Assembly: GCA_965231015.1 (NCBI GenBank)
Contig: OZ246408.1
Location: 147,755 to 211,754 of the forward strand
From: an uncultured Gammaproteobacteria bacterium
Lineage (GTDB): Bacteria > Patescibacteriota > Patescibacteriia > UBA9934 > CAZDDW01
Length of the DNA stretch: 64,000 nt
Reading direction: 5' to 3'
How positions within the stretch are numbered: position 1 is the stretch's first letter; each line of letters starts with the position of its first letter. The notes below the pieces were generated by a model that was given only the letters and a program-made list of their open reading frames with translations, was not told where the DNA came from and did not search any database. This document shows, in pieces, positions 1 to 64,000 of this stretch. A program made the translations under genes and the position numbers.

Positions 1-2837
1 CTCCGAAGGGAGATTATGTTTTTTATGATGGGCCACCGTTTGCTACCGGACTCCCGCACTACGGGCATATTGTGGCCAGTATATTGAAAGACGTGGTGCC
101 ACGCTACTGGACCATGAAGGGTTACCGCGTGGAACGCGTTTGGGGTTGGGATTGTCATGGTTTGCCGATTGAGAACATCGTTGAAAAGGAAATGGGCTCT
201 AAGAGTAAGGCTGACATTGAAGCGGCTGGTGTGGGTGAGTTTAATGAAAGTTGTCGAACCAAGGTTTTAAAGTATGTTGAGGATTGGAAAGTGGTGATCC
301 GCCGGCTGGGTCGTTGGGTTAACATGGATGACGCTTATAAAACTATGGACCTCGGTTACATGGAGTCGATCTGGTGGGTCTTTAAACAGCTTTATGATAA
401 GGGCTTGATTTATGAAGGCCACCGTTCCATGCATGTTTGTCCGCGTTGTGAGACTACACTTTCGCAATCCGAAGTAGCAGAGGGTTACCGAAACGTCAAA
501 GATTTGTCAGCCACGGTCAAGCTCGAGATCGTGGATGAACCGGGGACATCGGTTCTTGCTTGGACCACGACGCCTTGGACATTAATTGGCAACGTGGCTT
601 TGGCTGTCGGTAAAAATATTGATTATGTGAAGGTTGAATTAGTGACAAAAGATGGGGTTCCATCAAAACATGTAGTTAATTCTACTGGTGATGGTCAGAT
701 TCGTCGTGTTAACGTAGAAAATTTTATTCTGGCAAAAGACCGTCTCGAAGAAGTTTTTGGTGACTATGACTATAACATAATAGATGAGTTCAAAGGAAAG
801 AAACTCGTCGGCAAGAGCTATAAACCGTTGTTTTATTATTACGCTAATGATGAGAGTCTTGAAAACCGCAAGAATGGTTGGCAGATTTACGCGGCTAACT
901 TTGTTTCAACTGAAGAAGGAACCGGTGTGGTGCACATTGCACCTGGCTTTGGTGAAGACGACATGCAGCTTGGAGTTGAAAAAAACTTGCCATTTATTCA
1001 ACATGTAAAACTAAACGGTGACTTTGCTGATGAGGTAACTGATTTTAAAGGCCTTAACGTTAAACCAGCCGACGACAGAATGGCGACCGATGTAGAAATC
1101 ATTAAGTGTTTGGCCGGTAAAGGAACCCTGTTTGCCAAGGCTAAGTATGAACACAGCTATCCGCACTGTTGGCGGTGCGATACTCCGCTTTTGAACTATG
1201 CCACGTCTAGCATGTTTGTGGCGGTCACTAAAATGAAGGACGAACTATTAAAGAAAGCCAAGGAAATCAATTGGTCACCGGAACATATTAAGGACGGTCG
1301 GTTTGGTAAGTGGCTCGAAGGCGCGCGCGACTGGTCAATTTCTCGTCAGCGTTATTGGGCGAGTGTAATTCCGATTTGGTGCTGTGAATGTGGAAAAAAG
1401 AAAGTGATTGGATCCGTGACTGAGCTCGAGGAGTTGTCAGGAACTAAAGTAACTGACTTGCACAAGCATGTCGTGGATGAAATCACGTTTCCGTGTCAGT
1501 GCGGTAAGACCATGCACCGCGTGCCGGACGTTTTGGACTGTTGGTTTGAGTCGGGTAGTATGCCGTACGCGCAAATGCATTATCCGTTTGAGAACAAAGA
1601 GAAGTTCGAAAATAATTTTCCGGCCGAGTATATTGCTGAAGGGGCTGACCAAACCCGTTGTTGGTTTTACTACTTGCACGTGCTTTCAACCGGAGTGATG
1701 AATAAAACCGCCTATAAGAACGTTATTGTGAATGGAATCGTGTTGGCAGAAGACGGGAAGAAGATGGCCAAGAAGTTGCAGAACTATCCTGACCCAAGTT
1801 TGATTTTTGACCAGTACGGAGCAGACGCTTTACGTTATTACTTGTGCACGTCCCCGGTGATGCGAGCCGATACACTTTGTTTTGCCGAACGTGAAGTAGA
1901 TGAGGTGGTTAAGAAGGTGTTGAACATGGTTTCGAATGTGAATCGGTTCTATCAGCAGTACGAAGGCAAGCTCGAGCTGTTGGACGAACCAAATTCTGAC
2001 AATGTACTCGATGCCTGGATTTTAGCTCGGCTCAATGAACTTGTAGCTGAAACAACTCAAGGAATGGATAATTACGATTTGGTGGCTGCGGCTCGACCAG
2101 TTCGAGACTTTATCGATGACCTTTCAACCTGGTGGTTGCGCCGTAGTCGAAATCGATTCAAGACTGAAGGGTTTGATGCTCAAGCTGCTGTAACAAATTT
2201 GCGTTACGTGTTGCTTGAACTTTCTAAGGTCATGGCTCCATTCATACCGTTTACCGCGGAAATGATTTATCAGGACGTAAACGGTCCGGCTGAATCAGTG
2301 CATCTTGATGAGTGGCCAGAAGTAAATGGTCAGTTTGAGGCCGAAGAGGTTTTGAAGAATATGGAAGAGGTACGGCGAGTCGTGAGTGAGGGATTGCAAG
2401 TTCGCGAGAAGACAGGAATTGCGGTGAAGCAAGCTTTGAATTTGATGAAAGTAAGTGGTGCTCGGGATCTTGAGGACGAATATTTGGCTTTGATCGCAGA
2501 AGAAGTGAATGTAAAACAGGTCTTAATTGATCCGTCCGGAGATTTTGGGGTTGAACTTGATACTGAAATTACACCAGAGCTGGCGCGCGAAGGTTTGGCT
2601 CGTGAAATCGTACGCAAGGTAAATGGAATGCGTAAGGAAGCTGAGCTGACGATTGAAGATAAAATCGAACTGTACGTCTTTGGGGAGGATGAAGTGATGA
2701 AGACGTTGACCGAGCATGGTGAGGCGATCCAGTCTGGTACCATCGCCATTAGTTTACATGAAGAAAAACCAAGCACAGCTAACGCTACCGAGTTCAAAGT
2801 GGGAGACGTTACAGTTTGGGTTGGGTTTAAGCATTAA
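1..2837 (+). CDS. ileS: isoleucyl-tRNA synthetase, 5'-truncated by window edge (frame continues upstream from position 3: ...PPFATGLPHYGHI HIGH motif)
   Basis: Class I aaRS motifs: HYGH(I), GWDCHGLPIE, KMAKK (KMSKS variant). About 920 aa. The reading frame is open to the window start. Confidence 0.9.
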   Translation, partial: PKGDYVFYDGPPFATGLPHYGHIVASILKDVVPRYWTMKGYRVERVWGWDCHGLPIENIVEKEMGSKSKADIEAAGVGEFNESCRTKVLKYVEDWKVVIRRLGRWVNMDDAYKTMDLGYMESIWWVFKQLYDKGLIYEGHRSMHVCPRCETTLSQSEVAEGYRNVKDLSATVKLEIVDEPGTSVLAWTTTPWTLIGNVALAVGKNIDYVKVELVTKDGVPSKHVVNSTGDGQIRRVNVENFILAKDRLEEVFGDYDYNIIDEFKGKKLVGKSYKPLFYYYANDESLENRKNGWQIYAANFVSTEEGTGVVHIAPGFGEDDMQLGVEKNLPFIQHVKLNGDFADEVTDFKGLNVKPADDRMATDVEIIKCLAGKGTLFAKAKYEHSYPHCWRCDTPLLNYATSSMFVAVTKMKDELLKKAKEINWSPEHIKDGRFGKWLEGARDWSISRQRYWASVIPIWCCECGKKKVIGSVTELEELSGTKVTDLHKHVVDEITFPCQCGKTMHRVPDVLDCWFESGSMPYAQMHYPFENKEKFENNFPAEYIAEGADQTRCWFYYLHVLSTGVMNKTAYKNVIVNGIVLAEDGKKMAKKLQNYPDPSLIFDQYGADALRYYLCTSPVMRADTLCFAEREVDEVVKKVLNMVSNVNRFYQQYEGKLELLDEPNSDNVLDAWILARLNELVAETTQGMDNYDLVAAARPVRDFIDDLSTWWLRRSRNRFKTEGFDAQAAVTNLRYVLLELSKVMAPFIPFTAEMIYQDVNGPAESVHLDEWPEVNGQFEAEEVLKNMEEVRRVVSEGLQVREKTGIAVKQALNLMKVSGARDLEDEYLALIAEEVNVKQVLIDPSGDFGVELDTEITPELAREGLAREIVRKVNGMRKEAELTIEDKIELYVFGEDEVMKTLTEHGEAIQSGTIAISLHEEKPSTANATEFKVGDVTVWVGFKH

Positions 2838-2903
2838 AATCCGAAATCAGAATATCGAAATCCGAAACGTTTTGAATTTCTTATTTCGTGCTTTGAGTTT
2901 ATT

Positions 2904-3761
2904 ATGTTGGATCGTCAGAATTGCTTATTAATAGTTCCCGTGAATGACGAGGAAGCCTTTTTGATTGCCGAGATTGGAGAGAAGATTGGGATGCAAGTGT
3001 ATCGGTCGAGTCAAGAACATGGCGCGAAGTTAGAAGATGAAACAGGGATTATGGATGTTCTTGAATGTAGGGGCGAACGGCCGTTCGCCCATGTGATCAT
3101 TGTAGAAATGCCGGGGGTTGAGATCGAGAAAAGGATAAAGGATAAAGGACGATTTTTGCATATCATTGACCATCACCAGTACAACGATTTAGACCGGGCT
3201 CATGATAAAGACGGGAATGCTCTGCCAAGTTCACTGCACCAGTTCCTCGAGCTTGCAGAGATATCGGACTCTGAACTCGAGCAACTCGGTTACGATCCGC
3301 GACTGGTTCACGGAATCGGATATTGGGATGCTGGATATTTTTGGGGGTTGTTGGACGCTGGGTACTCGCGCGAGGAGATTGACCGGGTGGAGGAATATAA
3401 GAATGAACTCGGGGCGAAGATTCCTGGGCGGTTGCCGAGTAAGGAGGCTCGTGATGTGGCCGAGAAGGCTTGGAAGGCCAGGGAAGCTTGGAAGGACTTT
3501 CAGATCGTAGTGTCGGATGATCCGGATACATACATTCGTTCGTTGGTTTCTCGGTTGAGCGCTCGGGAGTACTGGAAACCCATGCCAATGATCATTGTTG
3601 AACGAGCCGGAAAGAGGATTTATGTTCAGGAATCACCTCGAACTCGAGATTTGTTTGAGCATTTTGGAGGGTTCACCTTTGGCTCGGACCGGAATTGGGG
3701 GTATGATAATGAGGAGGAGGTAAGAATAACGTTGGGGAGAGTAAAAGAATTTTTAAAATGA
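2904..3761 (+). CDS. hypothetical protein (contains a DHH tripeptide; no confident family)
   Basis: 285-aa ORF with host-like GC. It contains the 24-bp palindrome gtaggggcgaacggccgttcgccc at 3063-3086, encoding ECRGERPFAH. Confidence 0.5.
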   Translation: MLDRQNCLLIVPVNDEEAFLIAEIGEKIGMQVYRSSQEHGAKLEDETGIMDVLECRGERPFAHVIIVEMPGVEIEKRIKDKGRFLHIIDHHQYNDLDRAHDKDGNALPSSLHQFLELAEISDSELEQLGYDPRLVHGIGYWDAGYFWGLLDAGYSREEIDRVEEYKNELGAKIPGRLPSKEARDVAEKAWKAREAWKDFQIVVSDDPDTYIRSLVSRLSAREYWKPMPMIIVERAGKRIYVQESPRTRDLFEHFGGFTFGSDRNWGYDNEEEVRITLGRVKEFLK

Positions 3762-3762
3762 T

Positions 3763-5016
3763 ATGTCAGAAAGAGAAGGATACAAACCAAATATTGAAAA
3801 AATTGAGCACGGTGATCAAACAGAGCTTGGTCGCAGGTTAAAGGATGTTAAGGATAACCAAGAGTTAGTTAATGAGTTAGTAAAGCTGCGAGGTTCAGGG
3901 GAGATTAATGATTTGTCTCCGTCCGAACAGCGTGATCTGATAGATCGGGTTGTGGCTTGGTATTCGGAAAATTTGACTCAAGGAAAGGTTGATGGCTTTG
4001 ATGGTGCGATTATGGTCAATGGTCTATTTATGCCTTCCCGGCGTTCATACAAAGATAAGGATATTTTGGATGAGTATGCTAGCATGATGCCTGAAATATG
4101 GCTTCAATATCCCGAAGCTGCTCGCGAGTTATCTAATTTATTAGATCAAGATGCCCAGGTGGTTAACCCTGATGTGTATTTGGAATCTTTGGGAAAAATT
4201 TTTCGACAGCCGGGTCTGCCGCCTGATGCACTAACAGGTGCCGTGGCCGGTTTATCTTATCAGGCGAGTTTCGGTTTGATGCCTTTTCTTGAAAAAAGAA
4301 TGGACAATCTTGACGAGTTAGAGGTGGAGCAAGCCTCTTCTTTACTGTCTGTGTTAAACGCCACGTCTTCATACGGAGAAAATTTTGGTTTTTCAGAACA
4401 GTCAGCAGAGAAAATGGAAAGTATGTTGGAAGAGTTTCCTGAAAAAACCAACTCGGCTTTGTTAAAACGAAAGGCCGAGGCTATTTTGGAACAACGGTCT
4501 TCTGGGGGTGGTTTGCGATTTGATACTGAAGATATTCGAAATTGGATGGCTAATGATCGGGATACCTTTGATTATATTGATGAAGATAGGATTGAGGAGA
4601 TGTCGGACGATGAGCTATGTGATGAATTTGAATATGTTTTTAATCAAACTGCACATATTTTTCGTGAATACCTAATTGATAAAAAACGTGTGAAAATGGA
4701 ATCCCCGTATGGCACTGACCAGATTGATATTCACAGGTTGCAGCGGAGTAATGTTGGCGTGGTTCCAGTATCAAAAGAATACTACGGAGTTTATGATCTC
4801 AACGGTAAACTTATTGGCATGTTGAATAAAGAAAATGAAAAAGAAGTATATCAAGCCGAAGAGATGATTCATTTCGGTGATTTACCGATGATCGGTATTT
4901 CAGATGATTTGAATAGTGAGCAACGTGAGTATCGAATGCAGGCTCAACGAGATTATTCCATGTTGTTGGACAATAACCTCTTGGATGGTTTAGAAAAGAT
5001 TACTGTTTTTCAGTAA
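3763..5016 (+). CDS. hypothetical protein
   Basis: 417-aa ORF tightly packed after the upstream gene. No recognisable motif. Confidence 0.5.
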   Translation: MSEREGYKPNIEKIEHGDQTELGRRLKDVKDNQELVNELVKLRGSGEINDLSPSEQRDLIDRVVAWYSENLTQGKVDGFDGAIMVNGLFMPSRRSYKDKDILDEYASMMPEIWLQYPEAARELSNLLDQDAQVVNPDVYLESLGKIFRQPGLPPDALTGAVAGLSYQASFGLMPFLEKRMDNLDELEVEQASSLLSVLNATSSYGENFGFSEQSAEKMESMLEEFPEKTNSALLKRKAEAILEQRSSGGGLRFDTEDIRNWMANDRDTFDYIDEDRIEEMSDDELCDEFEYVFNQTAHIFREYLIDKKRVKMESPYGTDQIDIHRLQRSNVGVVPVSKEYYGVYDLNGKLIGMLNKENEKEVYQAEEMIHFGDLPMIGISDDLNSEQREYRMQAQRDYSMLLDNNLLDGLEKITVFQ

Positions 5017-5048
5017 GAGAATTAAGTACTCGAGAACAGATTTGGTTT

Positions 5049-6062
5049 ATGGCTTCACTTCGAGAAATTTCACCAAAGGAAGAAAAAGAAATCATGGAAT
5101 TTACAAAAAAATACGGCCTGGATGGAGCCCGGACTTTTCTTTCTTGTGAATACGGAGATGAATTCAGAGACACTGTTTTAAAGATTGATGAACGCATGGA
5201 CCGGGAAACCGCAGAATTGGTCTTTGCTCGGTATGGAGAGGTGGTGCAAGCGGCGCAAAATGTGGTTTCTGAAATAGAGGATTATCTTGGCTCGTCTGCC
5301 AAGGAGCAACTTGATCCGACCAAGTTGGAACAGAAGCTACTAGAAAAAGCCAAGGATTTTTTGGTTGATGTATCGGCTCAAGATTCTAAAAGGTTAGACG
5401 ATAAACTGAAAAGTTTTACTGCTGACGTGCAGCTTTTTGGAAATATTTTCAGAAGCTTGTTCAAAGGAAAGGAAAACCCGGATCTATCGATGGTTAAAAA
5501 TGTCGAGGTGGTCAGCCGGGAGGCGCAAGAAATCGATCAGAAGGACCAAGCAGCCATGCTCGATATTGCTGACAAGAACTGGCAAGAGATTCCGCGTATG
5601 CATGATTTTGTGGTCGGGTTGTTAAAGAAAAGCGTGGAAAATCCCAAGGAAGGTTCTGAGTTTAAGATTATGAAAAAAGATAATGACGTTCTGGCTTTTA
5701 TGCGGGTGGACAAGGGAGAAGATGGGTCAGCTCATATTGGATCCGTCAATGTGAATCCGAAATACCGCGGTTCAGCCATTGGTGAAGTCATGCTTAATCA
5801 GGCCGTGGAGCAGTTGGCAGCAGATCATGTAGTTAAACTTGAGGCTTATCCTGGTTCTTTGATTACGGTGGTTTACTGTGAAAAGTTTGGTTTTGTGGTG
5901 GATGGGGTGCATGAGATTCCGGTCGAAGGTGATGAACCGTTGTATGGATTCAACATGAAGCGAGATAATAAAGCGAATGAAAAGTATACAGCTCGAGCAG
6001 AACAGTTGGATCCTGAAAAACTGGTCAAGTTATCACAGAAACCAAACGAGGCCAAAAGTTAG
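5049..6062 (+). CDS. hypothetical protein with C-terminal GNAT N-acetyltransferase domain
   Basis: C-terminal YRGSAIGEVMLNQAV, a GNAT motif A-like pattern (R/Q-x-x-G-x-G/A). Confidence 0.55.
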   Translation: MASLREISPKEEKEIMEFTKKYGLDGARTFLSCEYGDEFRDTVLKIDERMDRETAELVFARYGEVVQAAQNVVSEIEDYLGSSAKEQLDPTKLEQKLLEKAKDFLVDVSAQDSKRLDDKLKSFTADVQLFGNIFRSLFKGKENPDLSMVKNVEVVSREAQEIDQKDQAAMLDIADKNWQEIPRMHDFVVGLLKKSVENPKEGSEFKIMKKDNDVLAFMRVDKGEDGSAHIGSVNVNPKYRGSAIGEVMLNQAVEQLAADHVVKLEAYPGSLITVVYCEKFGFVVDGVHEIPVEGDEPLYGFNMKRDNKANEKYTARAEQLDPEKLVKLSQKPNEAKS

Positions 6063-6149
6063 GCCTTGAGATTAAGAAATTTGATTTACGAAAGGTTTAC
6101 GATGAAATGATTGCCTCGGTTAAGGCAGAAACGGAAGAAGGAGAAGTGG

Positions 6150-6968
6150 CTAGCCGGTTGTTTGCTGATCCGAATGATCCTGATTCTCGAGTTGTGGTTT
6201 TTGAGAAGGCAAGTTAGAACAAGTAAACAATGCTTTAATGGTTGAGCGCATGGTTTTAGCCAAGCTCGGACTTTCAATAATCACGGCAATCATATTTTCG
6301 TGATCCATAAAGGCAACATTGTTTCCAAAAACACTAATATCCCCGGTAAAGGGGTATTTTTGTTCATCAATGACTGAAGCCTGACGCAGTTCAGACTGAC
6401 TTCGGCTCATCATTTCGGATACTCGTTTACTTGAGGAGCTCATCACAGCGAAAACCGGAATTTGGGCGGCAACGCGCTGTTTTAAATACGAGCCACGTAA
6501 CCACTTGAGCAGTGTGGTTTCTTGAGCTGGCGGGCCGATTAAGCTGTAAATCGGCTGGCCGGTTTTAAGAATGGTTTGGTACACCTCTTTCATGCCGCTG
6601 ACCCCTTCAAAGACTCGAAAAGCCGGTTTTTTGGTAATTAAGTTGAAATGGCTCTTTAGGGAAGGAAGAGTAGAATCGAGCTGGGAATATAAATTTTGCA
6701 CAGATTCAAGCCGGGCTTTAGCTAAACCACGCAAACGCTCCGGATCAACTGCTCGAAAGACAGTCTTTTTGCCAGTTTCTTCAATAACCAGCCCTTTTTC
6801 TTTTAAAGACGTTAAAACATTATAGGTATTGCCGCGGCCTAAATCAGTGAGTTTTACGAGTTCTGCTGCTGGTTTTGGTCCATATTCAAGCAAAACCTCG
6901 TATATTTGAACTTCTGAGCTGTTTAGACCAAGCTCTAAAAGGATAGGGAAATGGATTTCATGAGGCAT
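6150..6968 (-). CDS. TrmB-family transcriptional regulator
   Basis: N-terminal winged HTH ELGLNSSEVQIYEVLLEYGPKPAAELVKLTDLGRGNTYNVLTSLKEKGLV, typical of TrmB (PF01978). Confidence 0.7.
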   Translation of the reverse strand: MPHEIHFPILLELGLNSSEVQIYEVLLEYGPKPAAELVKLTDLGRGNTYNVLTSLKEKGLVIEETGKKTVFRAVDPERLRGLAKARLESVQNLYSQLDSTLPSLKSHFNLITKKPAFRVFEGVSGMKEVYQTILKTGQPIYSLIGPPAQETTLLKWLRGSYLKQRVAAQIPVFAVMSSSSKRVSEMMSRSQSELRQASVIDEQKYPFTGDISVFGNNVAFMDHENMIAVIIESPSLAKTMRSTIKALFTCSNLPSQKPQLENQDHSDQQTTG

Positions 6969-6981
6969 ATGGAGGGAGAAG

Positions 6982-7005
6982 GTAAAAGGTAAAGGGTAAA
7001 AGGGG
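6982..7005. repeat. purine-rich tract ggtaaaaggtaaagggtaaaagg; complementary to the pyrimidine-rich tract at 7376-7401 across the Avd-like gene
   Basis: Direct reading of the sequence. A related pair occurs at 9173-9188 and 9207-9234. Confidence 0.7.
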
Positions 7006-7086
7006 CTAAGTTTGCTGGGATTTTCTTAGGGCGGCAAGGGAAATCCAGAGTTGTTCGGTTAAAGCTCGAGTTTCGTTCCAGGAAGT

Positions 7087-7362
7087 TTAAGTGATGTATC
7101 CCTGATTAAGGGCGATTTTTAAGCAGGCGTCGGTTTCTGTTAGTGAGCCAAGAGCAATATTGAGAAAGCGTACGAATTCGGGTTTGGTGTTTCTGGAGCT
7201 CTCTTCAGCTAAATTAAGGTAAATTGAGATTGAAGCCCGGCGAATTTGGCTCGTTAGACCGAATTTTTCCTCGTCCGGAAAGCCTTTACTTAGGGAATAC
7301 ACTTGATTGACATAGTCTAAAATGACCTGGTTAACCCTTAGTTGTTCATATCGAAATTCCAT
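7087..7362 (-). CDS. four-helix-bundle protein of the Avd / 23S-rRNA-intervening-sequence protein family
   Basis: 91 aa. Sequence EFRYEQLRVNQVILDYV...FGLTSQIRRASISIYLNLAEE...FVRFLNIALGSLTETDACLKIALNQGY matches the four-helix-bundle family (TIGR02436/PF05635). No rRNA is present in the window. Confidence 0.7.
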   Translation of the reverse strand: MEFRYEQLRVNQVILDYVNQVYSLSKGFPDEEKFGLTSQIRRASISIYLNLAEESSRNTKPEFVRFLNIALGSLTETDACLKIALNQGYIT

Positions 7363-7375
7363 ATTTTGATTTCTT

Positions 7376-7401
7376 TTACCTCTTTCCTTTTTCCCTTTAC
7401 C
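7376..7401. repeat. pyrimidine-rich tract ttacctctttcctttttccctttacc; partner of 6982-7005
   Basis: In the minus-strand mRNA it becomes a purine-rich 5'UTR that can pair with the pyrimidine-rich 3'UTR, enclosing the ORF in a long stem. Confidence 0.6.
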
Positions 7402-7499
7402 ATCATAATATCATGAAAACGTCACTTAGTCAATGACAGGAGCTGTGGATAAGTCTGGGCTAAAATAAGCCAATTTTGAGGAATAGTGCCACTGACCCC

Positions 7500-7528
7500 T
7501 TGACAAGTTTTGTGTTTTGTGCTATACT
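7500..7528 (+). promoter_or_regulatory. sigma70-type promoter TTGACA-N17-TGcTATACT
   Basis: ccccTTGACAagttttgtgttttgtgcTATACTgg with an extended -10. It is divergent from the Avd-like gene. Confidence 0.7.
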
Positions 7529-7534
7529 GGTGTT

Positions 7535-7725
7535 AACAAGATGAGAAAAGGAAACGAAGAGCCTGGACTCATCAAGTACCTTCAAGAACAATATAGAGCG
7601 AGAGAGCCCGAGCCTGGGGTTATAAGGCATAAGTGAATGGATACATTTATAGATTGATAGATGTATACATTGACTAGACGGATTTAATTATCTCTTGCCG
7701 AGTTAGTTAGATCCGTCTTTTTTAT
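7535..7725 (+). ncRNA. small RNA module copy 1 (promoter-to-terminator, ~190 nt), unclassified
   Basis: It ends in a rho-independent terminator: gacggatttaattatctcttgccgagttagttagatccgtc followed by tttttt. It shares the motifs agagagccc(g/t)..ggg and tgtatacattga with copy 2. No conserved ORF. Confidence 0.55.
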
Positions 7726-8468
7726 AAGACAACAGTTCATTACTAGCATTTACGAATATCCGCAGTGATGACCGGCCCGGTCGGGCACGACAACCGACAG
7801 CGAGGCCATACGGAGGAGCGAGAGAGATCACCACGAATATGCGTAAGTGCATCTTACAAACCCAACTTCATGGGTTCTAACGAGTGCGCTACGCCTGGGA
7901 TCCCCAATCGGGTCGAGCCCAAGCGGAGCAGTCCTTAGAACCAGAGAGGATCAAGCGAGAGACAGAAAAACCTCTATTCGCGGGAAGTACCTTACAATTG
8001 AATACCAAATCGAAGAAGCAGGATGTAGATAAACGAACGAGAGAGATCTCTTGTCTAGGTTCTGCTTCCAGAGATCATGGATTCTAAAGTTATCCAAAAG
8101 GAAACTGTGGAGCATGACTCAATACATAACAGTGAAGTCGGGTCAGGGATTAATTACCAATCGTGATCTTATTATATAGATCGGCCTAGCGATCCGACTT
8201 CAATACTTTTTATGAATACAATTCTATTATCAACTTACATTCCTTTCATGATGGTCGTGGGAACGGTCAGTGTGGTTGGAGCGTGAGTCTTCCATAGCTC
8301 GCAAGGGAGAGAGCTTGCGAGTCTTGGAAGCCTCTGAATCAGATCCGTTATGACGGATCTGATTCAGGGAGAACGCTGCGAGGAAATGATTCTTCGCAGT
8401 GGATTAAAACGGTGCCCGTATGGGCGTTGGTGGCGTAATGCTACAACGGCCTTGAGGGGCTGCCGCAA

Positions 8469-8492
8469 AGCGTAGGGGCGAACGGCTGTTCG
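8469..8492. repeat. near-perfect 24-bp palindrome gtaggggcgaacggctgttcgccc (second copy of the 3063-3086 element)
   Basis: It differs by one base from the copy inside ORF 2904..3761. It sits about 10 bp upstream of the SD of the first GC-rich ORF. Confidence 0.8.
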
Positions 8493-8503
8493 CCCTGGAG
8501 GAG

Positions 8504-9040
8504 ATGACGATGACGACGACCACGACGAAGACAACGAAGACGACGAAGACGACGACGACGGCGCTGCCGCCGATTTCTCGACCGGCGGAGCGGCTGGAGG
8601 CCCTGCGGGGTCGTCTGATCTCGACACCCCGTGGTCCGTCCACGGGGATCGACCTCGGCCATGGCCGTCAGGTCCTGACGGAGGTCGTGTCCGTCCGACA
8701 AACGGACGGAGAGCTGGTCACCGGCCGTGATGCCCGTCACGGCCGGACCGTGCCGCTCGCGCGGCACATCGAATTCCTCCGTCGCAAGATCGCGGCGGAG
8801 AAGAAGCAGGCGGCAGCAGGCCGCCGCGGCCAGCAGGTCACTCGCCGCCGGCCGGGCAAGACCGCCCGTCGGCGGGAAGCGGCCGCCGCGGCCCGTCGCG
8901 AGGCAGAGGCCAAGGCAGAGGCCAAGGCCGCCGCGGCCCGTCGCGAGGCCGCGGAGCAGGCGGCCCGCGAGGCGGGCTGGAACTCGGCCGCGGAGCAGGC
9001 CGAGTGGGAGGTCCTCCTCACAGAAGAGCAGGCCGCCTAG
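8504..9040 (+). CDS. hypothetical protein, GC-rich island ORF 1
   Basis: Strong SD ggaggag before ATG. N-terminal Thr/Lys triplet repeat (MTMTTTTTKTTKTTKTT), Arg/Ala-rich coiled-coil-like C-terminus. GC ~68%. Confidence 0.5.
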   Translation: MTMTTTTTKTTKTTKTTTTALPPISRPAERLEALRGRLISTPRGPSTGIDLGHGRQVLTEVVSVRQTDGELVTGRDARHGRTVPLARHIEFLRRKIAAEKKQAAAGRRGQQVTRRRPGKTARRREAAAAARREAEAKAEAKAAAARREAAEQAAREAGWNSAAEQAEWEVLLTEEQAA

Positions 9041-9113
9041 CCCGCCCCCCTGATCCGTGCTTACGGGGCGATTGAAGCACGGCGGCCAAGGGACCGTTTC
9101 CCTCGCACTCGAA

Positions 9114-9150
9114 CCCCGAGCGGACGCGACGCACATCGCTTCGCTCGGGG
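9114..9150. repeat. conserved nested-hairpin motif copy 1 (ccccgagcgg-acgcgacgcacatcgc-...cgctcgggg)
   Basis: One of three near-identical ~37-nt elements, each lying 70-305 bp past the stop of a GC-rich ORF. Confidence 0.75.
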
Positions 9151-9172
9151 CCTCGATTGAGAATAGGAAATA

Positions 9173-9234
9173 GGTAAAAGGTAAAAGGATCTGAAAATCT
9201 GATTTTCTTACCTCTAACCCTTTACCCTTTCCCC
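9173..9234. repeat. hairpin built from ggtaaaaggtaaaagg / cctctaaccctttaccctttcccc tracts (same family as the tracts flanking the Avd-like gene)
   Basis: Direct reading. The central gaaaatc-t-gattttc is itself a palindrome. Confidence 0.6.
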
Positions 9235-9352
9235 TTCTGAATTGAGGCAACCGGGAAGTTTCTCTCGGTGACTCAAAGTGAAAACAAAACTCGGATTTAG
9301 CCACCCGGGTTTGAGAATGATCAGGTTGGCGACCTGAAAACGAGGAGAAAAG

Positions 9353-10372
9353 ATGTTCCAAATGACTATCAACGTTGCGGTCATGTTCTCGAAGTTCTTC
9401 AGCCCCGCCGACCGCGAGGCGGTGCTGGAGGCCATCCCGGCCGACGCCAAGAAGGTGCTGTTCGTGGACACGGGCGCCACGCCCGTGCTGGCGGACACGA
9501 TCCGCGTGCTCTTCGAGCGCGGGATCGAGGTGGTCGTCCGAGACCACCACCGTGGCGAGGGCAGGACGCCCGAGGCCGCGGAGGCGATCGAGAAGATCCT
9601 GGGCGACAACGCCCGGATCGTCTCGCGCGATGAGGCACCGGCGTGTGCCTCTCTCGTCGAGATCGCCGAGTTCGCCGAGGTCGGGACGGTCATCGTGGCC
9701 GATCCGGACCCGGACGGCCTGACCGCGGCCATGAAGGCGGCCGGCGTGACCTACGACGGCCTGGACCGCGACGCCGCGGTGCTCGACGGGCCGCGGTCCG
9801 AGCAGACCGCTGACCGGCTCTCGGATCTGGCGGTCCTGTTGACGAAGGGGATGGCGACCTTGCCCCCCTTCAACCCCAAGCGGCCGGAGGGGGGCGAGAA
9901 GGCGAAGAGCGAACACTTCGGAGAGTTTGTTGCCGCCACCCAGGGCGACGAGCAGGCCGTCGAGGCCTTGACCAAGAAGGTCGAGGTCTACGAGGTGCAG
10001 GTCTCGGAGGCCGAGCGCCTGGCCACCCGCGCCGAACAGATCCTGCCCGGCGTCTGGCTGGTCGACTGCCGCACCGGCGGCAGGTTCGACCTGGCCACGC
10101 TGGCCAAGGAGATCGAGTCCCGCCCCGGCTGCATCTGCACGGTGCAGATCAAGGGTATGGGTCCGATCGCAGCGGCCTGCGGGGGGATCCAGTACTCCTT
10201 GGCGGTGGTGAAGAGCCATCAGGCCGAGCTGGATCTCCGGAGCCTGGTCCCGGACGGCGCCGAGTCGAGCCCGGCAGCCGGACTCATCTCGAACACCTCC
10301 TTCCTCCTGCATGTGAGCCAGGAGAGGTGGATCCAGGAGATCGAGCCGGCGCTGCGCGCCCGGCTCGGCTAG
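9353..10372 (+). CDS. hypothetical protein, GC-rich island ORF 2
   Basis: SD aggagaaaag before ATG. 339 aa, GC ~67%. Contains DHH, DPDPD and EHFGEF segments. No confident family. Confidence 0.5.
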   Translation: MFQMTINVAVMFSKFFSPADREAVLEAIPADAKKVLFVDTGATPVLADTIRVLFERGIEVVVRDHHRGEGRTPEAAEAIEKILGDNARIVSRDEAPACASLVEIAEFAEVGTVIVADPDPDGLTAAMKAAGVTYDGLDRDAAVLDGPRSEQTADRLSDLAVLLTKGMATLPPFNPKRPEGGEKAKSEHFGEFVAATQGDEQAVEALTKKVEVYEVQVSEAERLATRAEQILPGVWLVDCRTGGRFDLATLAKEIESRPGCICTVQIKGMGPIAAACGGIQYSLAVVKSHQAELDLRSLVPDGAESSPAAGLISNTSFLLHVSQERWIQEIEPALRARLG

Positions 10373-10673
10373 TCCGGTTCACCTTTTCACGCGCAAGGGG
10401 TCGCGGGGAAAAGGGAAAGAAGAATGCTGCCGGTGCTGTGAAGCCGAAAGGTGGAGCTAGGCAGTAAAACCCCCCCAATCCTACAGATAGAGAGGATCTT
10501 CTATGATTGTAGGAAAACGCCACCGGTTAAGGCGTGATAATACAAATACCGGCTAATGGCCTTCGCCAAGGCTACACCGACGTATCGTGAACTTGTGGCG
10601 ACAAGTTATACGACAGTTGGTCTCTGCCAGGACCGGCCCGCAAGAGCTATATCTTGCATGCACTCGAGACATT

Positions 10674-10710
10674 CCCCGAGCGGACGCGACGCACATCGCA
10701 CCGTTCGGGG
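10674..10710. repeat. conserved nested-hairpin motif copy 2
   Basis: ccccgagcggacgcgacgcacatcgcaccgttcgggg, 302 bp after the ORF 2 stop. Confidence 0.75.
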
Positions 10711-11541
10711 ACTCGACCGAAGTCCGGAAATTTTCCGAACTTCAGTTGAGGAGAGTTAAACCAACACGCAGAGCAAACGGGCTCTGGTTAGGCCTCTTTT
10801 GGTCGCGGTTCTGTGGTGGTTCCGCGCCCCGGAGGTCTAACCGGAACCCCTTTGCCAGGGGTTGTTTATGTTTTGCTTCTAAAGTCCGTGAAATATTTCA
10901 TAGCCTTTGGAAGCGCCGTGAGGGAAATTGTTCCTTCGCGGTGTGGGGCAAGTGCTGATGCCCATTCATTCCAATTCAGCACAACTCTCATCGCCCGAAT
11001 ATCCTCTATAAGTGATAGTGTGCCTGTCATGAAATGGGGAGAATAGGGGTGATGAGATTGGAGAGCCATGAGAAAAATCATGGCCGGATGGTTGCGCAGC
11101 TCGAGCGGCATTCTTGTCGCGGGCTGTCTGCCATACGGACCGGTCCTGTGGGCGACATTGCTCACCTGTTTGGACCCCGCGTGCCGGCACCACGAGCCGG
11201 CAGCGCGGATCGTCACCCGCAAGTAGGTGATGATATCCGTAAGTCGCGATGCCCGGTGCGTTATCCGGGGAGGTCCTTTTCAGGGCCGGTGGCCGACGAG
11301 CCAAAGCGGGGCACCGCATGAAAAGCAGGGGGCGAGTCGGTTGCACACCGACCGCTCCCTTTCCACATCAGCGCGGAGACTCTAGCTCTCTTGCTGGCCG
11401 CCTTGTTTCCTAAGAGGCGTAACAGCCGCCGCTCTGATGTGGCCGCGTGAACATGCGTTCGCGCGGAAAACAGCCCCCGCCTATATCCGGAACGGGTCTG
11501 GATGAAATGGCAAGGGCAAACCGCATGAAAGGAGAAACAAC

Positions 11542-13773
11542 ATGCGGTGTTACACATGGTCCGGGGGCGAGCTCCGAGAGGGGCTCGCTCTGACCCAGGA
11601 CGATCGGCTCGGGCCGGTTGTGTTCCTGGGCGAGGCCGGGCGCGGCCGACGCTACGAAAAGGTAGCGCTCGGTCGGCGCGCTCCGGCCGAGGTGATCAAC
11701 GGGCGCGTGCTCGACGCGCACCCGGCCAAGATCACCCTGCCACCCCGGGACGGGAAGCCCGAGAAGAGCTTCTACGTCCTGGAGAAGCCGCGCCAGCACG
11801 GCGGTGACGCCGTGCTCGTGCGGGTGTACACGTACACGTCGTACATCCGCGGCGGGCGGGGATGTTGGCGGAGGATCGCCGGTGAGCCCATGACCCTGAT
11901 CTCCGGCTACGGCGCCTTCGGCGCTGCCGGCCGGGTCGGGAGCTGGGACGACGGGCTGATCGTCCTCCGCCACGGCGACGTGTTGCGCGTGTCCCCTTCG
12001 CGGGGACAGCACAGCTACGCGCTGTGGCTCGAGGCCGGCCGGCCGGTCACGGCCACCTGGCAGGACTACGAGAACCTCCAGGCGGTCGAGAAGGCCCAGC
12101 AGGTGCTCGAGCAGGCGGCGGAGACGCCCGAGGATCTCGATGTGATCTTCGGCCAGATGCGGACGTTCACGTTCGCGGGTGGCCAGATCACGGCGGGGCT
12201 AAAGGTGACGAAGGGCGCCACCGGCCCGGTCATCGCGTTCGGCGAGTCCGGACGCGGGCGTTCGCTCGTCGAGGTGCCCCTGGTCGGCCTCGACGTCACC
12301 AAGCAGAGCGACAACTACGGTCGCGAGAGCGAAGTGGTCGAGACGGCCAGCGTGGTCAAGCTCGACGAGAAGGCGGCGCCGGCGCGGTACAGCTGGGAGC
12401 AGCCCAAGGTCAATACGATCTACGGGCTCACCCAGACGGGCAAGTCGGAGGACGCCTTCCTCGTCCGCGTGTCGACCGCCGGCCCCTACACCAAGGGGAC
12501 CACCGGCACCGTCGACCCGTGGAAGGGCTCGCCCGTGGTCATCACCTCGGGCAGCGGTGCCCACGGTGACGCCGGCCGCGTCGGCGGGTGGGACGACGTC
12601 CTGCTCGTCGTGCGGGAGGGTGACGTGCTCTTCGTCCGCTCCGAAGGGGGCTACAAGAGCGCGGGTCCGTGGGCGCTGTACGTCGAGGGCGGCGAGCTCA
12701 AGGTCGAGTTCTGGCAGGAGTGGAAGCTCCGCGACGCCAAGAACGACCCCGAGTTCTACGTCGCCCAGCGCACCGCGCCGATGGGCCACACCCCCTCGGA
12801 GTGGGTCGGCCAGGTCGTGACGGTCTGCTACCTCTCGCAGGGGCAGTCCGGCTGTGGCCCGACCAAGACCTACCTCGAGGACCGCGCCACGGGCGAGCTC
12901 GTCCGGATCGGGCAGGAGTCGGTCGTCCTCAACCTCGGTTGGGACGGCAAGGACTACCACGAGTCCACCATCGGTGGTTCGTGGGTCAAGCTCGAGAAGG
13001 ACAAGCAGGTCCGGAAGCTCGACGGTGAGGAGGCGGAGAAGCGCAAGCAGATCCGCACCGAGGCCGAGGAGTTGAAGGACAAGGCCATCCTGGCCACGAA
13101 GCAGAGCCACTTCGAGCTGGCCGAGGCCACCTTGCGCCGCCAGGTGCAGGAGATCGCGCAGGAGTCAGGGTTCGACACCATGTCCACCGAGGGCTGGTAC
13201 GACTCCCTCACCTCCTGGGTCGAGAAGGCCAAGGCCGTGGTCGAGAAATGGCAGGCGACCGAGGCCGAGCTCAAGACGCTCGAGGAGCGCAAGAGCTCGG
13301 GTGAGGTGCTCGTGGACTTCGGCGGCCACTTCCGCGTGATGGGTGCCACCGGCAACGCCCAGTACTGGGTGATCATGCCGGACGGCTCCGAGCGCGACCC
13401 CGACGAGGTGGAGTACCGAAAGCGGTATACCTCGGAGGGGAGCAAAAAGTGGCGGCTGGTCGGTCCCGGGGAGCTGGCGATTTCGTGGTTCAAGGCCTAC
13501 ACGGCCGCGGACCACGAGTTTGTCGTCGACAAGCTCCCCGAGGGTGGTTGCACCGCGGAACAGCTCGTCACGGTTGAGCGCCTCGAGCGCGAGATCGACG
13601 AGCGATTCCGTGGCAGTGTCGGTTGCTCCGGGCAGTCTAGCCCGGACATCGGCCGTGGCTGGGATCTACAGCCAGCCCCCACCCCCACCGCCCCCGTGGT
13701 CGAGTCTACCGGGACGTCCGACTCTTCGGAGCCGGATCTCTCGAGTCTGCTCGGCAAGTGGGGCCGCCGCTAA
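11542..13773 (+). CDS. hypothetical protein with internal duplicated domain, GC-rich island ORF 3
   Basis: SD aaaggag before ATG. 743 aa. Two homologous segments (GYGAFGAAGRVGSWDDGLIVLRHGDVLRV and GSGAHGDAGRVGGWDDVLLVVREGDVLFV). Coiled-coil-like central region. Confidence 0.55.
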   Translation: MRCYTWSGGELREGLALTQDDRLGPVVFLGEAGRGRRYEKVALGRRAPAEVINGRVLDAHPAKITLPPRDGKPEKSFYVLEKPRQHGGDAVLVRVYTYTSYIRGGRGCWRRIAGEPMTLISGYGAFGAAGRVGSWDDGLIVLRHGDVLRVSPSRGQHSYALWLEAGRPVTATWQDYENLQAVEKAQQVLEQAAETPEDLDVIFGQMRTFTFAGGQITAGLKVTKGATGPVIAFGESGRGRSLVEVPLVGLDVTKQSDNYGRESEVVETASVVKLDEKAAPARYSWEQPKVNTIYGLTQTGKSEDAFLVRVSTAGPYTKGTTGTVDPWKGSPVVITSGSGAHGDAGRVGGWDDVLLVVREGDVLFVRSEGGYKSAGPWALYVEGGELKVEFWQEWKLRDAKNDPEFYVAQRTAPMGHTPSEWVGQVVTVCYLSQGQSGCGPTKTYLEDRATGELVRIGQESVVLNLGWDGKDYHESTIGGSWVKLEKDKQVRKLDGEEAEKRKQIRTEAEELKDKAILATKQSHFELAEATLRRQVQEIAQESGFDTMSTEGWYDSLTSWVEKAKAVVEKWQATEAELKTLEERKSSGEVLVDFGGHFRVMGATGNAQYWVIMPDGSERDPDEVEYRKRYTSEGSKKWRLVGPGELAISWFKAYTAADHEFVVDKLPEGGCTAEQLVTVERLEREIDERFRGSVGCSGQSSPDIGRGWDLQPAPTPTAPVVESTGTSDSSEPDLSSLLGKWGRR

Positions 13774-13943
13774 CCGAATCCCGTTCGGGCCCATGACGGC
13801 TCGGACGGGAACTATTCTTTCGGCCGAAAACTAAGAAGAGTAATGCCGTAAACTATGCTCTTCTGCGGACTATTCGTCCGTCCGCGCAAGCGGTAACAGA
13901 ATCGGCACTCCCCGGGCCGCCGCAAGGCCCGGTGCACATACAT

Positions 13944-13981
13944 CCCCGAGCGGTTGCGATTGCACATCGCGCCGCTCGGGG
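13944..13981. repeat. conserved nested-hairpin motif copy 3
   Basis: ccccgagcggttgcgattgcacatcgcgccgctcgggg, 170 bp after the ORF 3 stop. The loop shows coupled ac-to-tt and ac-to-at substitutions relative to copies 1 and 2. Confidence 0.75.
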
Positions 13982-14031
13982 CCTTAACTAAGATTGGGAA
14001 GTGATTCACAATCTTTAATAGGAGGTGAGAC

Positions 14032-14421
14032 TTGATCAGATTAACTCTGACGAGCGGACCGTACGCGGAACGCTCACGAAGCTTCTCGGACAAGATCGCG
14101 GATGACGGATCCGTTGTTGACGCGAACGAGCTTCTTGGATCTCTCGTCAACCACGGCTGGTCCTGGGAGATAGATCTTTCTTCTGCTAGCGCGGAAGAAT
14201 CCTTCATCTGGGGACGAGCCGACATGGTCGCGCGCATTGTTCGGGCGGTCATGGAGCGAAGACCGGTCTGGGTTTTGACCCGCCGGTTCGAGCCCATCGG
14301 TGATCCGTCCACGATCGTGGGAATGATCGAGGACGAGATCGTCGAAAGCGGGCGACTTGTTTACGTGGCTTCGGATGACGAACGAGGTGTTGTCATCGGG
14401 GCGCACGGGTACGAGGAATGA
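14032..14421 (+). CDS. hypothetical protein, GC-rich island ORF 4 (TTG start)
   Basis: SD aggagg 6 nt before a TTG start codon. 129 aa. Followed by the hairpin cccaacgttc...acgttggg at 14436-14472. Confidence 0.4.
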   Translation: MIRLTLTSGPYAERSRSFSDKIADDGSVVDANELLGSLVNHGWSWEIDLSSASAEESFIWGRADMVARIVRAVMERRPVWVLTRRFEPIGDPSTIVGMIEDEIVESGRLVYVASDDERGVVIGAHGYEE

Positions 14422-14579
14422 CCCGCCTTAACTCGCCCAACGTTCTTGAGGAGGATGAACGTTGGGCAAATCCACAAGTTCAGCAAATCAAATATCTGGC
14501 GGATGAGCCCTGAGCTCTCTCGCCAGGAGGAATTTGTCATTTGTTTGGCTCTGCTGGACTTGTGGATTTGAGCTTAATT

Positions 14580-14632
14580 TAGCCTAAATATCTTTGTCAG
14601 GTCTTGACAAACTTAAAAAAATATGGTATAGT
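14580..14632 (+). promoter_or_regulatory. promoter of the tagcctaaa...TCTTGACAAA-N17-TGgTATAGT family
   Basis: tagcctaaatatctttgtcaggtcTTGACAaacttaaaaaaatatggTATAGT. The upstream half matches the repeats flanking the DGR at 45365 and 48405. Confidence 0.7.
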
Positions 14633-14638
14633 GTGAGC

Positions 14639-14801
14639 GTTACAATCAAAGAGTTGAGAGAGCCCTGGTCCAGGGAAAAGGACAAATGCAAGAAACGGTA
14701 AATGTATACATGTATAAATTGATACATTGATACATTGATACATCTGTTCTTGCGAAACCGGATTTGGTTACCTCTCACGAGTTAATTAAATCCGGTTTTT
14801 T
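14639..14801 (+). ncRNA. small RNA module copy 2 (~160 nt), unclassified
   Basis: Terminator aaaccggattt...aaatccggtt plus ttttt. Contains gagagagccctggtccaggg and three tandem gatacatt units plus tgtatacat. Confidence 0.55.
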
Positions 14802-15770
14802 CATAAGCACAGATCTGAGGAGGAGAGCTCTGACACTAAACTTGAGGAGGGAGGTGTCGGGTGGTATTCAAGTGATTAATCCCGGTTTAACCCGTTCGAC
14901 GGGTTTTAGCTGGCACTATTCACACGCACGAATACCTGGTGGATATACCAACTGCTTGCAGTAGGTCAAGGTCCACATGCCCCTCAGTTCTGTGCTTGGG
15001 AAACCTAGCACCCTATGGCGTGGCCTTATGCTAGTAGTCTAGTAAGGTAAAATAAGTCGGGTGGAAGTCCCGGCCACGCCTGCAAAAATTCCGCCCAGTC
15101 AACAGACCGGGCGTGAAGATATATAAACAAATTTCAGAAAGGAGAAGATTGAAGTACTGAAAGGGTTGCAGGTTAACCCGCCCAAAAAACCTGATCGGGA
15201 TTTGGGACATGGTCGAGCCCGGATTCTAGACGCAAGACCAAAGGGACTATGAAGACGCCCTGCCAATCGAGCCCGTTACGTCATGGGCTGGCAAAAAGTA
15301 TCTTCGTCAAATTTTACAACCGGTGAATCAGGAGGAAGAAATCCGCTAGAGGATCAATCCGTTTGGCAAATCAATCAGATGGTTGAGTTGTGCCAAGAGA
15401 GGATCGGTGAATGCAGAAGGATTGAAGGTCGCTCGGGGGCTTGTTGCTAAGCTACCCGCCCGGGCGATAGTAAAAAACAACCTCGTTAATTCGAGGGTCA
15501 GGGTAGTCGGCGGAGCATGAGGTACTTGTGCTGGAACGTTAGGAACGCCTAAGGATAAAACCGGTGGCTAGTACGAAGCAAACCCAGCATAAAGGCCGTG
15601 CCGAAATTCCGGTACCCGTCGTCAGGTTCGCACCCAAACATGTCGGGCGTCACCTGCCCGTTAAATCCGTCTAGCCAACGGAAGTGGTGAGCCAAGGGGA
15701 AGCAGATCCCCCAGTGAGATTACTTTGGCCCGTGCAACACAAGCACTAACGTGTTGCACGGGCCTTTTCC
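14802..15770 (+). ncRNA. ORF-free ~0.95 kb region with extensive hairpins ending in a terminator-like perfect 12-bp stem (15729-15762) plus ccttttcc; candidate large structured RNA, family not identified
   Basis: No ORF of 60 aa or more on either strand between 14965 and 15890, in an otherwise tightly packed genome. The terminal stem is cccgtgcaacac/gtgttgcacggg. Confidence 0.3.
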
Positions 15771-15890
15771 TAAGAGCTTGATACAATTGAATCGAGCGTT
15801 TGGGTGAACATTCACACATGGGTATCACTTAAATGGTTAAAACAAAAAACCCCACAAAGTGAGAGTTTGTTCTCCATAATAAGAATTTTA

Positions 15891-16199
15891 TCAACTCTGC
15901 GGAAACGGTTCGAGTTCTAAGATTCGCCGAGCGTCATCCTCAGTAATCACAGAACGTTCGACCAGGATTTCAAGAGTGGCAGCTAATTTACGATCTTCCT
16001 TGCGAACCAATACTACAAGATCACCACGTAAGTCAGAGAGTTTTTCATCCAAGTAGTCCTTAGTGACCATAGTTGACTCAACCTTGTTTAGTCTTGATTC
16101 AACACCATCAAAACGATCGTCAACATGAGTTGAGAAATCGTTAATGGCCTCTAAAATTTCATTTTTTACAGCATCTTCCATACAAAGATAAAATATCAT
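15891..16199 (-). CDS. hypothetical protein (host-like GC)
   Basis: 102-aa ORF. Low confidence. Confidence 0.4.
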   Translation of the reverse strand: MIFYLCMEDAVKNEILEAINDFSTHVDDRFDGVESRLNKVESTMVTKDYLDEKLSDLRGDLVVLVRKEDRKLAATLEILVERSVITEDDARRILELEPFPQS

Positions 16200-16225
16200 G
16201 GTTCATTGATTTCGACAAGAAATCA

Positions 16226-16340
16226 CCCCATCTAAGTTCTCCAGCCTTTGCCAAGGCTTCGGCCGGCAAGTGGCGAGCTTGAGACCTTGGACGGAGGAAT
16301 GATCCTTCAAAGATTCAACCCACAGTGGAGTAATTCCGCA
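16226..16340. repeat. 115-bp perfect direct repeat, left copy
   Basis: accccatctaagttctccagcctttgccaaggcttcggccggcaagtggcgagcttgagaccttggacggaggaatgatccttcaaagattcaacccacagtggagtaattccgc. It is identical to 17243-17357. Confidence 0.9.
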
Positions 16341-17188
16341 TGGAGCGGAACAGAAACACTGGAGTCGTGATGAAGAATGCCATGATGAAGAATGCCATGA
16401 TGATCTTGACCGTTACAGTATTCACCTTCTGCCTCGGCTGCCTGGACTACGATCTGGTATCCGTCGAGGATGTCGGCGACGAGCACGACCTGGATCAGGT
16501 CGATCCGTCCGACGACGACCCCGATATTGGCGAGCCCCATGCTGTACCCAACGGCGACGAGTACGATTTGCCCGAGGGTGACGATGACACGATCAATCCC
16601 GAGGTCATGTGCGGCATGTACATTGATGACGGGTACTTCGGTACCCCCAACGCCGTCTATGTCGAGAGTCAGCCCATCTGGGGACGTTTGAGCCCGGACG
16701 TGGTCGAGATCAGTCAGGGTGACACGGTGGAGTTGAGCTACGTGATCTTGAACACTCCGTGCGCCGACATCGAGGTCAACTCCATGTTCATCGGAGTATA
16801 CGACTGGTCCAATCCCGAATGGCTCTGGGACCTGTTCGAAGCCTCGATCAGTATGGAGCTCGAGGAGACCTCGACAGGTGACCAGTTCACCCCACACGTC
16901 CCGGTTAACATGTTCGTGACCCCCACCGGCGACCAGCTTCACTATATCTGGAATAGTGATAACGGTCCCTACACCAACTGGGGATCCACACACATGGATG
17001 ATCTGGTCTTCACTCCCGGACAGGCCGAGGTGTTCACCTTCATCTTCACGGCCACAGAGTTCGCGCCAATCGGTAGTGAGTTTGAGATCAGTCTGACCGA
17101 ACTCACTTGGACCGACGTCACCACTGGGCACGACATCATGTCCTACCCATTCTGGGACGTGGCGACAACGGTTCGCGTTGTCGACTAG
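16340..17188 (+). CDS. hypothetical acidic secreted/lipoprotein-like protein (GC-rich)
   Basis: 282 aa. N-terminal hydrophobic segment ILTVTVFTFCLGC, then a highly acidic region. A 15-bp tandem duplication (atgaagaatgccatg x2) sits at the 5' end. The SD lies inside the direct repeat. Confidence 0.55.
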   Translation: MERNRNTGVVMKNAMMKNAMMILTVTVFTFCLGCLDYDLVSVEDVGDEHDLDQVDPSDDDPDIGEPHAVPNGDEYDLPEGDDDTINPEVMCGMYIDDGYFGTPNAVYVESQPIWGRLSPDVVEISQGDTVELSYVILNTPCADIEVNSMFIGVYDWSNPEWLWDLFEASISMELEETSTGDQFTPHVPVNMFVTPTGDQLHYIWNSDNGPYTNWGSTHMDDLVFTPGQAEVFTFIFTATEFAPIGSEFEISLTELTWTDVTTGHDIMSYPFWDVATTVRVVD

Positions 17189-17242
17189 CTCACCACAACA
17201 CCGACATTCCGTCGGTCCCGCCCTCTGTCACTTCTCGACATC

Positions 17243-17357
17243 AGGGCACCCCATCTAAGTTCTCCAGCCTTTGCCAAGGCTTCGGCCGGCAAGTGGCGAG
17301 CTTGAGACCTTGGACGGAGGAATGATCCTTCAAAGATTCAACCCACAGTGGAGTAAT
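17243..17357. repeat. 115-bp perfect direct repeat, right copy
   Basis: Identical to 16226-16340. Followed by the hairpin gttccgga...tccggaac. Confidence 0.9.
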
Positions 17358-17530
17358 TCCGCGCGGCACATCCGTTCCGGAGTCACTCGATTCCGGAACA
17401 TCCAAAAACACAGCAATTTGACGAAAAATCTTACGCTCTCTCGCAAGATCTTTCGCCTGAATCTGCTGTGTTTTTGTTTGAGTAAACGCGGCCAAAATGT
17501 TACACTTAGAGCATTAAATAAGCTTATTTT

Positions 17531-19372
17531 ATGTGCGGAATAGTCGGATATATCGGAAAAAAGGAGGTTTTGCCAATTTTGGTGGATGGCTTAAAGCGTC
17601 TTGAATATCGTGGATACGACTCAGCTGGAGTAGCTGTAATTTCTGGTGAAACTCTTCAGGTTGTGAAGGCTCCAGGAAAAATTGTGGAACTCGAAGGAAA
17701 ACTCGAAGGATCAAGTATAAAGGACAAAGGACAAAGGATCGGAATCGCTCATACTCGTTGGGCCACTCATGGTCCGCCGACCGAAGATAATGCTCATCCG
17801 CATACGGACTGTTCGGGTAAACTGGCACTCGTACACAATGGAATTGTAGAAAACTATCAAGAACTAAAAACAGAACTTGAAGCGGATGGTCATAAATTTA
17901 AATCCGAAACCGACACCGAGGTGTTGGTTCATTTGGTTGAAAAACATCTTAAAGATTGTAAGGATTTATCAGAAGCTGTCCGGGAAACTGTAAAAGAAGT
18001 TCGAGGCACGTACGGTCTGGCTGCGGTTTCAGCTGGCGCGCCAGAAGAAATTGTGGTTGCCCGAATGGGCTCACCGATAGTGATCGGACTTGGCAAGGAC
18101 GATTTTTTTGTTGCCTCAGATGCCTCGGCCATCATCAACCACACTCGAAACGTAATTTTTTTGGATGATGGAGAGATGTGTGTTTTGCGTCCTGACGGAT
18201 ACGAAATTAAAACTTTAAGTAACCTGCCAGTGGCTAAGGATCCGGAAGAACTAGAGTGGTCATCCGAAGACGTTCAAAAAAATGGCCAGCCACATTTTAT
18301 GAAAAAGGAGATGTTGGAGCAGCCGGAAGTAATCTTGAATTCAACTCGTGGTCGACTGAAACCGAAAGACGGTAAGGCTATCCTTGGTGGATTGTGCGAT
18401 ATTGCCGAACGTTTGCGTGAGCTTGATCGCATCATCATTGTTGGCTGTGGGAGCGCGTATTATGCAGGATTGGTTGGCGAATATATGCTTGAAGAATATG
18501 CAGGAATTCCGGTTGAAGTCGAGCACGCTTCAGAGTTTCGTTACCGCAAAGCCATTATCGATCGTCACACCGCAGTGCTGGCAATTTCTCAATCAGGTGA
18601 AACAGCGGACACGCTCGCGGCCATTCGGGAGGCCAAAGAAAAAGGTGCACTCACTCTCGGAATCGTGAACACAGTTGGTTCAACCATTGCCCGCGATACA
18701 GACGCCGGAGTTTACAACCATGCCGGTCCAGAAATCGGGGTGGCTTCTACTAAAGCGTTCTTGTCTCAAGTCACGGTACTCGCTTTGATGGGTTTGTTCC
18801 TTGGTCGACAACGGGATCTTAGCATGGTCATGGGTAAACGCATTGCGGACGAAATCAATTTGCTACCGGATAAGTTACAATCAATTTTGGACCAGTTCGA
18901 TTTGATAGTTCAGCTCGCAGAGAAATACAAAGATGCCCGCGATTTCATGTACTTGGGTCGTAAATATTTGAACCCAATCGCTCTTGAGGGGGCTCTCAAA
19001 CTCAAAGAAATTAGTTATATCCATGCTGAGGGTTATGCGGCCGGGGAGATGAAGCACGGACCAATTGCTTTAATCGATCCAGAGTTTCCAGTATTCGTGT
19101 TGGCTCCGAAAGATTCCGTGTATGAAAAGACCATCTCAAACTTGGAAGAGATCAAAGCTCGTGGCGGCAAAATCATTGCTCTTACTACCGAAGGCAATGA
19201 AGAGATTCGAAAGTTGGTTGACGATGTAATCTTTATTCCCAAAACTCTGGAAATGCTAACGCCAATCCTGGCTGTAGTACCGCTTCAGATTTTTGCTTAC
19301 GGTGTGGCAACGGCCAAGGGTTATGATCCAGACAAGCCGCGCAACCTGGCTAAGTCAGTTACCGTCGAATAA
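17531..19372 (+). CDS. glmS: glutamine--fructose-6-phosphate aminotransferase
   Basis: Starts MCGIVGY (N-terminal Cys nucleophile). Two SIS domains. 613 aa. Confidence 0.95.
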   Translation: MCGIVGYIGKKEVLPILVDGLKRLEYRGYDSAGVAVISGETLQVVKAPGKIVELEGKLEGSSIKDKGQRIGIAHTRWATHGPPTEDNAHPHTDCSGKLALVHNGIVENYQELKTELEADGHKFKSETDTEVLVHLVEKHLKDCKDLSEAVRETVKEVRGTYGLAAVSAGAPEEIVVARMGSPIVIGLGKDDFFVASDASAIINHTRNVIFLDDGEMCVLRPDGYEIKTLSNLPVAKDPEELEWSSEDVQKNGQPHFMKKEMLEQPEVILNSTRGRLKPKDGKAILGGLCDIAERLRELDRIIIVGCGSAYYAGLVGEYMLEEYAGIPVEVEHASEFRYRKAIIDRHTAVLAISQSGETADTLAAIREAKEKGALTLGIVNTVGSTIARDTDAGVYNHAGPEIGVASTKAFLSQVTVLALMGLFLGRQRDLSMVMGKRIADEINLLPDKLQSILDQFDLIVQLAEKYKDARDFMYLGRKYLNPIALEGALKLKEISYIHAEGYAAGEMKHGPIALIDPEFPVFVLAPKDSVYEKTISNLEEIKARGGKIIALTTEGNEEIRKLVDDVIFIPKTLEMLTPILAVVPLQIFAYGVATAKGYDPDKPRNLAKSVTVE

Positions 19373-19374
19373 TC

Positions 19375-20589
19375 ATGTGGTCTAATTTATTTACCAAACC
19401 CACTAAACCAACCCGAAGCCTTGACGAGGTCATGTTTGAGATTATTCAGGAAGGTGGTTGGCTTTCAAAAGCTGATGAGGCTTTATCCAAAGCTCGAAAA
19501 AAATATCCGGTTCTGGCCGACACTCTGGATAGCCCCCAATCTCCGGACAAGCATGCGGAAGGGCCACGGGTTAATGACCACATTCGATTAATGTTGGCCT
19601 CGCTCTATGCAATTGTTGATGGTCGATTGAAACTTCTTGAAATCGAAGAGTTTGCTCGAATGAAAGGTTATGAAGGTGAGATTGAGGAAATAGAAAACAC
19701 CATCAAGGAACGGGCGGCTTGGTACGAGGTTTTCGCTCTTATGCACGACCTGGCCAAAGGTCCCACAGTCCGTTTTATTCCCGCCCCAGAGTCACTTGGA
19801 CAAGAGCTTGGATTTGGAACCTTAAAAGCCGGATGGGATGAGATTGGTGGGGAAGAGCGACTGGTATGGCAAAAAACATACGATGATTTGTATGCCGGGT
19901 TCGCCGCAACCAGGGTGGGAGAAAAGCGACAAATGATCCAAGTAGAGTTTTTCAAAAAATATGGCATCTCGGTTTCAAACTGGGGGCATGCCAAAGCAAT
20001 CTATAAGCCGCACCTAGAAGAGCTGATTCGAGCCTGCGCTAAGGAATATCGTTTGAGCGATTTTGACACAGATTTGTTGGTTGACATTATTGCCATGCAT
20101 TTAGAGCCCCTGGTCCGTTTTCGTAAAGGAGCAGAACCAAAAGATTATGATTACTTATTGGCTCACGCTAACAGACAAGGCTATGACGCAGATGATTATC
20201 TAGATTTATTACAAGGTTGTGTTTTACTAGATATGGTTCTTGGTCGCCAGGCGGTCGGTCCATACGGTTACTGGCATGATCCAGTCACACTGGAAAACAT
20301 GCTTCGGGCGGAACATGATTGGGCTCCTTGGAAAAAAGAAGCTGGAGTCAAGCAAAAAGAACAGGAGGCAGACAAAATTAAAAAACAAGTCATGAAAGAG
20401 TTTGGTTTGGACGGTAGTTCTATCATGAGTTTAACAGGGATGACACCTGGGCCGGAACTTGGTAAGCTTCTAAAAGATATCAAACGAGCCATAGATGAAC
20501 TTGGCTATTTACCGAAAATCGATCGCAAGCATGAGACCGAGATTATGCGGCGAATAGGCGAAGCTCGGATCAAATTAACCAACCTATGA
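19375..20589 (+). CDS. hypothetical protein (weak resemblance to the C-terminal region of CCA-adding/HD enzymes)
   Basis: 404-aa ORF translationally coupled to glmS. No firm motif. Confidence 0.4.
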   Translation: MWSNLFTKPTKPTRSLDEVMFEIIQEGGWLSKADEALSKARKKYPVLADTLDSPQSPDKHAEGPRVNDHIRLMLASLYAIVDGRLKLLEIEEFARMKGYEGEIEEIENTIKERAAWYEVFALMHDLAKGPTVRFIPAPESLGQELGFGTLKAGWDEIGGEERLVWQKTYDDLYAGFAATRVGEKRQMIQVEFFKKYGISVSNWGHAKAIYKPHLEELIRACAKEYRLSDFDTDLLVDIIAMHLEPLVRFRKGAEPKDYDYLLAHANRQGYDADDYLDLLQGCVLLDMVLGRQAVGPYGYWHDPVTLENMLRAEHDWAPWKKEAGVKQKEQEADKIKKQVMKEFGLDGSSIMSLTGMTPGPELGKLLKDIKRAIDELGYLPKIDRKHETEIMRRIGEARIKLTNL

Positions 20590-21131
20590 TTACAACACTC
20601 ACCGGAACGGTAACTTATAAAGGATTAGATTGGCTTGTGCTTGAAGTACAGGGGGTCGGGTTTAAAGTGAATATGCCAGCTGAACAAATTAGTGGCCTGT
20701 CCGGGGGGATAACTTTGTATACCCATGAGGTCAACAGGGAAGATTCCCATGAATTGTTTGGTTTCTTTTCCATAGAAGCACTCGAGCTTTTTTGGAATCT
20801 GATTAGTGTTTCTGGAGTAGGTCCTAAGGTTGGTCAAAAAATTGTAACCGTTGAAGCAGTGGATGAGGTAAAAGCCAAAATTATGGCCGGGGACCTGGGT
20901 TTTCTAACAGGTATTTCTGGGGTTGGTAAAAAAACAGCGCAAAAAATTATTTTAGAGTTAAAAGGAGCGCTGGCGGAAGAGGTCCCGTCCGCTACCCTGG
21001 ATCAAGATGCCCTGGCCGCTCTCGTTAATCTTGGCATTACTAGAAGGGAAGCTGAAGAGACGCTCTCACAGGTGGAAGCAGAGGATACGGACGAGCGGAT
21101 CAGACAAGCACTTAAGTTGTTTGATAAGTAA
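20586..21131 (+). CDS. ruvA: Holliday junction branch migration complex subunit RuvA
   Basis: LISVSGVGPKVGQKI and LTGISGVGKKTAQKIILELKG helix-hairpin-helix motifs. Domain order matches RuvA. Confidence 0.85.
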   Translation: MITTLTGTVTYKGLDWLVLEVQGVGFKVNMPAEQISGLSGGITLYTHEVNREDSHELFGFFSIEALELFWNLISVSGVGPKVGQKIVTVEAVDEVKAKIMAGDLGFLTGISGVGKKTAQKIILELKGALAEEVPSATLDQDALAALVNLGITRREAEETLSQVEAEDTDERIRQALKLFDK

Positions 21132-21132
21132 T

Positions 21133-22125
21133 ATGGATATTCGGAAAGTTGGTGACAAGGAGCAATGGAATAATTTTGTGGTTGAACATGGCCCGCGTTC
21201 CGGGGTTTTTTTGCATTCTTGGGAATGGGGGGAATTTTTAAAAGCAGGAGGAACAAAGCTTGATCGGCTTGGTTTTTATGAGAACGATTTGTTGTTTGGT
21301 GTGGCTCAAATTGATTTGAACCATTTACCTTTAAAAAAGAATTATGCCGCTTGTTTACGGGGGCCGATTTTTAATGACAAACACCACTCAGAGGATATTG
21401 TTGAACTGGGTGATTTTTTAAAGCAAGAATACGGAGTCATATTTTTTCGCTTTGAACCACTGAATCCGATTTCAGGAAAAATACAAAATAAGAAAATAAA
21501 AACAACCGCGTCTGTTTCACCAAAACATACTTTGATTACTGATATATCAGGAAGTGAGACTGACCTAATGTATGCCATGCATTCCAAAACTCGCTACAAT
21601 ATTCGTTTGGCTGAACGAAAGGGGGTGCAGGTAGAGGAAATACATCCGCAACACTTTGAGAAGGCTTGGCAGATATTTTCTGAAACGAGTCAAAGGGATC
21701 AATTCAAACTGCACAGCAAGCAACATTATGAGCGCATGCTATCCTTTTTTAAGAGTGGTAACGTTCCGGTTCGTTTAGTTGGTGCTTACTACAAAGATGA
21801 TTTGTTGGCCACCAACATCATGGTTGATTTTTCCGGTACCAGGACTTATCTTCACGGTGCCTCCTCAAACAGATCACGAAATGTCATGGCACCATATGCC
21901 TTACACTGGCATGAAATACGTGAGGCACAAAAAAATAATTTGAGTCATTACGATTGGTGGGGGATTTCTGATGATAACCCGGCCTGGGCCGGGATCACTC
22001 GTTTCAAACGTGGGTTCGGGGGAGAAGAGATAGTATATCCTGGTTCGTTTGATTATGTATTAGAGCCTGGTAGTTACATATTGTATAAAATCCTCCGGCG
22101 ACTGTTGTACGGACCAAGGAAATAG
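21133..22125 (+). CDS. FemAB-family peptidoglycan bridge-formation aminoacyltransferase
   Basis: The start MDIRKVGDKEQWNNFV...HSWEWGEF is typical of FemAB (PF02388). The start was taken at ATG 21133 rather than the track start 21007, which overlaps ruvA. Confidence 0.65.
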   Translation: MDIRKVGDKEQWNNFVVEHGPRSGVFLHSWEWGEFLKAGGTKLDRLGFYENDLLFGVAQIDLNHLPLKKNYAACLRGPIFNDKHHSEDIVELGDFLKQEYGVIFFRFEPLNPISGKIQNKKIKTTASVSPKHTLITDISGSETDLMYAMHSKTRYNIRLAERKGVQVEEIHPQHFEKAWQIFSETSQRDQFKLHSKQHYERMLSFFKSGNVPVRLVGAYYKDDLLATNIMVDFSGTRTYLHGASSNRSRNVMAPYALHWHEIREAQKNNLSHYDWWGISDDNPAWAGITRFKRGFGGEEIVYPGSFDYVLEPGSYILYKILRRLLYGPRK

Positions 22126-22226
22126 ATAATGAGCCCGTCCATGCGACGGGCTTTAAAGTCCAGGCTTGACAGGCTGGTTTTTTTGTTTTATCTTGGGGGA
22201 GTTCATCTGAGAGAGGAGATCTACTG

Positions 22227-22553
22227 ATGAGTCAGGGGGAAAAGGGTTATTTGCATGTGGCTGATCTCGGTGACATGACCTGCTTTGTCATTCCCATGGG
22301 GAGCAGGTGGCTCGAAGTTGCCAACTTCGGACGTCATGGAATCGAGGTGGCCAATCTGACGCACCCGGTGATGAACTGCAGGGTCACACCGGCTGAAGAT
22401 GAAGATCTGCTCCAGCTGCTAGAAAAGCTGGCGATTATCGACAAGAATCTTCCCGAAGCCTGGGCGGCAAGTCTCGGGCGAACAAGCGAGTTCGCCGAGG
22501 CCGAGCGACTCAACCGCATCTTGGCCGAGTTCTTGCAACACGGCCCCTTCTGA
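22227..22553 (+). CDS. hypothetical small protein
   Basis: Own promoter TTGACAggctggtttttttgtttTATCTT and SD. Followed by the bidirectional terminator at 22562-22606. Confidence 0.45.
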   Translation: MSQGEKGYLHVADLGDMTCFVIPMGSRWLEVANFGRHGIEVANLTHPVMNCRVTPAEDEDLLQLLEKLAIIDKNLPEAWAASLGRTSEFAEAERLNRILAEFLQHGPF

Positions 22554-22561
22554 CACGCAAT

Positions 22562-22606
22562 CAAAAAAAACCCGCAAACCAGTCTTGGTTTGCGGGCGTA
22601 TTTTTT
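22562..22606. terminator. bidirectional rho-independent terminator
   Basis: aaaaaaaacccgcaaaccagtcttggtttgcgggcgtatttttt. Confidence 0.75.
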
Positions 22607-22607
22607 G

Positions 22608-24566
22608 TTATTCAATTACTACTCCCTGGTTGGCCAAGTATTCATCACCCGAAGCTTCAGTGGTTAATTCTCCATTGGAAACACTCATTTTTTCTTGAGT
22701 TACAGAATCAGTAGCAGTAACAGAGATTGGATTAACCAGTTTCACAAAAGTACCAACATCATTTTGGTCTGGGGTGATTGATACTTCAAAGTAAGATTCC
22801 AGTTGTGAAATACTAGTCGGTAAGTTGTTGATATACCATCGAACCACACGGGACTCCGGATGAAAAGTGAGTTCTCCCATGTCTGTGGCGTAGCGTCCGG
22901 TCCAGGAGACATTCAGCGGCAAAGTGGCTGAAACTTCTATTTCATTGATATCATGCAGACTGTTAGTCAGATCAAGTTGAATTCTGTAGCTTGTGGTTTC
23001 ATCAACGGTGGGTGGAATTGTTCCGGTGCCTAGTTCATTTCCCTCGTCATCGTAAAAACGGCTTAAAGCATTAAAAGCTAGATCAGAATTGATACCAATG
23101 TTGATCGGTGAACTGGAAATACTGCGTTCACTAATGACATTGCCTATCTGTTGCATGGCACTAGTTAGGGTTAAGGTTAAATTATCTCCGGTAAGGTCAG
23201 GATCAATTTCTTCAACAACCGGAAGAGTTAAATCAATCACATCTTCCTGATTTGGTTCTAACAAAGCAAGGTTTGGCAAGCTTGTACTATCCCAGGTGAT
23301 AGTGCCACCGGTTTCATTATAAGTTCCACCAAACAGATCTGCACTGGCAAAGTCGATCGGTAGATTTAATCCGTCACTATTTTCAAGCTTTAATTCAAAT
23401 GATGCATTACCAATATTTTCTGTGCCCTGGTTAGCGTACTTAATAGAGATCCGTAAGTTGTCTCCGAGTTCAACCGACTGGTCACTTTCCTGACCATTGA
23501 TTACTGTATAGGCCACCAGGTTTCCACCGAGTACATCAGTTTGTACTGTGGTTTCGGTCTGGGTCAATTCAACCCCGGAAGTATTTTTAAATACGGAAAC
23601 CATGCTTAGGCTGTTGAGACCCGAAGCCTCGGAAGCATAACTTCCCTTGATTTTGATTTCTGTGGTAGTGTTTGGATCCAAGTTTTCAAAGACCCATCTG
23701 GCTTCTTTGTTTTCAGGTAAAGCCGGTTCAGCTTCTGAAATCAGAAAGTGATTTTGCGGTTTTAGATAAACTTCAAAGTTTTGTGCCGGTTCTGATCCGG
23801 AATTAGTTAGACGATAAACATATTCCACTTCGTCCCCGGGAACGGTTTCCATTGATCCCTCAAACTTGGCCTCCAGAACCGTATCTTTGATCATGAATTC
23901 TTTGGTTTCAATATCCTGAAAATCAGCGTTAAAATTTGCCGGTCGGTAGGTGATAATTGCCTGGATGGTGGAGGCGCTTGGTACGTCACCGATGATAGTT
24001 CCGTCAATGGTGATAGATCCATCAGAACCCGGTCGCAAACTACCAATGGTCCAGGTTTTTTGTTCGTCAGTTGGAGAAGGGGAAAATTCGTTGATAATAA
24101 AGGTTTCTGGCAAGTTGAGCTGAATTTCAAGGGCGGCCACCGGCAGTTTGCCATCGTTTTCATAACGGATCTTGTATTCGGCTTGACTGCCACTTGTGAC
24201 TTCTTCCGGCCCTTGAATGGTCACCTGAATTGATTCACTACTTCGACTACCCCAAGGGTCAAAAATCAAAAATCCAGCCCAGGCTATTCCAGACAGAATC
24301 AGAGCCACACCAATAAAGCCAACCAGAAAACGAGTTAACCTACTGGAACGCCTTTTATCCAGCTTCCCAAGCTCAGGTTTTTTATCGCCAGAACCGTAGA
24401 TGGCATTTAGTTCCTGGTCGAAATTACGACTAGGTGGGGTAGGAGCCTTGGCCGGCTTCTTTTTAGAAGATAATTTCTTGGCTGGTTTTTTGGCCAGTGC
24501 TTTTTTAGTTGGTTTGGTTTTATTTTTGGGGACTCGAGCCATATTACAAATCTCTTTCAAAAACAA
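22608..24566 (-). CDS. hypothetical membrane-anchored surface protein with Lys-rich N-terminus
   Basis: 652 aa. N-terminal KKPAKK repeats then a TM helix. Last gene of the minus-strand envelope operon. Confidence 0.6.
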   Translation of the reverse strand: MFLKEICNMARVPKNKTKPTKKALAKKPAKKLSSKKKPAKAPTPPSRNFDQELNAIYGSGDKKPELGKLDKRRSSRLTRFLVGFIGVALILSGIAWAGFLIFDPWGSRSSESIQVTIQGPEEVTSGSQAEYKIRYENDGKLPVAALEIQLNLPETFIINEFSPSPTDEQKTWTIGSLRPGSDGSITIDGTIIGDVPSASTIQAIITYRPANFNADFQDIETKEFMIKDTVLEAKFEGSMETVPGDEVEYVYRLTNSGSEPAQNFEVYLKPQNHFLISEAEPALPENKEARWVFENLDPNTTTEIKIKGSYASEASGLNSLSMVSVFKNTSGVELTQTETTVQTDVLGGNLVAYTVINGQESDQSVELGDNLRISIKYANQGTENIGNASFELKLENSDGLNLPIDFASADLFGGTYNETGGTITWDSTSLPNLALLEPNQEDVIDLTLPVVEEIDPDLTGDNLTLTLTSAMQQIGNVISERSISSSPINIGINSDLAFNALSRFYDDEGNELGTGTIPPTVDETTSYRIQLDLTNSLHDINEIEVSATLPLNVSWTGRYATDMGELTFHPESRVVRWYINNLPTSISQLESYFEVSITPDQNDVGTFVKLVNPISVTATDSVTQEKMSVSNGELTTEASGDEYLANQGVVIE

Positions 24567-27483
24567 TTCCTAAATAAACCTCATCATTGTTTTCGGCATT
24601 TATGGTAACAGTTTGTTCATTATGGTCTTCATTGGTTGACCAGATTATATTCAGCCGTGGATCGAGATCAACCTCAACGTTGTAACTTCGATCAATTACC
24701 CCGGATTGTTTTTGGATAAATAGGTTATATGAATCAATTGGGTGTAGACCAACCAGGTCTTTGATTTTTTGAACCAAATCGTAGTCATTGGACAGGGTTT
24801 GAATTTTCCATGGCAGTCGGTAGGTGAAAGACGCCACCTCGGTTTCACCCGGCTTGGTTTGAATCCAGTTTCCAAACACGGTTTTACCAAACTCCTCGCT
24901 AATGGTAGTACCGCTGGCTGGATCGGTGTAAGTGGCACTAGCGGCAAAGGACAGGTCCTCGTCTTCACTGAAAAAAGGTTGTGGTCTTTCAAATAAATAT
25001 GGTTCTGGAATTTCAAATCCACTGGCAGCAATTAATTCGCTACCGCGTGGAACATAAAGACGGGCGTAATCTACGTTATTGACTCCAGTAAACAGCTCGT
25101 TGGCAAGGCCATTATGCGTTCTGGAAATAGTGACCGTGTTGGTGATTGTACCATCGGTGGCAAACCCAACCTGCACATCAACTTCTTCGGTGATAATACT
25201 ATCTGTTTTGCCACCACCAAGGTTAGAGGTGATAAGCATCAGATAATCCCCGGCCCCTCTTTTGACTTCTCCGGCCCAACCAAGTTCTTGAATTTGTTCT
25301 TCCAATTTATGATCTTTAAAGTAAAGTTGGATATCTTTTTGAGCTAACCCGGTTCCCAGGTGAGAGAGAATATTAAGAAAAGTATCAGTGTCCTGGTCTT
25401 TTATTCGTTCCAATAAAATTGGAGCCAGGTCTGCTATGAATTGTTTTGGAGCAGATTTATCCGCTTCGGTCTCTACGATTTTTTGTGTTTCAAAGACAAA
25501 GTTTTCCGAGTTTATGGTTCGGCCATACTCATCCATTTCAACTGGTCCGAGCAGACCTATCAAGTCAGCCATGTAGGTGGCGTTCAAAGAAATAACTCCA
25601 TCAACACTTGGCCCACCTGAATTATCATGGAATTCAATGAGTTTTTTTGCCGAAGCAGGGAAGTCGGGAAACCAATTGGCGTCCTGGAATTCCCAGCGAG
25701 CGTTGATTAGTTGTAGTGGTTCCGGGGAAGCTAAAAACTCCTGGTTGCTACCCTGAAGGTCATAGGAGCCTCCGGCCGGAATATAGACATCCTCGATTTC
25801 CCCGTTGTATATGTCGAGCAGAGCATAGCTACCAATGAAACCACCAGTTGGTCGTAGTTCATTGTTGTTTTGGAATATAACAAGATAACGTTTCTTTTCT
25901 TCTTCACCCATGATTTCTTTGGCCAGTTCAGAAAAGGACAAAAATTCGTTCAAGGTTGTAGTTAATTGTGGTAAAGCGCTAGTTAATTCTTGGTAGGCCG
26001 GGACAATATCTTCGGGAAGCTTGCTCGGATTAATTCCATATAGGTGTTCCGAGGCTTCTTCTAAAAATGGCAAAGATCGATTAAGAGAGGTTTCGAGAAT
26101 TTTGATTTTGGCCACCGGGGTATTAGAGATTTCAGTTTGCATGGCCGCAAAGGCATCAGACAAACGAGTGGCGGCACGCGAAAGGGAGTCCCCGGCTTTT
26201 AATAGCTCTGCTTTAGATCGGGTTTCTGGAATAAGTCCGGACAATGTATTGATGGCCAGACCCATGTCGCGCAGAGTGCTTTGAGCTTTGGCAAATTCAT
26301 CACTGGCTGTGGCAAATTGATTGGCTGCGTTATCAAAGTCAGCTCCGGCCACCGCATCAGCCCCGGAAGTAAGATTAGATAAAGCGGCGTGACCGGTATT
26401 TTCAAGACTGGCTTTGGCTTCAGAGAGATTGCGAAAAGTTCCCATGGCGTGCAAAGGAAGCACAAAGACAAAGGAGAGCAGGACAAAACCAGCAATGGCT
26501 CGATGCCAACCGTGCTCTAATCGCAGGCCGATCGGGAAATGCCACTGCCGTGGTTCTTTAACTCTGCTTGTCGTTTTAACTTTTTCCGTTGACTCTTCTT
26601 CTGACTTCACAATGGCCGGTCCGGCAGAGCTAAGAACAAATTCCGGCAGTTCTTCTCTTGTTTCTGCTTCCGCGACCACTTCATCAAAGGTTTCAGCTTC
26701 CTCGGTTTCCGGCAGATCAAGTAAGTCAAAAATATCGACCGGAGTTTCATAAGGAATTTCCGCCATTGGTTCCGGAGTATAAAATCGACTTAAGTTCAAT
26801 TCTTCCAATTTTGGCATCTTTGGTTTGGTAAACCAGAGTGGTTCTACAATTTCTGTGAAATCTTTTTCTTGGATTTGCCCGGATAAAACTTTTTCATCAA
26901 CCAGCATGCCCTCCATTGGATCTTCAGACGGGGTAGTATGCATGACCCAGTCCAGGCTGTTTAGAAAATTAATTTCCGGAACAGATTGTTCTTGATCTTC
27001 AAGAAGAACGGATGGGGTTGGTAGGTCTCGGGTCAAATAAATTGTGAAGGGAGAAAGGGGAGCCTCGTCTGCCACTCTAAGATTAAGTTTGTGGTGCTTT
27101 TTCTTGGCTGCTTCTCGTTCGATTCTTTTTAATTCGTCTTTTGAAGATTCAATAATCGAGGTTAAAACCTCAGCTCGTTCTAGGGCTTCTTTTTTGGTGA
27201 TAGGGCGTGGGATAACCGTAGACTTGTTTGCCGCTGCTTGTTTCTTGGCCGCTGTTTTCTTTTTTACAACCGGTTTCTTTTTGGTCGACGTTTTCCTCTT
27301 GGCCGTTGTTTTCTTTTTAGTTGCAGACTTTTTCTTGGGTGCAACCTTTTTCACAGCTTTCTTGGTCGTTTTTTTCTTGGTCGTCTTTTTTGACTTCGAA
27401 ACCTTGGCCGCGCTTTTTTTAACGGTTTTTTTGGTCTTCCCAACGTTTTTGGTTTTCCTAGTTGTTTTTTTCTTAGCCGGCAT
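24544..27483 (-). CDS. DUF4012-like large membrane-anchored protein with Lys-rich N-terminus
   Basis: 979 aa. Lys-rich N-terminus, a TM helix, and the motif YLVIFQNNNELRPTGGFIGSYALLD characteristic of DUF4012. Confidence 0.6.
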   Translation of the reverse strand: MPAKKKTTRKTKNVGKTKKTVKKSAAKVSKSKKTTKKKTTKKAVKKVAPKKKSATKKKTTAKRKTSTKKKPVVKKKTAAKKQAAANKSTVIPRPITKKEALERAEVLTSIIESSKDELKRIEREAAKKKHHKLNLRVADEAPLSPFTIYLTRDLPTPSVLLEDQEQSVPEINFLNSLDWVMHTTPSEDPMEGMLVDEKVLSGQIQEKDFTEIVEPLWFTKPKMPKLEELNLSRFYTPEPMAEIPYETPVDIFDLLDLPETEEAETFDEVVAEAETREELPEFVLSSAGPAIVKSEEESTEKVKTTSRVKEPRQWHFPIGLRLEHGWHRAIAGFVLLSFVFVLPLHAMGTFRNLSEAKASLENTGHAALSNLTSGADAVAGADFDNAANQFATASDEFAKAQSTLRDMGLAINTLSGLIPETRSKAELLKAGDSLSRAATRLSDAFAAMQTEISNTPVAKIKILETSLNRSLPFLEEASEHLYGINPSKLPEDIVPAYQELTSALPQLTTTLNEFLSFSELAKEIMGEEEKKRYLVIFQNNNELRPTGGFIGSYALLDIYNGEIEDVYIPAGGSYDLQGSNQEFLASPEPLQLINARWEFQDANWFPDFPASAKKLIEFHDNSGGPSVDGVISLNATYMADLIGLLGPVEMDEYGRTINSENFVFETQKIVETEADKSAPKQFIADLAPILLERIKDQDTDTFLNILSHLGTGLAQKDIQLYFKDHKLEEQIQELGWAGEVKRGAGDYLMLITSNLGGGKTDSIITEEVDVQVGFATDGTITNTVTISRTHNGLANELFTGVNNVDYARLYVPRGSELIAASGFEIPEPYLFERPQPFFSEDEDLSFAASATYTDPASGTTISEEFGKTVFGNWIQTKPGETEVASFTYRLPWKIQTLSNDYDLVQKIKDLVGLHPIDSYNLFIQKQSGVIDRSYNVEVDLDPRLNIIWSTNEDHNEQTVTINAENNDEVYLGIVFERDL

Positions 27484-27485
27484 GT

Positions 27486-28622
27486 TTAGCCTTGTTCGTT
27501 ATAAAGTTTTAGGATTTCTTTGGCCATGGTTTGCCAAGAATACTTTTTAACTTGATCTGCTCCTTTGGCTTTTAATTTGTCCCGTAGTTCAGAGTCGGTT
27601 AAGCCTTGCTCCATTGTCCGAACCATGGCTTCAATATCATCAGGGTGAAAATATAAGGCGGCATCTCCTAAAATTTCGGGGATAGCCGTGGCTTTGGAAG
27701 CGGCAACTGGCACCCCGCGGGCCATAGCTTCAAGCGGTGGCAAGCCAAAGCCCTCGTGTCGGGAAGGAAAAACGTATAGAGCAGCATGGGCATAGAGTTG
27801 GTCTAGCTCTTGTTCTGACGCATAACCAAAAAAGATAACGGACTCATGCGGAACGTCGATTTCATCAAATTCGCGCTCAAGCCATTTCCAGAAAACATCT
27901 TTCTTTCCGACAAGCACCAGCTTCACTTCCGGATGAAGCCGGTGAAAGAAAGAGAAGGCATGTAAAAGCGCTTCTAAGTTTTTATGAGGGTAGGCGTTAC
28001 CAACATAGAGCAGATACGGAGCAGAAAATGGACGCTGGATTTCAAGATTTCTGGATTTCAAGATTTCTGGATTTTTTGGCTCAGTTACTCCTTCATGAAC
28101 AACGGAAATTTTGTCAGTCGGAACTGAGAAATTTTTCAAAATTGAACCTTTGGTAAAGTTGGAAACAGCAATAATGTGCTTCGATCGATTAACTGCCTGT
28201 TTGAGAACAAACTTGTAGCCAGCGTATTTGAGATGAAAACGGATTGGGTCAAGCTGTGAAGCTTTGTTCGAGTTTGGTTCATCGAGCATGATGAGGTCAT
28301 GGATGGTGACCATAAATGGTGTCTTGGCTCGAAGTGGGATGTTCCAATGCGGATAATGAACAAAATCGCATACGGCACCGTCGATTATTTTCGGCATCTT
28401 GATTTGTTCGGCCATAGTATACCAATGAACGTCGGCTAATACTTTTTCAAAGTTCGGGTTGGTGATTTTGCACGTGTCAAGGTTGTCACGTTTCAGAAAT
28501 AAAACATAGCGGTTCTTTTTGTCGATTCGTTGCAGTTCATTAACGAGCTGTTCAACATATCGACCAAGACCGCCTCCCCCCACTTTTGGGCCGTAAAGCC
28601 GTGCATCAATCCCAATCTTCAT
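27486..28622 (-). CDS. glycosyltransferase family 4
   Basis: Starts MKIGIDAR. C-terminal EGFGLPPLEAMARGVPV motif. Confidence 0.8.
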   Translation of the reverse strand: MKIGIDARLYGPKVGGGGLGRYVEQLVNELQRIDKKNRYVLFLKRDNLDTCKITNPNFEKVLADVHWYTMAEQIKMPKIIDGAVCDFVHYPHWNIPLRAKTPFMVTIHDLIMLDEPNSNKASQLDPIRFHLKYAGYKFVLKQAVNRSKHIIAVSNFTKGSILKNFSVPTDKISVVHEGVTEPKNPEILKSRNLEIQRPFSAPYLLYVGNAYPHKNLEALLHAFSFFHRLHPEVKLVLVGKKDVFWKWLEREFDEIDVPHESVIFFGYASEQELDQLYAHAALYVFPSRHEGFGLPPLEAMARGVPVAASKATAIPEILGDAALYFHPDDIEAMVRTMEQGLTDSELRDKLKAKGADQVKKYSWQTMAKEILKLYNEQG

Positions 28623-28731
28623 AAAGTATATACCCTTGCTGAAATTGATCTTTCAGCTTCTATATTATAGCAAAAAAATAAGCTCTCGTCCGCTTATTTT
28701 TCCACATTCAATCAATTTTTCGTTTTTGGCT

Positions 28732-29895
28732 CTATTGAGATGATTTCTTCAGTGCTTTTACGGTGTCTTCTGCAGCTTTTTGCCAGGTAAAATTCATGGC
28801 CTGTTTGATACCAAGTTGTTTTAAGGTTTTGGCTAACTCCGGATCATCTAAAATTTGGTTTATAGAGAGAGCAAGGTCAGCAGAATTAAAAGGATCAATC
28901 AAGATGGCTGCGTCTTTGGTAATTTCTGGAAGGGAGCTTGTGTTTGAAGTGATCACAGGGATGCCACAGGCCATGGCCTCAAGCACCGGAAGTCCGAATC
29001 CTTCGTAGATGGACGGAAAAATGAAGGCTGTGGCTTGCCGATAAAGAGCTGGGCGATGTTCGTGGGGTACATATTCCAAATACACCACGTTTTCATTTTG
29101 AGCTAGACGGTTTTTTATTTCTTCTGACTTCCAACCGGACCCCCCGGCCATAACGAGCATAAGTTCCGGGTGATCTTTTTGTATTTTTTCAAAGGCATCC
29201 AACAGAGCCGATAGATTTTTTCTTGGTTCTAGTGTTCCGAGGAAAAGTAGGTATGGTCGATTAAGGGAATATTTAGATTTTATTCCATGATCTTGTGGGG
29301 TTGGTTTGTGATTGAAGATGGTTTGATCAATTCCGTGTGGTACAACTTGGATTTTGTCCTCGGACTGTTTCGAATAGGAAAGCAGATCAGTTCGGGTGCT
29401 GGTCGATGGACAAATAATAGTACGCGCGTTGTTGATGGTTTGTTCCGGCCGGTTCAGTTTAAAGGCCATTTGGTCTTTAGTGGTGAAAAATTCCGGGAAT
29501 AAGTGCCAAGACATGTCATGTACGGTTAGTACATACGGTGTTCGCTCCATGGAAATGAAGTTGATATTGGGGAAAAAGAAAACATCACAACCACCAGATT
29601 CTTCATTGAGCCAGGTGTCAAGTTTTGGATTGTGGGTCAGGCTGATTTGTAAGTTTAGTTTGCGATTGGGAATAGGTAGATGAAGGTGACGGACGTGTGA
29701 GCGGAATTTATCAAGATCAATTTTTTCCAGATTATCTAAGCAGGTTCGTCGAGCTGTTTCCGTGCCGGCACTAAACAGCATGAAATCATCTCCGGATTCC
29801 AATTCAAAAAGCGCGCGGAGGAGCTCAAGTGTGTATTCCCCCACGCCGCTTGGATTTTCTTTAGCCAGGTGTCTAATATCAATAGCGATGCGCAT
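28732..29895 (-). CDS. glycosyltransferase family 4
   Basis: Starts MRIAIDIR. Contains EGFGLPVLEAMACGIPVITS. Confidence 0.8.
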   Translation of the reverse strand: MRIAIDIRHLAKENPSGVGEYTLELLRALFELESGDDFMLFSAGTETARRTCLDNLEKIDLDKFRSHVRHLHLPIPNRKLNLQISLTHNPKLDTWLNEESGGCDVFFFPNINFISMERTPYVLTVHDMSWHLFPEFFTTKDQMAFKLNRPEQTINNARTIICPSTSTRTDLLSYSKQSEDKIQVVPHGIDQTIFNHKPTPQDHGIKSKYSLNRPYLLFLGTLEPRKNLSALLDAFEKIQKDHPELMLVMAGGSGWKSEEIKNRLAQNENVVYLEYVPHEHRPALYRQATAFIFPSIYEGFGLPVLEAMACGIPVITSNTSSLPEITKDAAILIDPFNSADLALSINQILDDPELAKTLKQLGIKQAMNFTWQKAAEDTVKALKKSSQ

Positions 29896-30982
29896 GGTTG
29901 TGCCAGGTTTGGTGGATGAATTTTTTTATTTTTGTCTTAAAAATCTCGCTGTCAAATTGTTCAGCATGAGCACGGATTGAAACCGGATCGTAAGAGGTGT
30001 GTTCAAAATGCATAATTCGATCAGCCAGCTCTTCCCAGCTCTGTTCATCGATAAATTCTCCGGTTAAACCTTCTTCAACAGCTTCGGTGGCTCCACCGGT
30101 GCGCAAAGCAATGACCGGCCGGCCACTGGCCATGGCTTCCACTTGGGTAATTCCAAAGTCTTCTTCGTGCGGGTGCAAAAAGGCAATACACTCTGAATAC
30201 AAGCGGGCTTTTTCTTTCTCGCTCACCCTACCCAAGAATTCGATATTGTCTCCGGCTCGTTCTCGTAGATTAGCTTCTTCCGGACCTGAACCAAAAATTT
30301 TAAGCGGAAGGCCAAGCTTATTAAAAGCATCAATTGCGATATCGAAACGTTTATAAGCAACGAGCCGGCCTCCAATCAGGTAGTATGTCTTGGGTTGGTT
30401 GGAAATAAAAAACTGTTTGGTTTCAACCGGGGGGTGAATTACTACAGAATCCCGGTTGTAGTATTTTTTGATTCTCTTTCTCACCGTTTCCGAATTAGCC
30501 ACAAACACATCCACTCGATCAGCCGCGGCCTTGTCCCACATACGCATATAGGTCAAAAATGGTGGAAGTAATTTTTTAATAAAACCCGGGACACCAAGTT
30601 CTTCAATGTACCGGTGGGTATCGCTCCAAAGATAACGAGTCGGAGTGTGGCAGTAGCAAACGTGAAGAGCGTGCGGATCTGTGATGATTCCTTTGGAGTG
30701 GGCACTGGAGCTTGATAGTACTACGTCGTAGCCGGACAAGTCATGACGTTCAGTGGCGGTTGGCATTAGTGGCAAGTACCACTGGTATTTGGTAAGTGCG
30801 AGTGGCAGTTCTTGGATAAACGAAGTACGGATGTCCTTGCCTGCAAAATTTGGACCTACACGTTCCGGATCATGGAGTAGAGTGTAGGTTGGGGAATTTT
30901 TCCAAACATCTTGAAAAACCGACAGGACCTTTTCGGCCCCACCGGCTTGGATTAAATGATCATGTACCAGCGCGAGTTTCAT
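29879..30982 (-). CDS. glycosyltransferase family 4
   Basis: Starts MKLALVHD. Contains EDFGITQVEAMASGRPVIA. Confidence 0.8.
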   Translation of the reverse strand: MKLALVHDHLIQAGGAEKVLSVFQDVWKNSPTYTLLHDPERVGPNFAGKDIRTSFIQELPLALTKYQWYLPLMPTATERHDLSGYDVVLSSSSAHSKGIITDPHALHVCYCHTPTRYLWSDTHRYIEELGVPGFIKKLLPPFLTYMRMWDKAAADRVDVFVANSETVRKRIKKYYNRDSVVIHPPVETKQFFISNQPKTYYLIGGRLVAYKRFDIAIDAFNKLGLPLKIFGSGPEEANLRERAGDNIEFLGRVSEKEKARLYSECIAFLHPHEEDFGITQVEAMASGRPVIALRTGGATEAVEEGLTGEFIDEQSWEELADRIMHFEHTSYDPVSIRAHAEQFDSEIFKTKIKKFIHQTWHNHAHRY

Positions 30983-30985
30983 AGC

Positions 30986-32407
30986 TTAATAAGCTCCTTT
31001 TTTCCAAAAAACAACTAGCGGTGTTTTGATTAGGATGATTATGTCAAGAAACGGTGTCCAATTCTCAATGTAGTACACATCTAGCCTGATTTCTTCTTCA
31101 AAGTCAAGGTCGGCACGGCCACTGATTTGGGCCAGTCCGGTGATGCCAGGTTTAACCGCATGAACGCGTCGGTGGTGTGGCTGGTATTTGTCCACCTCTT
31201 CTGGTAAATGAGGCCGAGGTCCAACCAGCGACATTCGACCTATCAGAACCAAGTAAAATTCTGGGATTTCATCAATTGAATATTTTCGAATGAATTTTCC
31301 AACGCGAGTGATTCTAGGATCATCTTTTAGTTTGAACAAGGGTGTTCCCCCGCGCTCATTGCCGTACTTTTTAATGAAGTCTTTATCAAAGCGGTACTTG
31401 TGAGCGTCTTTGACCATACTGCGGAACTTGAAGTAGTGGAACGGTTTTCCATCCAACCCGATTCGCATGGTTTTTTTATTGTCTGGTGTTCGAGAGAAAA
31501 GAATTCGGCCGGGTTGCTCAATAAATAATGCCAGAGCCACAAGAGCCTGAAGCGGCAAAGTGATTAAAATCAATAAAAAAGAAATCACAATATCAAACAA
31601 TCTTTTATAAACCGCCCCCCAGCCTTCAAGTGGGGTAGATTTAAATTCGATAATCGGAACCCCGGCCATGGTATGGGCCTCGAAGCGGGTTGAGGCTGAG
31701 TCGAAAACATCAGCAGTGTGTTTAAAATTGATATGTTCCGCGTCAGCAAAATTAAGAATTTTTTGACGCATATCACGCGTGGTCTCTGGGTCAGTAATAA
31801 TAATCTCATCAACCCCATCTTTTTTCTTGAGCCGTGAAATTTTTTTGGCTATCTCATCATTGAATTTGTCGTAGTTGGCTACAGTTATAAATCCAAGACT
31901 GCGCTTAGCTTTGAATTCTTTCATAAGGGCATCAGCTGTTTTGCCTTTCCCGATTACTACCACTTTATGTAGTCCAACACCCAGCCGACGTATGGAGCGT
32001 TGAATCAGCCGAATGATGATTCGTTCAGTTGAAACAAGCAGAATGACTAGCAGCCAGGCGGCCAGCAAAATAAATCGTGATTCAAAAGCTTCCCGAGTAA
32101 AGAAGAGCAGGGCAAAGACAGCGGCCACACCCGCTGCTGAAGCAACAATAATACGTGAGACTTCAACCGTAAGTTTGCGTGGTTGGATTTTATAAAGTCC
32201 GGACATGGCGAAAACCACAACCCAAATCACAGCCACAAAAATGACAATGTTGGTGTACTCCTCAATTCCTAAATCAAAAGTAACCGGACGAATAGCCGTT
32301 AGTTGAGGTAGAAATCGAGAATAGTAGGCAGCAATACCCGCGGCGATTAAAGTAATGTAATCGAGCGGAACAAGCAGAACCGCAAAAAGAAGTTCAGAGC
32401 GTTTCAT
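30986..32407 (-). CDS. polyprenyl-phosphate sugar phosphotransferase (bacterial sugar transferase, WbaP/EpsE-like)
   Basis: Multi-TM N-terminus. C-terminal KRLFDIV...GRMSLVGPRP...PGITGLAQ motifs. Confidence 0.85.
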   Translation of the reverse strand: MKRSELLFAVLLVPLDYITLIAAGIAAYYSRFLPQLTAIRPVTFDLGIEEYTNIVIFVAVIWVVVFAMSGLYKIQPRKLTVEVSRIIVASAAGVAAVFALLFFTREAFESRFILLAAWLLVILLVSTERIIIRLIQRSIRRLGVGLHKVVVIGKGKTADALMKEFKAKRSLGFITVANYDKFNDEIAKKISRLKKKDGVDEIIITDPETTRDMRQKILNFADAEHINFKHTADVFDSASTRFEAHTMAGVPIIEFKSTPLEGWGAVYKRLFDIVISFLLILITLPLQALVALALFIEQPGRILFSRTPDNKKTMRIGLDGKPFHYFKFRSMVKDAHKYRFDKDFIKKYGNERGGTPLFKLKDDPRITRVGKFIRKYSIDEIPEFYLVLIGRMSLVGPRPHLPEEVDKYQPHHRRVHAVKPGITGLAQISGRADLDFEEEIRLDVYYIENWTPFLDIIILIKTPLVVFWKKGAY

Positions 32408-32464
32408 ATTGCATCTATTTTAGCGTAAATCCATTAATAAGCCAAGGTTTGTCATATCAAAAAA

Positions 32465-32898
32465 CGCGAGTTTATAACTCGTGTTTTTGGTTGCCTTAGA
32501 AAACCTGTAAGCCGAATTTTGTCGAGGATGATCATCTATCTGGGACGACTGTTGCCAGTCGCCTCATGGAACGTTCGACGTTCCAACGCGAGCTACCAAA
32601 CTTGCTCTTGCACCGGAAAGGGTTTACCACGCACCTGCGTCACCGCAGGGCGAGAAGTGTAGCCGCAAGCGACATCACTTCACTTTTCACGTTTGACCCG
32701 AAGGCTAGTATTGTCTCTGTGGCACTTTCCCTAGGCTTCCAAATTGATCTTTTGTCTCGAGAACAAAATCGCAATTTGTCGCCCGGTCGCCGTTAGCGAC
32801 TTTCCACGCTCCTTAACCGTTGCCGGCCAAGGGGTGTTCGGACTTTCCTCCCCGCACCTTTTTCAAGGATGAAGGGCGATCATCTAGTTTTCAAAGGC
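32465..32898 (-). ncRNA. rnpB: RNase P RNA (bacterial type A-like)
   Basis: On the minus strand: GAGGAAAGUCCGAAC (P4 5' strand), GCCACAGAGACAAUAC (conserved ACAGARA region), ACGUGAAAAGUG, and 3' ACAAAAUUCGGCUUACAGG (P4 3' strand). P1 pairing GGCCUUUGAAAAC/GGUUUUCUAAGGC. Promoter TTGACA-N17-TATCTT upstream and a hairpin plus U-run terminator downstream. Confidence 0.7.
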
Positions 32899-32978
32899 CT
32901 ACATAAGATACCACAAAAATTACCTCTTGTCAACCCCCAAACCTTTACAAATTGGCTTATTTATGGCAGAATCGCGGC

Positions 32979-34256
32979 ATGTCTGAAAAGCAATACAATC
33001 CAGAGATTTTGGCTCCAGTTGGAAGCTGGGAGTCTTTAACCACGGCGATAAACGCTGGGGCGGATTCGGTTTATTTTGGTATTGGTGAGCTAAACATGCG
33101 CTCCCACTCGGCCCAGAATTTTACAGTTGAGGATTTACCAGAGATTGCTCGCCAGGTTCACGAGGCCAACATGAAGTGTTATTTGGCCTTGAATGTTTTA
33201 GTGTATGACGAAGAGATTGAAGAAATGAAAGGAATGATTGATGCAGCGAAAGATGCGGGGATTGATGCCGTGATCGCTTTTGATCTCTCAGTAATAAATT
33301 ATGCTCGCGAAATCGGTCAAGACGTTCATATTTCAACCCAACATTCAATTTCAAATATTGAGGCCATTAAGTTTTTCTCTCAGTTCACTGATCGCGTGGT
33401 ACTAGCTCGCGAATTAACGCTCGAGCAAATCGCTGAGATTCGTGATCAGATAAAAGAACAAAATGTACGCGGACCAAAAGGGGAACTTGTCGAAATTGAG
33501 GATTTTATTCATGGCGCCATGTGTGTCTCGGTCTCTGGGCGTTGCGGCATGAGTCTTTATTGCCACAACACTTCGGCTAACCGTGGCAAATGTTTCCAGC
33601 CATGTCGACGCGTGTACCAAGTGACTGATCCAAGCACCGGTAAGGCTATGAAGGTAGATAACAACTTTGTCATGAGTCCGGAAGATCTTTGTACTATTGG
33701 TTTACTTGATGATGTCCTCGAGGCTGGAGTGCAGGTGCTCAAGATCGAAGGGCGCGGTCGTCCAGCTGAGTACGTCGACACCGTGGTGCGTTGTTATCGC
33801 GAAGCGATCGAGGCAATTAACAACGGGACTTACACTGACAAAAAGATTAAAGAATGGAACGAGCGACTCGGTACCGTGTTTAATCGAGGATTGTCCGAGG
33901 GATTCTACCGAGGCAAAGCTTGGAAGTATTGGTCAGGAATTGGTGGCAGTAAAGCAACTGAAACCAAAGAGTTCGTTGGGCCAGTAACGCGGTACTACCC
34001 CAAGCTTGGAGTTGCCGAGATCGCGGTTCAGGCGAGTGAACTTGCCGACGGACAAGAGGTGATATTTATTGGTAAGACCACTGGAGTACACCGGCAGAAG
34101 GCAGAAGAACTGGTTGTAAACGAAAAACCGGTTGAAATATCAAAGCAAGGAGATGAACTAACATTCAAAGTGACTGATCGAGTCCGCAAGGGTGACAATA
34201 TGTATAAGGTGAGCCCTCCTAAACGTCAAAACGAACGGTATCCGGACGCAAAATAA
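32979..34256 (+). CDS. peptidase U32 family protein (collagenase-like)
   Basis: Contains PEILAPVGSWESL, ADSVYFG and E..C...AL..L. Start taken at Met10 of the track ORF. Confidence 0.75.
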   Translation: MSEKQYNPEILAPVGSWESLTTAINAGADSVYFGIGELNMRSHSAQNFTVEDLPEIARQVHEANMKCYLALNVLVYDEEIEEMKGMIDAAKDAGIDAVIAFDLSVINYAREIGQDVHISTQHSISNIEAIKFFSQFTDRVVLARELTLEQIAEIRDQIKEQNVRGPKGELVEIEDFIHGAMCVSVSGRCGMSLYCHNTSANRGKCFQPCRRVYQVTDPSTGKAMKVDNNFVMSPEDLCTIGLLDDVLEAGVQVLKIEGRGRPAEYVDTVVRCYREAIEAINNGTYTDKKIKEWNERLGTVFNRGLSEGFYRGKAWKYWSGIGGSKATETKEFVGPVTRYYPKLGVAEIAVQASELADGQEVIFIGKTTGVHRQKAEELVVNEKPVEISKQGDELTFKVTDRVRKGDNMYKVSPPKRQNERYPDAK

Positions 34257-34291
34257 AACAGAGCCGGAAGCGGACTCTGTTTTTTGATTTT

Positions 34292-35281
34292 TTACAATTC
34301 AATTCCGATTTGTTTGCGTACTTTTTTCATATTCTTTTCCGCGATCTTTTTGGCCCGTTTTGCTCCGTCATCTAAAATCTTTTTGATCTTACCCGGGTTC
34401 TTCATCAGGTTTGCGTGTTTCTTTTTAATCGGGGACAAGAACTCGACCACAGCTTCAGCCAAATCATTTTTAAAATCAGCGTATCCTTTTCCATCATAAT
34501 CTTTCTCGATTTCTGTCGGTGTTTTTCCAGTTACGGCACTCATAATGGTGATCAGATTGTAGACACCAGGTCGGTTTTTGTCGTACTTAATAGTTCCTTC
34601 AGAGTCGGTTTGGGCTGACTTGATTTTCTTTCGAATCACTTCATCTTCATCAGTAAGTGCAATATAATTCTTTGGGCTTGAAGCTGACTTGCTCATTTTT
34701 TTGCTCGGGTCATCCAGTCCCATAATCCGTGCCCCTTCTTTTTTGATCCTTGGATCAGGTACTATAAACGTTTGGCCAAAATCTCGATTAAATCGTTCAG
34801 CCAGATCCCTGGCTAACTCTACATGTTGCTTCTGATCTTCTCCAACCGGAACCACGTCCGTGTCATAAAGCAAAATGTCAGCGGCCATCAAACATGGGTA
34901 CGTAAACAACCCCACACCAACCGAGTCATGTTTGCCGCGTCCTTTTTCTTTGTACTGGGTCATCCGTTCTAGCTCACCCATTCGGGTTAACGTCGTTAAG
35001 ATCCAACCGAGCTCAGTATGCTCGCTCACCCGTGACTGTTGAAACAGAATGGCTTTTTTAGGATCAATTCCCGATGCCAAATATGATGCAGCTAAATTCA
35101 GAATGTTGTTCTCGAGTTCTTTTGGTTCTTGAGGGACGGTGATGGCATGTAAGTCAACAATACAAAAAATACTGTTGAACTCATTTTGCATTTCTACAAA
35201 TTGCTGAATGGCCCCAATATAGTTACCTAAATGAATGTTGTTAGTTGGCTGAATGCCGGAGAATATGCGTTGTTTTGTCAT
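34292..35281 (-). CDS. trpS: tryptophanyl-tRNA synthetase
   Basis: Starts MTKQRIFSGIQPTNNIHLGNYIGAI (HIGH-class motif) and carries KMSKS. Start set at the internal Met. Confidence 0.9.
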   Translation of the reverse strand: MTKQRIFSGIQPTNNIHLGNYIGAIQQFVEMQNEFNSIFCIVDLHAITVPQEPKELENNILNLAASYLASGIDPKKAILFQQSRVSEHTELGWILTTLTRMGELERMTQYKEKGRGKHDSVGVGLFTYPCLMAADILLYDTDVVPVGEDQKQHVELARDLAERFNRDFGQTFIVPDPRIKKEGARIMGLDDPSKKMSKSASSPKNYIALTDEDEVIRKKIKSAQTDSEGTIKYDKNRPGVYNLITIMSAVTGKTPTEIEKDYDGKGYADFKNDLAEAVVEFLSPIKKKHANLMKNPGKIKKILDDGAKRAKKIAEKNMKKVRKQIGIEL

Positions 35282-35381
35282 ATGGGGAGATGATATCATC
35301 AAATAAGCAACGAAGCAACGAAACAAAGAAACAAGCAGTTTGCTTGCTTCTTTGCTTTATTGTTTAGTTGTTTCGTTGATC

Positions 35382-37184
35382 TTACACCTCAATAACCACC
35401 GGCAGAACCATTGGTCGGCGCTCCGTCTTTTTAAAGAGGAAGCTACCAATGTCATTTCTAATACGATTTTTGATGTAATCGATATCTGCCTGCGATTTTG
35501 GATCTTTATCATGGACAATGTTTTTAACTCGTTTTCGAGTATCCTCAATCAGCTTCTTATTTTCTTTCATATAAACGAAACCTCGGCTGATAATGTCCGG
35601 ACTGCCTACGAGTTTGCCAGTCTTTTTGGCAACTTGAGCAATCACGACCACCATTCCTTCTTCACTTAGAACCTGACGGTCGCGTAGCACTACTTGTGAA
35701 ACGTCTCCCACGCCAAGTCCATCTACGAAAACGTAGTCAGACGGGATCTTCTCGTTGGTCAGGCGTCCTTCACCTTTTTTAAATTCCAGGATCTGTCCGT
35801 TTTCTGAGATGAAAATGTGGTCGTCATCATAACCAAGCGAGTTGGCTATTTCTGCGTTCTTGCTCATCAGATATTGGGTTCCCTCAATCGGAACATAATA
35901 TTTTGGTCGCATTAAACTGATCATGAGTTTAATGTCCTCGGCATTGGCGTGACCACTCGCGTGAATGTCAAGCATTTTTGAGTGCAGGATTTTGGCTTTT
36001 CGTTTGGCCAAAGTATCACGCAAACGTGAGACGGCAACCTCGTTTCCTGGAATAATCGAACTTGAGAAAACCACGGTGTCACCCGGAATAATTCGTACAC
36101 TCTTGTGTTCATTGTTGGCAATTCGCATCAAAGCCGCTCGTTGCTCACCCTGGGCTCCGGTACAAATTAAGAGTACCTTGTGTTTAGGATAGTTATCTAT
36201 CTGTTCCGGAGTAATGATTGTACTTGGAGAGAATTCCAAATAACCGAGTCCTTTTGCAATCTCAATGTTTGTTTTCATCGAATATCCGTCAACTGCAACT
36301 TTTCGTCCAAGCTTTTCTGAAATTTCAATAATTTGTTTAATTCGAGCTAGCTGTGAAGCAAAAGTACCGATGATGATTCGTCCCTTGGCATCCTTTATCA
36401 ACTGTTCAATATTTTTACCGATTTCACGTTCAGAAATAGTATGTCCCGGACTACCGGCGTTTGTTGAGTCTGAGAACAAAGCCATGACTCCCTCTTGACC
36501 CAGCTGGGCAATACGTCCGAAGTCAGCCGGAGTAGTTCCTGATGGATGGAAGTCAAATTTCCAGTCTCCGGTATGAACCACACGTCCCTCTGGAGTGTCA
36601 ATTACAATTCCTACTGAATCAGGAATTGAATGATTTAAGTGAATGAAAGAAACTTTAAATTTTCCAAGCTGCAGTGTGTCGTCAACTTTAATTTGTTTTA
36701 CGTCAATGTTACGACCATGAAAATCTTCCTGTTTCTTTTTAATCATTCCTGCGGCCATGGGCATGGCATACACGGGTGGATTACCAATGTTTGGAAGCAC
36801 ATGAGGAATACCACCTATGTGATCAAGGTGACCGTGAGTGATTACGACCCCACGGATATTTTGCTCTTTTCCTTTTACGTATTCCATGTTCGGAATCGCA
36901 TAATCGATTCCTGGCATGGTGTCTTCAGGAAATTCAAGTCCCATGTCAATAAACATGATGTCATTTCCGTATTCAAGCATGGTACAGTTTCGCCCGACCT
37001 CTTCAGCGCCACCCACTAGGGCAATACGAAGCTTGCCAAAAGTTTTGGTCGGCTTTCTGGCGCGAGTTGATTTATTGTTTGTTTTTTTGTCAGAGTGACG
37101 TTGTTTTGTCTTTCTGGTCTTCTGAGACTTTCCGGCCTTCTGAGCCTTCTTTGTCTTTCGGACTTTTTTACCTTTCTCAACCAT
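35382..37184 (-). CDS. rnj: ribonuclease J with Lys-rich N-terminal extension
   Basis: Metallo-beta-lactamase motif HGHLDHIGG. Beta-CASP organisation. About 50 aa of Lys-rich N-terminus. Confidence 0.85.
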   Translation of the reverse strand: MVEKGKKVRKTKKAQKAGKSQKTRKTKQRHSDKKTNNKSTRARKPTKTFGKLRIALVGGAEEVGRNCTMLEYGNDIMFIDMGLEFPEDTMPGIDYAIPNMEYVKGKEQNIRGVVITHGHLDHIGGIPHVLPNIGNPPVYAMPMAAGMIKKKQEDFHGRNIDVKQIKVDDTLQLGKFKVSFIHLNHSIPDSVGIVIDTPEGRVVHTGDWKFDFHPSGTTPADFGRIAQLGQEGVMALFSDSTNAGSPGHTISEREIGKNIEQLIKDAKGRIIIGTFASQLARIKQIIEISEKLGRKVAVDGYSMKTNIEIAKGLGYLEFSPSTIITPEQIDNYPKHKVLLICTGAQGEQRAALMRIANNEHKSVRIIPGDTVVFSSSIIPGNEVAVSRLRDTLAKRKAKILHSKMLDIHASGHANAEDIKLMISLMRPKYYVPIEGTQYLMSKNAEIANSLGYDDDHIFISENGQILEFKKGEGRLTNEKIPSDYVFVDGLGVGDVSQVVLRDRQVLSEEGMVVVIAQVAKKTGKLVGSPDIISRGFVYMKENKKLIEDTRKRVKNIVHDKDPKSQADIDYIKNRIRNDIGSFLFKKTERRPMVLPVVIEV

Positions 37185-37398
37185 AAAAAAGAATAATTAA
37201 TGTGAATTATGTTGAGTCATATTCTCGAAAGTTCGAGAATCAATCCGTGGCCCACGAGTCCGAACTCGTAAAACATGGATTGATTCTGGCTGGCCTGCCA
37301 GCCGTAGATCCAGCTATATTTTATCTTTGGTCCTCCTTCGCCAAGGCTTCGGAAGACAACCTCCGCTCCACCAGCAAATACCTTGCTGGAGCGAAGGT

Positions 37399-37485
37399 TG
37401 GTGCCGCGAGTGGGACTCGAACCCACACGAGATTGCTCCCACTACGACCTGAACGTAGGGCGTCTGCCAATTCCGCCACCGCGGC
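37399..37485 (-). tRNA. tRNA-Leu (anticodon CAG)
   Basis: Reverse complement GCCGCGGTGGCGGAATTGGCAGACGCCCTACGTTCAGGTCGTAGTGGGAGCAATCTCGTGTGGGTTCGAGTCCCACTCGCGGCACCA. Long variable arm. CCA encoded. Confidence 0.85.
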
Positions 37486-37537
37486 TGATATTAAATTCCC
37501 TAAGTCTTTAAAGAGGCTGTAGTTTAGCAGAAATAAC

Positions 37538-39559
37538 TTATTCTGTCAACCCTTCTTCTTCTAAATTTTCTTCGTTTTCTTCAGGCTCGTCATTAGAGCT
37601 TTCATCTGTTTCTTCCTCACTTTCACTGTTTGATTCATTTTCGACTTCAGTTTCAATAACCTCATCCACCTCTTCATTAGCAGGACTTTCTAAGTCCTCT
37701 TCGTTTTCAGTATCATCTTTTGTGTTTATCTGCCAGGGCCAAATAATACTCATTTTAGTTTTAACGTACCACTCAGAAATTGTTCCAAAACGGTCCGCCG
37801 GAGTGTTGATTTGGTCTAAGGTTACATTTTGAATTTTATTTGGAAGGGCATAACGATAAGTTGGTTGATAGAGGAATACAGCCGGCACATCCTCAGTTAG
37901 CAGGTCTTGAAATTCGATATATTTTGTAGCCCGTTCGATTGGATCCGTGGTAATCCTTGCCTCTTCTAGCAGTTCGTCCACATTACGGTTGGTGTAGTTC
38001 GACAGGTTGAGTCCGGAGTCAGTAGCCTGGGAAGAATGCCAGAAAGGAAATGGATCCGGGTCAATTCCCATGAGTTCCCCGGTGAAAAACATTTCGTATT
38101 TGCGTCCAGTTAATACGGTGGCGTTCAGTTCGGTTGCCCCAACAACTCGAATTTCTGTTTTTACTCCAACTGCCATCCACTGTTCCTTAATGATTTCCGC
38201 ACTGCTGATGAATTCTGGTTGATCTAATACAGTTAGAGTAAAAGTAAGCTCTGTTTCTTCACCATCTACGGTTTTACTTCGGTAAGGTGCATTTTCATTC
38301 CAGGTCCAACCTTCTTCATCAAACAGATTGTTCGCAGCTTCCTGACTATATTCGTAAACTGTGACGTTTTTATGATAACCAAGCATGCCCGGCAAGATCG
38401 GAGCGTTGATTACCGTGCCGTTGCCCCCTAAAATGTCAGAGACAATTTGATCTCGGTTCAGAGCGTGAGTCAAAGCAGTTCTGATGTTCACTTCTTCGAT
38501 TTCAGTTCCGGAATCAAGATTGAAGAAAATAGCACTGACTTGCGGAATACCCGGCCGAAACATGTTGACCCCGCGCAAGCCTGATATTTCTTCTGCCAGA
38601 TCAGTCGGCACAAACCCTAGTCCTTCTACATTTTTGTTTTCCAAAGCTTGTAATGCCTCAGCACTGGTGTTGTAAAATTTAAAAGTGAGTTGTTCAATCA
38701 TGGGAGCCTGGGCATAATAATCGGTGTTTCGGATTAAGGTGTATGAGCCAATGTTGCCAAGTTTATCCTTTGTGAAAACATCGAATTTGTATGGACCACT
38801 GCCAATTGGAGTAAGGTTGAGTTCAGTCAAAGTTGCCCGTTTTGGAGCCACACTCTCCCAAATATGAGAAGGTAGAATTCCTACGGTCAAACTGGATAGG
38901 AAAGGTGCAAACGGTTCCGGCAGAATAAACTGGAATGTTTTTTCATCGACTTGAGCTACTCCAATATTTTTGAAACTAACCGAAAGCGGACTTTTATATT
39001 CTGGATTTTGAATGGCCTGAATAGTAAACACAACATCGCTGGCTCGGACCGGCTCACCATCGTGCCACTTAGCGTCTTCGCGAATAGTAACCGTATAGAT
39101 GGTTTGGTCTTCTGAAATTTCGTAAGAAGCGGCCAGGTCAGGCACTAATCCGTTAACCGGATCAAATTTAAAAAGACCGCTAAAGACAAGTTGAGCTAAA
39201 TCAGCATCTACGTCAGAAGCAATAGAATAGAGAGGATTAACAAATTGTGGCTCACCGACTAATCCTTCAGTATATTCACCGCCAACAGCCGGTACTTCCT
39301 CTCGGTGATTAACCCCATACCACGCTCCAATAAAAATAAAAGCCACTACAAGTGTTCCAAGAGCCAGTCGAAAAAACAGCAATTCGGTTTTGGTCAGCAC
39401 CTCTGGCAAACGTTTCCATTGTCGAAAATTAGGTAACGTCCGTTCCCGGGTTACCTTTAAGACGTGTTCCGTGGTCAAATCCTTCTCACCACGGTGAAAC
39501 ATTTTTTCTATCTTTGACCATCCCTTACGAAGATGGCCAAGGGGGTCGTCTAATTTCAT
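37538..39559 (-). CDS. solute-binding protein family 5 (Opp/Dpp-like), membrane-anchored, with acidic C-terminal tail
   Basis: 673 aa. N-terminal TM helix, SBP_bac_5-like body, and an Glu/Asp-rich terminal ~60 aa. No permease or ATPase gene adjacent. Confidence 0.6.
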   Translation of the reverse strand: MKLDDPLGHLRKGWSKIEKMFHRGEKDLTTEHVLKVTRERTLPNFRQWKRLPEVLTKTELLFFRLALGTLVVAFIFIGAWYGVNHREEVPAVGGEYTEGLVGEPQFVNPLYSIASDVDADLAQLVFSGLFKFDPVNGLVPDLAASYEISEDQTIYTVTIREDAKWHDGEPVRASDVVFTIQAIQNPEYKSPLSVSFKNIGVAQVDEKTFQFILPEPFAPFLSSLTVGILPSHIWESVAPKRATLTELNLTPIGSGPYKFDVFTKDKLGNIGSYTLIRNTDYYAQAPMIEQLTFKFYNTSAEALQALENKNVEGLGFVPTDLAEEISGLRGVNMFRPGIPQVSAIFFNLDSGTEIEEVNIRTALTHALNRDQIVSDILGGNGTVINAPILPGMLGYHKNVTVYEYSQEAANNLFDEEGWTWNENAPYRSKTVDGEETELTFTLTVLDQPEFISSAEIIKEQWMAVGVKTEIRVVGATELNATVLTGRKYEMFFTGELMGIDPDPFPFWHSSQATDSGLNLSNYTNRNVDELLEEARITTDPIERATKYIEFQDLLTEDVPAVFLYQPTYRYALPNKIQNVTLDQINTPADRFGTISEWYVKTKMSIIWPWQINTKDDTENEEDLESPANEEVDEVIETEVENESNSESEEETDESSNDEPEENEENLEEEGLTE

Positions 39560-39570
39560 GAAGAAAATCC

Positions 39571-39789
39571 CTAGTAGATAACGTTAGCGATCGACACAGC
39601 AAAGAATAGAATGGCGACCACAATCGTTAGTTGGAAGAGCTTTTTTTCAACTCCACGTTTGGTTCGAAAAACATTTCCTTCACCACCAAAGGCTGAACCA
39701 AGTCCTGTGCCACGAGCCTGAACCAGGATGGCAACAATAAGAATGATGGCTAGGATTAATTGTGTAATATTGAGAATCGTGTCAGTCAT
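39571..39789 (-). CDS. secG: preprotein translocase subunit SecG
   Basis: 72 aa. Two TM helices flanking the Gly-rich GTGLGSAFGGEG loop. Confidence 0.75.
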   Translation of the reverse strand: MTDTILNITQLILAIILIVAILVQARGTGLGSAFGGEGNVFRTKRGVEKKLFQLTIVVAILFFAVSIANVIY

Positions 39790-40035
39790 ATTTTTAGCTT
39801 ACTACAAGCACGAGGATTATATGATAGTCCTGGTTTCTTGTCAATCCAACAATTAACTCTTCTTGGCTAATTTCTGCGCTAATTGTTTGGTTCCACGACC
39901 GCTGACTCGCATTTTTGGCTGTTTTTTTCGTTTTCTTCGTTCTGCCTTTTTGGCCAGCCGGGTTTCTTCCGGGTATTCACTCATAAGACGCTCTTAAGCC
40001 TTTACTATTTACATGATATACTGAAAGACAAGAAT

Positions 40036-40770
40036 ATGCGAGGTGAAATTGGGGGAAAATCCACAAGACATATCGGTTGGACCGTGTTAGCGGTGGTGCT
40101 TTTGATAATTTTAGCTCTTTTTGCCCTTCGGGTAATTATTATTTACGACAAGATTAGTAGAGGTGATTACCATGATTTAGCTATTGATTTTAGTGGATAT
40201 GTGAGCACAGGGCAGGGTTTGGTAGAAAGTAGTGATGACGAGGTGTATGATGTGGCGACAGAAGATGACCCGAGTTTTGGTCCTGATGGTGCGCCCTTAA
40301 CCATTGTGCAGTTTGCTGACTTTGATTGTCCGTATTGTGCAGATACCGCCTACACTGTTCGCCGCTTGCAAGGTCGGTATCCGGATCAAATTAAGTTTAT
40401 CTTTCGCGATTTTCCGATTACAGAAAATCATCCCGATGCTCAGTTAGCCGCCGAGGCAGCTGAGTGTGCCAACGAACAAGGAAAGTTTTGGGAGTTCCAT
40501 GATAAATTGTATCAGAACCAGTCAGATCAAAGCCGTGAGGTGTTAAAAAGATTCGCTGTTGAACTTAACATGGATTACAATGAATTTGTTGGTTGTTTAA
40601 ATAGTGGCCGTTATCGAAGTGAGGTTCAGGAAGATTACGCTGATGGAGTTATGGCCGGAGTTTATGGTACACCAACGTTCTTTTTTAACGGTCATCGAGT
40701 TCAGGGAGCAATTCCTGACGACGTTTTTTCACTCATCGTCGATGCTTTTTTAACGGGTACTGCCGAGTAG
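40036..40770 (+). CDS. DsbA-family thiol:disulfide oxidoreductase (membrane-anchored)
   Basis: TM anchor then the thioredoxin fold, with the CPYC active site in QFADFDCPYCA. Start set at ATG 40036; the track start 39883 is an upstream extension. Confidence 0.75.
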   Translation: MRGEIGGKSTRHIGWTVLAVVLLIILALFALRVIIIYDKISRGDYHDLAIDFSGYVSTGQGLVESSDDEVYDVATEDDPSFGPDGAPLTIVQFADFDCPYCADTAYTVRRLQGRYPDQIKFIFRDFPITENHPDAQLAAEAAECANEQGKFWEFHDKLYQNQSDQSREVLKRFAVELNMDYNEFVGCLNSGRYRSEVQEDYADGVMAGVYGTPTFFFNGHRVQGAIPDDVFSLIVDAFLTGTAE

Positions 40771-40771
40771 T

Positions 40772-42283
40772 ATGAAAAGAATGAAAAAAATAGGATCAAT
40801 TTTTGTAGCGTTGTATGCGTTTGCTTTTATTTTTGCTTTGCCTGCGACTGTTTTAGCAGCCGAGAATTGTGTTTGTTGGTGTGGGTTAGAAGGAGCCGGA
40901 GCCGTGGTAGCTGAAGGACCGACTACAATAGAAGGCTGTCGAGCCGGTTGCGATACAGCTAATATGGAATTTCTGACTTGTGCTGAAGAAGGCGATTATG
41001 ATCCGACCAATAATCTAATCTGCTGGTCAGAAACAGAATGTGCTACTGCTGAAGGTATTTGGGGAGACGATATTCCAAAAGATTGTACGGACAACACTCG
41101 TTATTGTTACAACCAAGCCGAGCCGGTTAAGCTCGGTGTGGCAGTCGGTGGAATCAGTACCGTTAATGATATCGGAGAGTACGTCAACGCCTTTTATAAA
41201 TGGACTTTGTCAGCCGGAGTAATTGTGGCCACAGTTATAATCATGGTTGGTGGCGTGCAGTACATGGTGGGTAAAGGTTCAGGAAATGTCCAAAAGGCTA
41301 AGGATCGAATTCGTCATGCGGTAATTGGATTTGTTTTGTTGCTCGGAGCGTACATTATTTTGGCCACGGTTAATCCACAATTAGTTAGTTTAGAAATTCC
41401 AACCTTCCCGAAAGTTAAAACCGTTCATTATCTTGGTGACGAAGACAACTGCGATAAATTAATCGGTCATGGCTATAAAGTTGAATTGGAAAATGGAACC
41501 GAAGTGAGTACAACCGACGCGACCATTATGGCTCTCTTGCGATCTGGTCAAACTCTGGGTGCACTCGGGAAGTCCAGTTTGAGTTGCGGGACAGAAGCCA
41601 CAGTGACAGCTGGTCCGGGGGACTCTGAAGTTGAAGAAGATAAAACCTGTTTCTTCACCTATTGTCCAACCGGTGAAGGTTGTATTCCTCCGTCAGCTGG
41701 AGAACCACCAGAGTGTATTGGGTGTACTGATATCGTCGGTTTTCAAGCAGGAAAGCCACAGCCAAGCGAAAGTACTTGCAGTATGATTACCTATCCCAAC
41801 TCCGGCAATACTAAACGTTACTGTGTATATTCTCAAACCGGACTCTTGTCACCTTTGCAGGCTGACGACATTAAAGCTCATGGTGGTTGTGGTGAGTTGA
41901 CAGTTGATTGTAGTAGCATTTCTTCCTGCCGAGATTATGATGAAGCCACTGTTAGTATCACGGCAACTAAAGTCGTTGAGTGCGTTTCAGGGGCTGGTAT
42001 TGCCGCTTTTAATCCATCAATTTTTTCCAACCTCTGTAATAGTGATCCCTGTAACGTTGCCCCGGACGGTCAAAGTTGTGGTCCGAAATTTACGTACCTG
42101 AATGATGTTTCTGAAGCCTTTCAATTAGGACCACTACCAGCCAGTTTTTATCCGGGGTTACCGAATGTCCAATGGGATTGTGTAAATACTAATTACAAAG
42201 AAACTGGTTGTTTGGATAAAGATAATAAGGACATCACTTGTTGGGATGTTGAGGGAACTACTGGAGCTTGTTTGAGGTTTTAA
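40772..42283 (+). CDS. Cys-rich secreted protein with central pilin-like pair of TM helices
   Basis: Signal peptide, about 35 Cys residues, and an internal segment WTLSAGVIVATVIIMVGGVQYMVGKG...HAVIGFVLLLGAYIILATV that resembles the VirB2/TrbC two-helix topology. Confidence 0.45.
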   Translation: MKRMKKIGSIFVALYAFAFIFALPATVLAAENCVCWCGLEGAGAVVAEGPTTIEGCRAGCDTANMEFLTCAEEGDYDPTNNLICWSETECATAEGIWGDDIPKDCTDNTRYCYNQAEPVKLGVAVGGISTVNDIGEYVNAFYKWTLSAGVIVATVIIMVGGVQYMVGKGSGNVQKAKDRIRHAVIGFVLLLGAYIILATVNPQLVSLEIPTFPKVKTVHYLGDEDNCDKLIGHGYKVELENGTEVSTTDATIMALLRSGQTLGALGKSSLSCGTEATVTAGPGDSEVEEDKTCFFTYCPTGEGCIPPSAGEPPECIGCTDIVGFQAGKPQPSESTCSMITYPNSGNTKRYCVYSQTGLLSPLQADDIKAHGGCGELTVDCSSISSCRDYDEATVSITATKVVECVSGAGIAAFNPSIFSNLCNSDPCNVAPDGQSCGPKFTYLNDVSEAFQLGPLPASFYPGLPNVQWDCVNTNYKETGCLDKDNKDITCWDVEGTTGACLRF

Positions 42284-42450
42284 CAATTGAAACAATCGGT
42301 TCAGAATGGGCCGGTTTTCCCCGCCAACGGTTCTACGTGGCGGAGTCCCGCCACGATTTGCGATGGCGGGATTTGTTTTGTTTACCCTTGTCTCTTGTCA
42401 GATAAAAAAATATGTGTTATCATCTCGAGCACTTGTAATAAAACCAAATT

Positions 42451-45312
42451 ATGAAAGATGCTATCAAAATTAGAGGCGCTCGAGTTCATAACCTTAAGAA
42501 CATCAACGTTGATATTCCGAAGAATAAATTAGTGGTTGTGACCGGACTCTCTGGTTCTGGTAAATCGTCTTTAGCCTTTGATACTGTCTATGCTGAAGGA
42601 CAGCGACGCTACATGGAGTCGCTTAGTTCTTATGCTAGGCAGTTTTTAGAAATGCAAGATAAACCAGATGTCGATGAAATTATTGGTTTGTCACCGACTA
42701 TTGCTATTGATCAAAAATCTTCTTCACACAACCCTCGCTCTACAGTAGGAACTGTCACTGAGATTTATGATTACCTGCGAGTGTTGTTTGCCAGAGCCGG
42801 TCGGCCACATTGTCCAGAGTGTAACGAGCCTGTATGCGAACAAACTCGAGATAAGATTGCTGCCGAATTAATCACCATGGTTTCAGAAAGCGAAGTTGGT
42901 TTATTTGCACCAGTGGTTGATTCGCAAAAAGGTGAACACAAACAAGTTTTACTCGCTGCGGAAAAGGCTGGTTTCAAAGAAATTCGTTATGATGGTTTAC
43001 AAATGGATTTGGATGAGTCTATTCGTATGCGTAAGGATAAAAACAAGGCTCACTCGATCGATATTTTGATTCACACGTTTATTAAAGACGAGGAAATTTC
43101 CCGGGAGCGCATGAACGATATTTTGAAAAAAGCCCTCGACTATGGCAACGGTCTGATTTTGGCAGTGCATGAATCAGATGGCGAAGAAATTATTTTTTCT
43201 GAATCGTTTGCGTGTCCTAATTGTCACATTAATCTTCCACGTCCTGAACCACGAATGTTTAGTTTCAACTCGCCGCTAGGTGCTTGTCCTGAATGTACTG
43301 GTCTGGGAGTGAAGTTGGTGTTAGAGCCAGATTTGGTAATTCCCAACAAGCGTCTGACTTTTGCTGAAGGAGCCGTGAAGCCTTGGACTCGGATTGCTGG
43401 AAACCAAACTAGTTATTTGCGAATGCTTGAACTAGTGGCCAAGAAACACAAGTTTTCTGTCAATCAATCAATTAGTAAAATTTCTAAAACTAAAATAGAT
43501 CTAGCTCTTTACGGAACTGGTGATGATATCTATAAGTTTGACGGAGCTGAAGTAACGTACCCGGGAATTATTCCGCAGCTAGAAGAAAAGTATAAATCAA
43601 CTGATTCTGATTATGTACGTAGCGAATTAGAGACTTACATGCGGACCATGGTTTGTCCTGATTGTAAAGGTAAACGTTTAAGGAAGGAAGTTTTACATGT
43701 ATTAATTGGAAACAAGTCGATTGCTGACGTGGTCAACATGTCGATTGAAGACATGTCTGGTTTCTTTGATGATATTTCTAGGAAAGAATCTAAAGGCAAA
43801 AAAGCAAAAGATAAAAAAGTTGCCGCCGACATGTCAGAGGCCGAAACCAAGGTAATCAATCGGGTAAAAAAGGAAGTAACTGAACGACTGCATAATTTGC
43901 TTGATGTGGGATTAGGTTATCTAACTCTAGACCGGTCAGCCATGACTCTGTCTGGTGGTGAAGCTCAGCGTGTTAGACTTTCAACTCAATTAAGTTCGTC
44001 ACTTTCTGGAGTAATCTATATTTTAGATGAGCCATCTATTGGTCTGCATCCCAGAGATAATGACAAACTGATCAAAACCATTGAAACTTTACGCGATCAA
44101 AACAACAGTGTGATTGTTGTCGAACATGATGAGGCCATGATGGCGGCAGCTGATCATGTGATTGATGTTGGTCCAGGGGCTGGTGAGTATGGCGGAGAGA
44201 TTATTGCCGAGGGAACTGCAGCAGCTTTGAAGAAAAACAAAGAGTCATTAACGGGACAGTACTTAAGTGGAAAGAAAAAGATAGAAACTCCCAAGAAGTT
44301 TCGAAAAGGATCTGGCAAGAAATTGACTATCGAAGGAGCTAAAGCCAACAACTTACAGGATATTAACGTTGAAATCCCGCTTGGTAAATTTGTTTGTGTC
44401 ACCGGAGTGTCTGGATCGGGAAAGTCAACTTTGATCTTAGATATTTTGGGCCGAGCTTTGTCTAAACATTTCTACCGAGCGAAGGCTTATCCGGCCGACC
44501 ATGAAGATATTAAGGGTATTAATAATATCGATAAAGTTGTGGCTGTTGATCAGTCGCCAATCGGACGCACACCTCGCTCTAATCCAGCAACTTACACAGG
44601 AGTGTTTACGGCTATTCGTGATTTGTACGCAGCTCAACCGGAAGCCAAGATGCGTGGTTTTGACGCTGGAAAATTCAGTTTTAATGTTAAAGGTGGTGGT
44701 CGATGTGAAGGTTGTGGTGGTGATGGAGTAAAAAGAATTGAAATGCAGTTTATGGGTGATGTGTACGTTGAATGTTCTGAGTGTCACGGTAAACGGTATA
44801 ATCACGAGGCCCTCGAGATATATTACAAGAGTAAAAATATTGCTGACGTGCTTGATATGACGGTGGAGGAAGCTCGCCGGTTCTTTGCCAGTGAACAATT
44901 GATTTTTGATAAGTTGAACGTGTTGCACGAAGTTGGACTCGGTTACATCAAGCTTGGGCAATCAGCCACCACACTTTCTGGTGGTGAGGCACAACGTGTG
45001 AAGCTTGCCACTGAACTTGGACGACGGGCTACGGGAAGCACTTTGTATATTTTGGATGAGCCAACAACCGGACTTCACTTTGAGGATATCAAACGTTTAC
45101 TCGAGGTACTGCATCAACTGGTCGATAAAGGAAATACCGTTTTGATTATTGAACACAACCTGGACGTGATTAAACAAGCGGACTGGTTGATTGATATGGG
45201 GCCGGAAGGTGGAAACAAAGGCGGTCTTATTATTGCCGAGGGAACACCAAAAGAGCTCTCGAAAAATGGCAAAGTCAGCTATACGGCCAAGTATTTGAAA
45301 GAGGTGCTTTAG
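42451..45312 (+). CDS. uvrA: excinuclease ABC subunit A
   Basis: Two ABC ATPase modules ([12 protein letters not shown] and [11 protein letters not shown] Walker A) and Zn-finger Cys clusters. 953 aa. Confidence 0.95.
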
Positions 45313-45331
45313 ATTGATACATATTTTGTTA

Positions 45332-45362
45332 AACCAGCGTTTTATTAACGCTGGTTTTTTTT
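45332..45362 (+). terminator. rho-independent terminator of uvrA
   Basis: aaaccagcgttttattaacgctgg followed by tttttttt. Confidence 0.8.
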
Positions 45363-45364
45363 AC

Positions 45365-45413
45365 GCCTAAAATTAGGTCAAATCTTGACAAAGACACAAA
45401 ATGGTGCTATATT
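45365..45413 (+). promoter_or_regulatory. promoter-bearing repeat A (gcctaaaattaggtcaaatcTTGACAaag-N-TGcTATATT), left boundary of the DGR cassette
   Basis: A near-identical ~40-bp copy lies at 48405-48445, immediately after the RT stop. Confidence 0.75.
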
Positions 45414-45558
45414 TTGACCTTGATCATTCAAATTTCAAGGTTAAAATTTATATGAGATAAGTATTTTGTCTGGCTCGTTTGAGCTATGTAGAATACTTGT
45501 CTCATGTTAGAGACCGGTCGTTTATCCGAACGAGTCGGATGGTTGGCCAAAAAAGGAG

Positions 45559-46470
45559 ATGATGATGACGACGGAAACGTTGATCACGTCACGGGATCCC
45601 AAGGGCAGACAGTGCTTCAGTGTGCTCGAGGCCGTCTATGACAAGGCGGAGCTCAACCCCGAGGAAGCACAGCACATCAACGAACAGGGCTATGAACTCA
45701 AGCGCGAGTTTCAGAAACTGATCGCCCGTTTGCGTGTCCGTCAGGATTACGCCAACGAGCAGGTGATCTCGAGCTACACCTACCCGAACGAGTACGCGGG
45801 CCCGCAGCCTATCGCCGAGCAGGTGGACATTCTGGCCGAGTTGTTCGGCCTGTCGCTCGGAGCAACGGTTGAGTACATTGAGAAGGTGCTACCCTCGCTC
45901 GAGCTTCCCAAGGGAGCCGAGGGGTGGTTCGCCATCCCGAGTGTCGGCGCTCTCGCTGCCCGTCACTTCCCCAAGGTCACCGATCCGGCCGAGCAGTACT
46001 GCCGCGCGGTCGAGCTGGTGCTCAAGAAGATCAGTCACTCGCGGAAGTTCTACAACTACCGCCAGGGGCAGATCAATCCGAACCAGCTGCGCCAGTATGC
46101 TAGCAGTATGGCCATGATGGAGCAGACCGTCAAGAACCAGCCAGGCGACATCATGATCATCCCGGCCCAGTTCGGTCTGCGTCACCGAGGATGCAGTGTC
46201 CGTCGAGCCCGAGCTATTTTCACCAAGAACGAATTCGGCCTCGGAGCGCTCGCTGTTGGTTCAATGCTCCTCACTCATCCCAAGCGCCTTGTCCGTTGGG
46301 AACAGCTCCACGTGGACTGCACGGGTGATGAATTTGCTCCGGTTGCTGGTGGCCAGTTCGTGCACGCGCCGTTCTTCGACTGGCTCGGCGGCGGAGTCGG
46401 GTTCTACTCCGGCCGCCTCGACAACGCGCGCGTGTACTATGGTTCGGCCTCCGGGTTTCTCCCGCAGTAG
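45559..46470 (+). CDS. DGR target (variable) protein; cytoplasmic-type N-terminus, C-terminal variable region
   Basis: SD aaggag. 303 aa. GC-rich relative to its surroundings. The last ~43 codons form the VR, which matches the TR at all positions except those where the TR carries an adenine. Confidence 0.8.
   Translation: MMMTTETLITSRDPKGRQCFSVLEAVYDKAELNPEEAQHINEQGYELKREFQKLIARLRVRQDYANEQVISSYTYPNEYAGPQPIAEQVDILAELFGLSLGATVEYIEKVLPSLELPKGAEGWFAIPSVGALAARHFPKVTDPAEQYCRAVELVLKKISHSRKFYNYRQGQINPNQLRQYASSMAMMEQTVKNQPGDIMIIPAQFGLRHRGCSVRRARAIFTKNEFGLGALAVGSMLLTHPKRLVRWEQLHVDCTGDEFAPVAGGQFVHAPFFDWLGGGVGFYSGRLDNARVYYGSASGFLPQ
46338..46468 (+). repeat. DGR variable repeat (VR)
   Basis: 131 bp aligned to the TR at 46849-46979 without gaps. 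There are 23 mismatches, and every one sits at a TR adenine. Confidence 0.85.
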
Positions 46471-46528
46471 TTGAACCTTGTTCTTTGAGGACTTGAATCT
46501 TTTGAGCCCTTGAAGCTTTTCGTTAAAG

Positions 46529-46584
46529 CCCCGCCCGCGGCGGGGCGAACCTGTCGGCTATCCACAATACGCGTGGGTAGCCGA
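46529..46584 (+). promoter_or_regulatory. two GC-rich hairpins downstream of the VR (gccccgcc-cgcg-gcggggc; cggctatccac...gtgggtagccg); candidate target-gene terminator and/or DGR homing-associated stem-loop
   Basis: Inverted repeats read directly from the sequence, 60-115 bp past the VR. Confidence 0.45.
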
Positions 46585-46603
46585 CTGTTAATTTTGCTAT
46601 AAT
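46575..46603 (+). promoter_or_regulatory. extended -10 promoter (tgcTATAAT) upstream of the TR
   Basis: ccgactgttaattttgcTATAATg. Weak -35. Confidence 0.45.
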
Positions 46604-46848
46604 GTTCGCGAGTAAGGCTAATGAACAGTAGTTCAAGGATTACTGTCGCCAAGCTCTCTCTTCAAAGAGAACAACAGCCAGAATCTTGACGGTTACGGCT
46701 TTCAAGAGCGTGCTGTCTTGAGGGGATACTGCTTGTTTCTGTCTGGTGGAGATGTTTTGTAAACATAACAAAACTGCTCCCAAATAAAATACAGGAAAGA
46801 GAAAATGGATTTTCAATTTTCAGTGACCAGGATGGACAGAAACAATAA

Positions 46849-46979
46849 TCCGGATGCTGGTGGCCAGTTCGTGAACGCACCGAACTTCAACTGGAACGAC
46901 GGCAAAGTCAAGTTCAACACCGACAACCTCGACAACGCGAACGTGAACTATGGTTCGACCTCCGGGTTTCTCCCGAAGT
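46849..46979 (+). repeat. DGR template repeat (TR)
   Basis: Adenine-rich. The AAC codons in TR correspond to the variable codons in VR. The track ORF 46805..47041 is the TR read in the VR frame, not a gene. Confidence 0.85.
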
Positions 46980-46995
46980 CACTCCTCAATAACAA

Positions 46996-47022
46996 AAGAC
47001 GTCCTGTAACGGACGCCTTTTG
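46996..47022. terminator. bidirectional hairpin terminator between TR and avd
   Basis: aaaagacgtcctgtaacggacgccttttg. Confidence 0.6.
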
Positions 47023-47027
47023 TATTA

Positions 47028-47378
47028 TTATTCAGATTTAAGTGAGCGTATCCATCCTCCAAGCATGCGTCCGATTTCATCTACCTGTTGTTGCAAGGGA
47101 GTATATTTGTTGTTGTCGATAATTTTGATGTCCTTGGCCAGGCGAATTAAAAATCTAAGTAGGTTAAGTCGAACACTAACTTTTTCTAATGTCGGTAGTT
47201 TATTGTGTTTATACAGCTCGCTGGCTTGCAGAATACCTTCAATATTATCCAGGTTAGCATTTTCAATTCTTTGCCATAGAGTATGTTTATCCTGTTTTGG
47301 TATACTGGGGCGGAGAATATAAATGTTTCGATACAATTCGTAAGATTTTTTGAAGATGGGAATGTCAAACTCGTCCAT
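47028..47378 (-). CDS. avd: DGR accessory variability determinant (Avd)
   Basis: About 116 aa from the internal Met. C-terminal VDEIGRMLGGWIRSL matches the Avd hallmark (compare Bordetella phage Avd ..EVGRILGSWIARV). Basic four-helix-bundle pattern. Inverted relative to TR and RT. Confidence 0.7.
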   Translation of the reverse strand: MDEFDIPIFKKSYELYRNIYILRPSIPKQDKHTLWQRIENANLDNIEGILQASELYKHNKLPTLEKVSVRLNLLRFLIRLAKDIKIIDNNKYTPLQQQVDEIGRMLGGWIRSLKSE

Positions 47379-47387
47379 ATAATAAGT

Positions 47388-48405
47388 GTGAAGATTGATA
47401 AGAATATTTTTGATTCGATTATTGATCCGGAGTCTCTTTTTCAGGCTTGGCAGAAGTTTCGGAATGGTAAAAGCAAACGTAAGGACGTAACTCAATTTGA
47501 GTGGAATTTGGAGAGTAATATTTTCAAGCTACATCGTGATTTAGTCAATGGAATTTATCGACACGGGTCATACACTGATTTTTACATCACTGATCCAAAA
47601 TTGCGCCATATTCACAAGGCTACGGTGCGGGACAGGATTGTACATCACGCCGTGTATCAAGTTGTAAATACAATCTTTGAGCGATCATTTATTTTCGACA
47701 GTTACTCCTGTCGGATTGGCAAGGGTACACATGCGGCAGTGAATCGACTCGAGAAGTTCGTTCGTAAGGTGAGCAAAAATTACACTGGTCCATGTTGGGC
47801 GCTTCAGTTTGATGTGAAAAAATTTTTTGATTCCGTTGATCATGACATTTTACTTAGTATTCTCAAACAAAAAATCTCCTGTCCAAAGACAAACCGTCTT
47901 TTGGCGGAGATCGTGGGCAGTTACTCGAGTTCAAATTCCGTTGGGGGGGGGGACGCTACTTGGAACCATTCGCGCGAAAGGTCTCCCGATTGGGAATTTA
48001 ACCTCGCAGTTGTTCGCGAACGTGTATATGGATGCATTTGATCATTTTATTAAAGAGGGGTTAAGAGCGCAGTGTTATCTACGCTATACTGATGATGCTT
48101 TGATTATTCACGAAGATCCGAAATATTTGAGTCTGCTCGTGCCATTTATTCAGCACTGGCTTTGGCAGAACAGGTGTCTTGTTTTGCATCCTTATAAAAC
48201 ATCTATCCGAAAATATTCGCAAGGGATTGATTTTCTTGGCTATGTTAATCTGCCACATTATCGAGTGCTTAGGACAAAAACCAAGAAGCGCATGTTTAAC
48301 CGCATTGATGAAACAAATCTGTCTTCATATTTGGGGGTTTTGTCTCATGCTGATACTCACAAAATGCAAGATAACTTGTTAAATATAGTTTGGTTTGAGC
48401 TTTAG
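47388..48405 (+). CDS. DGR reverse transcriptase, interrupted by a +1 frameshift in a G10 tract (47944-47953)
   Basis: RT motifs: TVRDRIVHHAVYQVV, FDVKKFFDSVDH, KGLPIGNLTSQLFANVYMD (the DGR-specific I/LGxxxSQ signature), YLRYTDD. The two halves are the track ORFs 47283..48041 and 47827..48405. The start is uncertain (ATG 47283 or GTG 47388). Confidence 0.8.
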
Positions 48406-48453
48406 CCTAAAATTAGGTCAAATCTTGACAAAATGAGCGAATGGTGCTAAGGT
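48405..48453 (+). promoter_or_regulatory. promoter-bearing repeat B (gcctaaaattaggtcaaatcTTGACAaaa...), right boundary of the DGR cassette
   Basis: Identical to repeat A over ~30 bp, then diverges. The -10 is degenerate (TAAGGT). Begins at the RT stop codon. Confidence 0.7.
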
Positions 48454-48490
48454 CATATCTCACAAAATTAACTAAAACAAGCCTAAAAAT

Positions 48491-50182
48491 ATGTTTAAAA
48501 AACTAATTAGTCTTATTGCTGTGCTCGGAATTCTGGGTGGATTTATCCCAGTCAGTCCAGCAATTGCCGGTTCGGAGACGACCCTTGAGGCCGACCGAGT
48601 TTGGCACTATGACGGGTACCGCGTGGAGCGCCTTGATTTTGGCACCGATGAAGTCGACGAAATAATTAAAATCGACGACTACACTATCATTACCGTGCGT
48701 ACTCCTGGTTGTGATTCTGAATGCAATATCCGCGATCTTTATTTTATTGAAAACGGAAATTACACTCATGTTGAAGACGTTCCTGGGTATGTCCTTGATG
48801 AAGCCAATTATTTCGCCAATGATGAGCGTTTCGTTTGGATTGAACTTATGAATGAAGACGAGGAAAACCGTTACAACGTGGTTGAGTACTTGCCCGGGAC
48901 CAATGAAAAAGTTGTTGTTTTAGAAGATCTGTTTTTCAGTGGTGTAGAGTCAATCAAAGCGATTGCCTCCGGAGATGAGTATTATATGAACCCGGTGTAC
49001 AACTATGACAACCACCAAGGGTTCAAACAGGCTGCGGTTTACAAGTACTTTCCTGATATTGGACTGACTGAAATAATCACTAAGCACTGGGAACTTCAGA
49101 ACGAGGAAGTTTTGGATGCCCATGACGGCATGTTACTAACACAAATGAATTTTGATAGTGACTATAAACAGCTCTGGCTTTATGGAGATGGTGAATGGCC
49201 GTACGCTCTTGCCGACACCTGGACTGTGCCACATGAAGATATTGTTGGGGCACACTTCCTGTCAGATGGATCGGTTGAGTTTTTTCGCATGTATGAACGC
49301 TACATTTGGACTCCCGGTGAAGATGGTGGTGTAACCGAAGCTCAAGGAGACTATCTTAGCTGGTACCGTGATTTTGAGGATGCACTACAGATCGTAAATG
49401 GTCGTATGGCTTGGATTGATGCTGATGACAACCTGCGTGTTTCTACTGGAGATGGAATTATTGAACTTGGCAGTATTGGTTCGACCGGTATATTCCGTTT
49501 AGAGGATGATCGCATCTTCTATGACTCCGGAGAGTCCGGTCATTTATATGATTTTTCTACTGACTCCAGTGAAATTGTTGGTTTTGCTGCCACTGATTCA
49601 GCTGAAGGGGTAATGGTTGGTACCGATGTATTGAATAATATCCTGTATATTGAAGAAAGCACCGGAACCGAGTTAACCCTTGGCTATGGTTCAATTCCGT
49701 TCGTGACTGATGCTAATCACATTTATTGGGTTGGTAATGACGGCCATGCATATGAGGCTACTATTAGCCCTGGAACAATCGCTGATACGGACGATGTAAC
49801 GGCTGCCATGACTAGTTCAAGCAATACAGTGTATCTGGTTGACGGATCAGAATATTACGAGATTCCAAGCGAAGACGTATACTTTAGTTGGTTTGATAGT
49901 TTTGAGGCAGTTGAACTCGTTGATAGTTCTTGGTTCAATGCTTACGACTATGCCGGAACAGCACAATTGTCTCCAGGAACCACTGTAAAACTTGAGGGAG
50001 ATCCTAAGCTTTATATGGTTGGAGATGATGGCAAGTTGCATTGGCTTATCAGTCAGGCGGTAGCTTATTCAATCTACGGAAGTGAGTGGAATCAGAATGT
50101 GATTGAGATGAACTATGAACAGTTAGTGCCGTACGCTTACGGCGTAAATGTGACAAGTGAAGCTGATATTCTCGAGATCTAA
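48491..50182 (+). CDS. hypothetical secreted protein
   Basis: Signal peptide MFKKLISLIAVLGILGGFIPVSPAIAG. 563 aa. Confidence 0.55.
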   Translation: MFKKLISLIAVLGILGGFIPVSPAIAGSETTLEADRVWHYDGYRVERLDFGTDEVDEIIKIDDYTIITVRTPGCDSECNIRDLYFIENGNYTHVEDVPGYVLDEANYFANDERFVWIELMNEDEENRYNVVEYLPGTNEKVVVLEDLFFSGVESIKAIASGDEYYMNPVYNYDNHQGFKQAAVYKYFPDIGLTEIITKHWELQNEEVLDAHDGMLLTQMNFDSDYKQLWLYGDGEWPYALADTWTVPHEDIVGAHFLSDGSVEFFRMYERYIWTPGEDGGVTEAQGDYLSWYRDFEDALQIVNGRMAWIDADDNLRVSTGDGIIELGSIGSTGIFRLEDDRIFYDSGESGHLYDFSTDSSEIVGFAATDSAEGVMVGTDVLNNILYIEESTGTELTLGYGSIPFVTDANHIYWVGNDGHAYEATISPGTIADTDDVTAAMTSSSNTVYLVDGSEYYEIPSEDVYFSWFDSFEAVELVDSSWFNAYDYAGTAQLSPGTTVKLEGDPKLYMVGDDGKLHWLISQAVAYSIYGSEWNQNVIEMNYEQLVPYAYGVNVTSEADILEI

Positions 50183-50238
50183 TCGAATAAAAAAGCAAAA
50201 CGAGCTCCTTTAACCGGGGAGCTCGTTTGATTTTGGAT

Positions 50239-50877
50239 TTATTTCATCCAGGTTTCTTTCAGTTTTCGTTTGAAGCGACGTTTTACATTGCGTAGGAAAC
50301 CGAGCTTGGCTTGGCGGACCCGAGCAACCTTGACCACTTCAATCTTGGTCACGTTTGGTGAAGAAAGTGGGAATACTTTTTCCACACCAATTCCACCACT
50401 TACTTTACGAACAGTGATGGTGCGTTTGTTTCCGGCGCCCTTCACTCCAAGGACGATCCCTTCAAACACCTGAATTCGTTCTCGTTCTTCACCCTTTGGT
50501 GAAATGTCCAGAATTCGCTCATGTACTCGGACGGTCATACCGGACTTCACTTCTTCACTACCGATCATTTTCCCTTTGTGACCACTGGTGTCTTGCATCT
50601 CTTCAGAGATTGGGGAAGGTGGTTCCTTGTCCGCCGAATTTTTCTGTTCAGGCTCAACATGTTGAGCCCCTACATCTGAATCCTCTTGATCCTTTGTTTC
50701 TTCTGTATCCCCTACATCCTTTGGAGCTTCTTCCTTTGGCTCTTCCTTCTTCGCTGAGGCTTCAGAGGAGGAATCAGCTGGTTTTTCTTCTTGTTTTGAT
50801 TCTACAGGAGCCTCTTGATCCTTTGTTTCTTCCGCATCCTTTGGATCTTGTGCACCCTTCTTATCTTCATCAGCCAT
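50239..50877 (-). CDS. rplS: 50S ribosomal protein L19 with long acidic/Lys N-terminal extension
   Basis: C-terminal ~115 aa, VRVHERILDISPKGEERERIQVFEGIVLGVKGAGNKRTITVRKVSGGIGVEKVFPLSSP, matches bL19. Confidence 0.8.
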   Translation of the reverse strand: MADEDKKGAQDPKDAEETKDQEAPVESKQEEKPADSSSEASAKKEEPKEEAPKDVGDTEETKDQEDSDVGAQHVEPEQKNSADKEPPSPISEEMQDTSGHKGKMIGSEEVKSGMTVRVHERILDISPKGEERERIQVFEGIVLGVKGAGNKRTITVRKVSGGIGVEKVFPLSSPNVTKIEVVKVARVRQAKLGFLRNVKRRFKRKLKETWMK

Positions 50878-51004
50878 ATTTACGATATTTAAGTTTATTT
50901 GGAGAAGTATTTTAGTTTATAACGACGAGCAGAAGTTTAACAAAACGGCTTAATTTAGTCAACCCTTCAAATATCTCAGGGTTGACCCTGAGTCTGTCGA
51001 AGGG

Positions 51005-51556
51005 TTAAGACACCAGTTTTTTCACCTCCTCCACCGTTTCCTCAACTTTTCCATCAGCATTTATTACCTCATGGTCACAAACCTCGCGATAGCTGAGTTC
51101 ATGATCCAGTTCCTTAATTCGACGTTCAAGATCCTGTTTCTTGTTTTGTCCACGTTTTTCGAGCCGGGCAATCATGGCTTCGCGCGACTCGGCGTTTAGA
51201 AAAATAGAAATAGCTTCCGGTTGAATTTCTTCAATGGTTTTGGCACCTTGAACATCAATGACCATTAAGACGTCTTTTCCGGACTCGAGCAATGACTCAA
51301 GATCAGATTTTGCATTTCCGTAGTACTTGTCGTAAACAGTAGCCCACTCAAACATTTCTCCTGCTTCAATTTTCGCTTTAAAATTCTCCTCACTCACAAA
51401 ATTATAGTGCACCCCATCTTCTTCTCCCTCACGTGGTTGGCGAGTGGTGTAGGTGACAAGTTTAGTAAGGTTTGGCAGGTCCTCGAGTAATTGATTAGCC
51501 ACCGTGGTTTTTCCAACCCCGGACGGACCGGTTAAAACAATTAGTTTTCCTTTCAT
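51005..51556 (-). CDS. gmk: guanylate kinase
   Basis: GPSGVGKTT P-loop, YTTRQPREGE, and the GMP-binding pattern. Confidence 0.85.
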   Translation of the reverse strand: MKGKLIVLTGPSGVGKTTVANQLLEDLPNLTKLVTYTTRQPREGEEDGVHYNFVSEENFKAKIEAGEMFEWATVYDKYYGNAKSDLESLLESGKDVLMVIDVQGAKTIEEIQPEAISIFLNAESREAMIARLEKRGQNKKQDLERRIKELDHELSYREVCDHEVINADGKVEETVEEVKKLVS

Positions 51557-52476
51557 AACGTTTCTAATAGATTTTGTAAATCATCTGGCAATGGTGTCTC
51601 GAAAGTTTTCGTTTCTCCGTTTGGTAATTCAATCGTGAGTTTAGCGGCATGTAAAAAAATACGGTCAAGTTCAATGTGGTTGATATTTTTCATCAATTTC
51701 TTTTTGTATAGCGGGTCACCAACAATCGGATGGTCAACTGCTTGCATGTGAGCTCGAATCTGATGAGTACGCCCGGTTTTGATCTGGACTTTGAGAAGGG
51801 AAGTGGTTGGATACTCTTCGAGTACATCGTACAATGTGATAGCCTCTCGTCCTTCCTCTGAATCTTCCGGCATAGCCACCATTTTCCCAGAGCGTTTAGA
51901 GCGACCAATTCGAAAATTAATTTCTCCGGCTGCTTGTTCCATTTTTCCGTAAACAAGAGCTAAGTATTCTTTTTTGGCAAGTCGATCAGTAAATTGTCGT
52001 TTTAGGTGCTCGAAGGCAGATTGGTTTTTGGCCACGATCATAACTCCGGACGCGGTTTTATCGAGTCGGTGCACAATTCCGGGTCGTTCTTCCGGAGCCT
52101 CACCCACGCCGGCAATTTCTGGGTTGCGTTTCAAGAGCGCATCCACGAGTGTCCACGACGTGTCCTCGGCGTTGGCTCGGTGTACAAGCAACCCGGCTGG
52201 TTTATTGATTGCCAACACATCATTGTCTTCATATAGTACCTCAAATCCAGGTCCGGTTTTGGCTATCCCCGGATCAATCCCGCTTTCGTTCCTAACCTCG
52301 ATAAGATCGCCTGACCTCACTTTATAACCGGATTTACCGATTTCATCATCAATCTTAACAGCTTGGGCTTTGATCAATTTTTGAACCTTGCCTCGCGGTA
52401 ACTCCAAAACATCGCTTAAAAAGACATCTAAACGGTTTCCGGCTTGCGTGTCATTTACTTCAAATTGTTGTATCAT
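51553..52476 (-). CDS. RluA-family 23S rRNA pseudouridine synthase (RluD-like) with S4 domain
   Basis: HRLDKTASGVMIVAKN catalytic motif and an N-terminal S4-like domain. Start set at the internal Met; the track ORF extends to 52533. Confidence 0.8.
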   Translation of the reverse strand: MIQQFEVNDTQAGNRLDVFLSDVLELPRGKVQKLIKAQAVKIDDEIGKSGYKVRSGDLIEVRNESGIDPGIAKTGPGFEVLYEDNDVLAINKPAGLLVHRANAEDTSWTLVDALLKRNPEIAGVGEAPEERPGIVHRLDKTASGVMIVAKNQSAFEHLKRQFTDRLAKKEYLALVYGKMEQAAGEINFRIGRSKRSGKMVAMPEDSEEGREAITLYDVLEEYPTTSLLKVQIKTGRTHQIRAHMQAVDHPIVGDPLYKKKLMKNINHIELDRIFLHAAKLTIELPNGETKTFETPLPDDLQNLLETL

Positions 52477-52537
52477 AGGGTTGACTTTTGGCTGTTTTAC
52501 TGCTAGTTTACAGAGATCCGTGACATAATACAACCAC

Positions 52538-52612
52538 GGGCCGATAGCTCAACGGTAGAGCCCCGAGCTTATACCTCGGTAGTTGATGGTTCGAGTCCAT
52601 CTCGGCCCACCA
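52538..52612 (+). tRNA. tRNA with anticodon UAU (Ile, AUA-reading)
   Basis: GGGCCGATAGCTCAACGGTAGAGCCCCGAGCTTATACCTCGGTAGTTGATGGTTCGAGTCCATCTCGGCCCACCA. Anticodon loop CTTATAC. Confidence 0.7.
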
Positions 52613-52731
52613 CCCTACGCTTCATTAAGAAAATTGGTTTTGAAGTGGAGGATGTCCTCCGAAGCCCCGAAGGAACAAAGGGGGATCTCGGGAGTAAGTT
52701 ATGAAGCTTCGGATGGTAAACCATACATTAT

Positions 52732-52884
52732 ATGTTTATAGCACTCGGAATAGTAATAATGATAATGGGCGGGTTGTTTCTGTGGCGCTACATGCGTGAG
52801 GGGAACACCTTCCAGTACTTTGCTTGCGGCGCTTTTTTTGTAGCCGGAGTGCTGTTATTTGTTTTACAATTTGTTTTTGTTTAA
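52732..52884 (+). CDS. small hydrophobic protein (50 aa), below the ORF-track length cutoff
   Basis: MFIALGIVIMIMGGLFLWRYMREGNTFQYFACGAFFVAGVLLFVLQFVFV, immediately upstream of the next membrane-protein gene. Confidence 0.3.
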   Translation: MFIALGIVIMIMGGLFLWRYMREGNTFQYFACGAFFVAGVLLFVLQFVFV

Positions 52885-52887
52885 TTT

Positions 52888-53337
52888 ATGGACTTAGCAA
52901 TTTTTACGTGGTTTTTAGCAGTCGTTTGGTTCATTTTTTATTGGGTGTTTGGTGGAGTATTTTTTGTTGTGGTAGCCATGTTGCGTTTAGGTAGAATAAA
53001 AAAGATTCGTTTTTCATGTCTTTATACTTTGCTTTCAGCCATCGTTGGGTATGCCGCATCCTGGACCGGAGTGTATTGGTCAGAAGATGCAATTAATACC
53101 TGCCTGGCTGAAGCCAATGGAATGAGTGAACAGTTTGCTGCAGTATTTGCTTGTGGAATAATTGGTATTTTTTCCGCCATGCTCGTTTGGGCGGCAGTGT
53201 TGATGCTCGGAGGATTCATTATGATGGCCATTACTAAAACGAATGAAAAAGCTTGGTTTGAAAAAACAGATGAAGAGGTTGAAGCAGAACGTTTGAGTGA
53301 TGAAGATGAGACTCTTTACACTGAAGAAACAAATTGA
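52888..53337 (+). CDS. hypothetical membrane protein
   Basis: 149 aa, four predicted TM segments, acidic C-terminus. Confidence 0.5.
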   Translation: MDLAIFTWFLAVVWFIFYWVFGGVFFVVVAMLRLGRIKKIRFSCLYTLLSAIVGYAASWTGVYWSEDAINTCLAEANGMSEQFAAVFACGIIGIFSAMLVWAAVLMLGGFIMMAITKTNEKAWFEKTDEEVEAERLSDEDETLYTEETN

Positions 53338-53353
53338 TAAGATCCTTCACTAA

Positions 53354-53430
53354 GGACGTATAGCTCAGTTGGTTAGAGCGTCACATTGACATTGTGAAGG
53401 TCCGTGGTTCGAATCCACGTACGTCCACCA
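53354..53430 (+). tRNA. tRNA-Val (anticodon GAC)
   Basis: GGACGTATAGCTCAGTTGGTTAGAGCGTCACATTGACATTGTGAAGGTCCGTGGTTCGAATCCACGTACGTCCACCA. Followed by a hairpin plus T9 terminator. Confidence 0.85.
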
Positions 53431-53641
53431 GGCTGCTGGGCGGCTAACGCCAAACAGTGGCGCCAAAAATCGACCACTAGAAAAAGTGGCCGGTTTTTTT
53501 TTGACTAAATATTGGGTACGGGATAAGTTTAGATCTGAACCTTTGTCAGGGAGGTCAACAGTGGCCAATATTACTTTTCGTCGTCAGGTGGCCAAGCATC
53601 CAGGGGACTTTTCGTCCGAGCTTGTCCGTAAAGTCGTTCGC

Positions 53642-54040
53642 ATGAACCAAAACGTGTTTGCGGGTCAGGATGAAATTTCACCTGGTTCGTTCAAGGACTA
53701 CCGTGAGCGTTTGGCCAAAGTTTTCTCAATTATTCTTACGGCCGAAACCAAGGGGCTTGTGATCGCCAATTGCATTGCCTACCCGATCGATGACTGGCTG
53801 TACATCTGGGTCCTAGCCGTAACACCTTCGGTGCAGAGGCACGGTTTGGCCACGCGTCTCATGGATGCCATTGAACTTATGGCTAGGGAGCAAAAACATG
53901 AAACCGTACGGGTCAAGGTTTACAACGTCTCCAAGGATATGCAGGCTCTGTTGATCAATCGCGGCTATCATATCGTTCAGGTCGTGCCATCAAAAACCGA
54001 TCCCAAATATAACGAAGTCTTCTTCCAACTTCCTCTCTAA
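53642..54040 (+). CDS. GNAT family N-acetyltransferase
   Basis: YIWVLAVTPSVQRHGLATRLMDAIE motif A. Start moved to the ATG past the tRNA terminator. Confidence 0.6.
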   Translation: MNQNVFAGQDEISPGSFKDYRERLAKVFSIILTAETKGLVIANCIAYPIDDWLYIWVLAVTPSVQRHGLATRLMDAIELMAREQKHETVRVKVYNVSKDMQALLINRGYHIVQVVPSKTDPKYNEVFFQLPL

Positions 54041-54402
54041 ATCAACCCACCGAGTCACTCTTGGTGGGTGCGTTTTTTGTTCAACAAAAAAAAGCGCTTC
54101 GGGAATAAAAGAGTTCCAAAAACGCTTCAGGTGTCGAGCCTGGGCTCGTTAAGCTCGCAGAAGGTGCGAGTGAGCTCACAGATAAAGTATATGGCCAGTT
54201 CTTGGGTGACAACGATGTCGTCATTGGTGAACTGATCGGCCCAGTGATCAAGGAGTAAAGCGACGGTTTCTGGAAAATTGTCCGTGCTGCCCTCGGTGTA
54301 AAGGCCGGTTCTCCAGGTCTCGTCGAATATTAAGCGACGAACGCAGAAAGTGAACTCCCCTTGTTCGGTCTGAAACTTCAGGTTAAAGGCAACTTCTCGA
54401 TC

Positions 54403-54642
54403 TTATTCCTCCATCAGAGGACCGTCGTGGCACCACTTGAGATTAATCCTCAAGATGCCGATAGGCAGATCACCCGTGAACTTGAAAGATTTGCCTTGCG
54501 AAGCTTCGTGTTCGGTCGCGGCTGTGATACCCTGACTCATGAGTCTGTAAGCACTCGCTTGGCTCGGTCGGAGTCCGGCCGCAGCCACCGCGGTTTCGAT
54601 CATCAACATGAACGGCTCGGCCCATTCGGGTTCGTGGTTCAT
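54403..54642 (-). CDS. hypothetical small protein; possibly the 5' fragment of a disrupted gene
   Basis: SD gaggaa. 79 aa. Immediately downstream, in another frame, a further ~90 codons are open without a start codon (54130-54400). Confidence 0.3.
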   Translation of the reverse strand: MNHEPEWAEPFMLMIETAVAAAGLRPSQASAYRLMSQGITAATEHEASQGKSFKFTGDLPIGILRINLKWCHDGPLMEE

Positions 54643-54669
54643 GATACATTTCCTCTCTCTGAAAAGATC

Positions 54670-55806
54670 TTACTCCGCCAGTTGTTCCTTTATCTTGGCT
54701 ACGATATTTTTTTCTACTTCCATAATCGTCTGGTCCATGAAACACAATCGAACTTCGTCGCGCGTGCCGGCCGGGCGGAACGGAGCTGCAAGGGTCATGG
54801 CGTCGTGCGGTTCTTCGGCTCGCAAAATTGCACACACGTTACCTTCCCGGTCTTCATACATGAGAATTACTACCTTGGCGTGCGGTGAGCTAGCAATTAG
54901 CTCATCCACCACGTCCGGTAGGTCATCCTCATTAGCGCCCGCATGCATGAAATCACTTCTGCCTAGCAAGGTCCAAACGAGTCGGCTATGTTCGTGTGAC
55001 TTGAGACGAGCCAAGGCTCGACCCCAAAGCCGAAGCGTCTCGACTGATCGGGTGCGGAAAAGGTTTTCCACGATTTCATCGCGACGAGCTCCATAACTCA
55101 TAAGCATCGAAGCGATCTTTAAAGTGCGTGGAGTCACGTTAGCAGTTTTAAAACTTTTCGTTTTAGCAATCATGCCGGCCAGCAAGGCGGTGGATACTTC
55201 TTCGTCAATAAGATTTGGTTCAACGATTTGAATCAAGTTGTGGGCTACTTCAGAAATTGCCGTGGCGGTAGTGTCGACCAGATTTAATTGCCCATAGTGT
55301 TCATTGGCCGGAGAGTGATCCAAGTTGATGATTGGGGTGGTAAAGAAAAATTCAGCGTGATTGTGAAAAATGTGATCATGGGCAGTTAGGTCAGATGCAC
55401 CAAGAGAAATAATCAAATCATATCGATAGCCAGATTTGGCCGTGTTAATGTCTTGGTCGGCCCAAATACCGGATTTGGGAATCAGGTGAATATGAAGTTC
55501 GTCCCCCTCGATGTTATAAGACAGCTCTTCTACTTTGGTTTGATTAATATTGAGCTTGATGGTGAATTTTTCCAAGCTTTCAATGGTGGGACGGACAAGG
55601 CAATGCTTTTTTAAAAATTTGAGTTGCTTGGGAGCTGGACCTTGGGCTGAAACAATTTCCACTGGTTTATCCAGTTTTTGTATGGCCTCGGCTAAACCAA
55701 TAGCTGATGCAAATCCGTCAGAACCAGCACCTTTGGCAACGCAAATAAGCGGTCGATCAGATCGCTTAATCATTTCCTGGATTTGTTGTGATTCAGTTAA
55801 GGCCAT
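54670..55806 (-). CDS. DHH-family phosphoesterase (NrnA-like nanoRNase/pAp phosphatase)
   Basis: DHH plus DHHA1-like organisation: GAGSDGFASAIGL, LDHSPANEHYG, and a GGGH-like region. Start set at the internal Met. Confidence 0.65.
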   Translation of the reverse strand: MALTESQQIQEMIKRSDRPLICVAKGAGSDGFASAIGLAEAIQKLDKPVEIVSAQGPAPKQLKFLKKHCLVRPTIESLEKFTIKLNINQTKVEELSYNIEGDELHIHLIPKSGIWADQDINTAKSGYRYDLIISLGASDLTAHDHIFHNHAEFFFTTPIINLDHSPANEHYGQLNLVDTTATAISEVAHNLIQIVEPNLIDEEVSTALLAGMIAKTKSFKTANVTPRTLKIASMLMSYGARRDEIVENLFRTRSVETLRLWGRALARLKSHEHSRLVWTLLGRSDFMHAGANEDDLPDVVDELIASSPHAKVVILMYEDREGNVCAILRAEEPHDAMTLAAPFRPAGTRDEVRLCFMDQTIMEVEKNIVAKIKEQLAE

Positions 55807-55970
55807 GGTGGTCTGGTTTTCGGTTGTCCTCTCTCCCTCATCCCTCACCCGAGGTTTCGGATGACAGGCAGCCACGCATGGAATGGCGAAGAAAGTATCT
55901 TACACCGAGCTTAAAAATAGGTCAAGCCCTCTTGTCAGGCACGGTTTTTTGGGCTAAACTGTCAACACAT

Positions 55971-58649
55971 ATGCCAAAGCCTGATATTCCAAAAGCATAC
56001 GAGCCTCAAGAGGTTGAGGACGGTATTTACACCGCCTGGGAAGCAAGCGGTTTCTTTAATCCGGATAATTTACCGGACGCGGATAAACAAAAGGATCCGT
56101 ATTGTATTGTTTTACCTCCGCCAAACGTAACCGGAACCCTTCACCTGGGGCATGCGGCCATGTTAGCCGTTGAAGACATTATGATTCGTTATGCTCGGAT
56201 GAAGGGGATGGATACTTTTTGGGTGCCTGGAACTGATCATGCCGCCATTGCTACTCAAACCAAAGTCGAGAAGTTGTTGCTTGAGGAAGGGTATGATGAC
56301 CCTCGAAAAGAACTCGGGCGCGAGAAATTTTTGGAACGAGTCAACAAATTTGCTCAGGAGTCACATGACACGATTGTAAACCAGACTAAAAAAATGGGTT
56401 CATCTTTGGATTGGTCACGCGAAGCGTTTACTTTGGATGAAGCTCGAACCAAAGCGGTACGAACCGTGTTTACCAAAATGTATGATGATGGATTGATTTA
56501 CCGCGGCGAGCGAATCGTAAACTGGTGCCCGCATTGTCGCTCCACCATTGCCGACGATGAAGTGGAATATAAGGAATCAGGAACCAAGCTTTACACTTTC
56601 AAGTATGACCATGACTTCCCAATTTCAATTGCCACTACTCGACCGGAAACAAAACTGGGCGACACAGCGGTAGCTGTGCACCCGGACGACGAACGGTATA
56701 AGCAATATGTTGGTCAAGAATTTGAAGTTGATTTTGTGGGACAGCCTCTCAAGATAAAAGTAATCGCTGATAAAGAAATCGATTCTGAATTTGGAACCGG
56801 AGCTTTAGGGGTTACCCCGGCTCACTCGCATGCGGACGCAGAAATGGCTCGTCAGAATGATTTGCAATCAGTTCAGGTGATTGGTGAAGATGGAGATATT
56901 GTTCCAGGGATTAAAGTGTTCGCTGGCCAGTCGGCTGAACAAGCTCGGGACAAAGTTGTTGATTATTTAAAAGAGCAGAACTTGCTTGAAGTTGAAGAAG
57001 ACATCATACACAACCTTTCAATCTGTTATCGTTGCAGCTCGGTGATCGAACCGTTGCCAAGCCGACAATGGTTTATTGATGTGAACAAGGAATTTAAATT
57101 GGTTCAATCTAAACGAGCTCCGCTTCAAGGATTAAAAAATGGAGAAACAGTGACGTTAAAAAAATTGATGCAACAGTCAGTGCGTTCCGGACAGATAGAA
57201 ATTATTCCGGATCGCTTTAACAAAACTTACTTCCACTGGATTGATAACTTGCGCGACTGGTGTATTAGCCGTCAGATTTGGTACGGCCACCGTATTCCGG
57301 TTTGGTATCGAGGAGAGGAAACCTATGTGGGAGTTGAAGAACCAGAGGGAGACGGCTGGGTTCAGGATCCAGACACCTTGGACACCTGGTTCAGTTCCGG
57401 ACTTTGGACCTTTTCGACTCTTGGCTGGCCGGATGACACCAACGAGTTCAAAAAATATCACCCAACGGCCGTGCTTGAAACTGGTTATGACATTTTATTT
57501 TTCTGGGTGGCGCGCATGATTCTGATGACTACCTACACGCTCGGAGAAGTACCGTTTGATAAAGTTTACTTGCACGGACTCATACGTGATGAACAAGGTA
57601 GAAAGATGTCCAAGTCGCTTGGTAACTCGATCGATCCGTTAGAAGTCAGTCAGAAATTTGGAACTGATGCCGTTCGGCTCGCTCTTGTGATTGGAACCAG
57701 CCCTGGGGCTGATACTAAGCTCTCGGAAGAAAAGATAGAAGGCTTTAGAAATTTTGCCAATAAACTTTGGAATATCTCACGTTTTGTGATGACGAGTGTG
57801 GATCAGGTTCAAAAGGTAGATCGAGTGGAACCAAAGACATTAGCTGATAAGTGGATTTTGTCGCGGCTTGATGAAGTGATTAAAACCGCCACCGCGCATT
57901 ATGAGAAGTACGAGTTCTCGCACGCTGGTGAATTGTTACGCGATTTTACCTGGAACGAGTTTGCGGATTGGTATTTGGAAATTGCCAAAGTGCAGATGAA
58001 AAACGACGACGTGCGACGTGCGACGTGCGACGCACTGCTTTACGTGTTGCGCCAGTTACTAATAATGTGGCATCCGATCATGCCATTTGTGAGCGAAGTG
58101 ATTTGGAAAAGTTTTCGAACCGATGATCAGGATTTCTTGATGATTCAGAGTTGGGCTAATCCAAAAGCCCTTAGCGAAAAAGAAGCAATAAAAGATTTTT
58201 CCTTACTACAAGAAACAGTAACCGCCATTAGAAATTTACGAGCCGAGTATCGAGTTGAACCATCCAAGAAAGTACCAGTGATTATTGCTAGTAAAAAATA
58301 CACTTCGTTTTATCGTGAGCAATCAGAGGCAATAAGACATTTGGCTCGAGTTAGCCCGATTGAGATTCAGGAGTCGGCTAATAAACCTGATGGAGCCGCC
58401 ACTGCCGTGGTTGGAAAAGTACAAATCTTTATGCCGCTTGAGGGAATTGTGGATGTTGAGAGGGAAAAGGCTCGGCTTGCCAAGGAACTTGATTCAGCCA
58501 AACAATATTTAGACTCGCTCAACAAAAAACTCGCGAACTCAAGTTTTGTGGACAAGGCTCCGGCTGAGCTTGTAGATGGTATTCGAACCAAACAAGCGGG
58601 AGCCGAGGAACGAGTATCAAAAATAGAATCACAATTAAAGTCACTTTAA
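55971..58649 (+). CDS. valS: valyl-tRNA synthetase
   Basis: PPPNVTGTLHLGHA (HIGH), KMSKSLGN, and a C-terminal coiled coil. Promoter TTGTCA-N17-TAAACT just upstream. Start at the internal Met of track ORF 55788. Confidence 0.9.
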   Translation: MPKPDIPKAYEPQEVEDGIYTAWEASGFFNPDNLPDADKQKDPYCIVLPPPNVTGTLHLGHAAMLAVEDIMIRYARMKGMDTFWVPGTDHAAIATQTKVEKLLLEEGYDDPRKELGREKFLERVNKFAQESHDTIVNQTKKMGSSLDWSREAFTLDEARTKAVRTVFTKMYDDGLIYRGERIVNWCPHCRSTIADDEVEYKESGTKLYTFKYDHDFPISIATTRPETKLGDTAVAVHPDDERYKQYVGQEFEVDFVGQPLKIKVIADKEIDSEFGTGALGVTPAHSHADAEMARQNDLQSVQVIGEDGDIVPGIKVFAGQSAEQARDKVVDYLKEQNLLEVEEDIIHNLSICYRCSSVIEPLPSRQWFIDVNKEFKLVQSKRAPLQGLKNGETVTLKKLMQQSVRSGQIEIIPDRFNKTYFHWIDNLRDWCISRQIWYGHRIPVWYRGEETYVGVEEPEGDGWVQDPDTLDTWFSSGLWTFSTLGWPDDTNEFKKYHPTAVLETGYDILFFWVARMILMTTYTLGEVPFDKVYLHGLIRDEQGRKMSKSLGNSIDPLEVSQKFGTDAVRLALVIGTSPGADTKLSEEKIEGFRNFANKLWNISRFVMTSVDQVQKVDRVEPKTLADKWILSRLDEVIKTATAHYEKYEFSHAGELLRDFTWNEFADWYLEIAKVQMKNDDVRRATCDALLYVLRQLLIMWHPIMPFVSEVIWKSFRTDDQDFLMIQSWANPKALSEKEAIKDFSLLQETVTAIRNLRAEYRVEPSKKVPVIIASKKYTSFYREQSEAIRHLARVSPIEIQESANKPDGAATAVVGKVQIFMPLEGIVDVEREKARLAKELDSAKQYLDSLNKKLANSSFVDKAPAELVDGIRTKQAGAEERVSKIESQLKSL

Positions 58650-58650
58650 T

Positions 58651-59679
58651 ATGTTTGAAAACTCATACGTTGTGGCCGGACTGATCGTAGTCGGATCAAT
58701 TGTCGTTGCACAGATCGTTGTCTGGACATTACCTCTTTTCAACAAGCTGGCCAGTAAATCAAAAACCAAACTGGACGACTATATTCTTAAAGCAATTGGA
58801 GCAGTAGTTCGGATGGCGGTTATGGTGGCCGGATTTTTTTATGCTTTGTGGTATTTATGGCCGGAAGCCATGATCGGAGCACATAAAGTGAGCGACCTTT
58901 ACATTGTGATTGGATTTATTTGGGGAGGATATGCTGTACGGAAAGTTATAAAGGCAATATTCGCTTGGTACACGGACGAGTTTAGCGATAAGGATCACAA
59001 AGGGGAGCAAACCATTTTTTCTTTTATTGATAGTTTGTCCGCGATTGGTATTTGGGCCATTATTATACTCTTAATCTTGCAACGCTTTGGAGTGGAGATT
59101 GGTCCGTTGTTGGCTGGTCTTGGGATTGCCGGTATTGCTTTAGCTTTTGGCCTACAAGATACGCTCAAAGGAATCTTTTCAGCACTTTACATTGCGGTTG
59201 ATCAACCATTGCGTATTAATGATTATGTGAAGCTGTCTGATGGAACAGAGGGTTTTGTTGATGATATTTCATGGCGTTCAGTTCGACTTAAAACTTTTGC
59301 CGAGAATGTAGTGGTCGTACCAAACAGTCAACTGGCCGACATGGTCATTACGAACTATCATATGCCACATGCTCGCACTGGACTGGTGGTTGGGTTTGGA
59401 GTTGCCTATGGAGCTGACCTTAAAAAAGTGGAAAAGATTGCACTTGAGGTAGCGGCCAGAGTGATGAAGGAAGTGGCCGGGATTGAAGACCATGAACCAG
59501 GCTTCCGGGTTGACTCCTTGGCTGATTCATCAATTAATTGTAAGGTCTCTGTAAGAGCGGAAAAGTATGCCAATCGTTTGGCTGTTCAAGGAGCAATTTT
59601 AACCGAGCTTTATAATGAGTTTAACAAAGCTAAAATCGAAATTCCGTATCCGAAGATGGATGTGCATATCGTAAAATAA
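58651..59679 (+). CDS. mechanosensitive ion channel, MscS family
   Basis: TM helices followed by the MscS beta-domain signature INDYVKLSDGTEGFVDDISWRSVRLKTFAENVVVVPNS. Confidence 0.8.
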   Translation: MFENSYVVAGLIVVGSIVVAQIVVWTLPLFNKLASKSKTKLDDYILKAIGAVVRMAVMVAGFFYALWYLWPEAMIGAHKVSDLYIVIGFIWGGYAVRKVIKAIFAWYTDEFSDKDHKGEQTIFSFIDSLSAIGIWAIIILLILQRFGVEIGPLLAGLGIAGIALAFGLQDTLKGIFSALYIAVDQPLRINDYVKLSDGTEGFVDDISWRSVRLKTFAENVVVVPNSQLADMVITNYHMPHARTGLVVGFGVAYGADLKKVEKIALEVAARVMKEVAGIEDHEPGFRVDSLADSSINCKVSVRAEKYANRLAVQGAILTELYNEFNKAKIEIPYPKMDVHIVK

Positions 59680-59680
59680 T

Positions 59681-60874
59681 ATGAAAGTTGATACTAACCA
59701 AGAAAAAATTGAAGAGTTATTAAACCGAGGGGTGGAGGCAGTGTATCCAACGCGGGAGTGGCTTAGTAATGAGCTTGCTTCTGGACGTCGATTAACCATT
59801 TATACCGGTTATGACCCAACCGCTGATAGTTTACATATCGGACACGGAATAACTTTGATGAAACTGAAGCAACTTCAGGATCTTGGTCACAAAATCATTA
59901 TGTTGATCGGGGATTTTACCGGCATGATTGGCGACCCGACCGACAAGACTGCGGCTCGAACCAATTTGACTCGGGATGAAGTGCTGGCTAACTATAAGAA
60001 CTACAAAAAGCAGGCCGCAAACGTACTGAGTTTTTCAGGCTCAAACAAGGTTGAGCTAAAGTATAACAGCAAGTGGCTTGGCAAGCTTAATTTAGAAGAT
60101 GCTCTTGAATTGGCTTCGCACTTTACCATGCAACAACTAGTGGAGCGTGACATGTTTCAAAAGCGACTTGAAGAAGAAAAGCCAATTTACATGCATGAAT
60201 TTATGTACCCACTTTTACAAGGTTATGATTCCGTAGCTATGGACGTGGACGGTGAGGTGGGAGGAAACGACCAGATGTTTAACATGATGGCTGGCCGAAC
60301 TTTAATGAAGGCCATGAAGGATAAAGAAAAGTTTGTACTGACCATGAAGTTGTTGGCCGACGAGAGTGGAAAGAAGATGGGGAAGAGTGAAGGGAACATG
60401 ATTGCTTTGTCTGACAGTCCGGAAGAAATGTATGGCAAAGTCATGAGCTGGACTGATGGTATGATCGTTCCTGGATTTGAACTTTGTACTATGGTTAGTG
60501 ACGAAGAAGTCGAGGCGGTACGTCAGGCCTTGGAAGCCGGTGAAAATCCACGCGACCACAAAATGAGGCTGGCCTATGAGATTGTGAAAGTTTGGCACGG
60601 TGAAAAAGGAGCTGAAGCAGGGAAAGAAAATTTTGCTAAGGTTATCCAGCAAGGCAACAAACCGGACGAGATTCCGGAAGTCGAAGTTTCCGTTCAAGAT
60701 ATCGTGAGCTTACTCGTGGAAACAGAACTTTGTACCAGCAAGTCTGACGCTCGTCGTAATATTGATGGCGGAGGAGTGAAAGTGAACGATGAGAAGGTTG
60801 ATTCGTATGAGCTTGAAGTTAGCTCCGGCGATGTGGTTCAGAAGGGCAAGCGTCATTTTGTGAAGATCAAATAA
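59681..60874 (+). CDS. tyrS: tyrosyl-tRNA synthetase
   Basis: YTGYDPTADSLHIGH (HIGH), KMGKS, and a C-terminal S4 domain. Confidence 0.9.
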   Translation: MKVDTNQEKIEELLNRGVEAVYPTREWLSNELASGRRLTIYTGYDPTADSLHIGHGITLMKLKQLQDLGHKIIMLIGDFTGMIGDPTDKTAARTNLTRDEVLANYKNYKKQAANVLSFSGSNKVELKYNSKWLGKLNLEDALELASHFTMQQLVERDMFQKRLEEEKPIYMHEFMYPLLQGYDSVAMDVDGEVGGNDQMFNMMAGRTLMKAMKDKEKFVLTMKLLADESGKKMGKSEGNMIALSDSPEEMYGKVMSWTDGMIVPGFELCTMVSDEEVEAVRQALEAGENPRDHKMRLAYEIVKVWHGEKGAEAGKENFAKVIQQGNKPDEIPEVEVSVQDIVSLLVETELCTSKSDARRNIDGGGVKVNDEKVDSYELEVSSGDVVQKGKRHFVKIK

Positions 60875-60877
60875 AAT

Positions 60878-62584
60878 ATGTATTCCATTTCCAAAGCCAA
60901 ACAACAGGTTTTAAAGGAGCTGAAAGTTGCTCTTGGAAAAACTCACGTACCAAGCGTGGATGAGTTGGAGCGACCGCCAGAGTCCGCCATGGGAGACTTG
61001 GCGTATCCTTGTTTTGCTTTGGCTAAAGGAATGAAACGAAATCCAAACGAGATCGCGACCGAGCTGGCGGCAAAAATCGGACCGAAGAATTTCATTAATA
61101 AGGTTGAAGCCAAAGGCCCGTATGTAAATTTTACTATGGATACAGCCAGTTTTGGCGACGCAGTACTAAAAGAGATAACAGTAGCTAAAGAAAAATACGG
61201 TCAGGCCACCTCTGGATCAAAAAAGAAAATTTTGGTCGAATACGCTGCACCAAACACCTTAAAAGAAATCCATGTCGGACATTTGCGGAATTTTGTACTT
61301 GGAAATGCTTATATTAAAATTCTGCGTGCCGCCGGCTATGAAGTGATCGCAGCATCATACATTAATGACCTTGGTTCTCACATTGCTAAAACTCTTTGGG
61401 CTATTAAAAAGTTTCATGCGGATGAGAAGCCGGAATCTCAGGATCGTCAAGAATTTTTAAACCAAGCTTATATTAAGGCAAACCAGTCTGAAGAAAAAGA
61501 TGAGAAGGTAAAAGGCGAGATCAGCGAGGTATACCGTGATCTTGAGTCGGGCAGTCGAAAGTGGCAGGCGCTATGGAAAAAGACACGTAAGTGGTCGCTT
61601 GATTATATTTTTAGTATTTTTAAAGAGTTGGGACTGGTTAAGGATGTTCAGTATTACGAGTCTGATCTCACAAAGCGGACTCATAAGATTGTCAATGAGC
61701 TTGTTAAAAAAGGAATCGCCAAAGAAAGTGAAGGTGCGATTATTGTTGATTTGGAAGAAGAAGGGCTGGGAGTCAATCTGCTCAAACGTAGTGACGGAAC
61801 TCTGCTTTATAACGCGAAGGATCTGGCTTTAGCAGAGCGCAAAGAAGATGATTATGCTCCTGATCGTTCGGTTTATGTGGTTGACGCTCGGCAGTCATTG
61901 GCTATGGATCAACTGTTTGCCACTTTGAAGCGCATGGGTTTTACCAAAAATTTACAGCATCTATCTTATGAGTTTGTAACGCTAAAAGAAGGAGCCATGG
62001 CTTCTCGAAAGGGCAACGTGATAAAGTACGAAGCTTTTCGAAATAAAATGATTGAGTTAGCAAAAGATGAAACAGTCAAAAGGCATCAAGACTGGGATGA
62101 AAAAAAGCTCAATAAAACCGCCGCATCAATTGCGTATGCTGCTATGAAGTTTCCCATGTTAAAACAGGATTTAGATAAAACAATTATTTTTGATATGGAG
62201 GAAGCGGTTAGTTTTGATGGATTTTCCGGGCCGTATATCCTATACACTATTTCTCGGGCTAACAGTATTCTAAAAAAGACCAAGTTGAAAGCTAAGGTCA
62301 AAGGTTCTGTCTACACAGACCCGGTCGAACACGAGTTGCTTGTTAAACTGGCTGAGTATCCAGAAATAATTTTAGGGATAGCCTCTAATAATCGTGTTTC
62401 CAGCCTACCTCATTTCTTATTTGAACTGGCTCAGACTTTTGCCGAATTTTATGAAAAAGTTCCAGTTCTTCAGGCTGAAGATGAAGAGGATGTCAAAGCT
62501 CGCCTGGCTTTGGTTGGTAGCCTAAAGCAGGTTTTGGAAAACGGATTGGCTTTGCTTGGAATTGATTCAGTTGAAGAGATGTAA
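60878..62584 (+). CDS. argS: arginyl-tRNA synthetase
   Basis: YAAPNTLKEIHVGHLRN (HIGH-like) and an anticodon-binding C-terminal domain. 568 aa. Confidence 0.9.
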   Translation: MYSISKAKQQVLKELKVALGKTHVPSVDELERPPESAMGDLAYPCFALAKGMKRNPNEIATELAAKIGPKNFINKVEAKGPYVNFTMDTASFGDAVLKEITVAKEKYGQATSGSKKKILVEYAAPNTLKEIHVGHLRNFVLGNAYIKILRAAGYEVIAASYINDLGSHIAKTLWAIKKFHADEKPESQDRQEFLNQAYIKANQSEEKDEKVKGEISEVYRDLESGSRKWQALWKKTRKWSLDYIFSIFKELGLVKDVQYYESDLTKRTHKIVNELVKKGIAKESEGAIIVDLEEEGLGVNLLKRSDGTLLYNAKDLALAERKEDDYAPDRSVYVVDARQSLAMDQLFATLKRMGFTKNLQHLSYEFVTLKEGAMASRKGNVIKYEAFRNKMIELAKDETVKRHQDWDEKKLNKTAASIAYAAMKFPMLKQDLDKTIIFDMEEAVSFDGFSGPYILYTISRANSILKKTKLKAKVKGSVYTDPVEHELLVKLAEYPEIILGIASNNRVSSLPHFLFELAQTFAEFYEKVPVLQAEDEEDVKARLALVGSLKQVLENGLALLGIDSVEEM

Positions 62585-62673
62585 TAAAAATTGTGTTCAA
62601 GCGTCGTTGACGAGACACGGTGTCGTGATAAAATGATCACGATATTTTTAAACCAATATATAACACGTTAAAT

Positions 62674-63057
62674 ATGGCAACACAAAGTTCACAACAGACC
62701 ATCATTGCTGAGGGTGTGAAGGTGGAAGGAGACTTCACAAGTCAAGGTTCTGTGGTCATTGAGGGGGAGGTTACCGGTTCAGTTAACACCAACGAGTTTC
62801 TACAAGTTGGAGAAAGTGCCCGGATTCACGCTGACGTCACAGCCGCTGATGCGGCCATTGCTGGTGAAATCAAAGGAAACATTCATGTTGGTGGAAGACT
62901 TGATTTAGCCGAGTCCTCCAAGGTTCATGGTGACGTTGAGGCCGAGGTTTTAACCGTCGCTGCCGGAGCGAAAATGAACGGAAAGGTGAGCATGGGTGGC
63001 GGTGCTACCAAGAAGGCTAAAAAAGAATCTTCGGCAACATCTGAAGAAAAAGAATAA
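62674..63057 (+). CDS. bactofilin-family cytoskeletal protein
   Basis: Repetitive beta-helical pattern GxVxGDV/EGEVTG, a DUF583-like core, and a Lys-rich tail. Confidence 0.65.
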   Translation: MATQSSQQTIIAEGVKVEGDFTSQGSVVIEGEVTGSVNTNEFLQVGESARIHADVTAADAAIAGEIKGNIHVGGRLDLAESSKVHGDVEAEVLTVAAGAKMNGKVSMGGGATKKAKKESSATSEEKE

Positions 63058-63066
63058 TCCGCTCTG

Positions 63067-63819
63067 ATGTATTATTACGTTTACGACGATTTTGTACAGG
63101 ATAAAAAACACGAGCGGGATTTATCGAGAATCGAGAACCGGTTGGCTGATTTGGGTATTGCTGGAAAGATTGCCCGGCTGGCACTTTTTAAACACGCGGA
63201 TGAGTTGATTATTGATGAGGTGCGTCGAGGGGTGAAAACAGTTATCGCGGTTGGGGATGATAGTACAATTTATAAAGTTTTTCCGGCTGTGGCTGAAAGT
63301 GGGGCCACCCTTGGGGTAATTCCTTTTGGCAAGCAAAATAGTTTGGCTAAGATTTTCGGTGTTCCAGAGGGGGTAGAGGCTTGTGATGTGATCGCCAATC
63401 GTATTACCGAAAAGCTTGACATCGGTCTTGTAAATGGAGAGCGGTTTTTAACCGGGGTAAAGTTTACAGGTGTGAAACCAGAAATTGTTTGTGATAAATC
63501 TTTTATTGTTACCCCAACGGAACCAACTGAGGTGGAGGTAAGAAATTTGATCGCTGGAGATGATGTTGTTTTAGATGATATTGCAGACCCTAAGGACGGT
63601 AAATTAGATCTCGTAGTAATGAATAAAAATAGAGGTGGTCTCTTTCGAAGAAAGAAAACAGCACCGGCAACCATTTTACCGATTAAGCGATTTGCTTTTG
63701 ATGGGAAGCGTGACGCTGTAGCAGAAGTTGATGGGCGAAAAGTTCGTGATGCCCGTTTTAGAATTCGTTTAGATGCCAAGAAAATCAAAGTGATTGTTGG
63801 AAAGGACAGGATGTTTTAG
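63067..63819 (+). CDS. diacylglycerol-kinase-catalytic-domain lipid kinase (YegS/BmrU-like)
   Basis: VIAVGDDSTI corresponds to the GGDGT nucleotide-binding motif of the DAGK_cat fold. Confidence 0.55.
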   Translation: MYYYVYDDFVQDKKHERDLSRIENRLADLGIAGKIARLALFKHADELIIDEVRRGVKTVIAVGDDSTIYKVFPAVAESGATLGVIPFGKQNSLAKIFGVPEGVEACDVIANRITEKLDIGLVNGERFLTGVKFTGVKPEIVCDKSFIVTPTEPTEVEVRNLIAGDDVVLDDIADPKDGKLDLVVMNKNRGGLFRRKKTAPATILPIKRFAFDGKRDAVAEVDGRKVRDARFRIRLDAKKIKVIVGKDRMF

Positions 63820-63871
63820 GTCTTGGTCTTGACAGGCGGTCTTTTTTTGTTTAAAATTCGGACACAATTTT

Positions 63872-63957
63872 GCGGTCGTGGTGGAATGGTAGACACGCTA
63901 GCTTGAGGGGCTAGTGGGCGCAAGCCTGTGAGAGTTCGAGTCTCTCCGACCGCACCA
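63872..63957 (+). tRNA. tRNA-Leu (anticodon GAG)
   Basis: GCGGTCGTGGTGGAATGGTAGACACGCTAGCTTGAGGGGCTAGTGGGCGCAAGCCTGTGAGAGTTCGAGTCTCTCCGACCGCACCA. Long variable arm. Promoter TTGACA-N17-TAAAAT upstream. Confidence 0.85.
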
Positions 63958-64000
63958 AAGAACCGTCAGTTTTGTCTGGTGGTTTTTTGTTTTGTTTAAT

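Follow-up and report, generated by a model that had tools for sequence, protein, structure and literature searches.

A decaying S23p-type gene between inverted heptamer arrays in a bacterial mRNA leader: a likely non-rRNA copy of the cassette type of 23S rRNA intervening sequences

In the 64-kb stretch of DNA analyzed here (the window, 64,000 nucleotides), the minus-strand segment 7401..6971 is likely to be a decaying copy, situated outside rRNA, of the S23p "ORF-in-stem" cassette (S23p-type heptamer-hairpin) known from the intervening sequences (IVS) of 23S rRNA. The cassette is probably mobile and has ORF-less derivatives resembling MITEs; we infer mobility from one pair of occupied and empty sites together with comparative patterns. 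The feature at 6982-7401 was found with the coordinates and sequences given in the original prediction, which described it as an Avd-family gene enclosed by complementary tracts.

The ORF at 7087..7362 (-) encodes 91 aa and matches PF05635 with 97.3 bits (E = 7.3e-28, cut-off 33.8) and TIGR02436 with 88.7 bits (cut-off 24), both above cut-off as the original prediction would have it. PF05635/TIGR02436, the "four helix bundle protein", is a widespread bacterial family of unassigned function, and at least 492 relatives were confirmed here with one set of search patterns. Sequence search links the window protein directly to two structures of the "S23 ribosomal protein family", XCC0516 (PDB 2GSC, deposited with five chains; E = 1.4e-19) and BT_0352 (PDB 2RLD; E = 5.9e-07), and the AF2 model of a 63%-identical homolog (pLDDT 96) superimposes on them with TM 0.95 and 0.82, respectively. 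Six polar residues are invariant family-wide: E32, S38, Q39, R42, S46 and E53. PADLOC gave no match for the window protein or for the ORFs of the neighboring island.

Unlike the 2GSC and 2RLD proteins, the window copy ends before helix 4. The remaining ORF (7090..7362, minus strand) has 91 codons, which correspond to helices 1-3 of the S23p-type bundle (PF05635/TIGR02436), and is closed by an in-frame TAA (7087..7089, minus strand) at codon 92, the first residue of helix 4 (residues 92-114 in the homolog model); a complete bundle has about 115-125 aa. The closest homolog among the matches listed has GAA at this codon, and the TAA is common to two independent assemblies (L001 and L002). Behind it lies a relic of the helix 4 coding sequence, 7009..7086 (-), TSWNETRALTEQLWISLAALRKSQQT, which retains family homology, and the frame runs on to an ancestral TAG (7008..7006, minus strand) directly adjoining the 3' arm. 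Reading through the TAA, which would yield a protein of 118 aa, raises the PF05635 score from 97.3 to 103.1 bits and extends the profile span from 1-86 to 1-100 of 106, and the alignment with PDB 2GSC covers residues 8-113, crossing the premature stop. What had been taken for a 3'UTR is therefore mostly relic coding sequence, since the TAA lies in frame; the interruption of the ORF had been missed. Because the nonsense codon removes helix 4, the window copy is decaying, and its ORF is a truncated PF05635/TIGR02436 member or a pseudogene.

The ORF is bracketed by two arms built of tandem heptamers, a make-up which had also gone unnoticed. The 5' arm, 7373..7401 (-), GGTAAAGGGAAAAAGGAAAGAGGTAAAAG, is purine-rich and reads on the sense strand as four heptamers in tandem (GGTAAAG, GGAAAAA, GGAAAGA and GGTAAAA, then a G); a spacer of 10 nt, AAATCAAAAT (7363..7372, minus strand), separates it from the ATG, the family median for this gap being 9 nt. 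The 3' arm, 6971..7005 (-), CCCCTTTTACCCTTTACCTTTTACC..., is pyrimidine-rich on the sense strand and contains the inverted heptamers CCCCTTTTAC, CCTTTAC, CTTTTAC and CTTCTCCCTCC. The best ungapped inverted repeat between the arms is 16 nt at 94% or 35 nt at 74%. As RNA, the two 60-nt flanks form a duplex of -37.4 kcal/mol compared with -18.7 +/- 3.6 for shuffles (z = -5.1, 0/300 as good), which bears out the complementary tracts proposed around the ORF. In the MFE fold of the whole module the two arms are paired together, which supports the proposal that a stem encloses the ORF in its loop, the arrangement of those 23S rRNA intervening sequences that carry an ORF. The fold z-score of the whole cassette (z = -0.42) is not informative, since most of the energy comes from within the ORF, and it was set aside in favor of arm-against-arm duplexes.

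The tracts are rich in purines or pyrimidines and in A/T, and such sequence can pair spuriously, so that they might be chance low-complexity sequence. This can be regarded as refuted, with practically no probability left to it, because none of the 300 shuffles reaches the observed duplex energy, because the motif is confined to two elements in 64 kb, and because the pattern recurs across the family with different heptamers. Within the window tandem GGTAAA(A)GG is found only at 6981-7003 and 9173-9188, and CCTTTACC only at 7394 and 9219, so the tracts are not the common sequence that the original prediction had wanted excluded. Nine heptamer arrays are present in the window; only the four belonging to the two elements have an inverted partner, and those at 3126, 17710, 24253, 54629 and 58004 have none.

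The surroundings of the cassette are those of an mRNA leader. A host promoter of sigma-70 type at 7405..7433 (-), TTGACT-17-TATTAT (10/12 match, TG before the -10), reads straight into the cassette and is conserved in L084 and L085. Downstream lies a trmB-like regulator gene (6150..6968, minus strand; PF01978, E = 5.8e-17), which has the cassette in its 5' leader and is thus the second cistron. In a sister species whose TrmB is 87% identical (P0116), the same promoter is followed by approximately 16 A-rich nt and then by the trmB ATG, while the same interval in the window is 431 nt long (cassette 7401..~6971) and the flanks are ~85-90% identical. Aligned with the sister species, the outer boundaries of the insertion fall at 7401 for the 5' arm and at ~6971 for the 3' arm. 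The syntenic outgroup L087, where the promoter likewise leads straight to trmB, also has no cassette, nor do L089 and L091, and P0123 and other trmB orthologs are, like P0116, loci without it. The alignment with the sister species and the outgroups thus reveal a presence/absence polymorphism bounded by inverted repeats. By this comparison the cassette is a discrete indel ending at the outer ends of its arms, and it is likely a lineage-specific insertion into the 5' leader of the trmB-like gene, where it follows a host promoter and has the sense orientation. The "small mobile or duplicated module" of the original prediction indeed behaves as a discrete inserted unit, its orthologous site being empty in the sister species and the outgroup.

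By eye, no direct repeat was seen at the junctions of either element, the exact junction being uncertain by a few bases and given by one empty site, and scanning of adjacent ORFs gave no transposase domain, the four-helix-bundle gene being the only ORF of the cassette. The lack of an evident target-site duplication at either element and of an associated transposase or recombinase among these ORFs counts against mobility. As had been predicted, no rRNA is nearby: above gathering score, Rfam gives only RNase P and tRNAs in the 64-kb window, and in 7400-8700 nothing at E <= 1. The cassette is flanked by the promoter and trmB and not by a 23S rRNA helix.

An empty version of the same stem had been proposed at 9173-9234. 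It is real and longer than proposed: an ORF-less hairpin occupies 9150..9248 (-), with GGTAAAA/GGTAAAG heptamer arms at 9161-9190 and 9210-9238 and a folding energy of -42.7 kcal/mol (z = -6.6, 0/200 shuffles). Its GC content is 42%, compared with 69-72% in the surrounding island. The element aligns to the 5' end of the full cassette (28/35) and to its 3' end including the last ORF codons, and 0/500 shuffles reach the score of either local alignment; these two alignments with their shuffles replaced a global alignment with cheap gaps, which gave meaningless scattered blocks. We conclude from these alignments that 9150-9248 is an ORF-less derivative of the same cassette type that arose by internal deletion. 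A further ORF-less hairpin is present in a sister contig (L084, 384-465).

It could be argued that the tracts are purely an RNA-level device of an immobile element, in which the small ORF and trmB would have their stability or translation set by pairing of the 5' and 3' UTRs. Pairing of the arms is energetically strong, transcription from the promoter runs at once into the 5' arm, this arm spans the ribosome-binding region and is purine-rich in 39/47 genes among the matches listed, and the cassettes sit sense-oriented in operons. However, the entire unit is missing from the sister species and the outgroups at the orthologous position, and ORF-less copies occur elsewhere, including a compositionally foreign island and coding genes of other genomes. 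Unlike stems under selection on one RNA strand, the arms show no bias of G·U over A·C mismatches (27 vs 24, p = 0.78; with 51 informative mismatches the power is modest). The energies of the arms in sense and antisense do not differ either (ddG -0.4, p = 0.37), and RNA-strand-specific selection on the arms was accordingly rejected. Since the mismatches have no G·U bias, the complementarity looks like that of a DNA-level inverted repeat, and we consider a purely RNA-level device quite improbable.

The layout is not peculiar to this locus. In a family sample of 82 PF05635/TIGR02436 genes from 80 genomes, among the matches listed, flank duplexes with z < -2 were found for 46 genes (56%) compared with 6.8% of 177 neighboring ORFs; this threshold is passed by only about half of the sampled members. 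Cognate flanks pair with -28.1 kcal/mol and non-cognate ones with -16.6 (p = 6e-16, the same 82 listed genes). The flanks of the listed matches have a clear 7-nt period, with autocorrelation values of 0.42-0.46, 0.38-0.41 and 0.34-0.39 at lags 7, 14 and 21 over a baseline of ~0.27, and their heptamer arrays mostly have 3-5 units. At the listed family loci the median distance is 9 nt from the 5' arm to the ATG and 1 nt from the stop to the 3' arm, and the cassettes are co-oriented with both neighbors in 86-88% with gaps of ~55-65 nt. No rRNA was found in the 20 strongest loci, the best 20 of the 82 listed genes. Complementary flanks are thus, as far as these comparisons go, the rule for the PF05635/TIGR02436 family in non-rRNA contexts. 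In the open-access full-text literature we found no account of heptamer-flanked PF05635 genes outside rRNA.

ORF-less hairpins near cassettes of the listed matches carry the unit of their own cassette (<=1 mismatch) in 29% compared with 3.6% for other loci (p = 6e-8). Metagenomes were also scanned with the repeat, GGTAAAR x3, as the starting point, and the resulting 120 loci included 24 ORF-less hairpins and 5 PF05635 cassettes; those of the loci whose putative partner was 80-700 nt distant were rejected as cassettes, the ORFs between the arrays being unrelated, so that these partners are probably due to chance. In another genome heptamer hairpins lie in frame inside cheA and cheW-like ORFs. 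Co-variation of protein and heptamer was also considered and rejected: PF05635 genes with GGTAAAR flanks from unrelated metagenomes share no more than 24-33% identity with the window protein, and the relative that is 63% identical to it has arms of GTAGAAG. The heptamer type does not track the protein phylogeny, and therefore a model of cognate recognition between protein and repeat is not supported.

The window also contains a diversity-generating retroelement (DGR) at 46-48 kb with VR, TR and RT, and the ORF had been proposed to be a second, RT-less Avd acting in trans with it. Avd (bAvd, PF22296/NF033474; 4DWL, 8UB7) is an accessory protein handling nucleic acid (PMC10053308; PDB 8UB7), and it has the four-helix-bundle fold and the superfamily in common with the window protein; the model of the close homolog superimposes on Avd 4DWL with TM 0.78. 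There is also a weak match of the window protein to the Avd equivalog NF033474 (E = 0.007). However, this match has 16.7 bits against a cut-off of 80, PF22296 (bAvd) gives no match at E <= 0.01, the structural alignment of the close homolog with Avd has only ~10% identity, and BLASTP finds no similarity between the window protein and the Avd of the DGR. The placing of the ORF in an "Avd / 23S-IVS" family consequently stands for its PF05635/TIGR02436 part and falls for its Avd part. The DGR has its own bAvd (47028..47495; PF22296, 79.5 bits) adjoining TR and RT, while the window gene lies 40 kb from both, lacks helix 4, is flanked by heptamer inverted repeats and arrived by insertion after the split from the sister species. 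The layout of the cassette is common to 80 unrelated genomes and so does not point to this DGR. A trans-acting Avd is thereby already largely refuted and highly improbable; the cassette appears to be functionally unconnected with the DGR, which lies 40 kb off. A PF05635 match near a DGR should not always be read as Avd. To our knowledge, Avd is the sole characterized relative of the PF05635/TIGR02436 family.

The closest parallel to the cassette is found in the 23S rRNA IVS of Coxiella burnetii and Leptospira, which likewise have an S23p (PF05635) ORF in the loop of a stem formed by terminal inverted repeats. In Coxiella the stem has 28 bp and is cleaved by RNase III, tandem GACAGAT heptamers precede the ATG and the ORF is decaying (PMC4990558); the window cassette also has heptamers just upstream of the ATG, here GGTAAAG, and a decaying ORF. 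It had been suggested before that the IVS might be mobile or selfish (PMC4990558). Unlike the 23S IVS, the window cassette lies outside rRNA within an mRNA leader, and it has both an ORF-less derivative and an orthologous site known to be empty. The sites of rRNA IVS are helices 25 or 45 of 23S rRNA. With MITEs and other small TIR elements the cassette has in common terminal inverted repeats, presence/absence polymorphism and an ORF-less internal-deletion derivative; unlike them it has no transposase, no target-site duplication visible by eye, and termini that are not conserved between family members. Cyanobacterial STRR and the TAACTGA repeats of Beggiatoaceae consist of 2-6 tandem heptamers in intergenic spacers and end just before start codons (PMC4679880), but as described they are direct repeats with neither an inverted partner nor a link to PF05635.

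REP/REPIN sequences and their RAYT genes offer another comparison: inverted copies of a short repeat stand on either side of one gene, and the repeat is also scattered as ORF-less hairpins, as is seen here at 9150-9248, in L084, at the family loci and in the metagenome scan. By this analogy the S23p protein itself might propagate or maintain the heptamer hairpins, the ORF-bearing copies being autonomous and the ORF-less ones non-autonomous. The repeat around the gene recurs in hairpins that have no ORF, both close by and within the lineage, the invariant polar residues would suit such a role, and the relative Avd handles nucleic acid as an accessory protein (PMC10053308). However, a RAYT is an HUH (IS200-like) transposase, while PF05635 is the sole match here, with no HUH/Y1 domain, and the fold has neither a catalytic motif nor a recombinase precedent. 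The repeat is also, unlike that of REPINs, a tandem heptamer array which varies between cassettes and does not follow the protein phylogeny, and the window copy is broken. We therefore hold it unlikely that the S23p protein is the propagating factor. For the four-helix-bundle protein (PF05635) we know of no catalytic activity.

From all this a possible course of events can be outlined for the S23p-type cassette. Its unit is a four-helix-bundle gene with an array of 3-5 tandem heptamers on each side, one inverted relative to the other. This unit may spread at the DNA level by a route dependent on hairpins or inverted repeats, with ORF-less hairpins as non-autonomous derivatives. Once transcribed, the arms would pair into a dsRNA stem of ~25-35 bp, which might be cut by RNase III as in the rRNA versions; the cut would free the host transcript of the cassette and could make insertion into transcribed regions tolerable. 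The in-frame hairpins in cheA and cheW-like ORFs count against stem cleavage, as they would be damaging if efficiently cut. On a wider scale it is conceivable, although we advance it only tentatively and consider it rather doubtful, that PF05635/TIGR02436 genes with inverted heptamer arrays make up a widespread undescribed class of small mobile cassettes, in which ORF-bearing copies are autonomous, ORF-less hairpins, some in frame inside genes, are MITE-like derivatives, classical ORF-bearing 23S rRNA IVS are copies that landed in rRNA, an Avd-like pentamer handles the hairpin, and the Avd of DGRs is a domesticated relative.

The origin and mobility of rRNA intervening sequences have been debated since the early 1990s (PMC4990558). 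The locus described here adds a clean pair of occupied and empty sites outside rRNA, together with an ORF-less derivative. It also gives the family a testable signature, that is, inverted arrays of 3-5 tandem heptamers set close against the start and stop codons, a sense orientation in operons, and no RNA-specific wobble bias. The view of the IVS as a selfish cassette thereby becomes testable both genome-wide and at the bench.

Comparison of the window with its relatives reveals a discrete inserted cassette upstream of trmB, which has inverted heptamer ends, lies in sense orientation downstream of a host promoter and holds a broken ORF. The sigma-70-type promoter TTGACT-17-TATTAT at 7433..7405 (-) fires directly into the 5' arm. 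In a sister species whose TrmB-like protein P0116 is 87% identical to that of the window (contigs L084-L086, from other sequencing runs), the same promoter is followed by about 16 A-rich bases and then by the trmB ATG. The flanks in this alignment (A2) are ~85-90% identical and the window has an extra 431 nt, 7401..~6971, which are precisely arm, ORF and arm. A PF05635 gene upstream of trmB is also absent from a syntenic outgroup contig, L087 (order trmB, acetyltransferase, IleRS), and from two more distant relatives, so an insertion in the window's lineage is the parsimonious reading of these sequences. No target-site duplication is apparent at the cassette junctions in relation to the sister's empty site. 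The trmB leader of L087 (3940-4003, GTAAAAAGAAGGTTATCAAAAC...ATG) weakly resembles the A-rich window sequence 7363-7385 before the S23p ATG (GGTAAAAGAAATCAAAATATG), and the original host leader might have contributed part of the 5' arm or spacer.

The 91-aa product of the enclosed ORF (7087..7362, minus strand) matches PF05635 (23S_rRNA_IVP; Pfam E = 7.3e-28, 97.3 bits) and TIGR02436 ("four helix bundle protein"; 88.7 bits against a cut-off of 24), in accordance with the family assigned to it in the original prediction. That no rRNA lies nearby, as was also claimed, agrees with an Rfam search over the 64-kb window, in which RNase P and tRNAs were the sole matches. Profile coverage ends early, at position 86 of 106 in Pfam and 82 of 109 in TIGRFAM. 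The TAA at 7089..7087 is an in-frame interruption, beyond which 26 further codons (TSWNETRALTEQLWISLAALRKSQQT) lead to a TAG at 7008..7006 that directly adjoins the 3' arm. Read-through translation gives a Pfam score of 103.1 bits and widens the PF05635 match to 1-100 of 106, and the alignment with PDB 2GSC (residues 8-113) spans the TAA. P0002, the closest homolog (117 aa, 63% identity), carries a GAA codon at this position, followed by ...TEQIWISLCALRKTQ, and homolog lengths are 115-125 aa in nearly all cases (n = 114). In the AF2 model of P0002 (pLDDT 96.1) the helices span residues 9-25, 30-55, 60-86 and 92-114, so the window product has no helix 4 at all. The TAA is also carried by two independent assemblies from other runs.

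It had been suggested that this protein is a second Avd acting with the DGR of the window. The fold is indeed common to both, the P0002 model giving a TM of 0.78 with the Avd structure 4DWL at only ~10% identity in the structural alignment, and a TM of 0.95 with 2GSC. Avd identity is ruled out by the score of the ORF with the Avd equivalog NF033474 (16.7 bits, where the cut-off is 80) and by the lack of a PF22296 (bAvd) match in the Pfam search. The DGR is also complete on its own, with VR (46338-46468) and TR (46849-46979) 82% identical to each other, a bAvd at 47028..47495 (-) (PF22296, 79.5 bits) that has no BLASTP similarity to the S23p-type protein, and an RT at 47283-48405, whose split into overlapping ORFs (47283-48041 and 47827-48405) suggests a frameshift. 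The suggested partnership is therefore unsupported. Direct repeats of 45 nt, 87% identical, bracket the DGR in a cassette-like manner (45365-45409 and 48405-48449).

Read on the sense (minus) strand, the 5' tract is GGTAAAGGGAAAAAGGAAAGAGGTAAAAG (7401..7373) and the 3' tract CCCCTTTTACCCTTTACCTTTTACC... (7005..6971), as first described. A repeat search gave 94% complementarity between the arms over 16 nt and 74% over 35 nt, and the 60-nt flanks pair with each other at -37.4 kcal/mol against -18.7 +/- 3.6 in shuffles (z = -5.1, 0/300). Both arms are paired in the MFE of the 461-nt whole module, whose global z-score of -0.42 is uninformative. These values bear out the predicted enclosure of the ORF by complementary tracts. 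Such tracts could be common low-complexity sequence, and the window holds nine heptamer arrays against 1-4 in shuffles; only four of them, the arms of this cassette and of an ORF-less element, have an inverted partner, so this explanation fails within the 64 kb. Tandem GGTAAA(A)GG is confined to 6981-7003 and 9173-9188, and CCTTTACC is found only at 7394 and 9219. Solitary arrays at 3126-3153 (GGATAAA), 17710-17741 (AAGGACA) and 58004-58036 (CGACGTG) lie inside long ORFs, and none has an inverted partner closer than 600 nt.

The ORF-less element, 9150-9248, had been taken for an empty version of the same stem, and proved homologous to both cassette ends, as a deletion derivative. Its hairpin (-42.7 kcal/mol, z = -6.6, 0/200 shuffles) shares 28/35 identities with the 5' end of the full cassette, a score reached by 0/500 shuffles, and also aligns with the 3' end, where the match takes in the final codons of the ancestral ORF (0/500 shuffles as good). 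Both alignments join at a common TAAGAAAATC-like microhomology, as would be expected had the ORF been lost by recombination-like deletion between short direct repeats. The element has a host-like GC content of 42% between flanks of 69-72%. In the sister species, contig L084 has ORF-less heptamer hairpins at 384-465 (GGTAAAG type) and 930-1005 (GTAGAAN type), the latter unit also flanking the P0002 gene in its own locus, L003. The hairpins at window 7636-7676 and 8190-8290 are unrelated to these, so the corresponding sites in the two species hold different hairpins.

The flanks of 9150-9248 belong to a high-GC island (~8440-14000, 60-72% GC against ~43% for the window). Independent assemblies contain it and the sister species has its first ORF, which rules out an assembly chimera. 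That ORF (8504-9040) opens with a Thr/Lys-rich repeat; for it and the ORFs 9353-10372 and 11542-13773 PADLOC gave no match and Pfam only a weak, sub-threshold DHH match (9353-10372). Between trmB and the island, a near-consensus promoter TTGACA-17-TATACT (7500-7528, +) precedes ~900 nt without an ORF. This stretch (7500-8440, +) shows ~75% identity with the sister species across ~1 kb and contains long invariant blocks; its first ~200 nt can be recognised even in distant relatives, and two positions in it hold different hairpin inserts in the window and the sister species. Rfam gave nothing for it at E <= 1, and it is regarded as a candidate large non-coding RNA. Elsewhere, ARAGORN predicts a tRNA-Ile with anticodon TAT (52538-52612), an uncommon way of reading AUA in bacteria.

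The same layout occurs across the family. For 82 genes from 80 unrelated genomes, the 60 nt upstream of the start codon were compared with the 60 nt beginning at the stop codon. Against dinucleotide shuffles the flank duplex had a median z of -2.4, with z < -2 in 46/82 genes but in only 6.8% of 177 neighbouring ORFs, and cognate flanks paired at -28.1 against -16.6 kcal/mol for non-cognate ones (p = 6e-16). Periodicity of 7 nt is sharp in both flanks (autocorrelation at lags 7, 14 and 21 of 0.42/0.46, 0.38/0.41 and 0.34/0.39, respectively; baseline ~0.27). Arrays mostly have 3-5 units, which vary by gene (CGTAAAT, GTGACAG, GGGTAGA, AGTGGTT and others), the 3' arm being the reverse complement of the 5' arm of the same gene. 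The median distance from the end of the 5' arm to the ATG is 9 nt, and from the stop to the 3' arm 1 nt; the purine-rich arm is the 5' one in 39/47 genes (p = 5.5e-6). Neither rRNA nor any Rfam family was present in the 20 strongest loci. Cassettes are situated within operons, among them that of the window and that of L003, the latter between ruvX and the next gene. They share the orientation of the upstream neighbour in 59/69 and of the downstream one in 61/69 cases (median gaps 65 and 53 nt). Array density in family loci is 4.5 per 10 kb, and non-arm arrays match (<=1 mismatch) the arm units of their own locus in 29% and of other loci in 3.6% of cases (p = 6e-8). Among 120 metagenome loci found by scanning for GGTAAAR x3, 24 were ORF-less hairpins and five had a PF05635 ORF, at least three of these between inverted arms as in the window. 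The idea of a small mobile ORF-in-stem module is thus supported by the 431-nt indel and the ORF-less derivative, and generalised by the family-wide layout.

The closest precedent is the 23S IVS of Coxiella burnetii, in which an S23p ORF under reductive evolution lies in the loop of a 28-bp stem with terminal inverted repeats, tandem GACAGAT heptamers precede the ATG, and RNase III cleaves within the stem, removing the putative SD (PMC4990558). The window cassette shares the ORF in a stem loop, the heptamers before the ATG and the decay of the ORF, but is not in rRNA. IVSs were earlier proposed as mobile elements or their remnants (PMC4990558), and tandem heptamers upstream of start codons are known from Beggiatoaceae and cyanobacteria with no link to the PF05635 family (PMC4679880). 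In CPR bacteria, PF05635 ORFs have been reported in rRNA insertions. We found no extension of the heptamer inverted-repeat layout to non-rRNA PF05635 genes in open-access full text.

A stem that is maintained by selection on a single RNA strand accepts G·U pairs but no A·C mismatches. Arm mismatches in the 47 strong cassettes comprised 27 of G·U type and 24 of A·C type (p = 0.78, in a test of modest power), and sense and antisense duplex energies did not differ (p = 0.37), so the complementarity looks like a DNA-level inverted repeat decaying neutrally. This pattern is a better match to element turnover than to RNA selection over long periods. We infer that the cassettes spread at the DNA level by a route that relies on the hairpin or inverted repeat. 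In the transcript the arms would pair and be cut by RNase III, as in the rRNA versions; such cleavage would release the cassette from the host RNA, so that transcribed regions could tolerate its insertion. Heptamer type does not track protein phylogeny, which argues against simple cognate recognition. In a Nitrospinota MAG locus (L041; 700-1140, 3750-4090, 4890-4990 and 5594-6035), GCGGAAT-type hairpins lie in frame within cheW-like and cheA ORFs that remain unbroken, which speaks for inefficient cleavage of at least some such stems; the unit there also flanks a second, divergent four-helix-bundle gene (5651-6004). Among the heptamer-flanked S23p cassettes, a kind that has barely been described outside rRNA, the window element is an ordinary example in decay.

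Follow-up and report, generated by a model that had tools for sequence, protein, structure and literature searches.

The stretch of DNA analysed here, of 64,000 nucleotides and called the window in the following, contains a regulator gene, two related RNA modules (copy 1 and copy 2), each preceded by a promoter, and a cluster of GC-rich genes lying between the two modules. The features found at the regulator side, up to the end of copy 1, are the following.

6150-6968, minus strand: TrmB/TrmBL2-like regulator gene (Pfam TrmB, E 5.8e-17), encoding a winged helix-turn-helix, a long helix and a C-terminal domain
7087-7362, minus strand: gene of the four-helix-bundle (23S rRNA IVS protein) family (PF05635, E 7e-28)
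7430-7475, no strand assigned: operator-like DNA 5' of the copy-1 promoter, with TCAATGACAGG, TGTGGATAAGT (7444-7454) and GGGCTAAAATAAGCC (7457-7471)
7500-7528, plus strand: copy-1 promoter, TTGACA-N17-TGcTATACT (11/12 match, extended -10 TG)
7535-7723, plus strand: copy-1 RNA domain (fold z = -6.2 against shuffles; 55-bit match to the terminator covariance model, R1)
7540-7573, plus strand: P1 hairpin, loop CGAAGAG, with compensatory changes across loci
7576-7586, plus strand: boxA-like motif GUACCUUCAAG
7600-7606, plus strand: GAGAGAG box
7612-7628, plus strand: S2 hairpin, GCCU/AGGC, with compensatory changes across loci
7633-7674, plus strand: variable repeat hairpin P3
7676-7718, plus strand: terminator hairpin, apex CUCUU at 7692-7696, U-run at 7718-7723

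The AF2 model of the regulator (pLDDT 83) matches the TrmBL2 structure 5bqt over 268 columns (E 1e-14). Homologs of this protein adjoin the RNA in all related loci, always in divergent orientation, and the divergent gene conserved beside the RNA is that of the TrmB-like regulator. The first-pass annotation had paired copy 1 with the nearer divergent gene, described as Avd-like; this link is not conserved, as the four-helix-bundle gene is missing at the homologous position in the closest relative (locus L003) and in L008, and present in L138, and the gene is an incidental insert between regulator gene and RNA. Its identification as the Avd protein of a diversity-generating retroelement was rejected, the NCBIfam model scoring 16.7 bits versus a cut-off of 80, and so was the retroelement itself: none of the ten ORFs between 72 and 17188 encodes a reverse transcriptase, and the repeats are not of the TR/VR type. 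A small antisense ORF at 7460-7630, which is annotated as a gene in the Logan assembly, was also discarded; its start codon falls in the 3' arm of S2 and is lost in L003.

Promoters were searched between positions 6000 and 17500 by a scan limited to consensus sigma-70 sites, so that weaker promoters may exist within the island. The two best matches in these 11.5 kb are 7500-7528 and 14604-14632, both on the plus strand, and the TTGACA-N17-TGnTATAnT promoters previously noticed in front of both copies were thus recovered, each with its extended -10. A counterpart of the copy-1 promoter is found in every member of the RNA family described below, and the scan also returned a divergent minus-strand promoter at 7433-7405. 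Upstream of the -35 box a set of blocks is kept family-wide, namely a TGTCA..TGACA inverted repeat, TGTGGATAA, a GGCTAA-N2-TTAGCC inverted repeat and TGCCAC. The blocks at 7430-7475 are the same as these, the operator-like DNA of copy 2 can be aligned with them, and 14567-14633 matches the promoter region of L031 by blastn. Judging from the sequence, the conserved inverted repeats are putative binding sites of the TrmB/TrmBL2-like regulator.

The features of the second module are listed below.

14520-14600, no strand assigned: operator-like DNA upstream of copy 2, with TGTGGAT (14562-14568) and GAGCTTAATTTAGCC (14570-14584)
14604-14632, plus strand: copy-2 promoter, TTGACA-N17-TGgTATAGT (11/12 match, extended -10 TG)
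14639-14801, plus strand: copy-2 RNA (fold z = -5.0 against shuffles; 54-bit match to the terminator covariance model, R1)
14656-14662, plus strand: GAGAGAG box
14668-14683, plus strand: S2 hairpin, GUCC/GGAC, stem checked
14688-14753, plus strand: repeat hairpin P3
14755-14798, plus strand: terminator hairpin, apex CUCUC, U-run to 14801
14802-15769, plus strand: ORF-free region 3' of copy 2, strongly folding (z = -6.9)

That the two modules are related, as initially proposed, was confirmed by blastn: 7636-7728 and 14717-14807 align over 93 nt with 74% identity (E 5e-13). This is the sole significant stretch, and it spans the 8-nt repeat region and the terminator. The terminator covariance model finds exactly two sites in the 64-kb window, one in each copy, and no further copies were found there by pattern search, blastn or the covariance model. 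Both modules end, as had been described, in a hairpin (18-19 bp, -22 kcal/mol) followed by six U. The internal hairpin that the copies had been reported to share stands in part: the string GAGAGAGCCC is present at 7600 and 14656, but covariation backs the GCCU/AGGC and GUCC/GGAC stems of S2 rather than the suggested CCC...GGG stem, which could possibly form an extra pseudoknot stem. Tandem 8-nt arrays, of 4.8 copies each, do occur in both modules (7640-7678 and 14706-14743); the repeats and palindromes emphasized earlier are not a defining feature, but species-specific filler of a variable hairpin, which in L003 carries GUAGAAAG repeats at that place.

Copy 2 has no P1, and its boxA-like motif is cut to a GUUACAA fragment at the 5' end. 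It was seen in this genome only, among the related loci, and is a shortened, 5'-truncated local duplicate (paralog) of copy 1. The operator-like DNA and the promoter are kept and stand at the head of an ORF-free RNA of 970 nt, which ends in a terminator of its own, a 14-bp hairpin at 15727-15764 (-27.9 kcal/mol) followed by UUUU. No ORF of at least 85 aa, no Rfam match and no homolog in any fetched locus were found for 14802-15769, blastn shows no similarity between the regions 3' of the two copies, and there is no gene downstream of copy 2 to gate. The two modules had been described as bracketing the island. This holds in this genome, but relatives have one module, at the regulator-proximal end; since copy 2 is a truncated paralog seen only here, the copies are not, as a rule, equivalent bracketing units.

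Copy 1 is a member of an RNA family present at about 27 related Patescibacteria loci. The order of the elements is constant: regulator gene, operator-like DNA and promoter, RNA domain, long leader, GC-rich genes. It is kept among loci whose regulators are only 30-87% identical, with one module per related locus, always in cis to the leader. The RNA domain is composed of P1, the boxA-like motif, an invariant GAGAGAG box, S2, a species-specific repeat hairpin and a terminator hairpin that covaries and has at its apex CUCUC, complementary to the box; all together, three covarying helices and four invariant motifs may be recognized. Across 12 loci the terminator hairpin has 19 bp, 90.8% of them paired, with 14 pairs changed on both sides, and a U-rich tract follows the covarying stem in every family member. 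S2 stems were read from a hand-registered table; a MAFFT alignment of the box-S2 segment missed the register of the helix. The similarity of the two copies does not reduce to promoter and terminator boilerplate, because conservation or covariation across these loci is seen in P1, the GAGAGAG box, S2 and the terminator apex.

The statement that no known family could be assigned was checked with Rfam 15 on the window and seven related loci; there was no match at the gathering threshold, and nothing relevant at E <= 5-10. No published description of the RNA or of the GC-rich cluster was found in the literature searched, and the family is apparently undescribed so far. A viral origin was rejected: IMG/VR does not contain the exact hairpin pattern; the 14-mer GAGCGAGAGAGCCC has 99 matches there, probably by chance, with no terminator model match near any of the 80 loci searched. 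A hammerhead ribozyme, suggested by CUGAUGAG...GAAAC at the 5' end of Uhrbacteria-type members, was also discarded (no stem II, no Rfam match).

Past the U-run of copy 1, the sequence continues with the following elements.

7724-8503, plus strand: ORF-free, structured and conserved leader (fold z = -11.7; 80% identity to L003 over 631 nt)
7735-7745, plus strand: second boxA-like motif GUUCAUUACUA, within the leader
7820, 7957, 8039 and 8307, plus strand: GAGAGAG motifs of the leader
7874-7941, plus strand: domain X (helix, GAGUGCG, hairpins, CAGUCC, helix)
8504-14421, plus strand: GC-rich gene cluster (60-69% GC), with long structured spacers between genes
8504-9040, plus strand: island gene, 178 aa, Arg-rich
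9353-10372, plus strand: island gene, 339 aa, weak DHH/RecJ N-terminus
11542-13773, plus strand: island gene, 743 aa, Patescibacteria-specific
14032-14421, plus strand: island gene, 129 aa

An ORF-free conserved leader of 0.7-2 kb, followed by a gene cluster of 60-70% GC, is found across the family loci, and wherever the locus extends far enough, the same GC-rich cluster is seen 3' of the RNA. More distant loci than L003 keep domain X, which is present in most related loci and whose closing helix covaries. The GAGAGAG motif occurs 3-7 times per leader, and in L008 it is also found in the 5' UTR of successive island genes; the UTRs close to the genes of the window island lack GAGAGAG and contain another repeat. 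All island genes lie on the plus strand, and the first has a GGAGGAG Shine-Dalgarno, with which the leader is contiguous. Neither a terminator-like nor a promoter-like site was found between the start of the leader and the first gene, and within the limits of the consensus scan the plus strand from 7000 to 14593 contains no promoter-like site except 7500-7528. The gene content further downstream differs among loci and includes DHH-like, Csx3, MoxR/vWA and helicase genes and the family of the 743-aa protein. Searches of the island proteins against PHROGs, PADLOC and NCBIfam gave weak DHH/RecJ matches only. The 743-aa protein has 77 homologs, most from sources without a taxon name, the taxon-bearing names being all Patescibacteria; Pfam gave no match for it, a sequence search of the PDB no relative, and its AF2 model, although confident (pLDDT 88), has no fold match in the PDB.

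The copies had been suggested to be small RNAs, riboregulators or leader elements of the ORF-free regions downstream. For copy 1 the leader option fits best, because conservation and covariation pass the terminator into the ORF-free region, reaching genes without a consensus promoter; the others are ranked lower. Specifically, we see an even chance that copy 1 is a promoter-proximal attenuation or antitermination leader gating the GC-rich island. The arrangement resembles that of an attenuator, with promoter, leader, and then hairpin and U-run, and the varied downstream genes are more easily reconciled with a general gating element than with a metabolite riboswitch. Transcription would start at the strong sigma-70 promoter, beside the operator-like DNA for the divergent TrmB/TrmBL2-like regulator, and the nascent RNA would fold into P1, the boxA-like single strand, the GAGAGAG box, S2 and the variable hairpin. 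The polymerase would then meet a strong intrinsic terminator, with an apical CUCUC complementary to the box. Most polymerases would stop there, releasing an RNA of about 190 nt, and those reading through would go on into the 0.8-kb structured leader and the genes of the island. Termination would be partial and regulated, and read-through would be favoured by a factor, possibly nut-like and dependent on Nus factors, recognising the conserved single-stranded or loop motifs. Copy 2, as a probable recent duplicate of operator, promoter and truncated RNA domain, would put its 970-nt non-coding RNA under the same control.

Two features of the family may bear on how such a switch would work. A pairing of 7-9 bp between the GAGAGAG box and the CUCUC apex is possible in every member, and in both window copies it is predicted to form as long as the 3' arm of the terminator has not yet been transcribed. 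In L136, L032 and L035 the CUCUC is found within the stem or beside it, and the pairing would thus compete with the terminator. In the window copies CUCUC lies at the apex, leaving the lower 15 bp of the terminator stem free; as box:apex pairing, at about -12 kcal/mol, cannot outcompete a hairpin of -22 kcal/mol, there is no convincing mutually exclusive antiterminator in them. The contact might just as well represent a pseudoknot in a discrete, stable RNA. Because box and apex hardly vary, covariation does not prove the pairing, and comparing the duplex energies with mononucleotide shuffles is uninformative, any purine-rich shuffle still being able to pair.

The second feature is a boxA-like GUUCYUUAMAAC, found just 3' of P1 and again right after the terminator. 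Compared with the boxA consensus GYUCUUUAANA (PMC5725501), it scores 11/11 in L032 and 10/11 in L035, L003 and L025; in copy 1 the resemblance is weak, with 7/11 at 7576-7586 and 9/11 at 7735-7745, against a consensus that may not be that of the host. The homologous position scores 9-11/11 in at least 11 family loci, where the background of matches of at least 9/11 is 1.08 per kb, these loci being AT-rich. The covarying P1 ends 2-6 nt before the motif, as is expected of an adjacent hairpin of the boxB type.

The main rival, to which we assign a clearly lower probability, is that the terminated transcripts, of about 190 and 165 nt, are themselves the functional products, acting in trans as stand-alone small RNAs, either by pairing of the CUCUC loop with GAGAGAG motifs in leaders and island UTRs or by titration of an RNA-binding protein, the downstream leader being a separate matter. 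Strong promoters followed by strong terminators, the repeated GAGAGAG of the leaders and of the L008 UTRs, and a copy 2 with no gene downstream are all in its favour, as is the conserved apex of the terminator hairpin, a trait of small RNAs in which the terminator is part of the functional fold. Gram-positive Hfq binds (AG)n, and the (AG)3-4 tract, together with the U-tailed rho-independent terminator in an RNA of 165-190 nt, may by analogy resemble its binding signature. Yet the RNA differs from Hfq-type small RNAs in being linked in cis to a conserved leader, once per locus; conservation of sequence and structure runs straight past the U-run, the island has no other consensus promoter, and the UTRs of the window island carry no GAGAGAG.

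A metabolite or second-messenger riboswitch, with P1, box, S2 and pseudoknot as the aptamer and the terminator as expression platform, is improbable. The compact covarying helices, the highly conserved junction and loop nucleotides, the terminator placed directly after them and a possible H-type pseudoknot (CCC-(GA)-GCCU-GGGG-UUAUA-AGGC) would suit it, and some of the downstream genes (DHH-like, Csx3) handle nucleotides or cyclic oligonucleotides. Against it stand the failure to match any Rfam family even at E <= 5-10, the heterogeneous downstream genes, an alternative antiterminator helix not visible in most members, a dedicated protein regulator already adjoining the locus, and copy 2, in which promoter and terminator are kept, yet P1 is absent and the boxA-like strand is a fragment only.

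Equally doubtful is that module and leader form one large functional ncRNA, serving not as a regulator but as the structural or guide part of a ribonucleoprotein with the island-encoded proteins. An ORF-free stretch of 0.8-2 kb is far above ordinary leader length, the leader of the window folds strongly and has conserved domains inside, and the island proteins are Patescibacteria-specific, the 743-aa one without a match in Pfam or to a PDB fold. No recognised RNA-binding or RNA-guided domain, though, was found in the proteins searched, the island genes vary between loci as the RNA remains constant, and the RNA runs into the Shine-Dalgarno of the first gene, as a 5' UTR does.

DNA-level elements (iterons, attachment sites, or direct repeats from insertion of a mobile GC-rich island) or chance boilerplate similarity are very improbable and already largely refuted by covariation: a compositionally foreign segment does lie between two direct copies, and the 8-nt tandem units and palindromes resemble protein-binding DNA, but compensatory changes and G-U pairs keep the helices on one strand only (55/54 bits on the plus versus 27/24 on the minus strand), the repeats are filler of one hairpin, this GC-rich cluster is accompanied by only one module in relatives, the cluster is syntenic and the signature-protein homologs with a named taxon are all Patescibacteria, searches of 5-17.5 kb revealed neither an integrase nor a transposase, and no module was found in the IMG/VR contigs scanned. 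Duplicated att sites of an integrative element, which would be near-identical, were rejected: the copies are 74% identical over 93 nt, no integrase was found there, and relatives carry the cluster with one module.

The proposed gating leader may be compared with several known systems. Attenuators and riboswitch platforms share with it a strong promoter, a covarying RNA domain, a hairpin with U-run and then same-strand genes without their own consensus promoter; here, by contrast, there is no Rfam match, the terminator hairpin has a conserved apical CUCUC that is complementary to the invariant box 5' of it, a clear antiterminator excluding the terminator is not seen, and 0.8-2 kb of further conserved structured RNA separate the terminator from the first gene. 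Nut-type sites (lambda nut boxA/boxB; rrn boxB-boxA-boxC) are similar in the succession of a hairpin like P1, a few nt and a U-rich boxA-like single strand, in the position just 3' of a strong promoter, and in heading a long, mostly untranslated, hairpin-rich unit that would need protection from termination. They differ in that the boxA match is partial in most members (7-11/11) and boxC is absent, and a role of NusB/NusE would be putative. HK022 put and Bacillus EAR are cis-acting antitermination RNAs; nut, put and EAR are not known to have a counterpart of the GAGAGAG box, of S2 or of the conserved-loop terminator.

Type III toxin-antitoxin systems (ToxIN-like) show promoter, short tandem repeats, terminator and downstream genes in the same order, and by this analogy the balance between short RNA and read-through would be determined by the terminator. 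The repeats here are of 8 nt rather than about 34-36 nt, lie inside the variable hairpin and are not conserved between species; with these repeats and no match to ToxN/AbiE-like or other toxin families, this candidate was rejected. The large ornate ncRNAs (GOLLD, ROOL, OLE, HEARO, raiA) resemble the locus in size (0.9-2 kb with the module), strong folding, lack of ORFs and conservation within a lineage. None of their Rfam models matches, and the present RNA, unlike them, continues directly into an operon and includes a terminator within its length.

A broader proposal, put forward only tentatively and rather unlikely as a whole, is that module and 0.8-2 kb ORF-free region make up one Patescibacteria-wide new class of large structured RNA, with a built-in antitermination/terminator switch and further domains (domain X, GAGAGAG hairpins), controlling or working with a vertically inherited, lineage-specific cluster whose extreme GC3 is actively maintained. 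If true, these ultra-small symbionts would have an RNA-centred system not recognised before, serving defence, RNA metabolism or interaction with a host. Patescibacteria are ultra-small bacteria accounting for a large share of bacterial diversity; to our knowledge, almost nothing is known about their gene regulation, and very few of their ncRNAs have been described. The locus provides a well-defined RNA, widely conserved among them, with a dedicated TrmBL2-like regulator, which controls or at least heads the gene cluster. It may now be tested by what means such minimal genomes sustain the transcription of long RNA that is untranslated and rich in hairpins, and what the GC-rich cluster does.

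The composition of this cluster is also of consequence for annotation. Its GC3 is 0.8-0.9 in genomes of 36-53% GC, and it is compositionally alien, yet apparently vertically inherited; the island is neither a recent foreign insertion nor an assembly chimera.

Sigma-70 promoters were sought by consensus matching over positions 6000-17500. The top two matches lie where the first-pass annotation had placed them, and each is followed, about 7 nt further 3', by the predicted start of a transcribed unit. The features are as follows:

7500-7528 (+): copy-1 promoter, TTGACA-17-TATACT, 11/12 match, TG extended -10
7535-7723 (+): copy 1, RNA domain
7724-8503: leader, ORF-free
7874-7941: helix X domain of the leader, with a covarying closing helix
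8504-14421 (+): island, GC-rich gene cluster
9114-9152, 10674-10712 and 13945-13983: three copies of a GC-rich hairpin (repeat family D1, CCCCGAGCGG..GCACAUCGC..CG.UCGGGG), in long spacers 5' of genes 9353, 11542 and 14032
14604-14632 (+): copy-2 promoter, TTGACA-17-TATAGT, 11/12 match, TG extended -10
14639-14801 (+): copy 2, related RNA

Apart from the copy-1 promoter, the consensus scan returned no other + strand promoter before 14594. Both copies fold far more stably than dinucleotide shuffles (7535-7725: -58.2 kcal/mol, z = -6.2; 14639-14803: -51.4 kcal/mol, z = -5.0), and both close, as had been described, with a hairpin and a run of U, the hairpin measuring 18-19 bp and -22 kcal/mol and the run six U. 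The sole significant blastn alignment between them joins 7636-7728 to 14717-14807 (93 nt, 74%, E 5e-13), and no further sequence resembling either copy was found elsewhere in the 64-kb window. The arrangement recurs in an independent Logan assembly, and its left junction in a second; it is therefore no assembly chimera.

The gene at 6150-6968 (-) encodes a regulator of the TrmB family, whose AF2 model matches archaeal TrmBL2 over the full length and whose homologs are just 28-87% identical. The loci of these homologs were taken from Logan and ENA assemblies, GTDB genomes and JGI metagenomes; those sensibly labelled are Patescibacteria (Candidatus Uhrbacteria, "Patescibacteria group"). In nearly all related loci fetched, an RNA unit of the copy-1 type, here called the module, runs divergently to the regulator gene, and the 9-mer GAGAGAGCC by itself flags 15 loci at this position. 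The full architecture was read in the inspected upstream regions of loci L003, L006, L008, L011-L025 and L031-L035, and also in L136 and L138, reached independently via a 743-aa island protein. The order of elements in the family is:

operator-like DNA: TGTCA..TGACA inverted repeat, TGTGGATAA, GGCTAA-N2-TTAGCC inverted repeat, TGCCAC
promoter: TTGACA-17-TGnTAnnnT
RNA 5' end: CAAG(A/C)UGA(U)GAG
P1 hairpin: loop CGA(A/G)(A/G)A
U-rich single strand: GUUCYUUAMAAC
GAGAGAG box: invariant
S2 hairpin: loop GGGGUWAWA
hairpin variable in length and sequence
long hairpin with apex AUCUCUC, then a U-rich tract

The operator-like blocks lie 5' of the -35 at 7420-7475 and 14520-14600 in the window, and in all family loci. 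They are probably operators of the TrmBL2-like regulator, in common with its own divergent promoter (7433-7405, - strand). Rfam 15 gave no match to module or leader in the window and seven related loci, and no description of this RNA was found in the literature searched; copy 1 is the local instance of a conserved, apparently undescribed RNA element of Patescibacteria. The conserved partner is the regulator, not the "Avd-like" gene proposed earlier, which L138 has at this position but L003 and L008 lack. Its product, a 4-helix-bundle protein, falls under the DGR-Avd threshold, and the locus does not qualify as a DGR. In L138 the 4-helix-bundle gene also adjoins the TrmB-like gene; a separate pair of bAvd and reverse transcriptase genes (17920-19319), elsewhere in that genome, is likely a DGR, and the module is unlinked to this reverse transcriptase.

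The similarity extends beyond promoter and terminator boilerplate, as P1, S2 and terminator hairpins all carry compensatory changes across loci. In an alignment of 12 terminator hairpins (A6), 90.8% of cells are paired, versus 29-46% with the partner slid, changes are found on both sides in 14/19 pairs, and the covariation score was reached by 0/500 shuffles. S2 is formed by seven different, perfectly complementary stems (GCCU/AGGC, GCC/GGC, CAUCC/GGAUG, GUCC/GGAC, CCUAC/GUAGG, GUGCC/GGCAC, GGCC/GGCU), and P1 by eight different inner stems. R1, a covariance model of the terminator hairpin, produced 17 strong matches (43-68 bits on the sense strand, 25-48 bits on the antisense); loci with a strong score have exactly one match each, and the window alone has two. 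The divergent members L013-L015 and L032-L036, with R1 weak or nil, were recognised solely by reading the sequence. The internal hairpin that the copies had been said to share does exist, but covariation favours S2 (7612-7628 and 14668-14683) as its stem and not the proposed CCC/GGG, which is invariant and could form an extra pseudoknot stem. The 8-nt repeats and palindromes are likewise present in both copies (arrays at 7640-7678 and 14706-14743, by Tandem Repeats Finder), but are species-specific filler of the variable hairpin and no family feature: GUAGAAAG repeats take up the position in L003, the nearest relative (87% identity in the regulator), and further loci show either unrelated hairpins or none.

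Copy 2 retains the promoter, box, S2, a repeat hairpin of the copy-1 8-nt type, the terminator and operator-like blocks (TGTGGAT at 14562-14568, GAGCTTAATTTAGCC at 14570-14584); P1 is absent, and the boxA-like strand is reduced to a 5'-end fragment, GUUACAA. Two modules bracketing the island, as first described, are not the rule: in the other loci no further module lies within 10 kb (the L003 contig ends inside the island). Since this second module is found only in the window, copy 2 is, by sequence comparison, a lineage-specific, 5'-truncated duplicate. The 970 nt that follow it (14802-15769) contain no ORFs, fold with z = -6.9 and end in their own 14-bp terminator (15727-15769); no homologs were found among the fetched loci, and no Rfam match. 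Positions 15661-15678 of this RNA are complementary, at 17/18 nt, to the 5' arm of the copy-1 terminator (7670-7687; blast E 0.03-0.28), a match that may be accidental, a relic or a site for pairing in trans.

The leader folds with z = -11.7 and is 80% identical to that of L003. The domain that it has in common with distant loci consists of helix X, GAGUGCG, variable hairpins, CAGUCC and helix X', with closing-helix variants UUCUAA/UUAGAA, UGACAA/UUGUCA, UGGUAA/UUACCA, UAGUA/UACUA, UCUUA/UAAGA and UAGCAA/UUGCUA. GAGAGAG occurs 3-7 times per leader, often on the 3' side of loops. No terminator-like site separates the leader from the first island gene, and the leader continues into a GGAGGAG Shine-Dalgarno and the gene at 8504. 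In L008, CGGAGC-GAGAGAG-AACUCACUUCGAAAAA is repeated in the spacers between successive island genes (on the minus strand, at distances of 1513, 3740, 5994, 6951 and 7871 nt from the start of TrmB), which suggests that some lineages reuse the GAGAGAG motif within the island. An island spacer at 9160-9240 holds a long purine-rich/pyrimidine-rich hairpin, GGUAAAAGG...CCUUUACC, of which the L003 leader carries an inserted, related copy (minus strand, ~460-390), as if it were a small mobile hairpin.

GC content is 60-69% between the two copies and ~44% over the remainder of the window. Wherever a locus extends far enough to tell, same-strand genes of 60-70% GC (GC3 0.7-0.9) come after the leader, the host side being 36-55% GC; the anomaly spans 8440-14430 in the window and is also present in L008, L011, L013-L023, L033, L035 and L136. 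The cluster genes overlap but vary (DHH-like, Csx3-like, MoxR AAA+ with vWA, DEAH helicase, AAA ATPase, the 743-aa family). The 743-aa protein (11542-13773) has 77 homolog clusters, 0 with a Pfam domain; source names that bear a taxon are all Patescibacteria, most clusters carrying no name, and homologs again occur downstream of the RNA and a TrmB-like gene. The AF2 model of the protein, a confident one (pLDDT 88), is a multi-beta-domain fold with no PDB fold match; an internal duplication (11886-11982 versus 12531-12627) was also noted. The signature proteins seem restricted to Patescibacteria, and the cluster keeps its synteny. Because the cluster is conserved, its 743-aa family Patescibacteria-only by name and its synteny with the RNA maintained, the island is a cluster conserved within, and specific to, this lineage rather than recently inserted foreign DNA.

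By kind, the module would be a leader or attenuator RNA of novel form, functionally nearest to promoter-proximal attenuators and nut-like antitermination leaders. The terminator hairpin would halt most transcripts, and regulated read-through would supply leader and island. The strong promoter, the structured conserved RNA, the hairpin with its U-run and the conservation beyond it support this attenuation or antitermination-leader model for copy 1, which we hold at about even confidence. Two conserved features could mediate the regulation, box:apex complementarity and boxA-like strands. Every member allows 7-9 bp between GAGAGAG and the apical CUCUC, and this pairing is predicted in both window copies while the 3' arm is unmade. 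In most members it is limited to the apex, the stem being invaded solely in L136, L032 and L035, and would therefore be a pseudoknot there, not an antiterminator. BoxA, the site for NusB/NusE, is GYUCUUUAANA (PMC5725501). A boxA-like strand follows P1 and a second lies directly 3' of the terminator, with matches of 11/11 in L032, 10/11 in L035, L003 and L025, and 9/11 in many others. Copy 1 scores 7/11 and 9/11, and matches of at least 9/11 occur about once per kb in these loci, so the boxA resemblance is a lead, not a result. P1 with its boxA-like strand is laid out like the boxB-boxA of rrn and lambda nut sites, and boxA-type antitermination would suit a long, untranslated, hairpin-rich transcript.

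A stand-alone small RNA, agreeing with the promoter-to-terminator layout, is fairly unlikely. The two modules are real and related, as first described, and form a conserved element and one truncated duplicate, which is of more interest than a pair of isolated small RNAs. It is unlikely that the entire ORF-free transcript represents a large functional RNA of a new class. A riboswitch is quite improbable, and so is a ribonucleoprotein or large non-coding RNA role; DNA-level elements or chance are very hard to credit beside the compensatory changes. The module belongs to no Rfam family, having no match, nor to type III toxin-antitoxin systems or att duplications. No described counterpart was found of a terminator whose conserved apex is complementary to an invariant box lying upstream, of a very long conserved leader, or of the RNA's constant association with a TrmBL2-like regulator and a GC-rich cluster.

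A third near-consensus promoter (45385-45413, TTGACA-17-TGcTATATT) precedes a ~140-nt 5' UTR and a GC-richer gene (45559-46470), which begins ATGATGACGACG, as does island gene 8504; GC content rises locally at 45-47 kb. Ordinary host features of the window include a tRNA-Ile (UAU anticodon, 52538-52612) and a class A RNase P RNA with large insertions (32492-32895, 152 bits).

Follow-up and report, generated by a model that had tools for sequence, protein, structure and literature searches.

A GC-rich gene island of Patescibacteria (CPR) with predicted hairpin-dense coding sequences beside a TrmB-family regulator gene

The DNA analysed here, the window, is a 64-kb stretch out of a genome of roughly 1.0 Mb. 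Its GC content is 0.40-0.47 before 8 kb, 0.59-0.69 at 8-14 kb and 0.49 beyond. The GC rise of about 6 kb described in the original prediction is real, running from ~0.43 to 0.59-0.69 across 8.3-14.4 kb, and the four plus-strand ORFs reported there sit where they had been placed, each with a strong Shine-Dalgarno (SD) sequence (Table 1). The anti-SD duplex energies of the four are -8.7 to -16.1 kcal/mol, the last value being that of ORF4; most host genes fall at about +1 to -5. The GC3 of about 35 host genes is 0.33-0.51, and the contrast of the ORFs with these indicates coding-type periodicity, not chance ORFs.

Table 1. Features of the island and its surroundings, in window coordinates.
Feature	Position	Strand	Description
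TrmB-family transcription regulator	6150..6968	-	PF01978, E 5.8e-17; host-like GC
"Avd-family" gene	7087..7362		PF05635; outside the GC-rich part
Extended -10 sigma-70 promoter, near-consensus	7499..7528	+	CTTGACAA-N-TGCTATACT; points into the island
Leader/small-RNA unit, ~190 nt	7530..7730	+	GAGAGAGCCC...GGG hairpin, A/T-rich GATACAT repeats, U-tract terminator 7679-7728
ORF-less stretch before ORF1	7731..8503	+	no codon periodicity; very strong hairpins at ~8260-8470
ORF1	8504..9040	+	178 aa; orphan gene; GC3 0.83
Nested hairpin, copy 1	9114..9150	+	outer stem CCCCGAGCG/CGCTCGGGG, inner stem GCGA/UCGC, loop CGCACA; 73.7 bits, E 6e-18
Long hairpin directly 3' of copy 1	9153..9245	+	GGTAAAAGG-type inverted repeats; z -6.9
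ORF2	9353..10372	+	339 aa; predicted divergent DHH/DHHA1-type phosphoesterase, CPR-wide subfamily; GC3 0.93
ORF-less structured spacer, 1.17 kb	10373..11541	+	holds hairpin copy 2; no codon periodicity
Nested hairpin, copy 2	10673..10711	+	74.2 bits; directly followed by a second hairpin, 10712-10750
ORF3	11542..13773	+	743 aa; CPR-specific protein; GC3 0.91
Nested hairpin, copy 3	13944..13981	+	loop UUGCACA; 72 bits; followed by a second hairpin, 13990-14016
ORF4	14032..14421	+	129 aa; TTG start, AGGAGGTG SD; conserved small-protein family; GC3 0.65
Island-closing hairpins (two, strong)	14435..14467; 14468..14569 (~100 nt)	+	z -7.2
Second promoter + leader + U-tract terminator unit	14603..14806	+	downstream edge of the island

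The N-terminus of the ORF1 protein is Thr-rich and of low complexity, its C-terminal half is rich in Ala, Arg and Glu, and a search of 5.8 billion proteins returned its self-match alone. In L011, one of the related loci compared (these carry L numbers), an analogous A/E/R-rich ORF precedes a hairpin of the same type as the 37-nt nested hairpin described below. The original prediction placed none of the ORFs in a recognised family. This holds for ORF3, whose layout of two repeated beta-rich modules, a helical region and a C-terminal beta domain has no known fold and found no match among predicted viral structures. It does not hold for ORF2, which has a weak Pfam DHH match (E 1.7e-4; 22.3 bits and so below the gathering cut-off of 28.1) and a best PDB profile match by sequence at E 0.0086. 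The AlphaFold model of ORF2 (pLDDT 92.5) was compared with the PDB by Foldseek and matched pAp phosphatase 8a8k (9e-8, probability 1.0), GdpP, PggH, NrnA-type proteins and RecJ, with E values from 9e-8 to 1e-4. The RDHH motif is invariant in 16/16 sequences, and the ADPDxDG motif is also present. Judged by its modelled structure, ORF2 is a DHH/DHHA1 phosphoesterase of two-domain DHH + DHHA1 fold. It shares the two-domain fold and both motifs with NrnA, pAp phosphatase, GdpP, PggH and RecJ; it differs from them in its sub-threshold Pfam score, in a C-terminal domain in which the canonical GGGH motif is not recognised, and in forming a CPR-specific subfamily. We collected 337 homologues of ORF2 and 77 of ORF3. 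Those of ORF4 number at least 150 cluster representatives at E <= 1e-3, and 69 of those listed are at <= 1e-10.

The three copies of one nested hairpin that had been predicted after ORFs 1-3 were all recovered by a covariance model (E ~1e-17 each), and ORF4 is followed by a different hairpin, as had also been noted, together with the ~100-nt hairpin next to it. The scan found no further copies in the window, so that 3/3 copies in 64 kb lie within the island. The distance from stop codon to nested hairpin varies (74, 302 and 171 nt for ORFs 1, 2 and 3), and the second hairpin after copy 3 abuts the SD of ORF4. Inverted repeats of the GGTAAAAGG type, which form the long hairpin after copy 1, also lie on either side of the PF05635 gene (6974-7003 and 7373-7401); this repeat family is therefore common to the island and its low-GC flank. 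Relatives of the nested hairpin occur in L011, L031 and L014 (covariance model E 1.5e-3 to 5e-3). Between the window and L011, 6/9 outer-stem pairs are changed on both sides as read from the sequences; covariation in distant copies was counted by hand along with the covariance-model search, the MAFFT structural alignment having placed the stems one column off register. In related copies elsewhere the loop GACGCACAUCG is kept and the stem covaries. In other CPR islands, too, hairpins peculiar to the island recur just past stop codons, and the gene content varies. A search for the complete hairpin in 241 million metagenome records did not find it; 28 matches to a pattern of the 23-nt 5' arm plus loop are set down to chance, being in unrelated high-GC contigs and all without the 3' arm. 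Over 7300-15300, Rfam 15 gave no match at E <= 0.01 and three chance-level matches (E 0.012-0.97), all far under gathering scores.

An ordinary terminator, one of the readings that had been considered for these hairpins, does not fit them. They lack the U tract that genuine terminators of the same genome have (7679-7728 and 14755-14806 in the window); a second hairpin rather than a U run comes next, and a terminator scan omitted them. The missing U tract, together with the conserved GACGCACAUCG loop on a covarying stem, makes 3'-end protection, processing or a protein-binding site likelier than a terminator or recombination site. From their sequences, the 37-nt hairpins are more likely intercistronic or 3'-UTR RNA elements than terminators or attC/recombination sites. 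REP/BIME palindromes are intercistronic elements by which the mRNA upstream of them is stabilised, as in the malEFG operon of E. coli. The island hairpins resemble them in being GC-rich stem-loops that recur between genes of one transcription unit and lack U tracts, in forming genome-specific families and in a plausible role in 3'-end protection. They differ from REP/BIME in that all three copies in the 64 kb are inside the island rather than scattered, that their loop is conserved across genomes while the stem covaries, and that they are part of a far larger structure signal to which the coding regions also contribute.

The ORF-less parts of the island are also structured. The fold z is -7.6 to -8.6 over 8250-8474 in the stretch before ORF1; in the 1.17-kb spacer, it is -4 to -7 across 10575-11100 and -5.9 at 11325-11474. 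This spacer has no similarity to any of the relatives' loci compared. Pseudogene remnants were considered for the ORF-less stretches and rejected, there being no codon periodicity and no tblastx similarity. Upstream, the promoter at 7499 matches 11/12 consensus positions, TG included. It is one of only three extended -10 consensus promoters in the window (7499, 14603 and 45384), and those at 7499 and 14603 are the only consensus promoters at the island. The leader unit that follows it has 70% identity to L004:899-1101, which adjoins the TrmB gene of L004, and its terminator stem covaries, both partners being altered in 7 pairs across 3 sequences. A short-repeat hint of tandem 220-nt units at 7530-8260 was not borne out, since alignment relates only the units at 7530 and 14634. 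In L002, L004, L008, L009, L011, L013-L017, L029 and L031, the homologue of ORF3 or ORF2 has a TrmB homologue upstream of it. The same promoter adjoins TrmB in L002, L004, L008 and L013, and L030 has the promoter without a TrmB neighbour. This gene order makes TrmB a conserved neighbour and candidate regulator of the island. A GTCAATGAC palindrome is found at 7431-7439.

The original prediction also connected the region with Avd and diversity-generating retroelements (DGR). The PF05635 gene has no reverse transcriptase or template/variable repeats nearby. The sole DGR of the window is at 45.4-48.4 kb, with its template/variable repeat pair at 46.3-47.0 kb, and its template repeat has one variable repeat, 46338-46468, outside the island. 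A DGR reading of the island was dropped, as there is no reverse transcriptase, template repeat, variable repeat or Avd protein within it.

A further result concerns the predicted folding of the island's coding sequences. Compared with synonymous-codon shuffles, which preserve codon usage, the four ORFs and their homologues elsewhere are predicted to be 7-24 kcal/mol per 150 nt more stable. The z values against these shuffles are -4.6 for ORF1, -4.7 for ORF2 (-6.7 with denser windows), -8.1 for ORF3 and -2.5 for ORF4, and the excess amounts to 12.1 kcal/mol per 150 nt for ORF1 and 7.3 for ORF4. Homologues in L002, L003, L004, L009, L029, L030, L031, L033 and L064 have z from -3.5 to -18.9. Flanking genes of the window give +1.4 to -1.3, control genes in other loci reach down to -3.1, and 14 unrelated high-GC3 genes have a mean of -1.2 and a minimum of -3.2. 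Dinucleotide shuffles concur, with about -2.5 to -3.3 per window in the island versus ~0 in host genes. The folding energy per nucleotide is about twice that of host genes, near-perfect stems of 13-16 bp occur within a coding sequence, and the excess is greater on the sense than on the antisense strand in 7/7 genes. L003 and L033, the latter from a 65% GC genome, have excess structure without GC elevation. The island genes form a distinct expression class, with GC-rich codons, strong SDs and synonymous sites arranged as dense predicted hairpins.

Conservation of individual hairpins was looked for in two of the families. In 5 DHH genes, 79% of cells are paired versus 72% in shuffles (0/500 shuffles reach this) and 38-50% in slid controls, and 25 pairs are changed on both sides versus 13.9 expected, in a test on 5 sequences with the structure taken from the same alignment. 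Some hairpins of island genes appear, on this comparison, to be conserved through compensatory synonymous changes. For ORF3 there is no shared consensus structure, and hairpin positions are not kept across 12 divergent homologues. Selection would then need to target general structuredness while the hairpins turn over fast, an unusual situation. Two genes of the window, the DGR target gene (45559-46470) and one at 16340-17188, combine a high GC3 with no excess structure, so that structure selection cannot account for every GC-rich gene of the genome. From the predicted folds we infer that selection probably acts on sense-strand RNA secondary structure and that the high GC is its by-product, not a foreign mark.

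Is the island foreign, or even an artefact? The joining of a high-GC contig into a CPR genome by chimeric assembly, which the original prediction had considered, would suit the sharp composition steps at ~8.3 and 14.4 kb. It is hardly conceivable, given that the independent SRR7048225 Logan assembly has 100% identity over 14,712 nt spanning both GC transitions, that a repeat family is shared by island and flank, and that the same architecture recurs in many unrelated assemblies. Recent transfer from a high-GC organism outside CPR, such as an actinobacterial host of an episymbiont, had been proposed as well. A GC3 of 0.9 and strong SDs are typical of high-GC Gram-positives, and the island resembles composition-detected horizontally acquired islands in its sharp GC and codon-usage anomaly and its mostly uncharacterised genes. 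The organism names given for ORF2 and ORF3 homologues are nonetheless all Patescibacteria/CPR (Uhr-, Falkow-, Collier- and Parcubacteria), and the few homologue MAGs that bear other labels in GTDB titles are all in CPR-type gene contexts. About 20 other CPR genomes, with background GC from about 30% to 65%, were compared: in most of them, genomes of ~30-46% GC included, the GC of individual homologues of the two genes exceeds the respective background by 5-25 points; the elevation is missing in a few (L015, L018). In the distant relative L033, whose IleRS is only 50% identical, the island occupies the same chromosomal slot, between IleRS and TrmB on the left and a 404-aa gene, RuvA, FemAB, DUF11 and DUF4012 on the right. 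Unlike a foreign island, it has this locus in distant relatives too, and the compositional anomaly as such is shared by the whole radiation. No donor outside the recipient clade appeared, and the relatives' locus does not lack the island; neither mobility genes nor flanking direct repeats were found at it, nor a tRNA gene within 20 kb. With the complete hairpin also absent from the metagenome records, a source outside CPR is very improbable. Phage, plasmid or defence origin was rejected after searches with zero matches of the island DNA among 50,697 phage records and of ORF3 among 72,556 plasmids, a chance-level PHROG match for ORF2 only and none supporting phage origin, nothing among the island proteins in PADLOC, and, in IMG/VR, no relatives of ORF2 and two weak and partial ones of ORF3. 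We therefore favour, at a probability of roughly 0.55, a native, long-resident Patescibacteria gene island in which mRNA structure is selected, an example of an island type spread over CPR and usually beside a divergent TrmB-family regulator gene.

Movement within CPR must be weighed separately. The series of ORFs followed by hairpins that suggested a gene-cassette array stands as described, with separately SD-led ORFs and hairpins next, and other CPR islands are alike; the foreign or chimeric origin offered for it does not stand. ORF + hairpin units might be moved by site-specific or ssDNA recombination, with the hairpins as recombination sites and the GC content that of a shared pool. As in integron cassette arrays, the ORFs are co-oriented and mostly promoterless, an imperfect palindrome follows each, and a single strong promoter lies at one end. 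The content around the anchor genes differs in every genome (L002, L004, L029-L033, L064), L002 and L004 are gene-by-gene mosaics with GC3 of 0.7-0.84 adjoining 0.31-0.38, and at gene ends every island carries a homogenised repeat family specific to it. Similarity of ORF3 between genomes exceeds that of UvrA, IleRS and RuvA, and this could reflect exchange among CPR lineages instead of strictly vertical descent. Unlike integrons, the island has no IntI, attI or R/L boxes. The absence of an integrase and of attC cores had already been noted, and both Pfam scans and the hairpin sequences agree: no integrase, recombinase, transposase or relaxase is among the long window ORFs (those of >=120 aa judged real, and a few shorter), and the 37-nt hairpins have no GTTRRRY core and near-perfect stems with no extrahelical bases in the predicted fold. 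Their variable distance from the stop codon, the ORFs' own strong SDs, the conserved and syntenic anchor genes and flanks, and the lack of homologues in the plasmid and phage collections also differ from what cassettes would give. Since the hairpins are part of a structure signal that pervades the coding regions and, being stronger on the sense strand, points to RNA, we consider the cassette reading rather unlikely. A recombination hot spot with GC-biased gene conversion, in which CPR exchange raises GC3 and the hairpins and structure are incidental, would explain the excess identity of ORF3, the variable content, a GC offset that tracks host GC, and the GC3-rich genes without excess structure. 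GC bias alone leaves unexplained the stability over synonymous shuffles, the near-perfect stems, the strand asymmetry, the structure without GC elevation in L003 and L033, and low-GC genes interleaved at the 500-bp scale, and this explanation is distinctly improbable.

For the native island with selected mRNA structure, a working scheme can be proposed. Transcription would begin from the 7499 consensus promoter and cross the conserved leader with its canonical terminator at 7728. Such a leader suggests attenuation control, possibly jointly with TrmB. The genes are set apart by long ORF-less spacers, predicted to be as structured as the coding sequences, and the nested hairpins, each directly followed by a second hairpin, may act as 3'-end protection, processing or protein-binding sites. 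The most likely purpose, proposed with low confidence from the predicted folds, would be nuclease- and Rho-resistant, long-lived, SD-dependent mRNAs for a few strongly conserved proteins. The products would be the DHH/DHHA1 phosphoesterase, the ORF3 protein without known fold, and small proteins. An unlikely but more far-reaching idea is an RNA-centred system, in which the folded transcripts are nuclease-proof messages that are stored, partitioned or exported, and the GACGCACAUCG hairpin is a handle bound or packaged by an island protein such as ORF3. If true, gene expression or RNA handling would have a mode that extends across CPR and is without a described bacterial counterpart. Genomes of ssRNA phages (Leviviricetes) have coding sequences folded throughout, operator-like hairpins between genes and GC above that of the host. 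The island is like them in its hairpin-folded coding sequences, its specific intergenic hairpins and its GC above the host. It is unlike them in being chromosomal DNA at a syntenic locus, with replicase, coat and maturation protein absent and no PHROG support.

Full-text searches turned up nothing on CPR in connection with GC-rich islands, TrmB or mRNA structure, and in the literature searched the hairpin-packed conserved CPR gene island is without described precedent. CPR are a large share of bacterial diversity, and most conserved CPR genes are without known function. Two conserved CPR proteins and their variable companions are here encoded atypically, with GC3 up to 0.5 above the genome background, with SDs in a genome that otherwise hardly uses them, and with synonymous sites predicted to be hairpin-arranged throughout the message. 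Should this be confirmed, calling DNA foreign or contaminant from its composition will systematically mislabel native conserved genes of CPR genomes, and base composition could be driven gene by gene, over long evolutionary times, by selection on mRNA structure. It would also offer a testable regulon, comprising TrmB, the leader-terminator and the hairpin-rich mRNAs, through which CPR mRNA stability, dormancy and nuclease conflict could be approached.

GC content along the window is 0.40-0.47 over the first 8 kb, rises to 0.59-0.69 from 8 to 14 kb, and drops to ~0.49 and then 0.42-0.47. This rise was part of the original prediction and holds, as do the coordinates of the four plus-strand ORFs. 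The third-position GC (GC3) of these ORFs is tabulated below; it is 0.33-0.51 in ~35 other genes of the window. In all four, the order by codon position is GC3 > GC1 > GC2. Their Shine-Dalgarno (SD) sites had been called strong and unlike those of the host, and the predicted duplexes agree, at -8.7 to -16.1 kcal/mol versus about +1 to -5 kcal/mol for most host genes. Because ordinary genes mostly show essentially no SD complementarity, the exceptions being the island ORFs, the target gene of a diversity-generating retroelement (DGR) and a few others, initiation in this genome appears to be mainly SD-independent.

Coordinates and properties of features in the window (excess, folding energy relative to synonymous shuffles)
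Feature	Position	Strand	Details
TrmB-family regulator gene	6150-6968	-	
Inverted repeat, ~30 bp	6974-7401		GGTAAAAGG-type units
PF05635 gene	7087-7362	-	23S-rRNA-intervening-sequence protein
Promoter	7433-7405	-	
Palindrome	7431-7439		GTCAATGAC
Promoter	7499-7528	+	
Leader ORF	7541-7636		31 codons, MRKGNEEPGLIKYLQEQYRAREPEPGVIRHK
Terminator	7679-7728		U tract, covarying stem
ORF1	8504-9040	+	GC3 0.83; excess -12.1 kcal/mol per 150 nt; gene z -4.6
Nested hairpin, copy 1	9114-9150		
Second hairpin after copy 1	9153-9245		GGTAAAAGG-type repeats
ORF2	9353-10372	+	GC3 0.93; excess -9 to -11 kcal/mol per 150 nt; gene z -4.7 / -6.7
Nested hairpin, copy 2	10673-10711		
ORF3	11542-13773	+	GC3 0.91; excess -7 to -9 kcal/mol per 150 nt; gene z -8.1 / -7.2
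Nested hairpin, copy 3	13944-13981		
ORF4	14032-14421	+	GC3 0.65; excess -7.3 kcal/mol per 150 nt; gene z -2.5
Promoter	14603		
Terminator	14755-14806		U tract
Coiled-coil protein gene	15891-16199	-	102 aa, AT-rich
DSBA, T4SS-pilin-like, UvrA genes	39883-45312		
DGR, complete	45384-48405		
DGR promoter, consensus	45384		
DGR target gene	45559-46470		303 aa, no Pfam match, GC3 0.77, strong SD, no excess RNA structure
DGR variable repeat	46338-46468		
DGR template repeat	46849-46979		
bAvd gene	47028-47495	-	
DGR reverse transcriptase, two ORFs	47283-48041, 47827-48405		each matches one half of PF00078

Within their coding sequences, the island genes show predicted RNA structure in large excess, and this excess is specific to the gene. 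Synonymous codons were shuffled within each gene, keeping protein and codon usage, and predicted folding energies were compared in 150-nt windows. All four ORFs are predicted to fold far better than their own shuffles. By the same test, ORF3-type homologs in five comparison loci from other genomes (L002, L003, L004, L009 and L033) have z of -3.5 to -10.5, ORF2-type homologs in four (L029, L030, L031 and L064) -4.0 to -18.9, and further island genes -3.1 to -7.6. Control genes flanking the island (IleRS, GlmS, TrmB, the PF05635 gene and the GC-rich genes at 16340 and 45559) span z +1.4 to -1.3, those in other loci -0.1 to -3.1, and high-GC housekeeping genes of L033 -1.3 to -1.6; 14 unrelated genes with GC3 0.80-0.95 average z -1.2 (minimum -3.2), with a mean excess of -1.5 kcal/mol. 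Window-wise dinucleotide shuffles concur, at about -2.5 to -3.3 for ORF2 and ORF3 versus about 0 for host genes. Energy density is -0.48 to -0.56 kcal/mol/nt in ORF1-3, about twice that of host genes (-0.25), and -0.33 in ORF4. The longest helix is at most 17 bp. The clearest case is the ORF2 homolog of L029 (10001-11026), where the genome background is ~30% GC: it is predicted to form one near-perfect stem-loop of 10-16 bp after another, with perfect 13-16 bp stems every 40-60 nt within the reading frame and 73% of the bases paired. This homolog is also the most extreme case, with a native energy of -73 versus -50 kcal/mol per 150 nt in shuffles (z about -19). The sense-strand excess is greater than the antisense in seven of seven genes, as expected if G-U pairs count in RNA. 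The signal is also present where GC is not above background (L003, L033).

GC3 is raised as well in two genes outside the island, 16340-17188 (0.76) and 54361-54888 (0.58), which have no excess RNA structure (z -1.3 each); hence the hairpin-rich class does not take in all GC-rich genes of the genome. Codon periodicity was not found in the three ORF-less stretches, 7363-8503, 10373-11541 and 14422-15890, parts of which are predicted to be as structured as the genes.

The structure is only partly conserved in position. Across twelve divergent ORF3 genes no consensus structure was found; a close trio has one, with mean z -2.0. Hairpins in the N-terminal third are common to five ORF2-type genes and show compensatory synonymous changes. 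In this set the paired share of cells is 79% versus 72% in shuffles, 0 of 500 shuffles attaining the observed figure, and it is 38-50% in slid controls. Pairs altered on both sides number 25 versus 13.9 expected; since the sequences are few and the structure was taken from the same alignment, this test is supportive only.

The three nested hairpins predicted after ORF1-3 are confirmed as the only strong covariance-model matches in the window (72-74 bits). Each is predicted to fold with an outer stem of 9-11 bp around an inner stem of 4 bp, and is directly followed by a second hairpin of unrelated sequence (local fold z -6 to -7). The 37-nt hairpins have no U tract, the next thing downstream being another hairpin; genuine terminators with U tracts lie elsewhere (see table). 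Nor is this the common terminator of some high-GC organism, as had been considered, because 241 million metagenome records hold no complete copy. Related copies occur in the islands of L031, L011 and L014 (covariance model E 1.5e-3 to 5e-3); that of L011 lies 79 nt after an Ala/Glu/Arg-rich ORF, and copy 1 lies 74 nt after ORF1. The window, L011 and L031 have an identical loop, GACGCACAUCG. Stem-pair differences were counted directly from the sequences: the outer stem is CCCCGAGCG/CGCUCGGGG in the window versus CCCACCAGC/GUUGGUGGG in L011, where six of nine pairs differ and all still pair, and the first inner pair, G-C in the window, is replaced by A-U in L031. Other islands have repeated hairpins of their own 15-60 nt past stop codons (eight copies in L031, two in L033).

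Promoters of the type CTTGACAA-N-TGnTATAnT occur only three times in the window: at 7499, entering the island; at 14603, just past it; and ahead of the GC-rich DGR target gene. Like promoters adjoin TrmB in several other loci. The first two are followed by a homologous ~190-nt RNA unit ending in a canonical terminator, of which L004 has a conserved counterpart beside TrmB. Since the leader unit ends in such a terminator at 7728, island expression from 7499 would need read-through. An ATG almost at the predicted transcription start opens the leader ORF, which has a loosely similar counterpart in L004 (~1017-1160) and could encode a leaderless small peptide or be no more than conserved RNA. The palindrome between the divergent promoters, also conserved beside TrmB in L004 (~905-913), is a candidate operator.

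The original prediction recognized no family among the four proteins. For ORF1-4 this stands as far as PHROG and PADLOC go, neither of which has a fitting family, but not for the fold of ORF2. Its Pfam score is under the cut-off; its confident structure model (pLDDT 92.5) matches two-domain DHH/DHHA1 phosphoesterases, namely pAp phosphatase, GdpP, PggH, NrnA-type enzymes and RecJ (Foldseek E 9e-8 to 1e-4), and the RDHH and ADPDxDG motifs are invariant. We found 337 homologs of ORF2 and 77 of ORF3; the ORF4 family has at least 150 cluster representatives, and ORF1 is an orphan. A DEAD-box helicase gene in the GC-elevated island of L030 (12536-14530) is hairpin-rich too (z -7.6); taken with the DHH phosphoesterase, this is a hint of RNA metabolism as a theme.

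The island is contiguous, CPR-specific and syntenic. Chimeric assembly, one of the explanations originally offered, can be dismissed almost entirely: a Logan contig from an independent assembly of run SRR7048225 matches window 1542-16253 at 100% identity, spanning both GC steps. Transfer from a high-GC donor outside the CPR is also contradicted and very improbable, since wherever sources name the organism, ORF2 and ORF3 homologs are always Patescibacteria/CPR, and the flanks are syntenic in L033. In that CPR genome of 65% GC, whose IleRS is 50% identical to the window's, the ORF3 homolog has the same neighbors: IleRS and TrmB on one side, and on the other a 404/424-aa gene, RuvA, FemAB, DUF11 and DUF4012. 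In at least 10 other loci, an ORF3 or ORF2 homolog is preceded, at a distance of a few kb, by a TrmB-family gene. The second hairpin after copy 1 is made of the same type of inverted repeats that flank the low-GC gene at 6974-7401. The GC excess is itself a family trait, homologs exceeding their own flanks in most of ~20 loci (gene versus flank 0.56 and ~0.30, 0.62 and 0.40, 0.69 and 0.45 for ORF2-type genes; 0.64 and 0.44, 0.55 and 0.39, 0.49 and 0.34 for ORF3-type). The mosaic extends to single genes: L002 and L004 alternate genes of GC3 0.7-0.84 with genes of 0.31-0.38. Gene content varies by genome around recurring genes.

The remaining window is ordinary chromosome: among its long ORFs none was identified as an integrase, a transposase or a phage gene, and it carries five aminoacyl-tRNA synthetases, RuvA, FemAB, RNase J, RNase P RNA, ribosomal protein L19 and glycosyltransferases. 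The DSBA, T4SS-pilin-like and UvrA order is common to L002 (13449-18908). There the block lies immediately next to the GC-rich island; its neighbor in the window is the DGR, and the island is 28 kb away. The small coiled-coil family at the island edge has four paralogs in the L004 island (3206-3400, 3701-3922, 7401-7652, 12900-13214), on the opposite strand between GC-rich genes. The DGR repeats are 82% identical over 131 nt, with differences by eye only at template adenines; in a longer local alignment, 33 of 39 mismatches are at template A. Its split reverse transcriptase reflects a frameshift, a sequencing error or programmed frameshifting. The PF05635 gene sits in the loop of its inverted repeat, and the island contains an "empty" copy of that stem whose loop is short; the two resemble a small palindromic mobile element, one with its cargo and the other lacking it. 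PF05635 genes are near the islands of L011 and L064 too.

A novel cassette-type turnover mechanism, also among the original suggestions, would fit the variable content of the islands and the unusual similarity of ORF3 between genomes. We consider it unlikely, as no recombinase was found among the long ORFs and the mechanism leaves the intragenic, sense-biased structure unexplained. The layout is like that of integron arrays, but by their defining tests the island is not one, and the 37-nt hairpin has no attC core. Part of the GC excess could come from GC-biased gene conversion, which may be needed for the GC-rich genes without excess structure but is unable to create hairpins. RNA-phage genomes likewise have coding sequence folded throughout; by the defining tests of those genomes the island falls outside them. 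The full-text literature, incompletely covered, yielded no description of such an arrangement, which is absence of evidence only.

We favor selection for structured sense-strand RNA, which would enrich the genes in GC. It would also make strong SD sites necessary, because structured messages would be unable to depend on unstructured AU-rich initiation regions. The repeated hairpins would be RNA elements for 3'-end protection, processing or protein binding, a likely role resembling that of REP-type intercistronic stabilizers in a comparison covering the 64-kb window. As to the benefit, our guess is an mRNA resistant to endo- and exonucleases and to Rho, long-lived or conditionally translated, under the control of TrmB and the attenuator.
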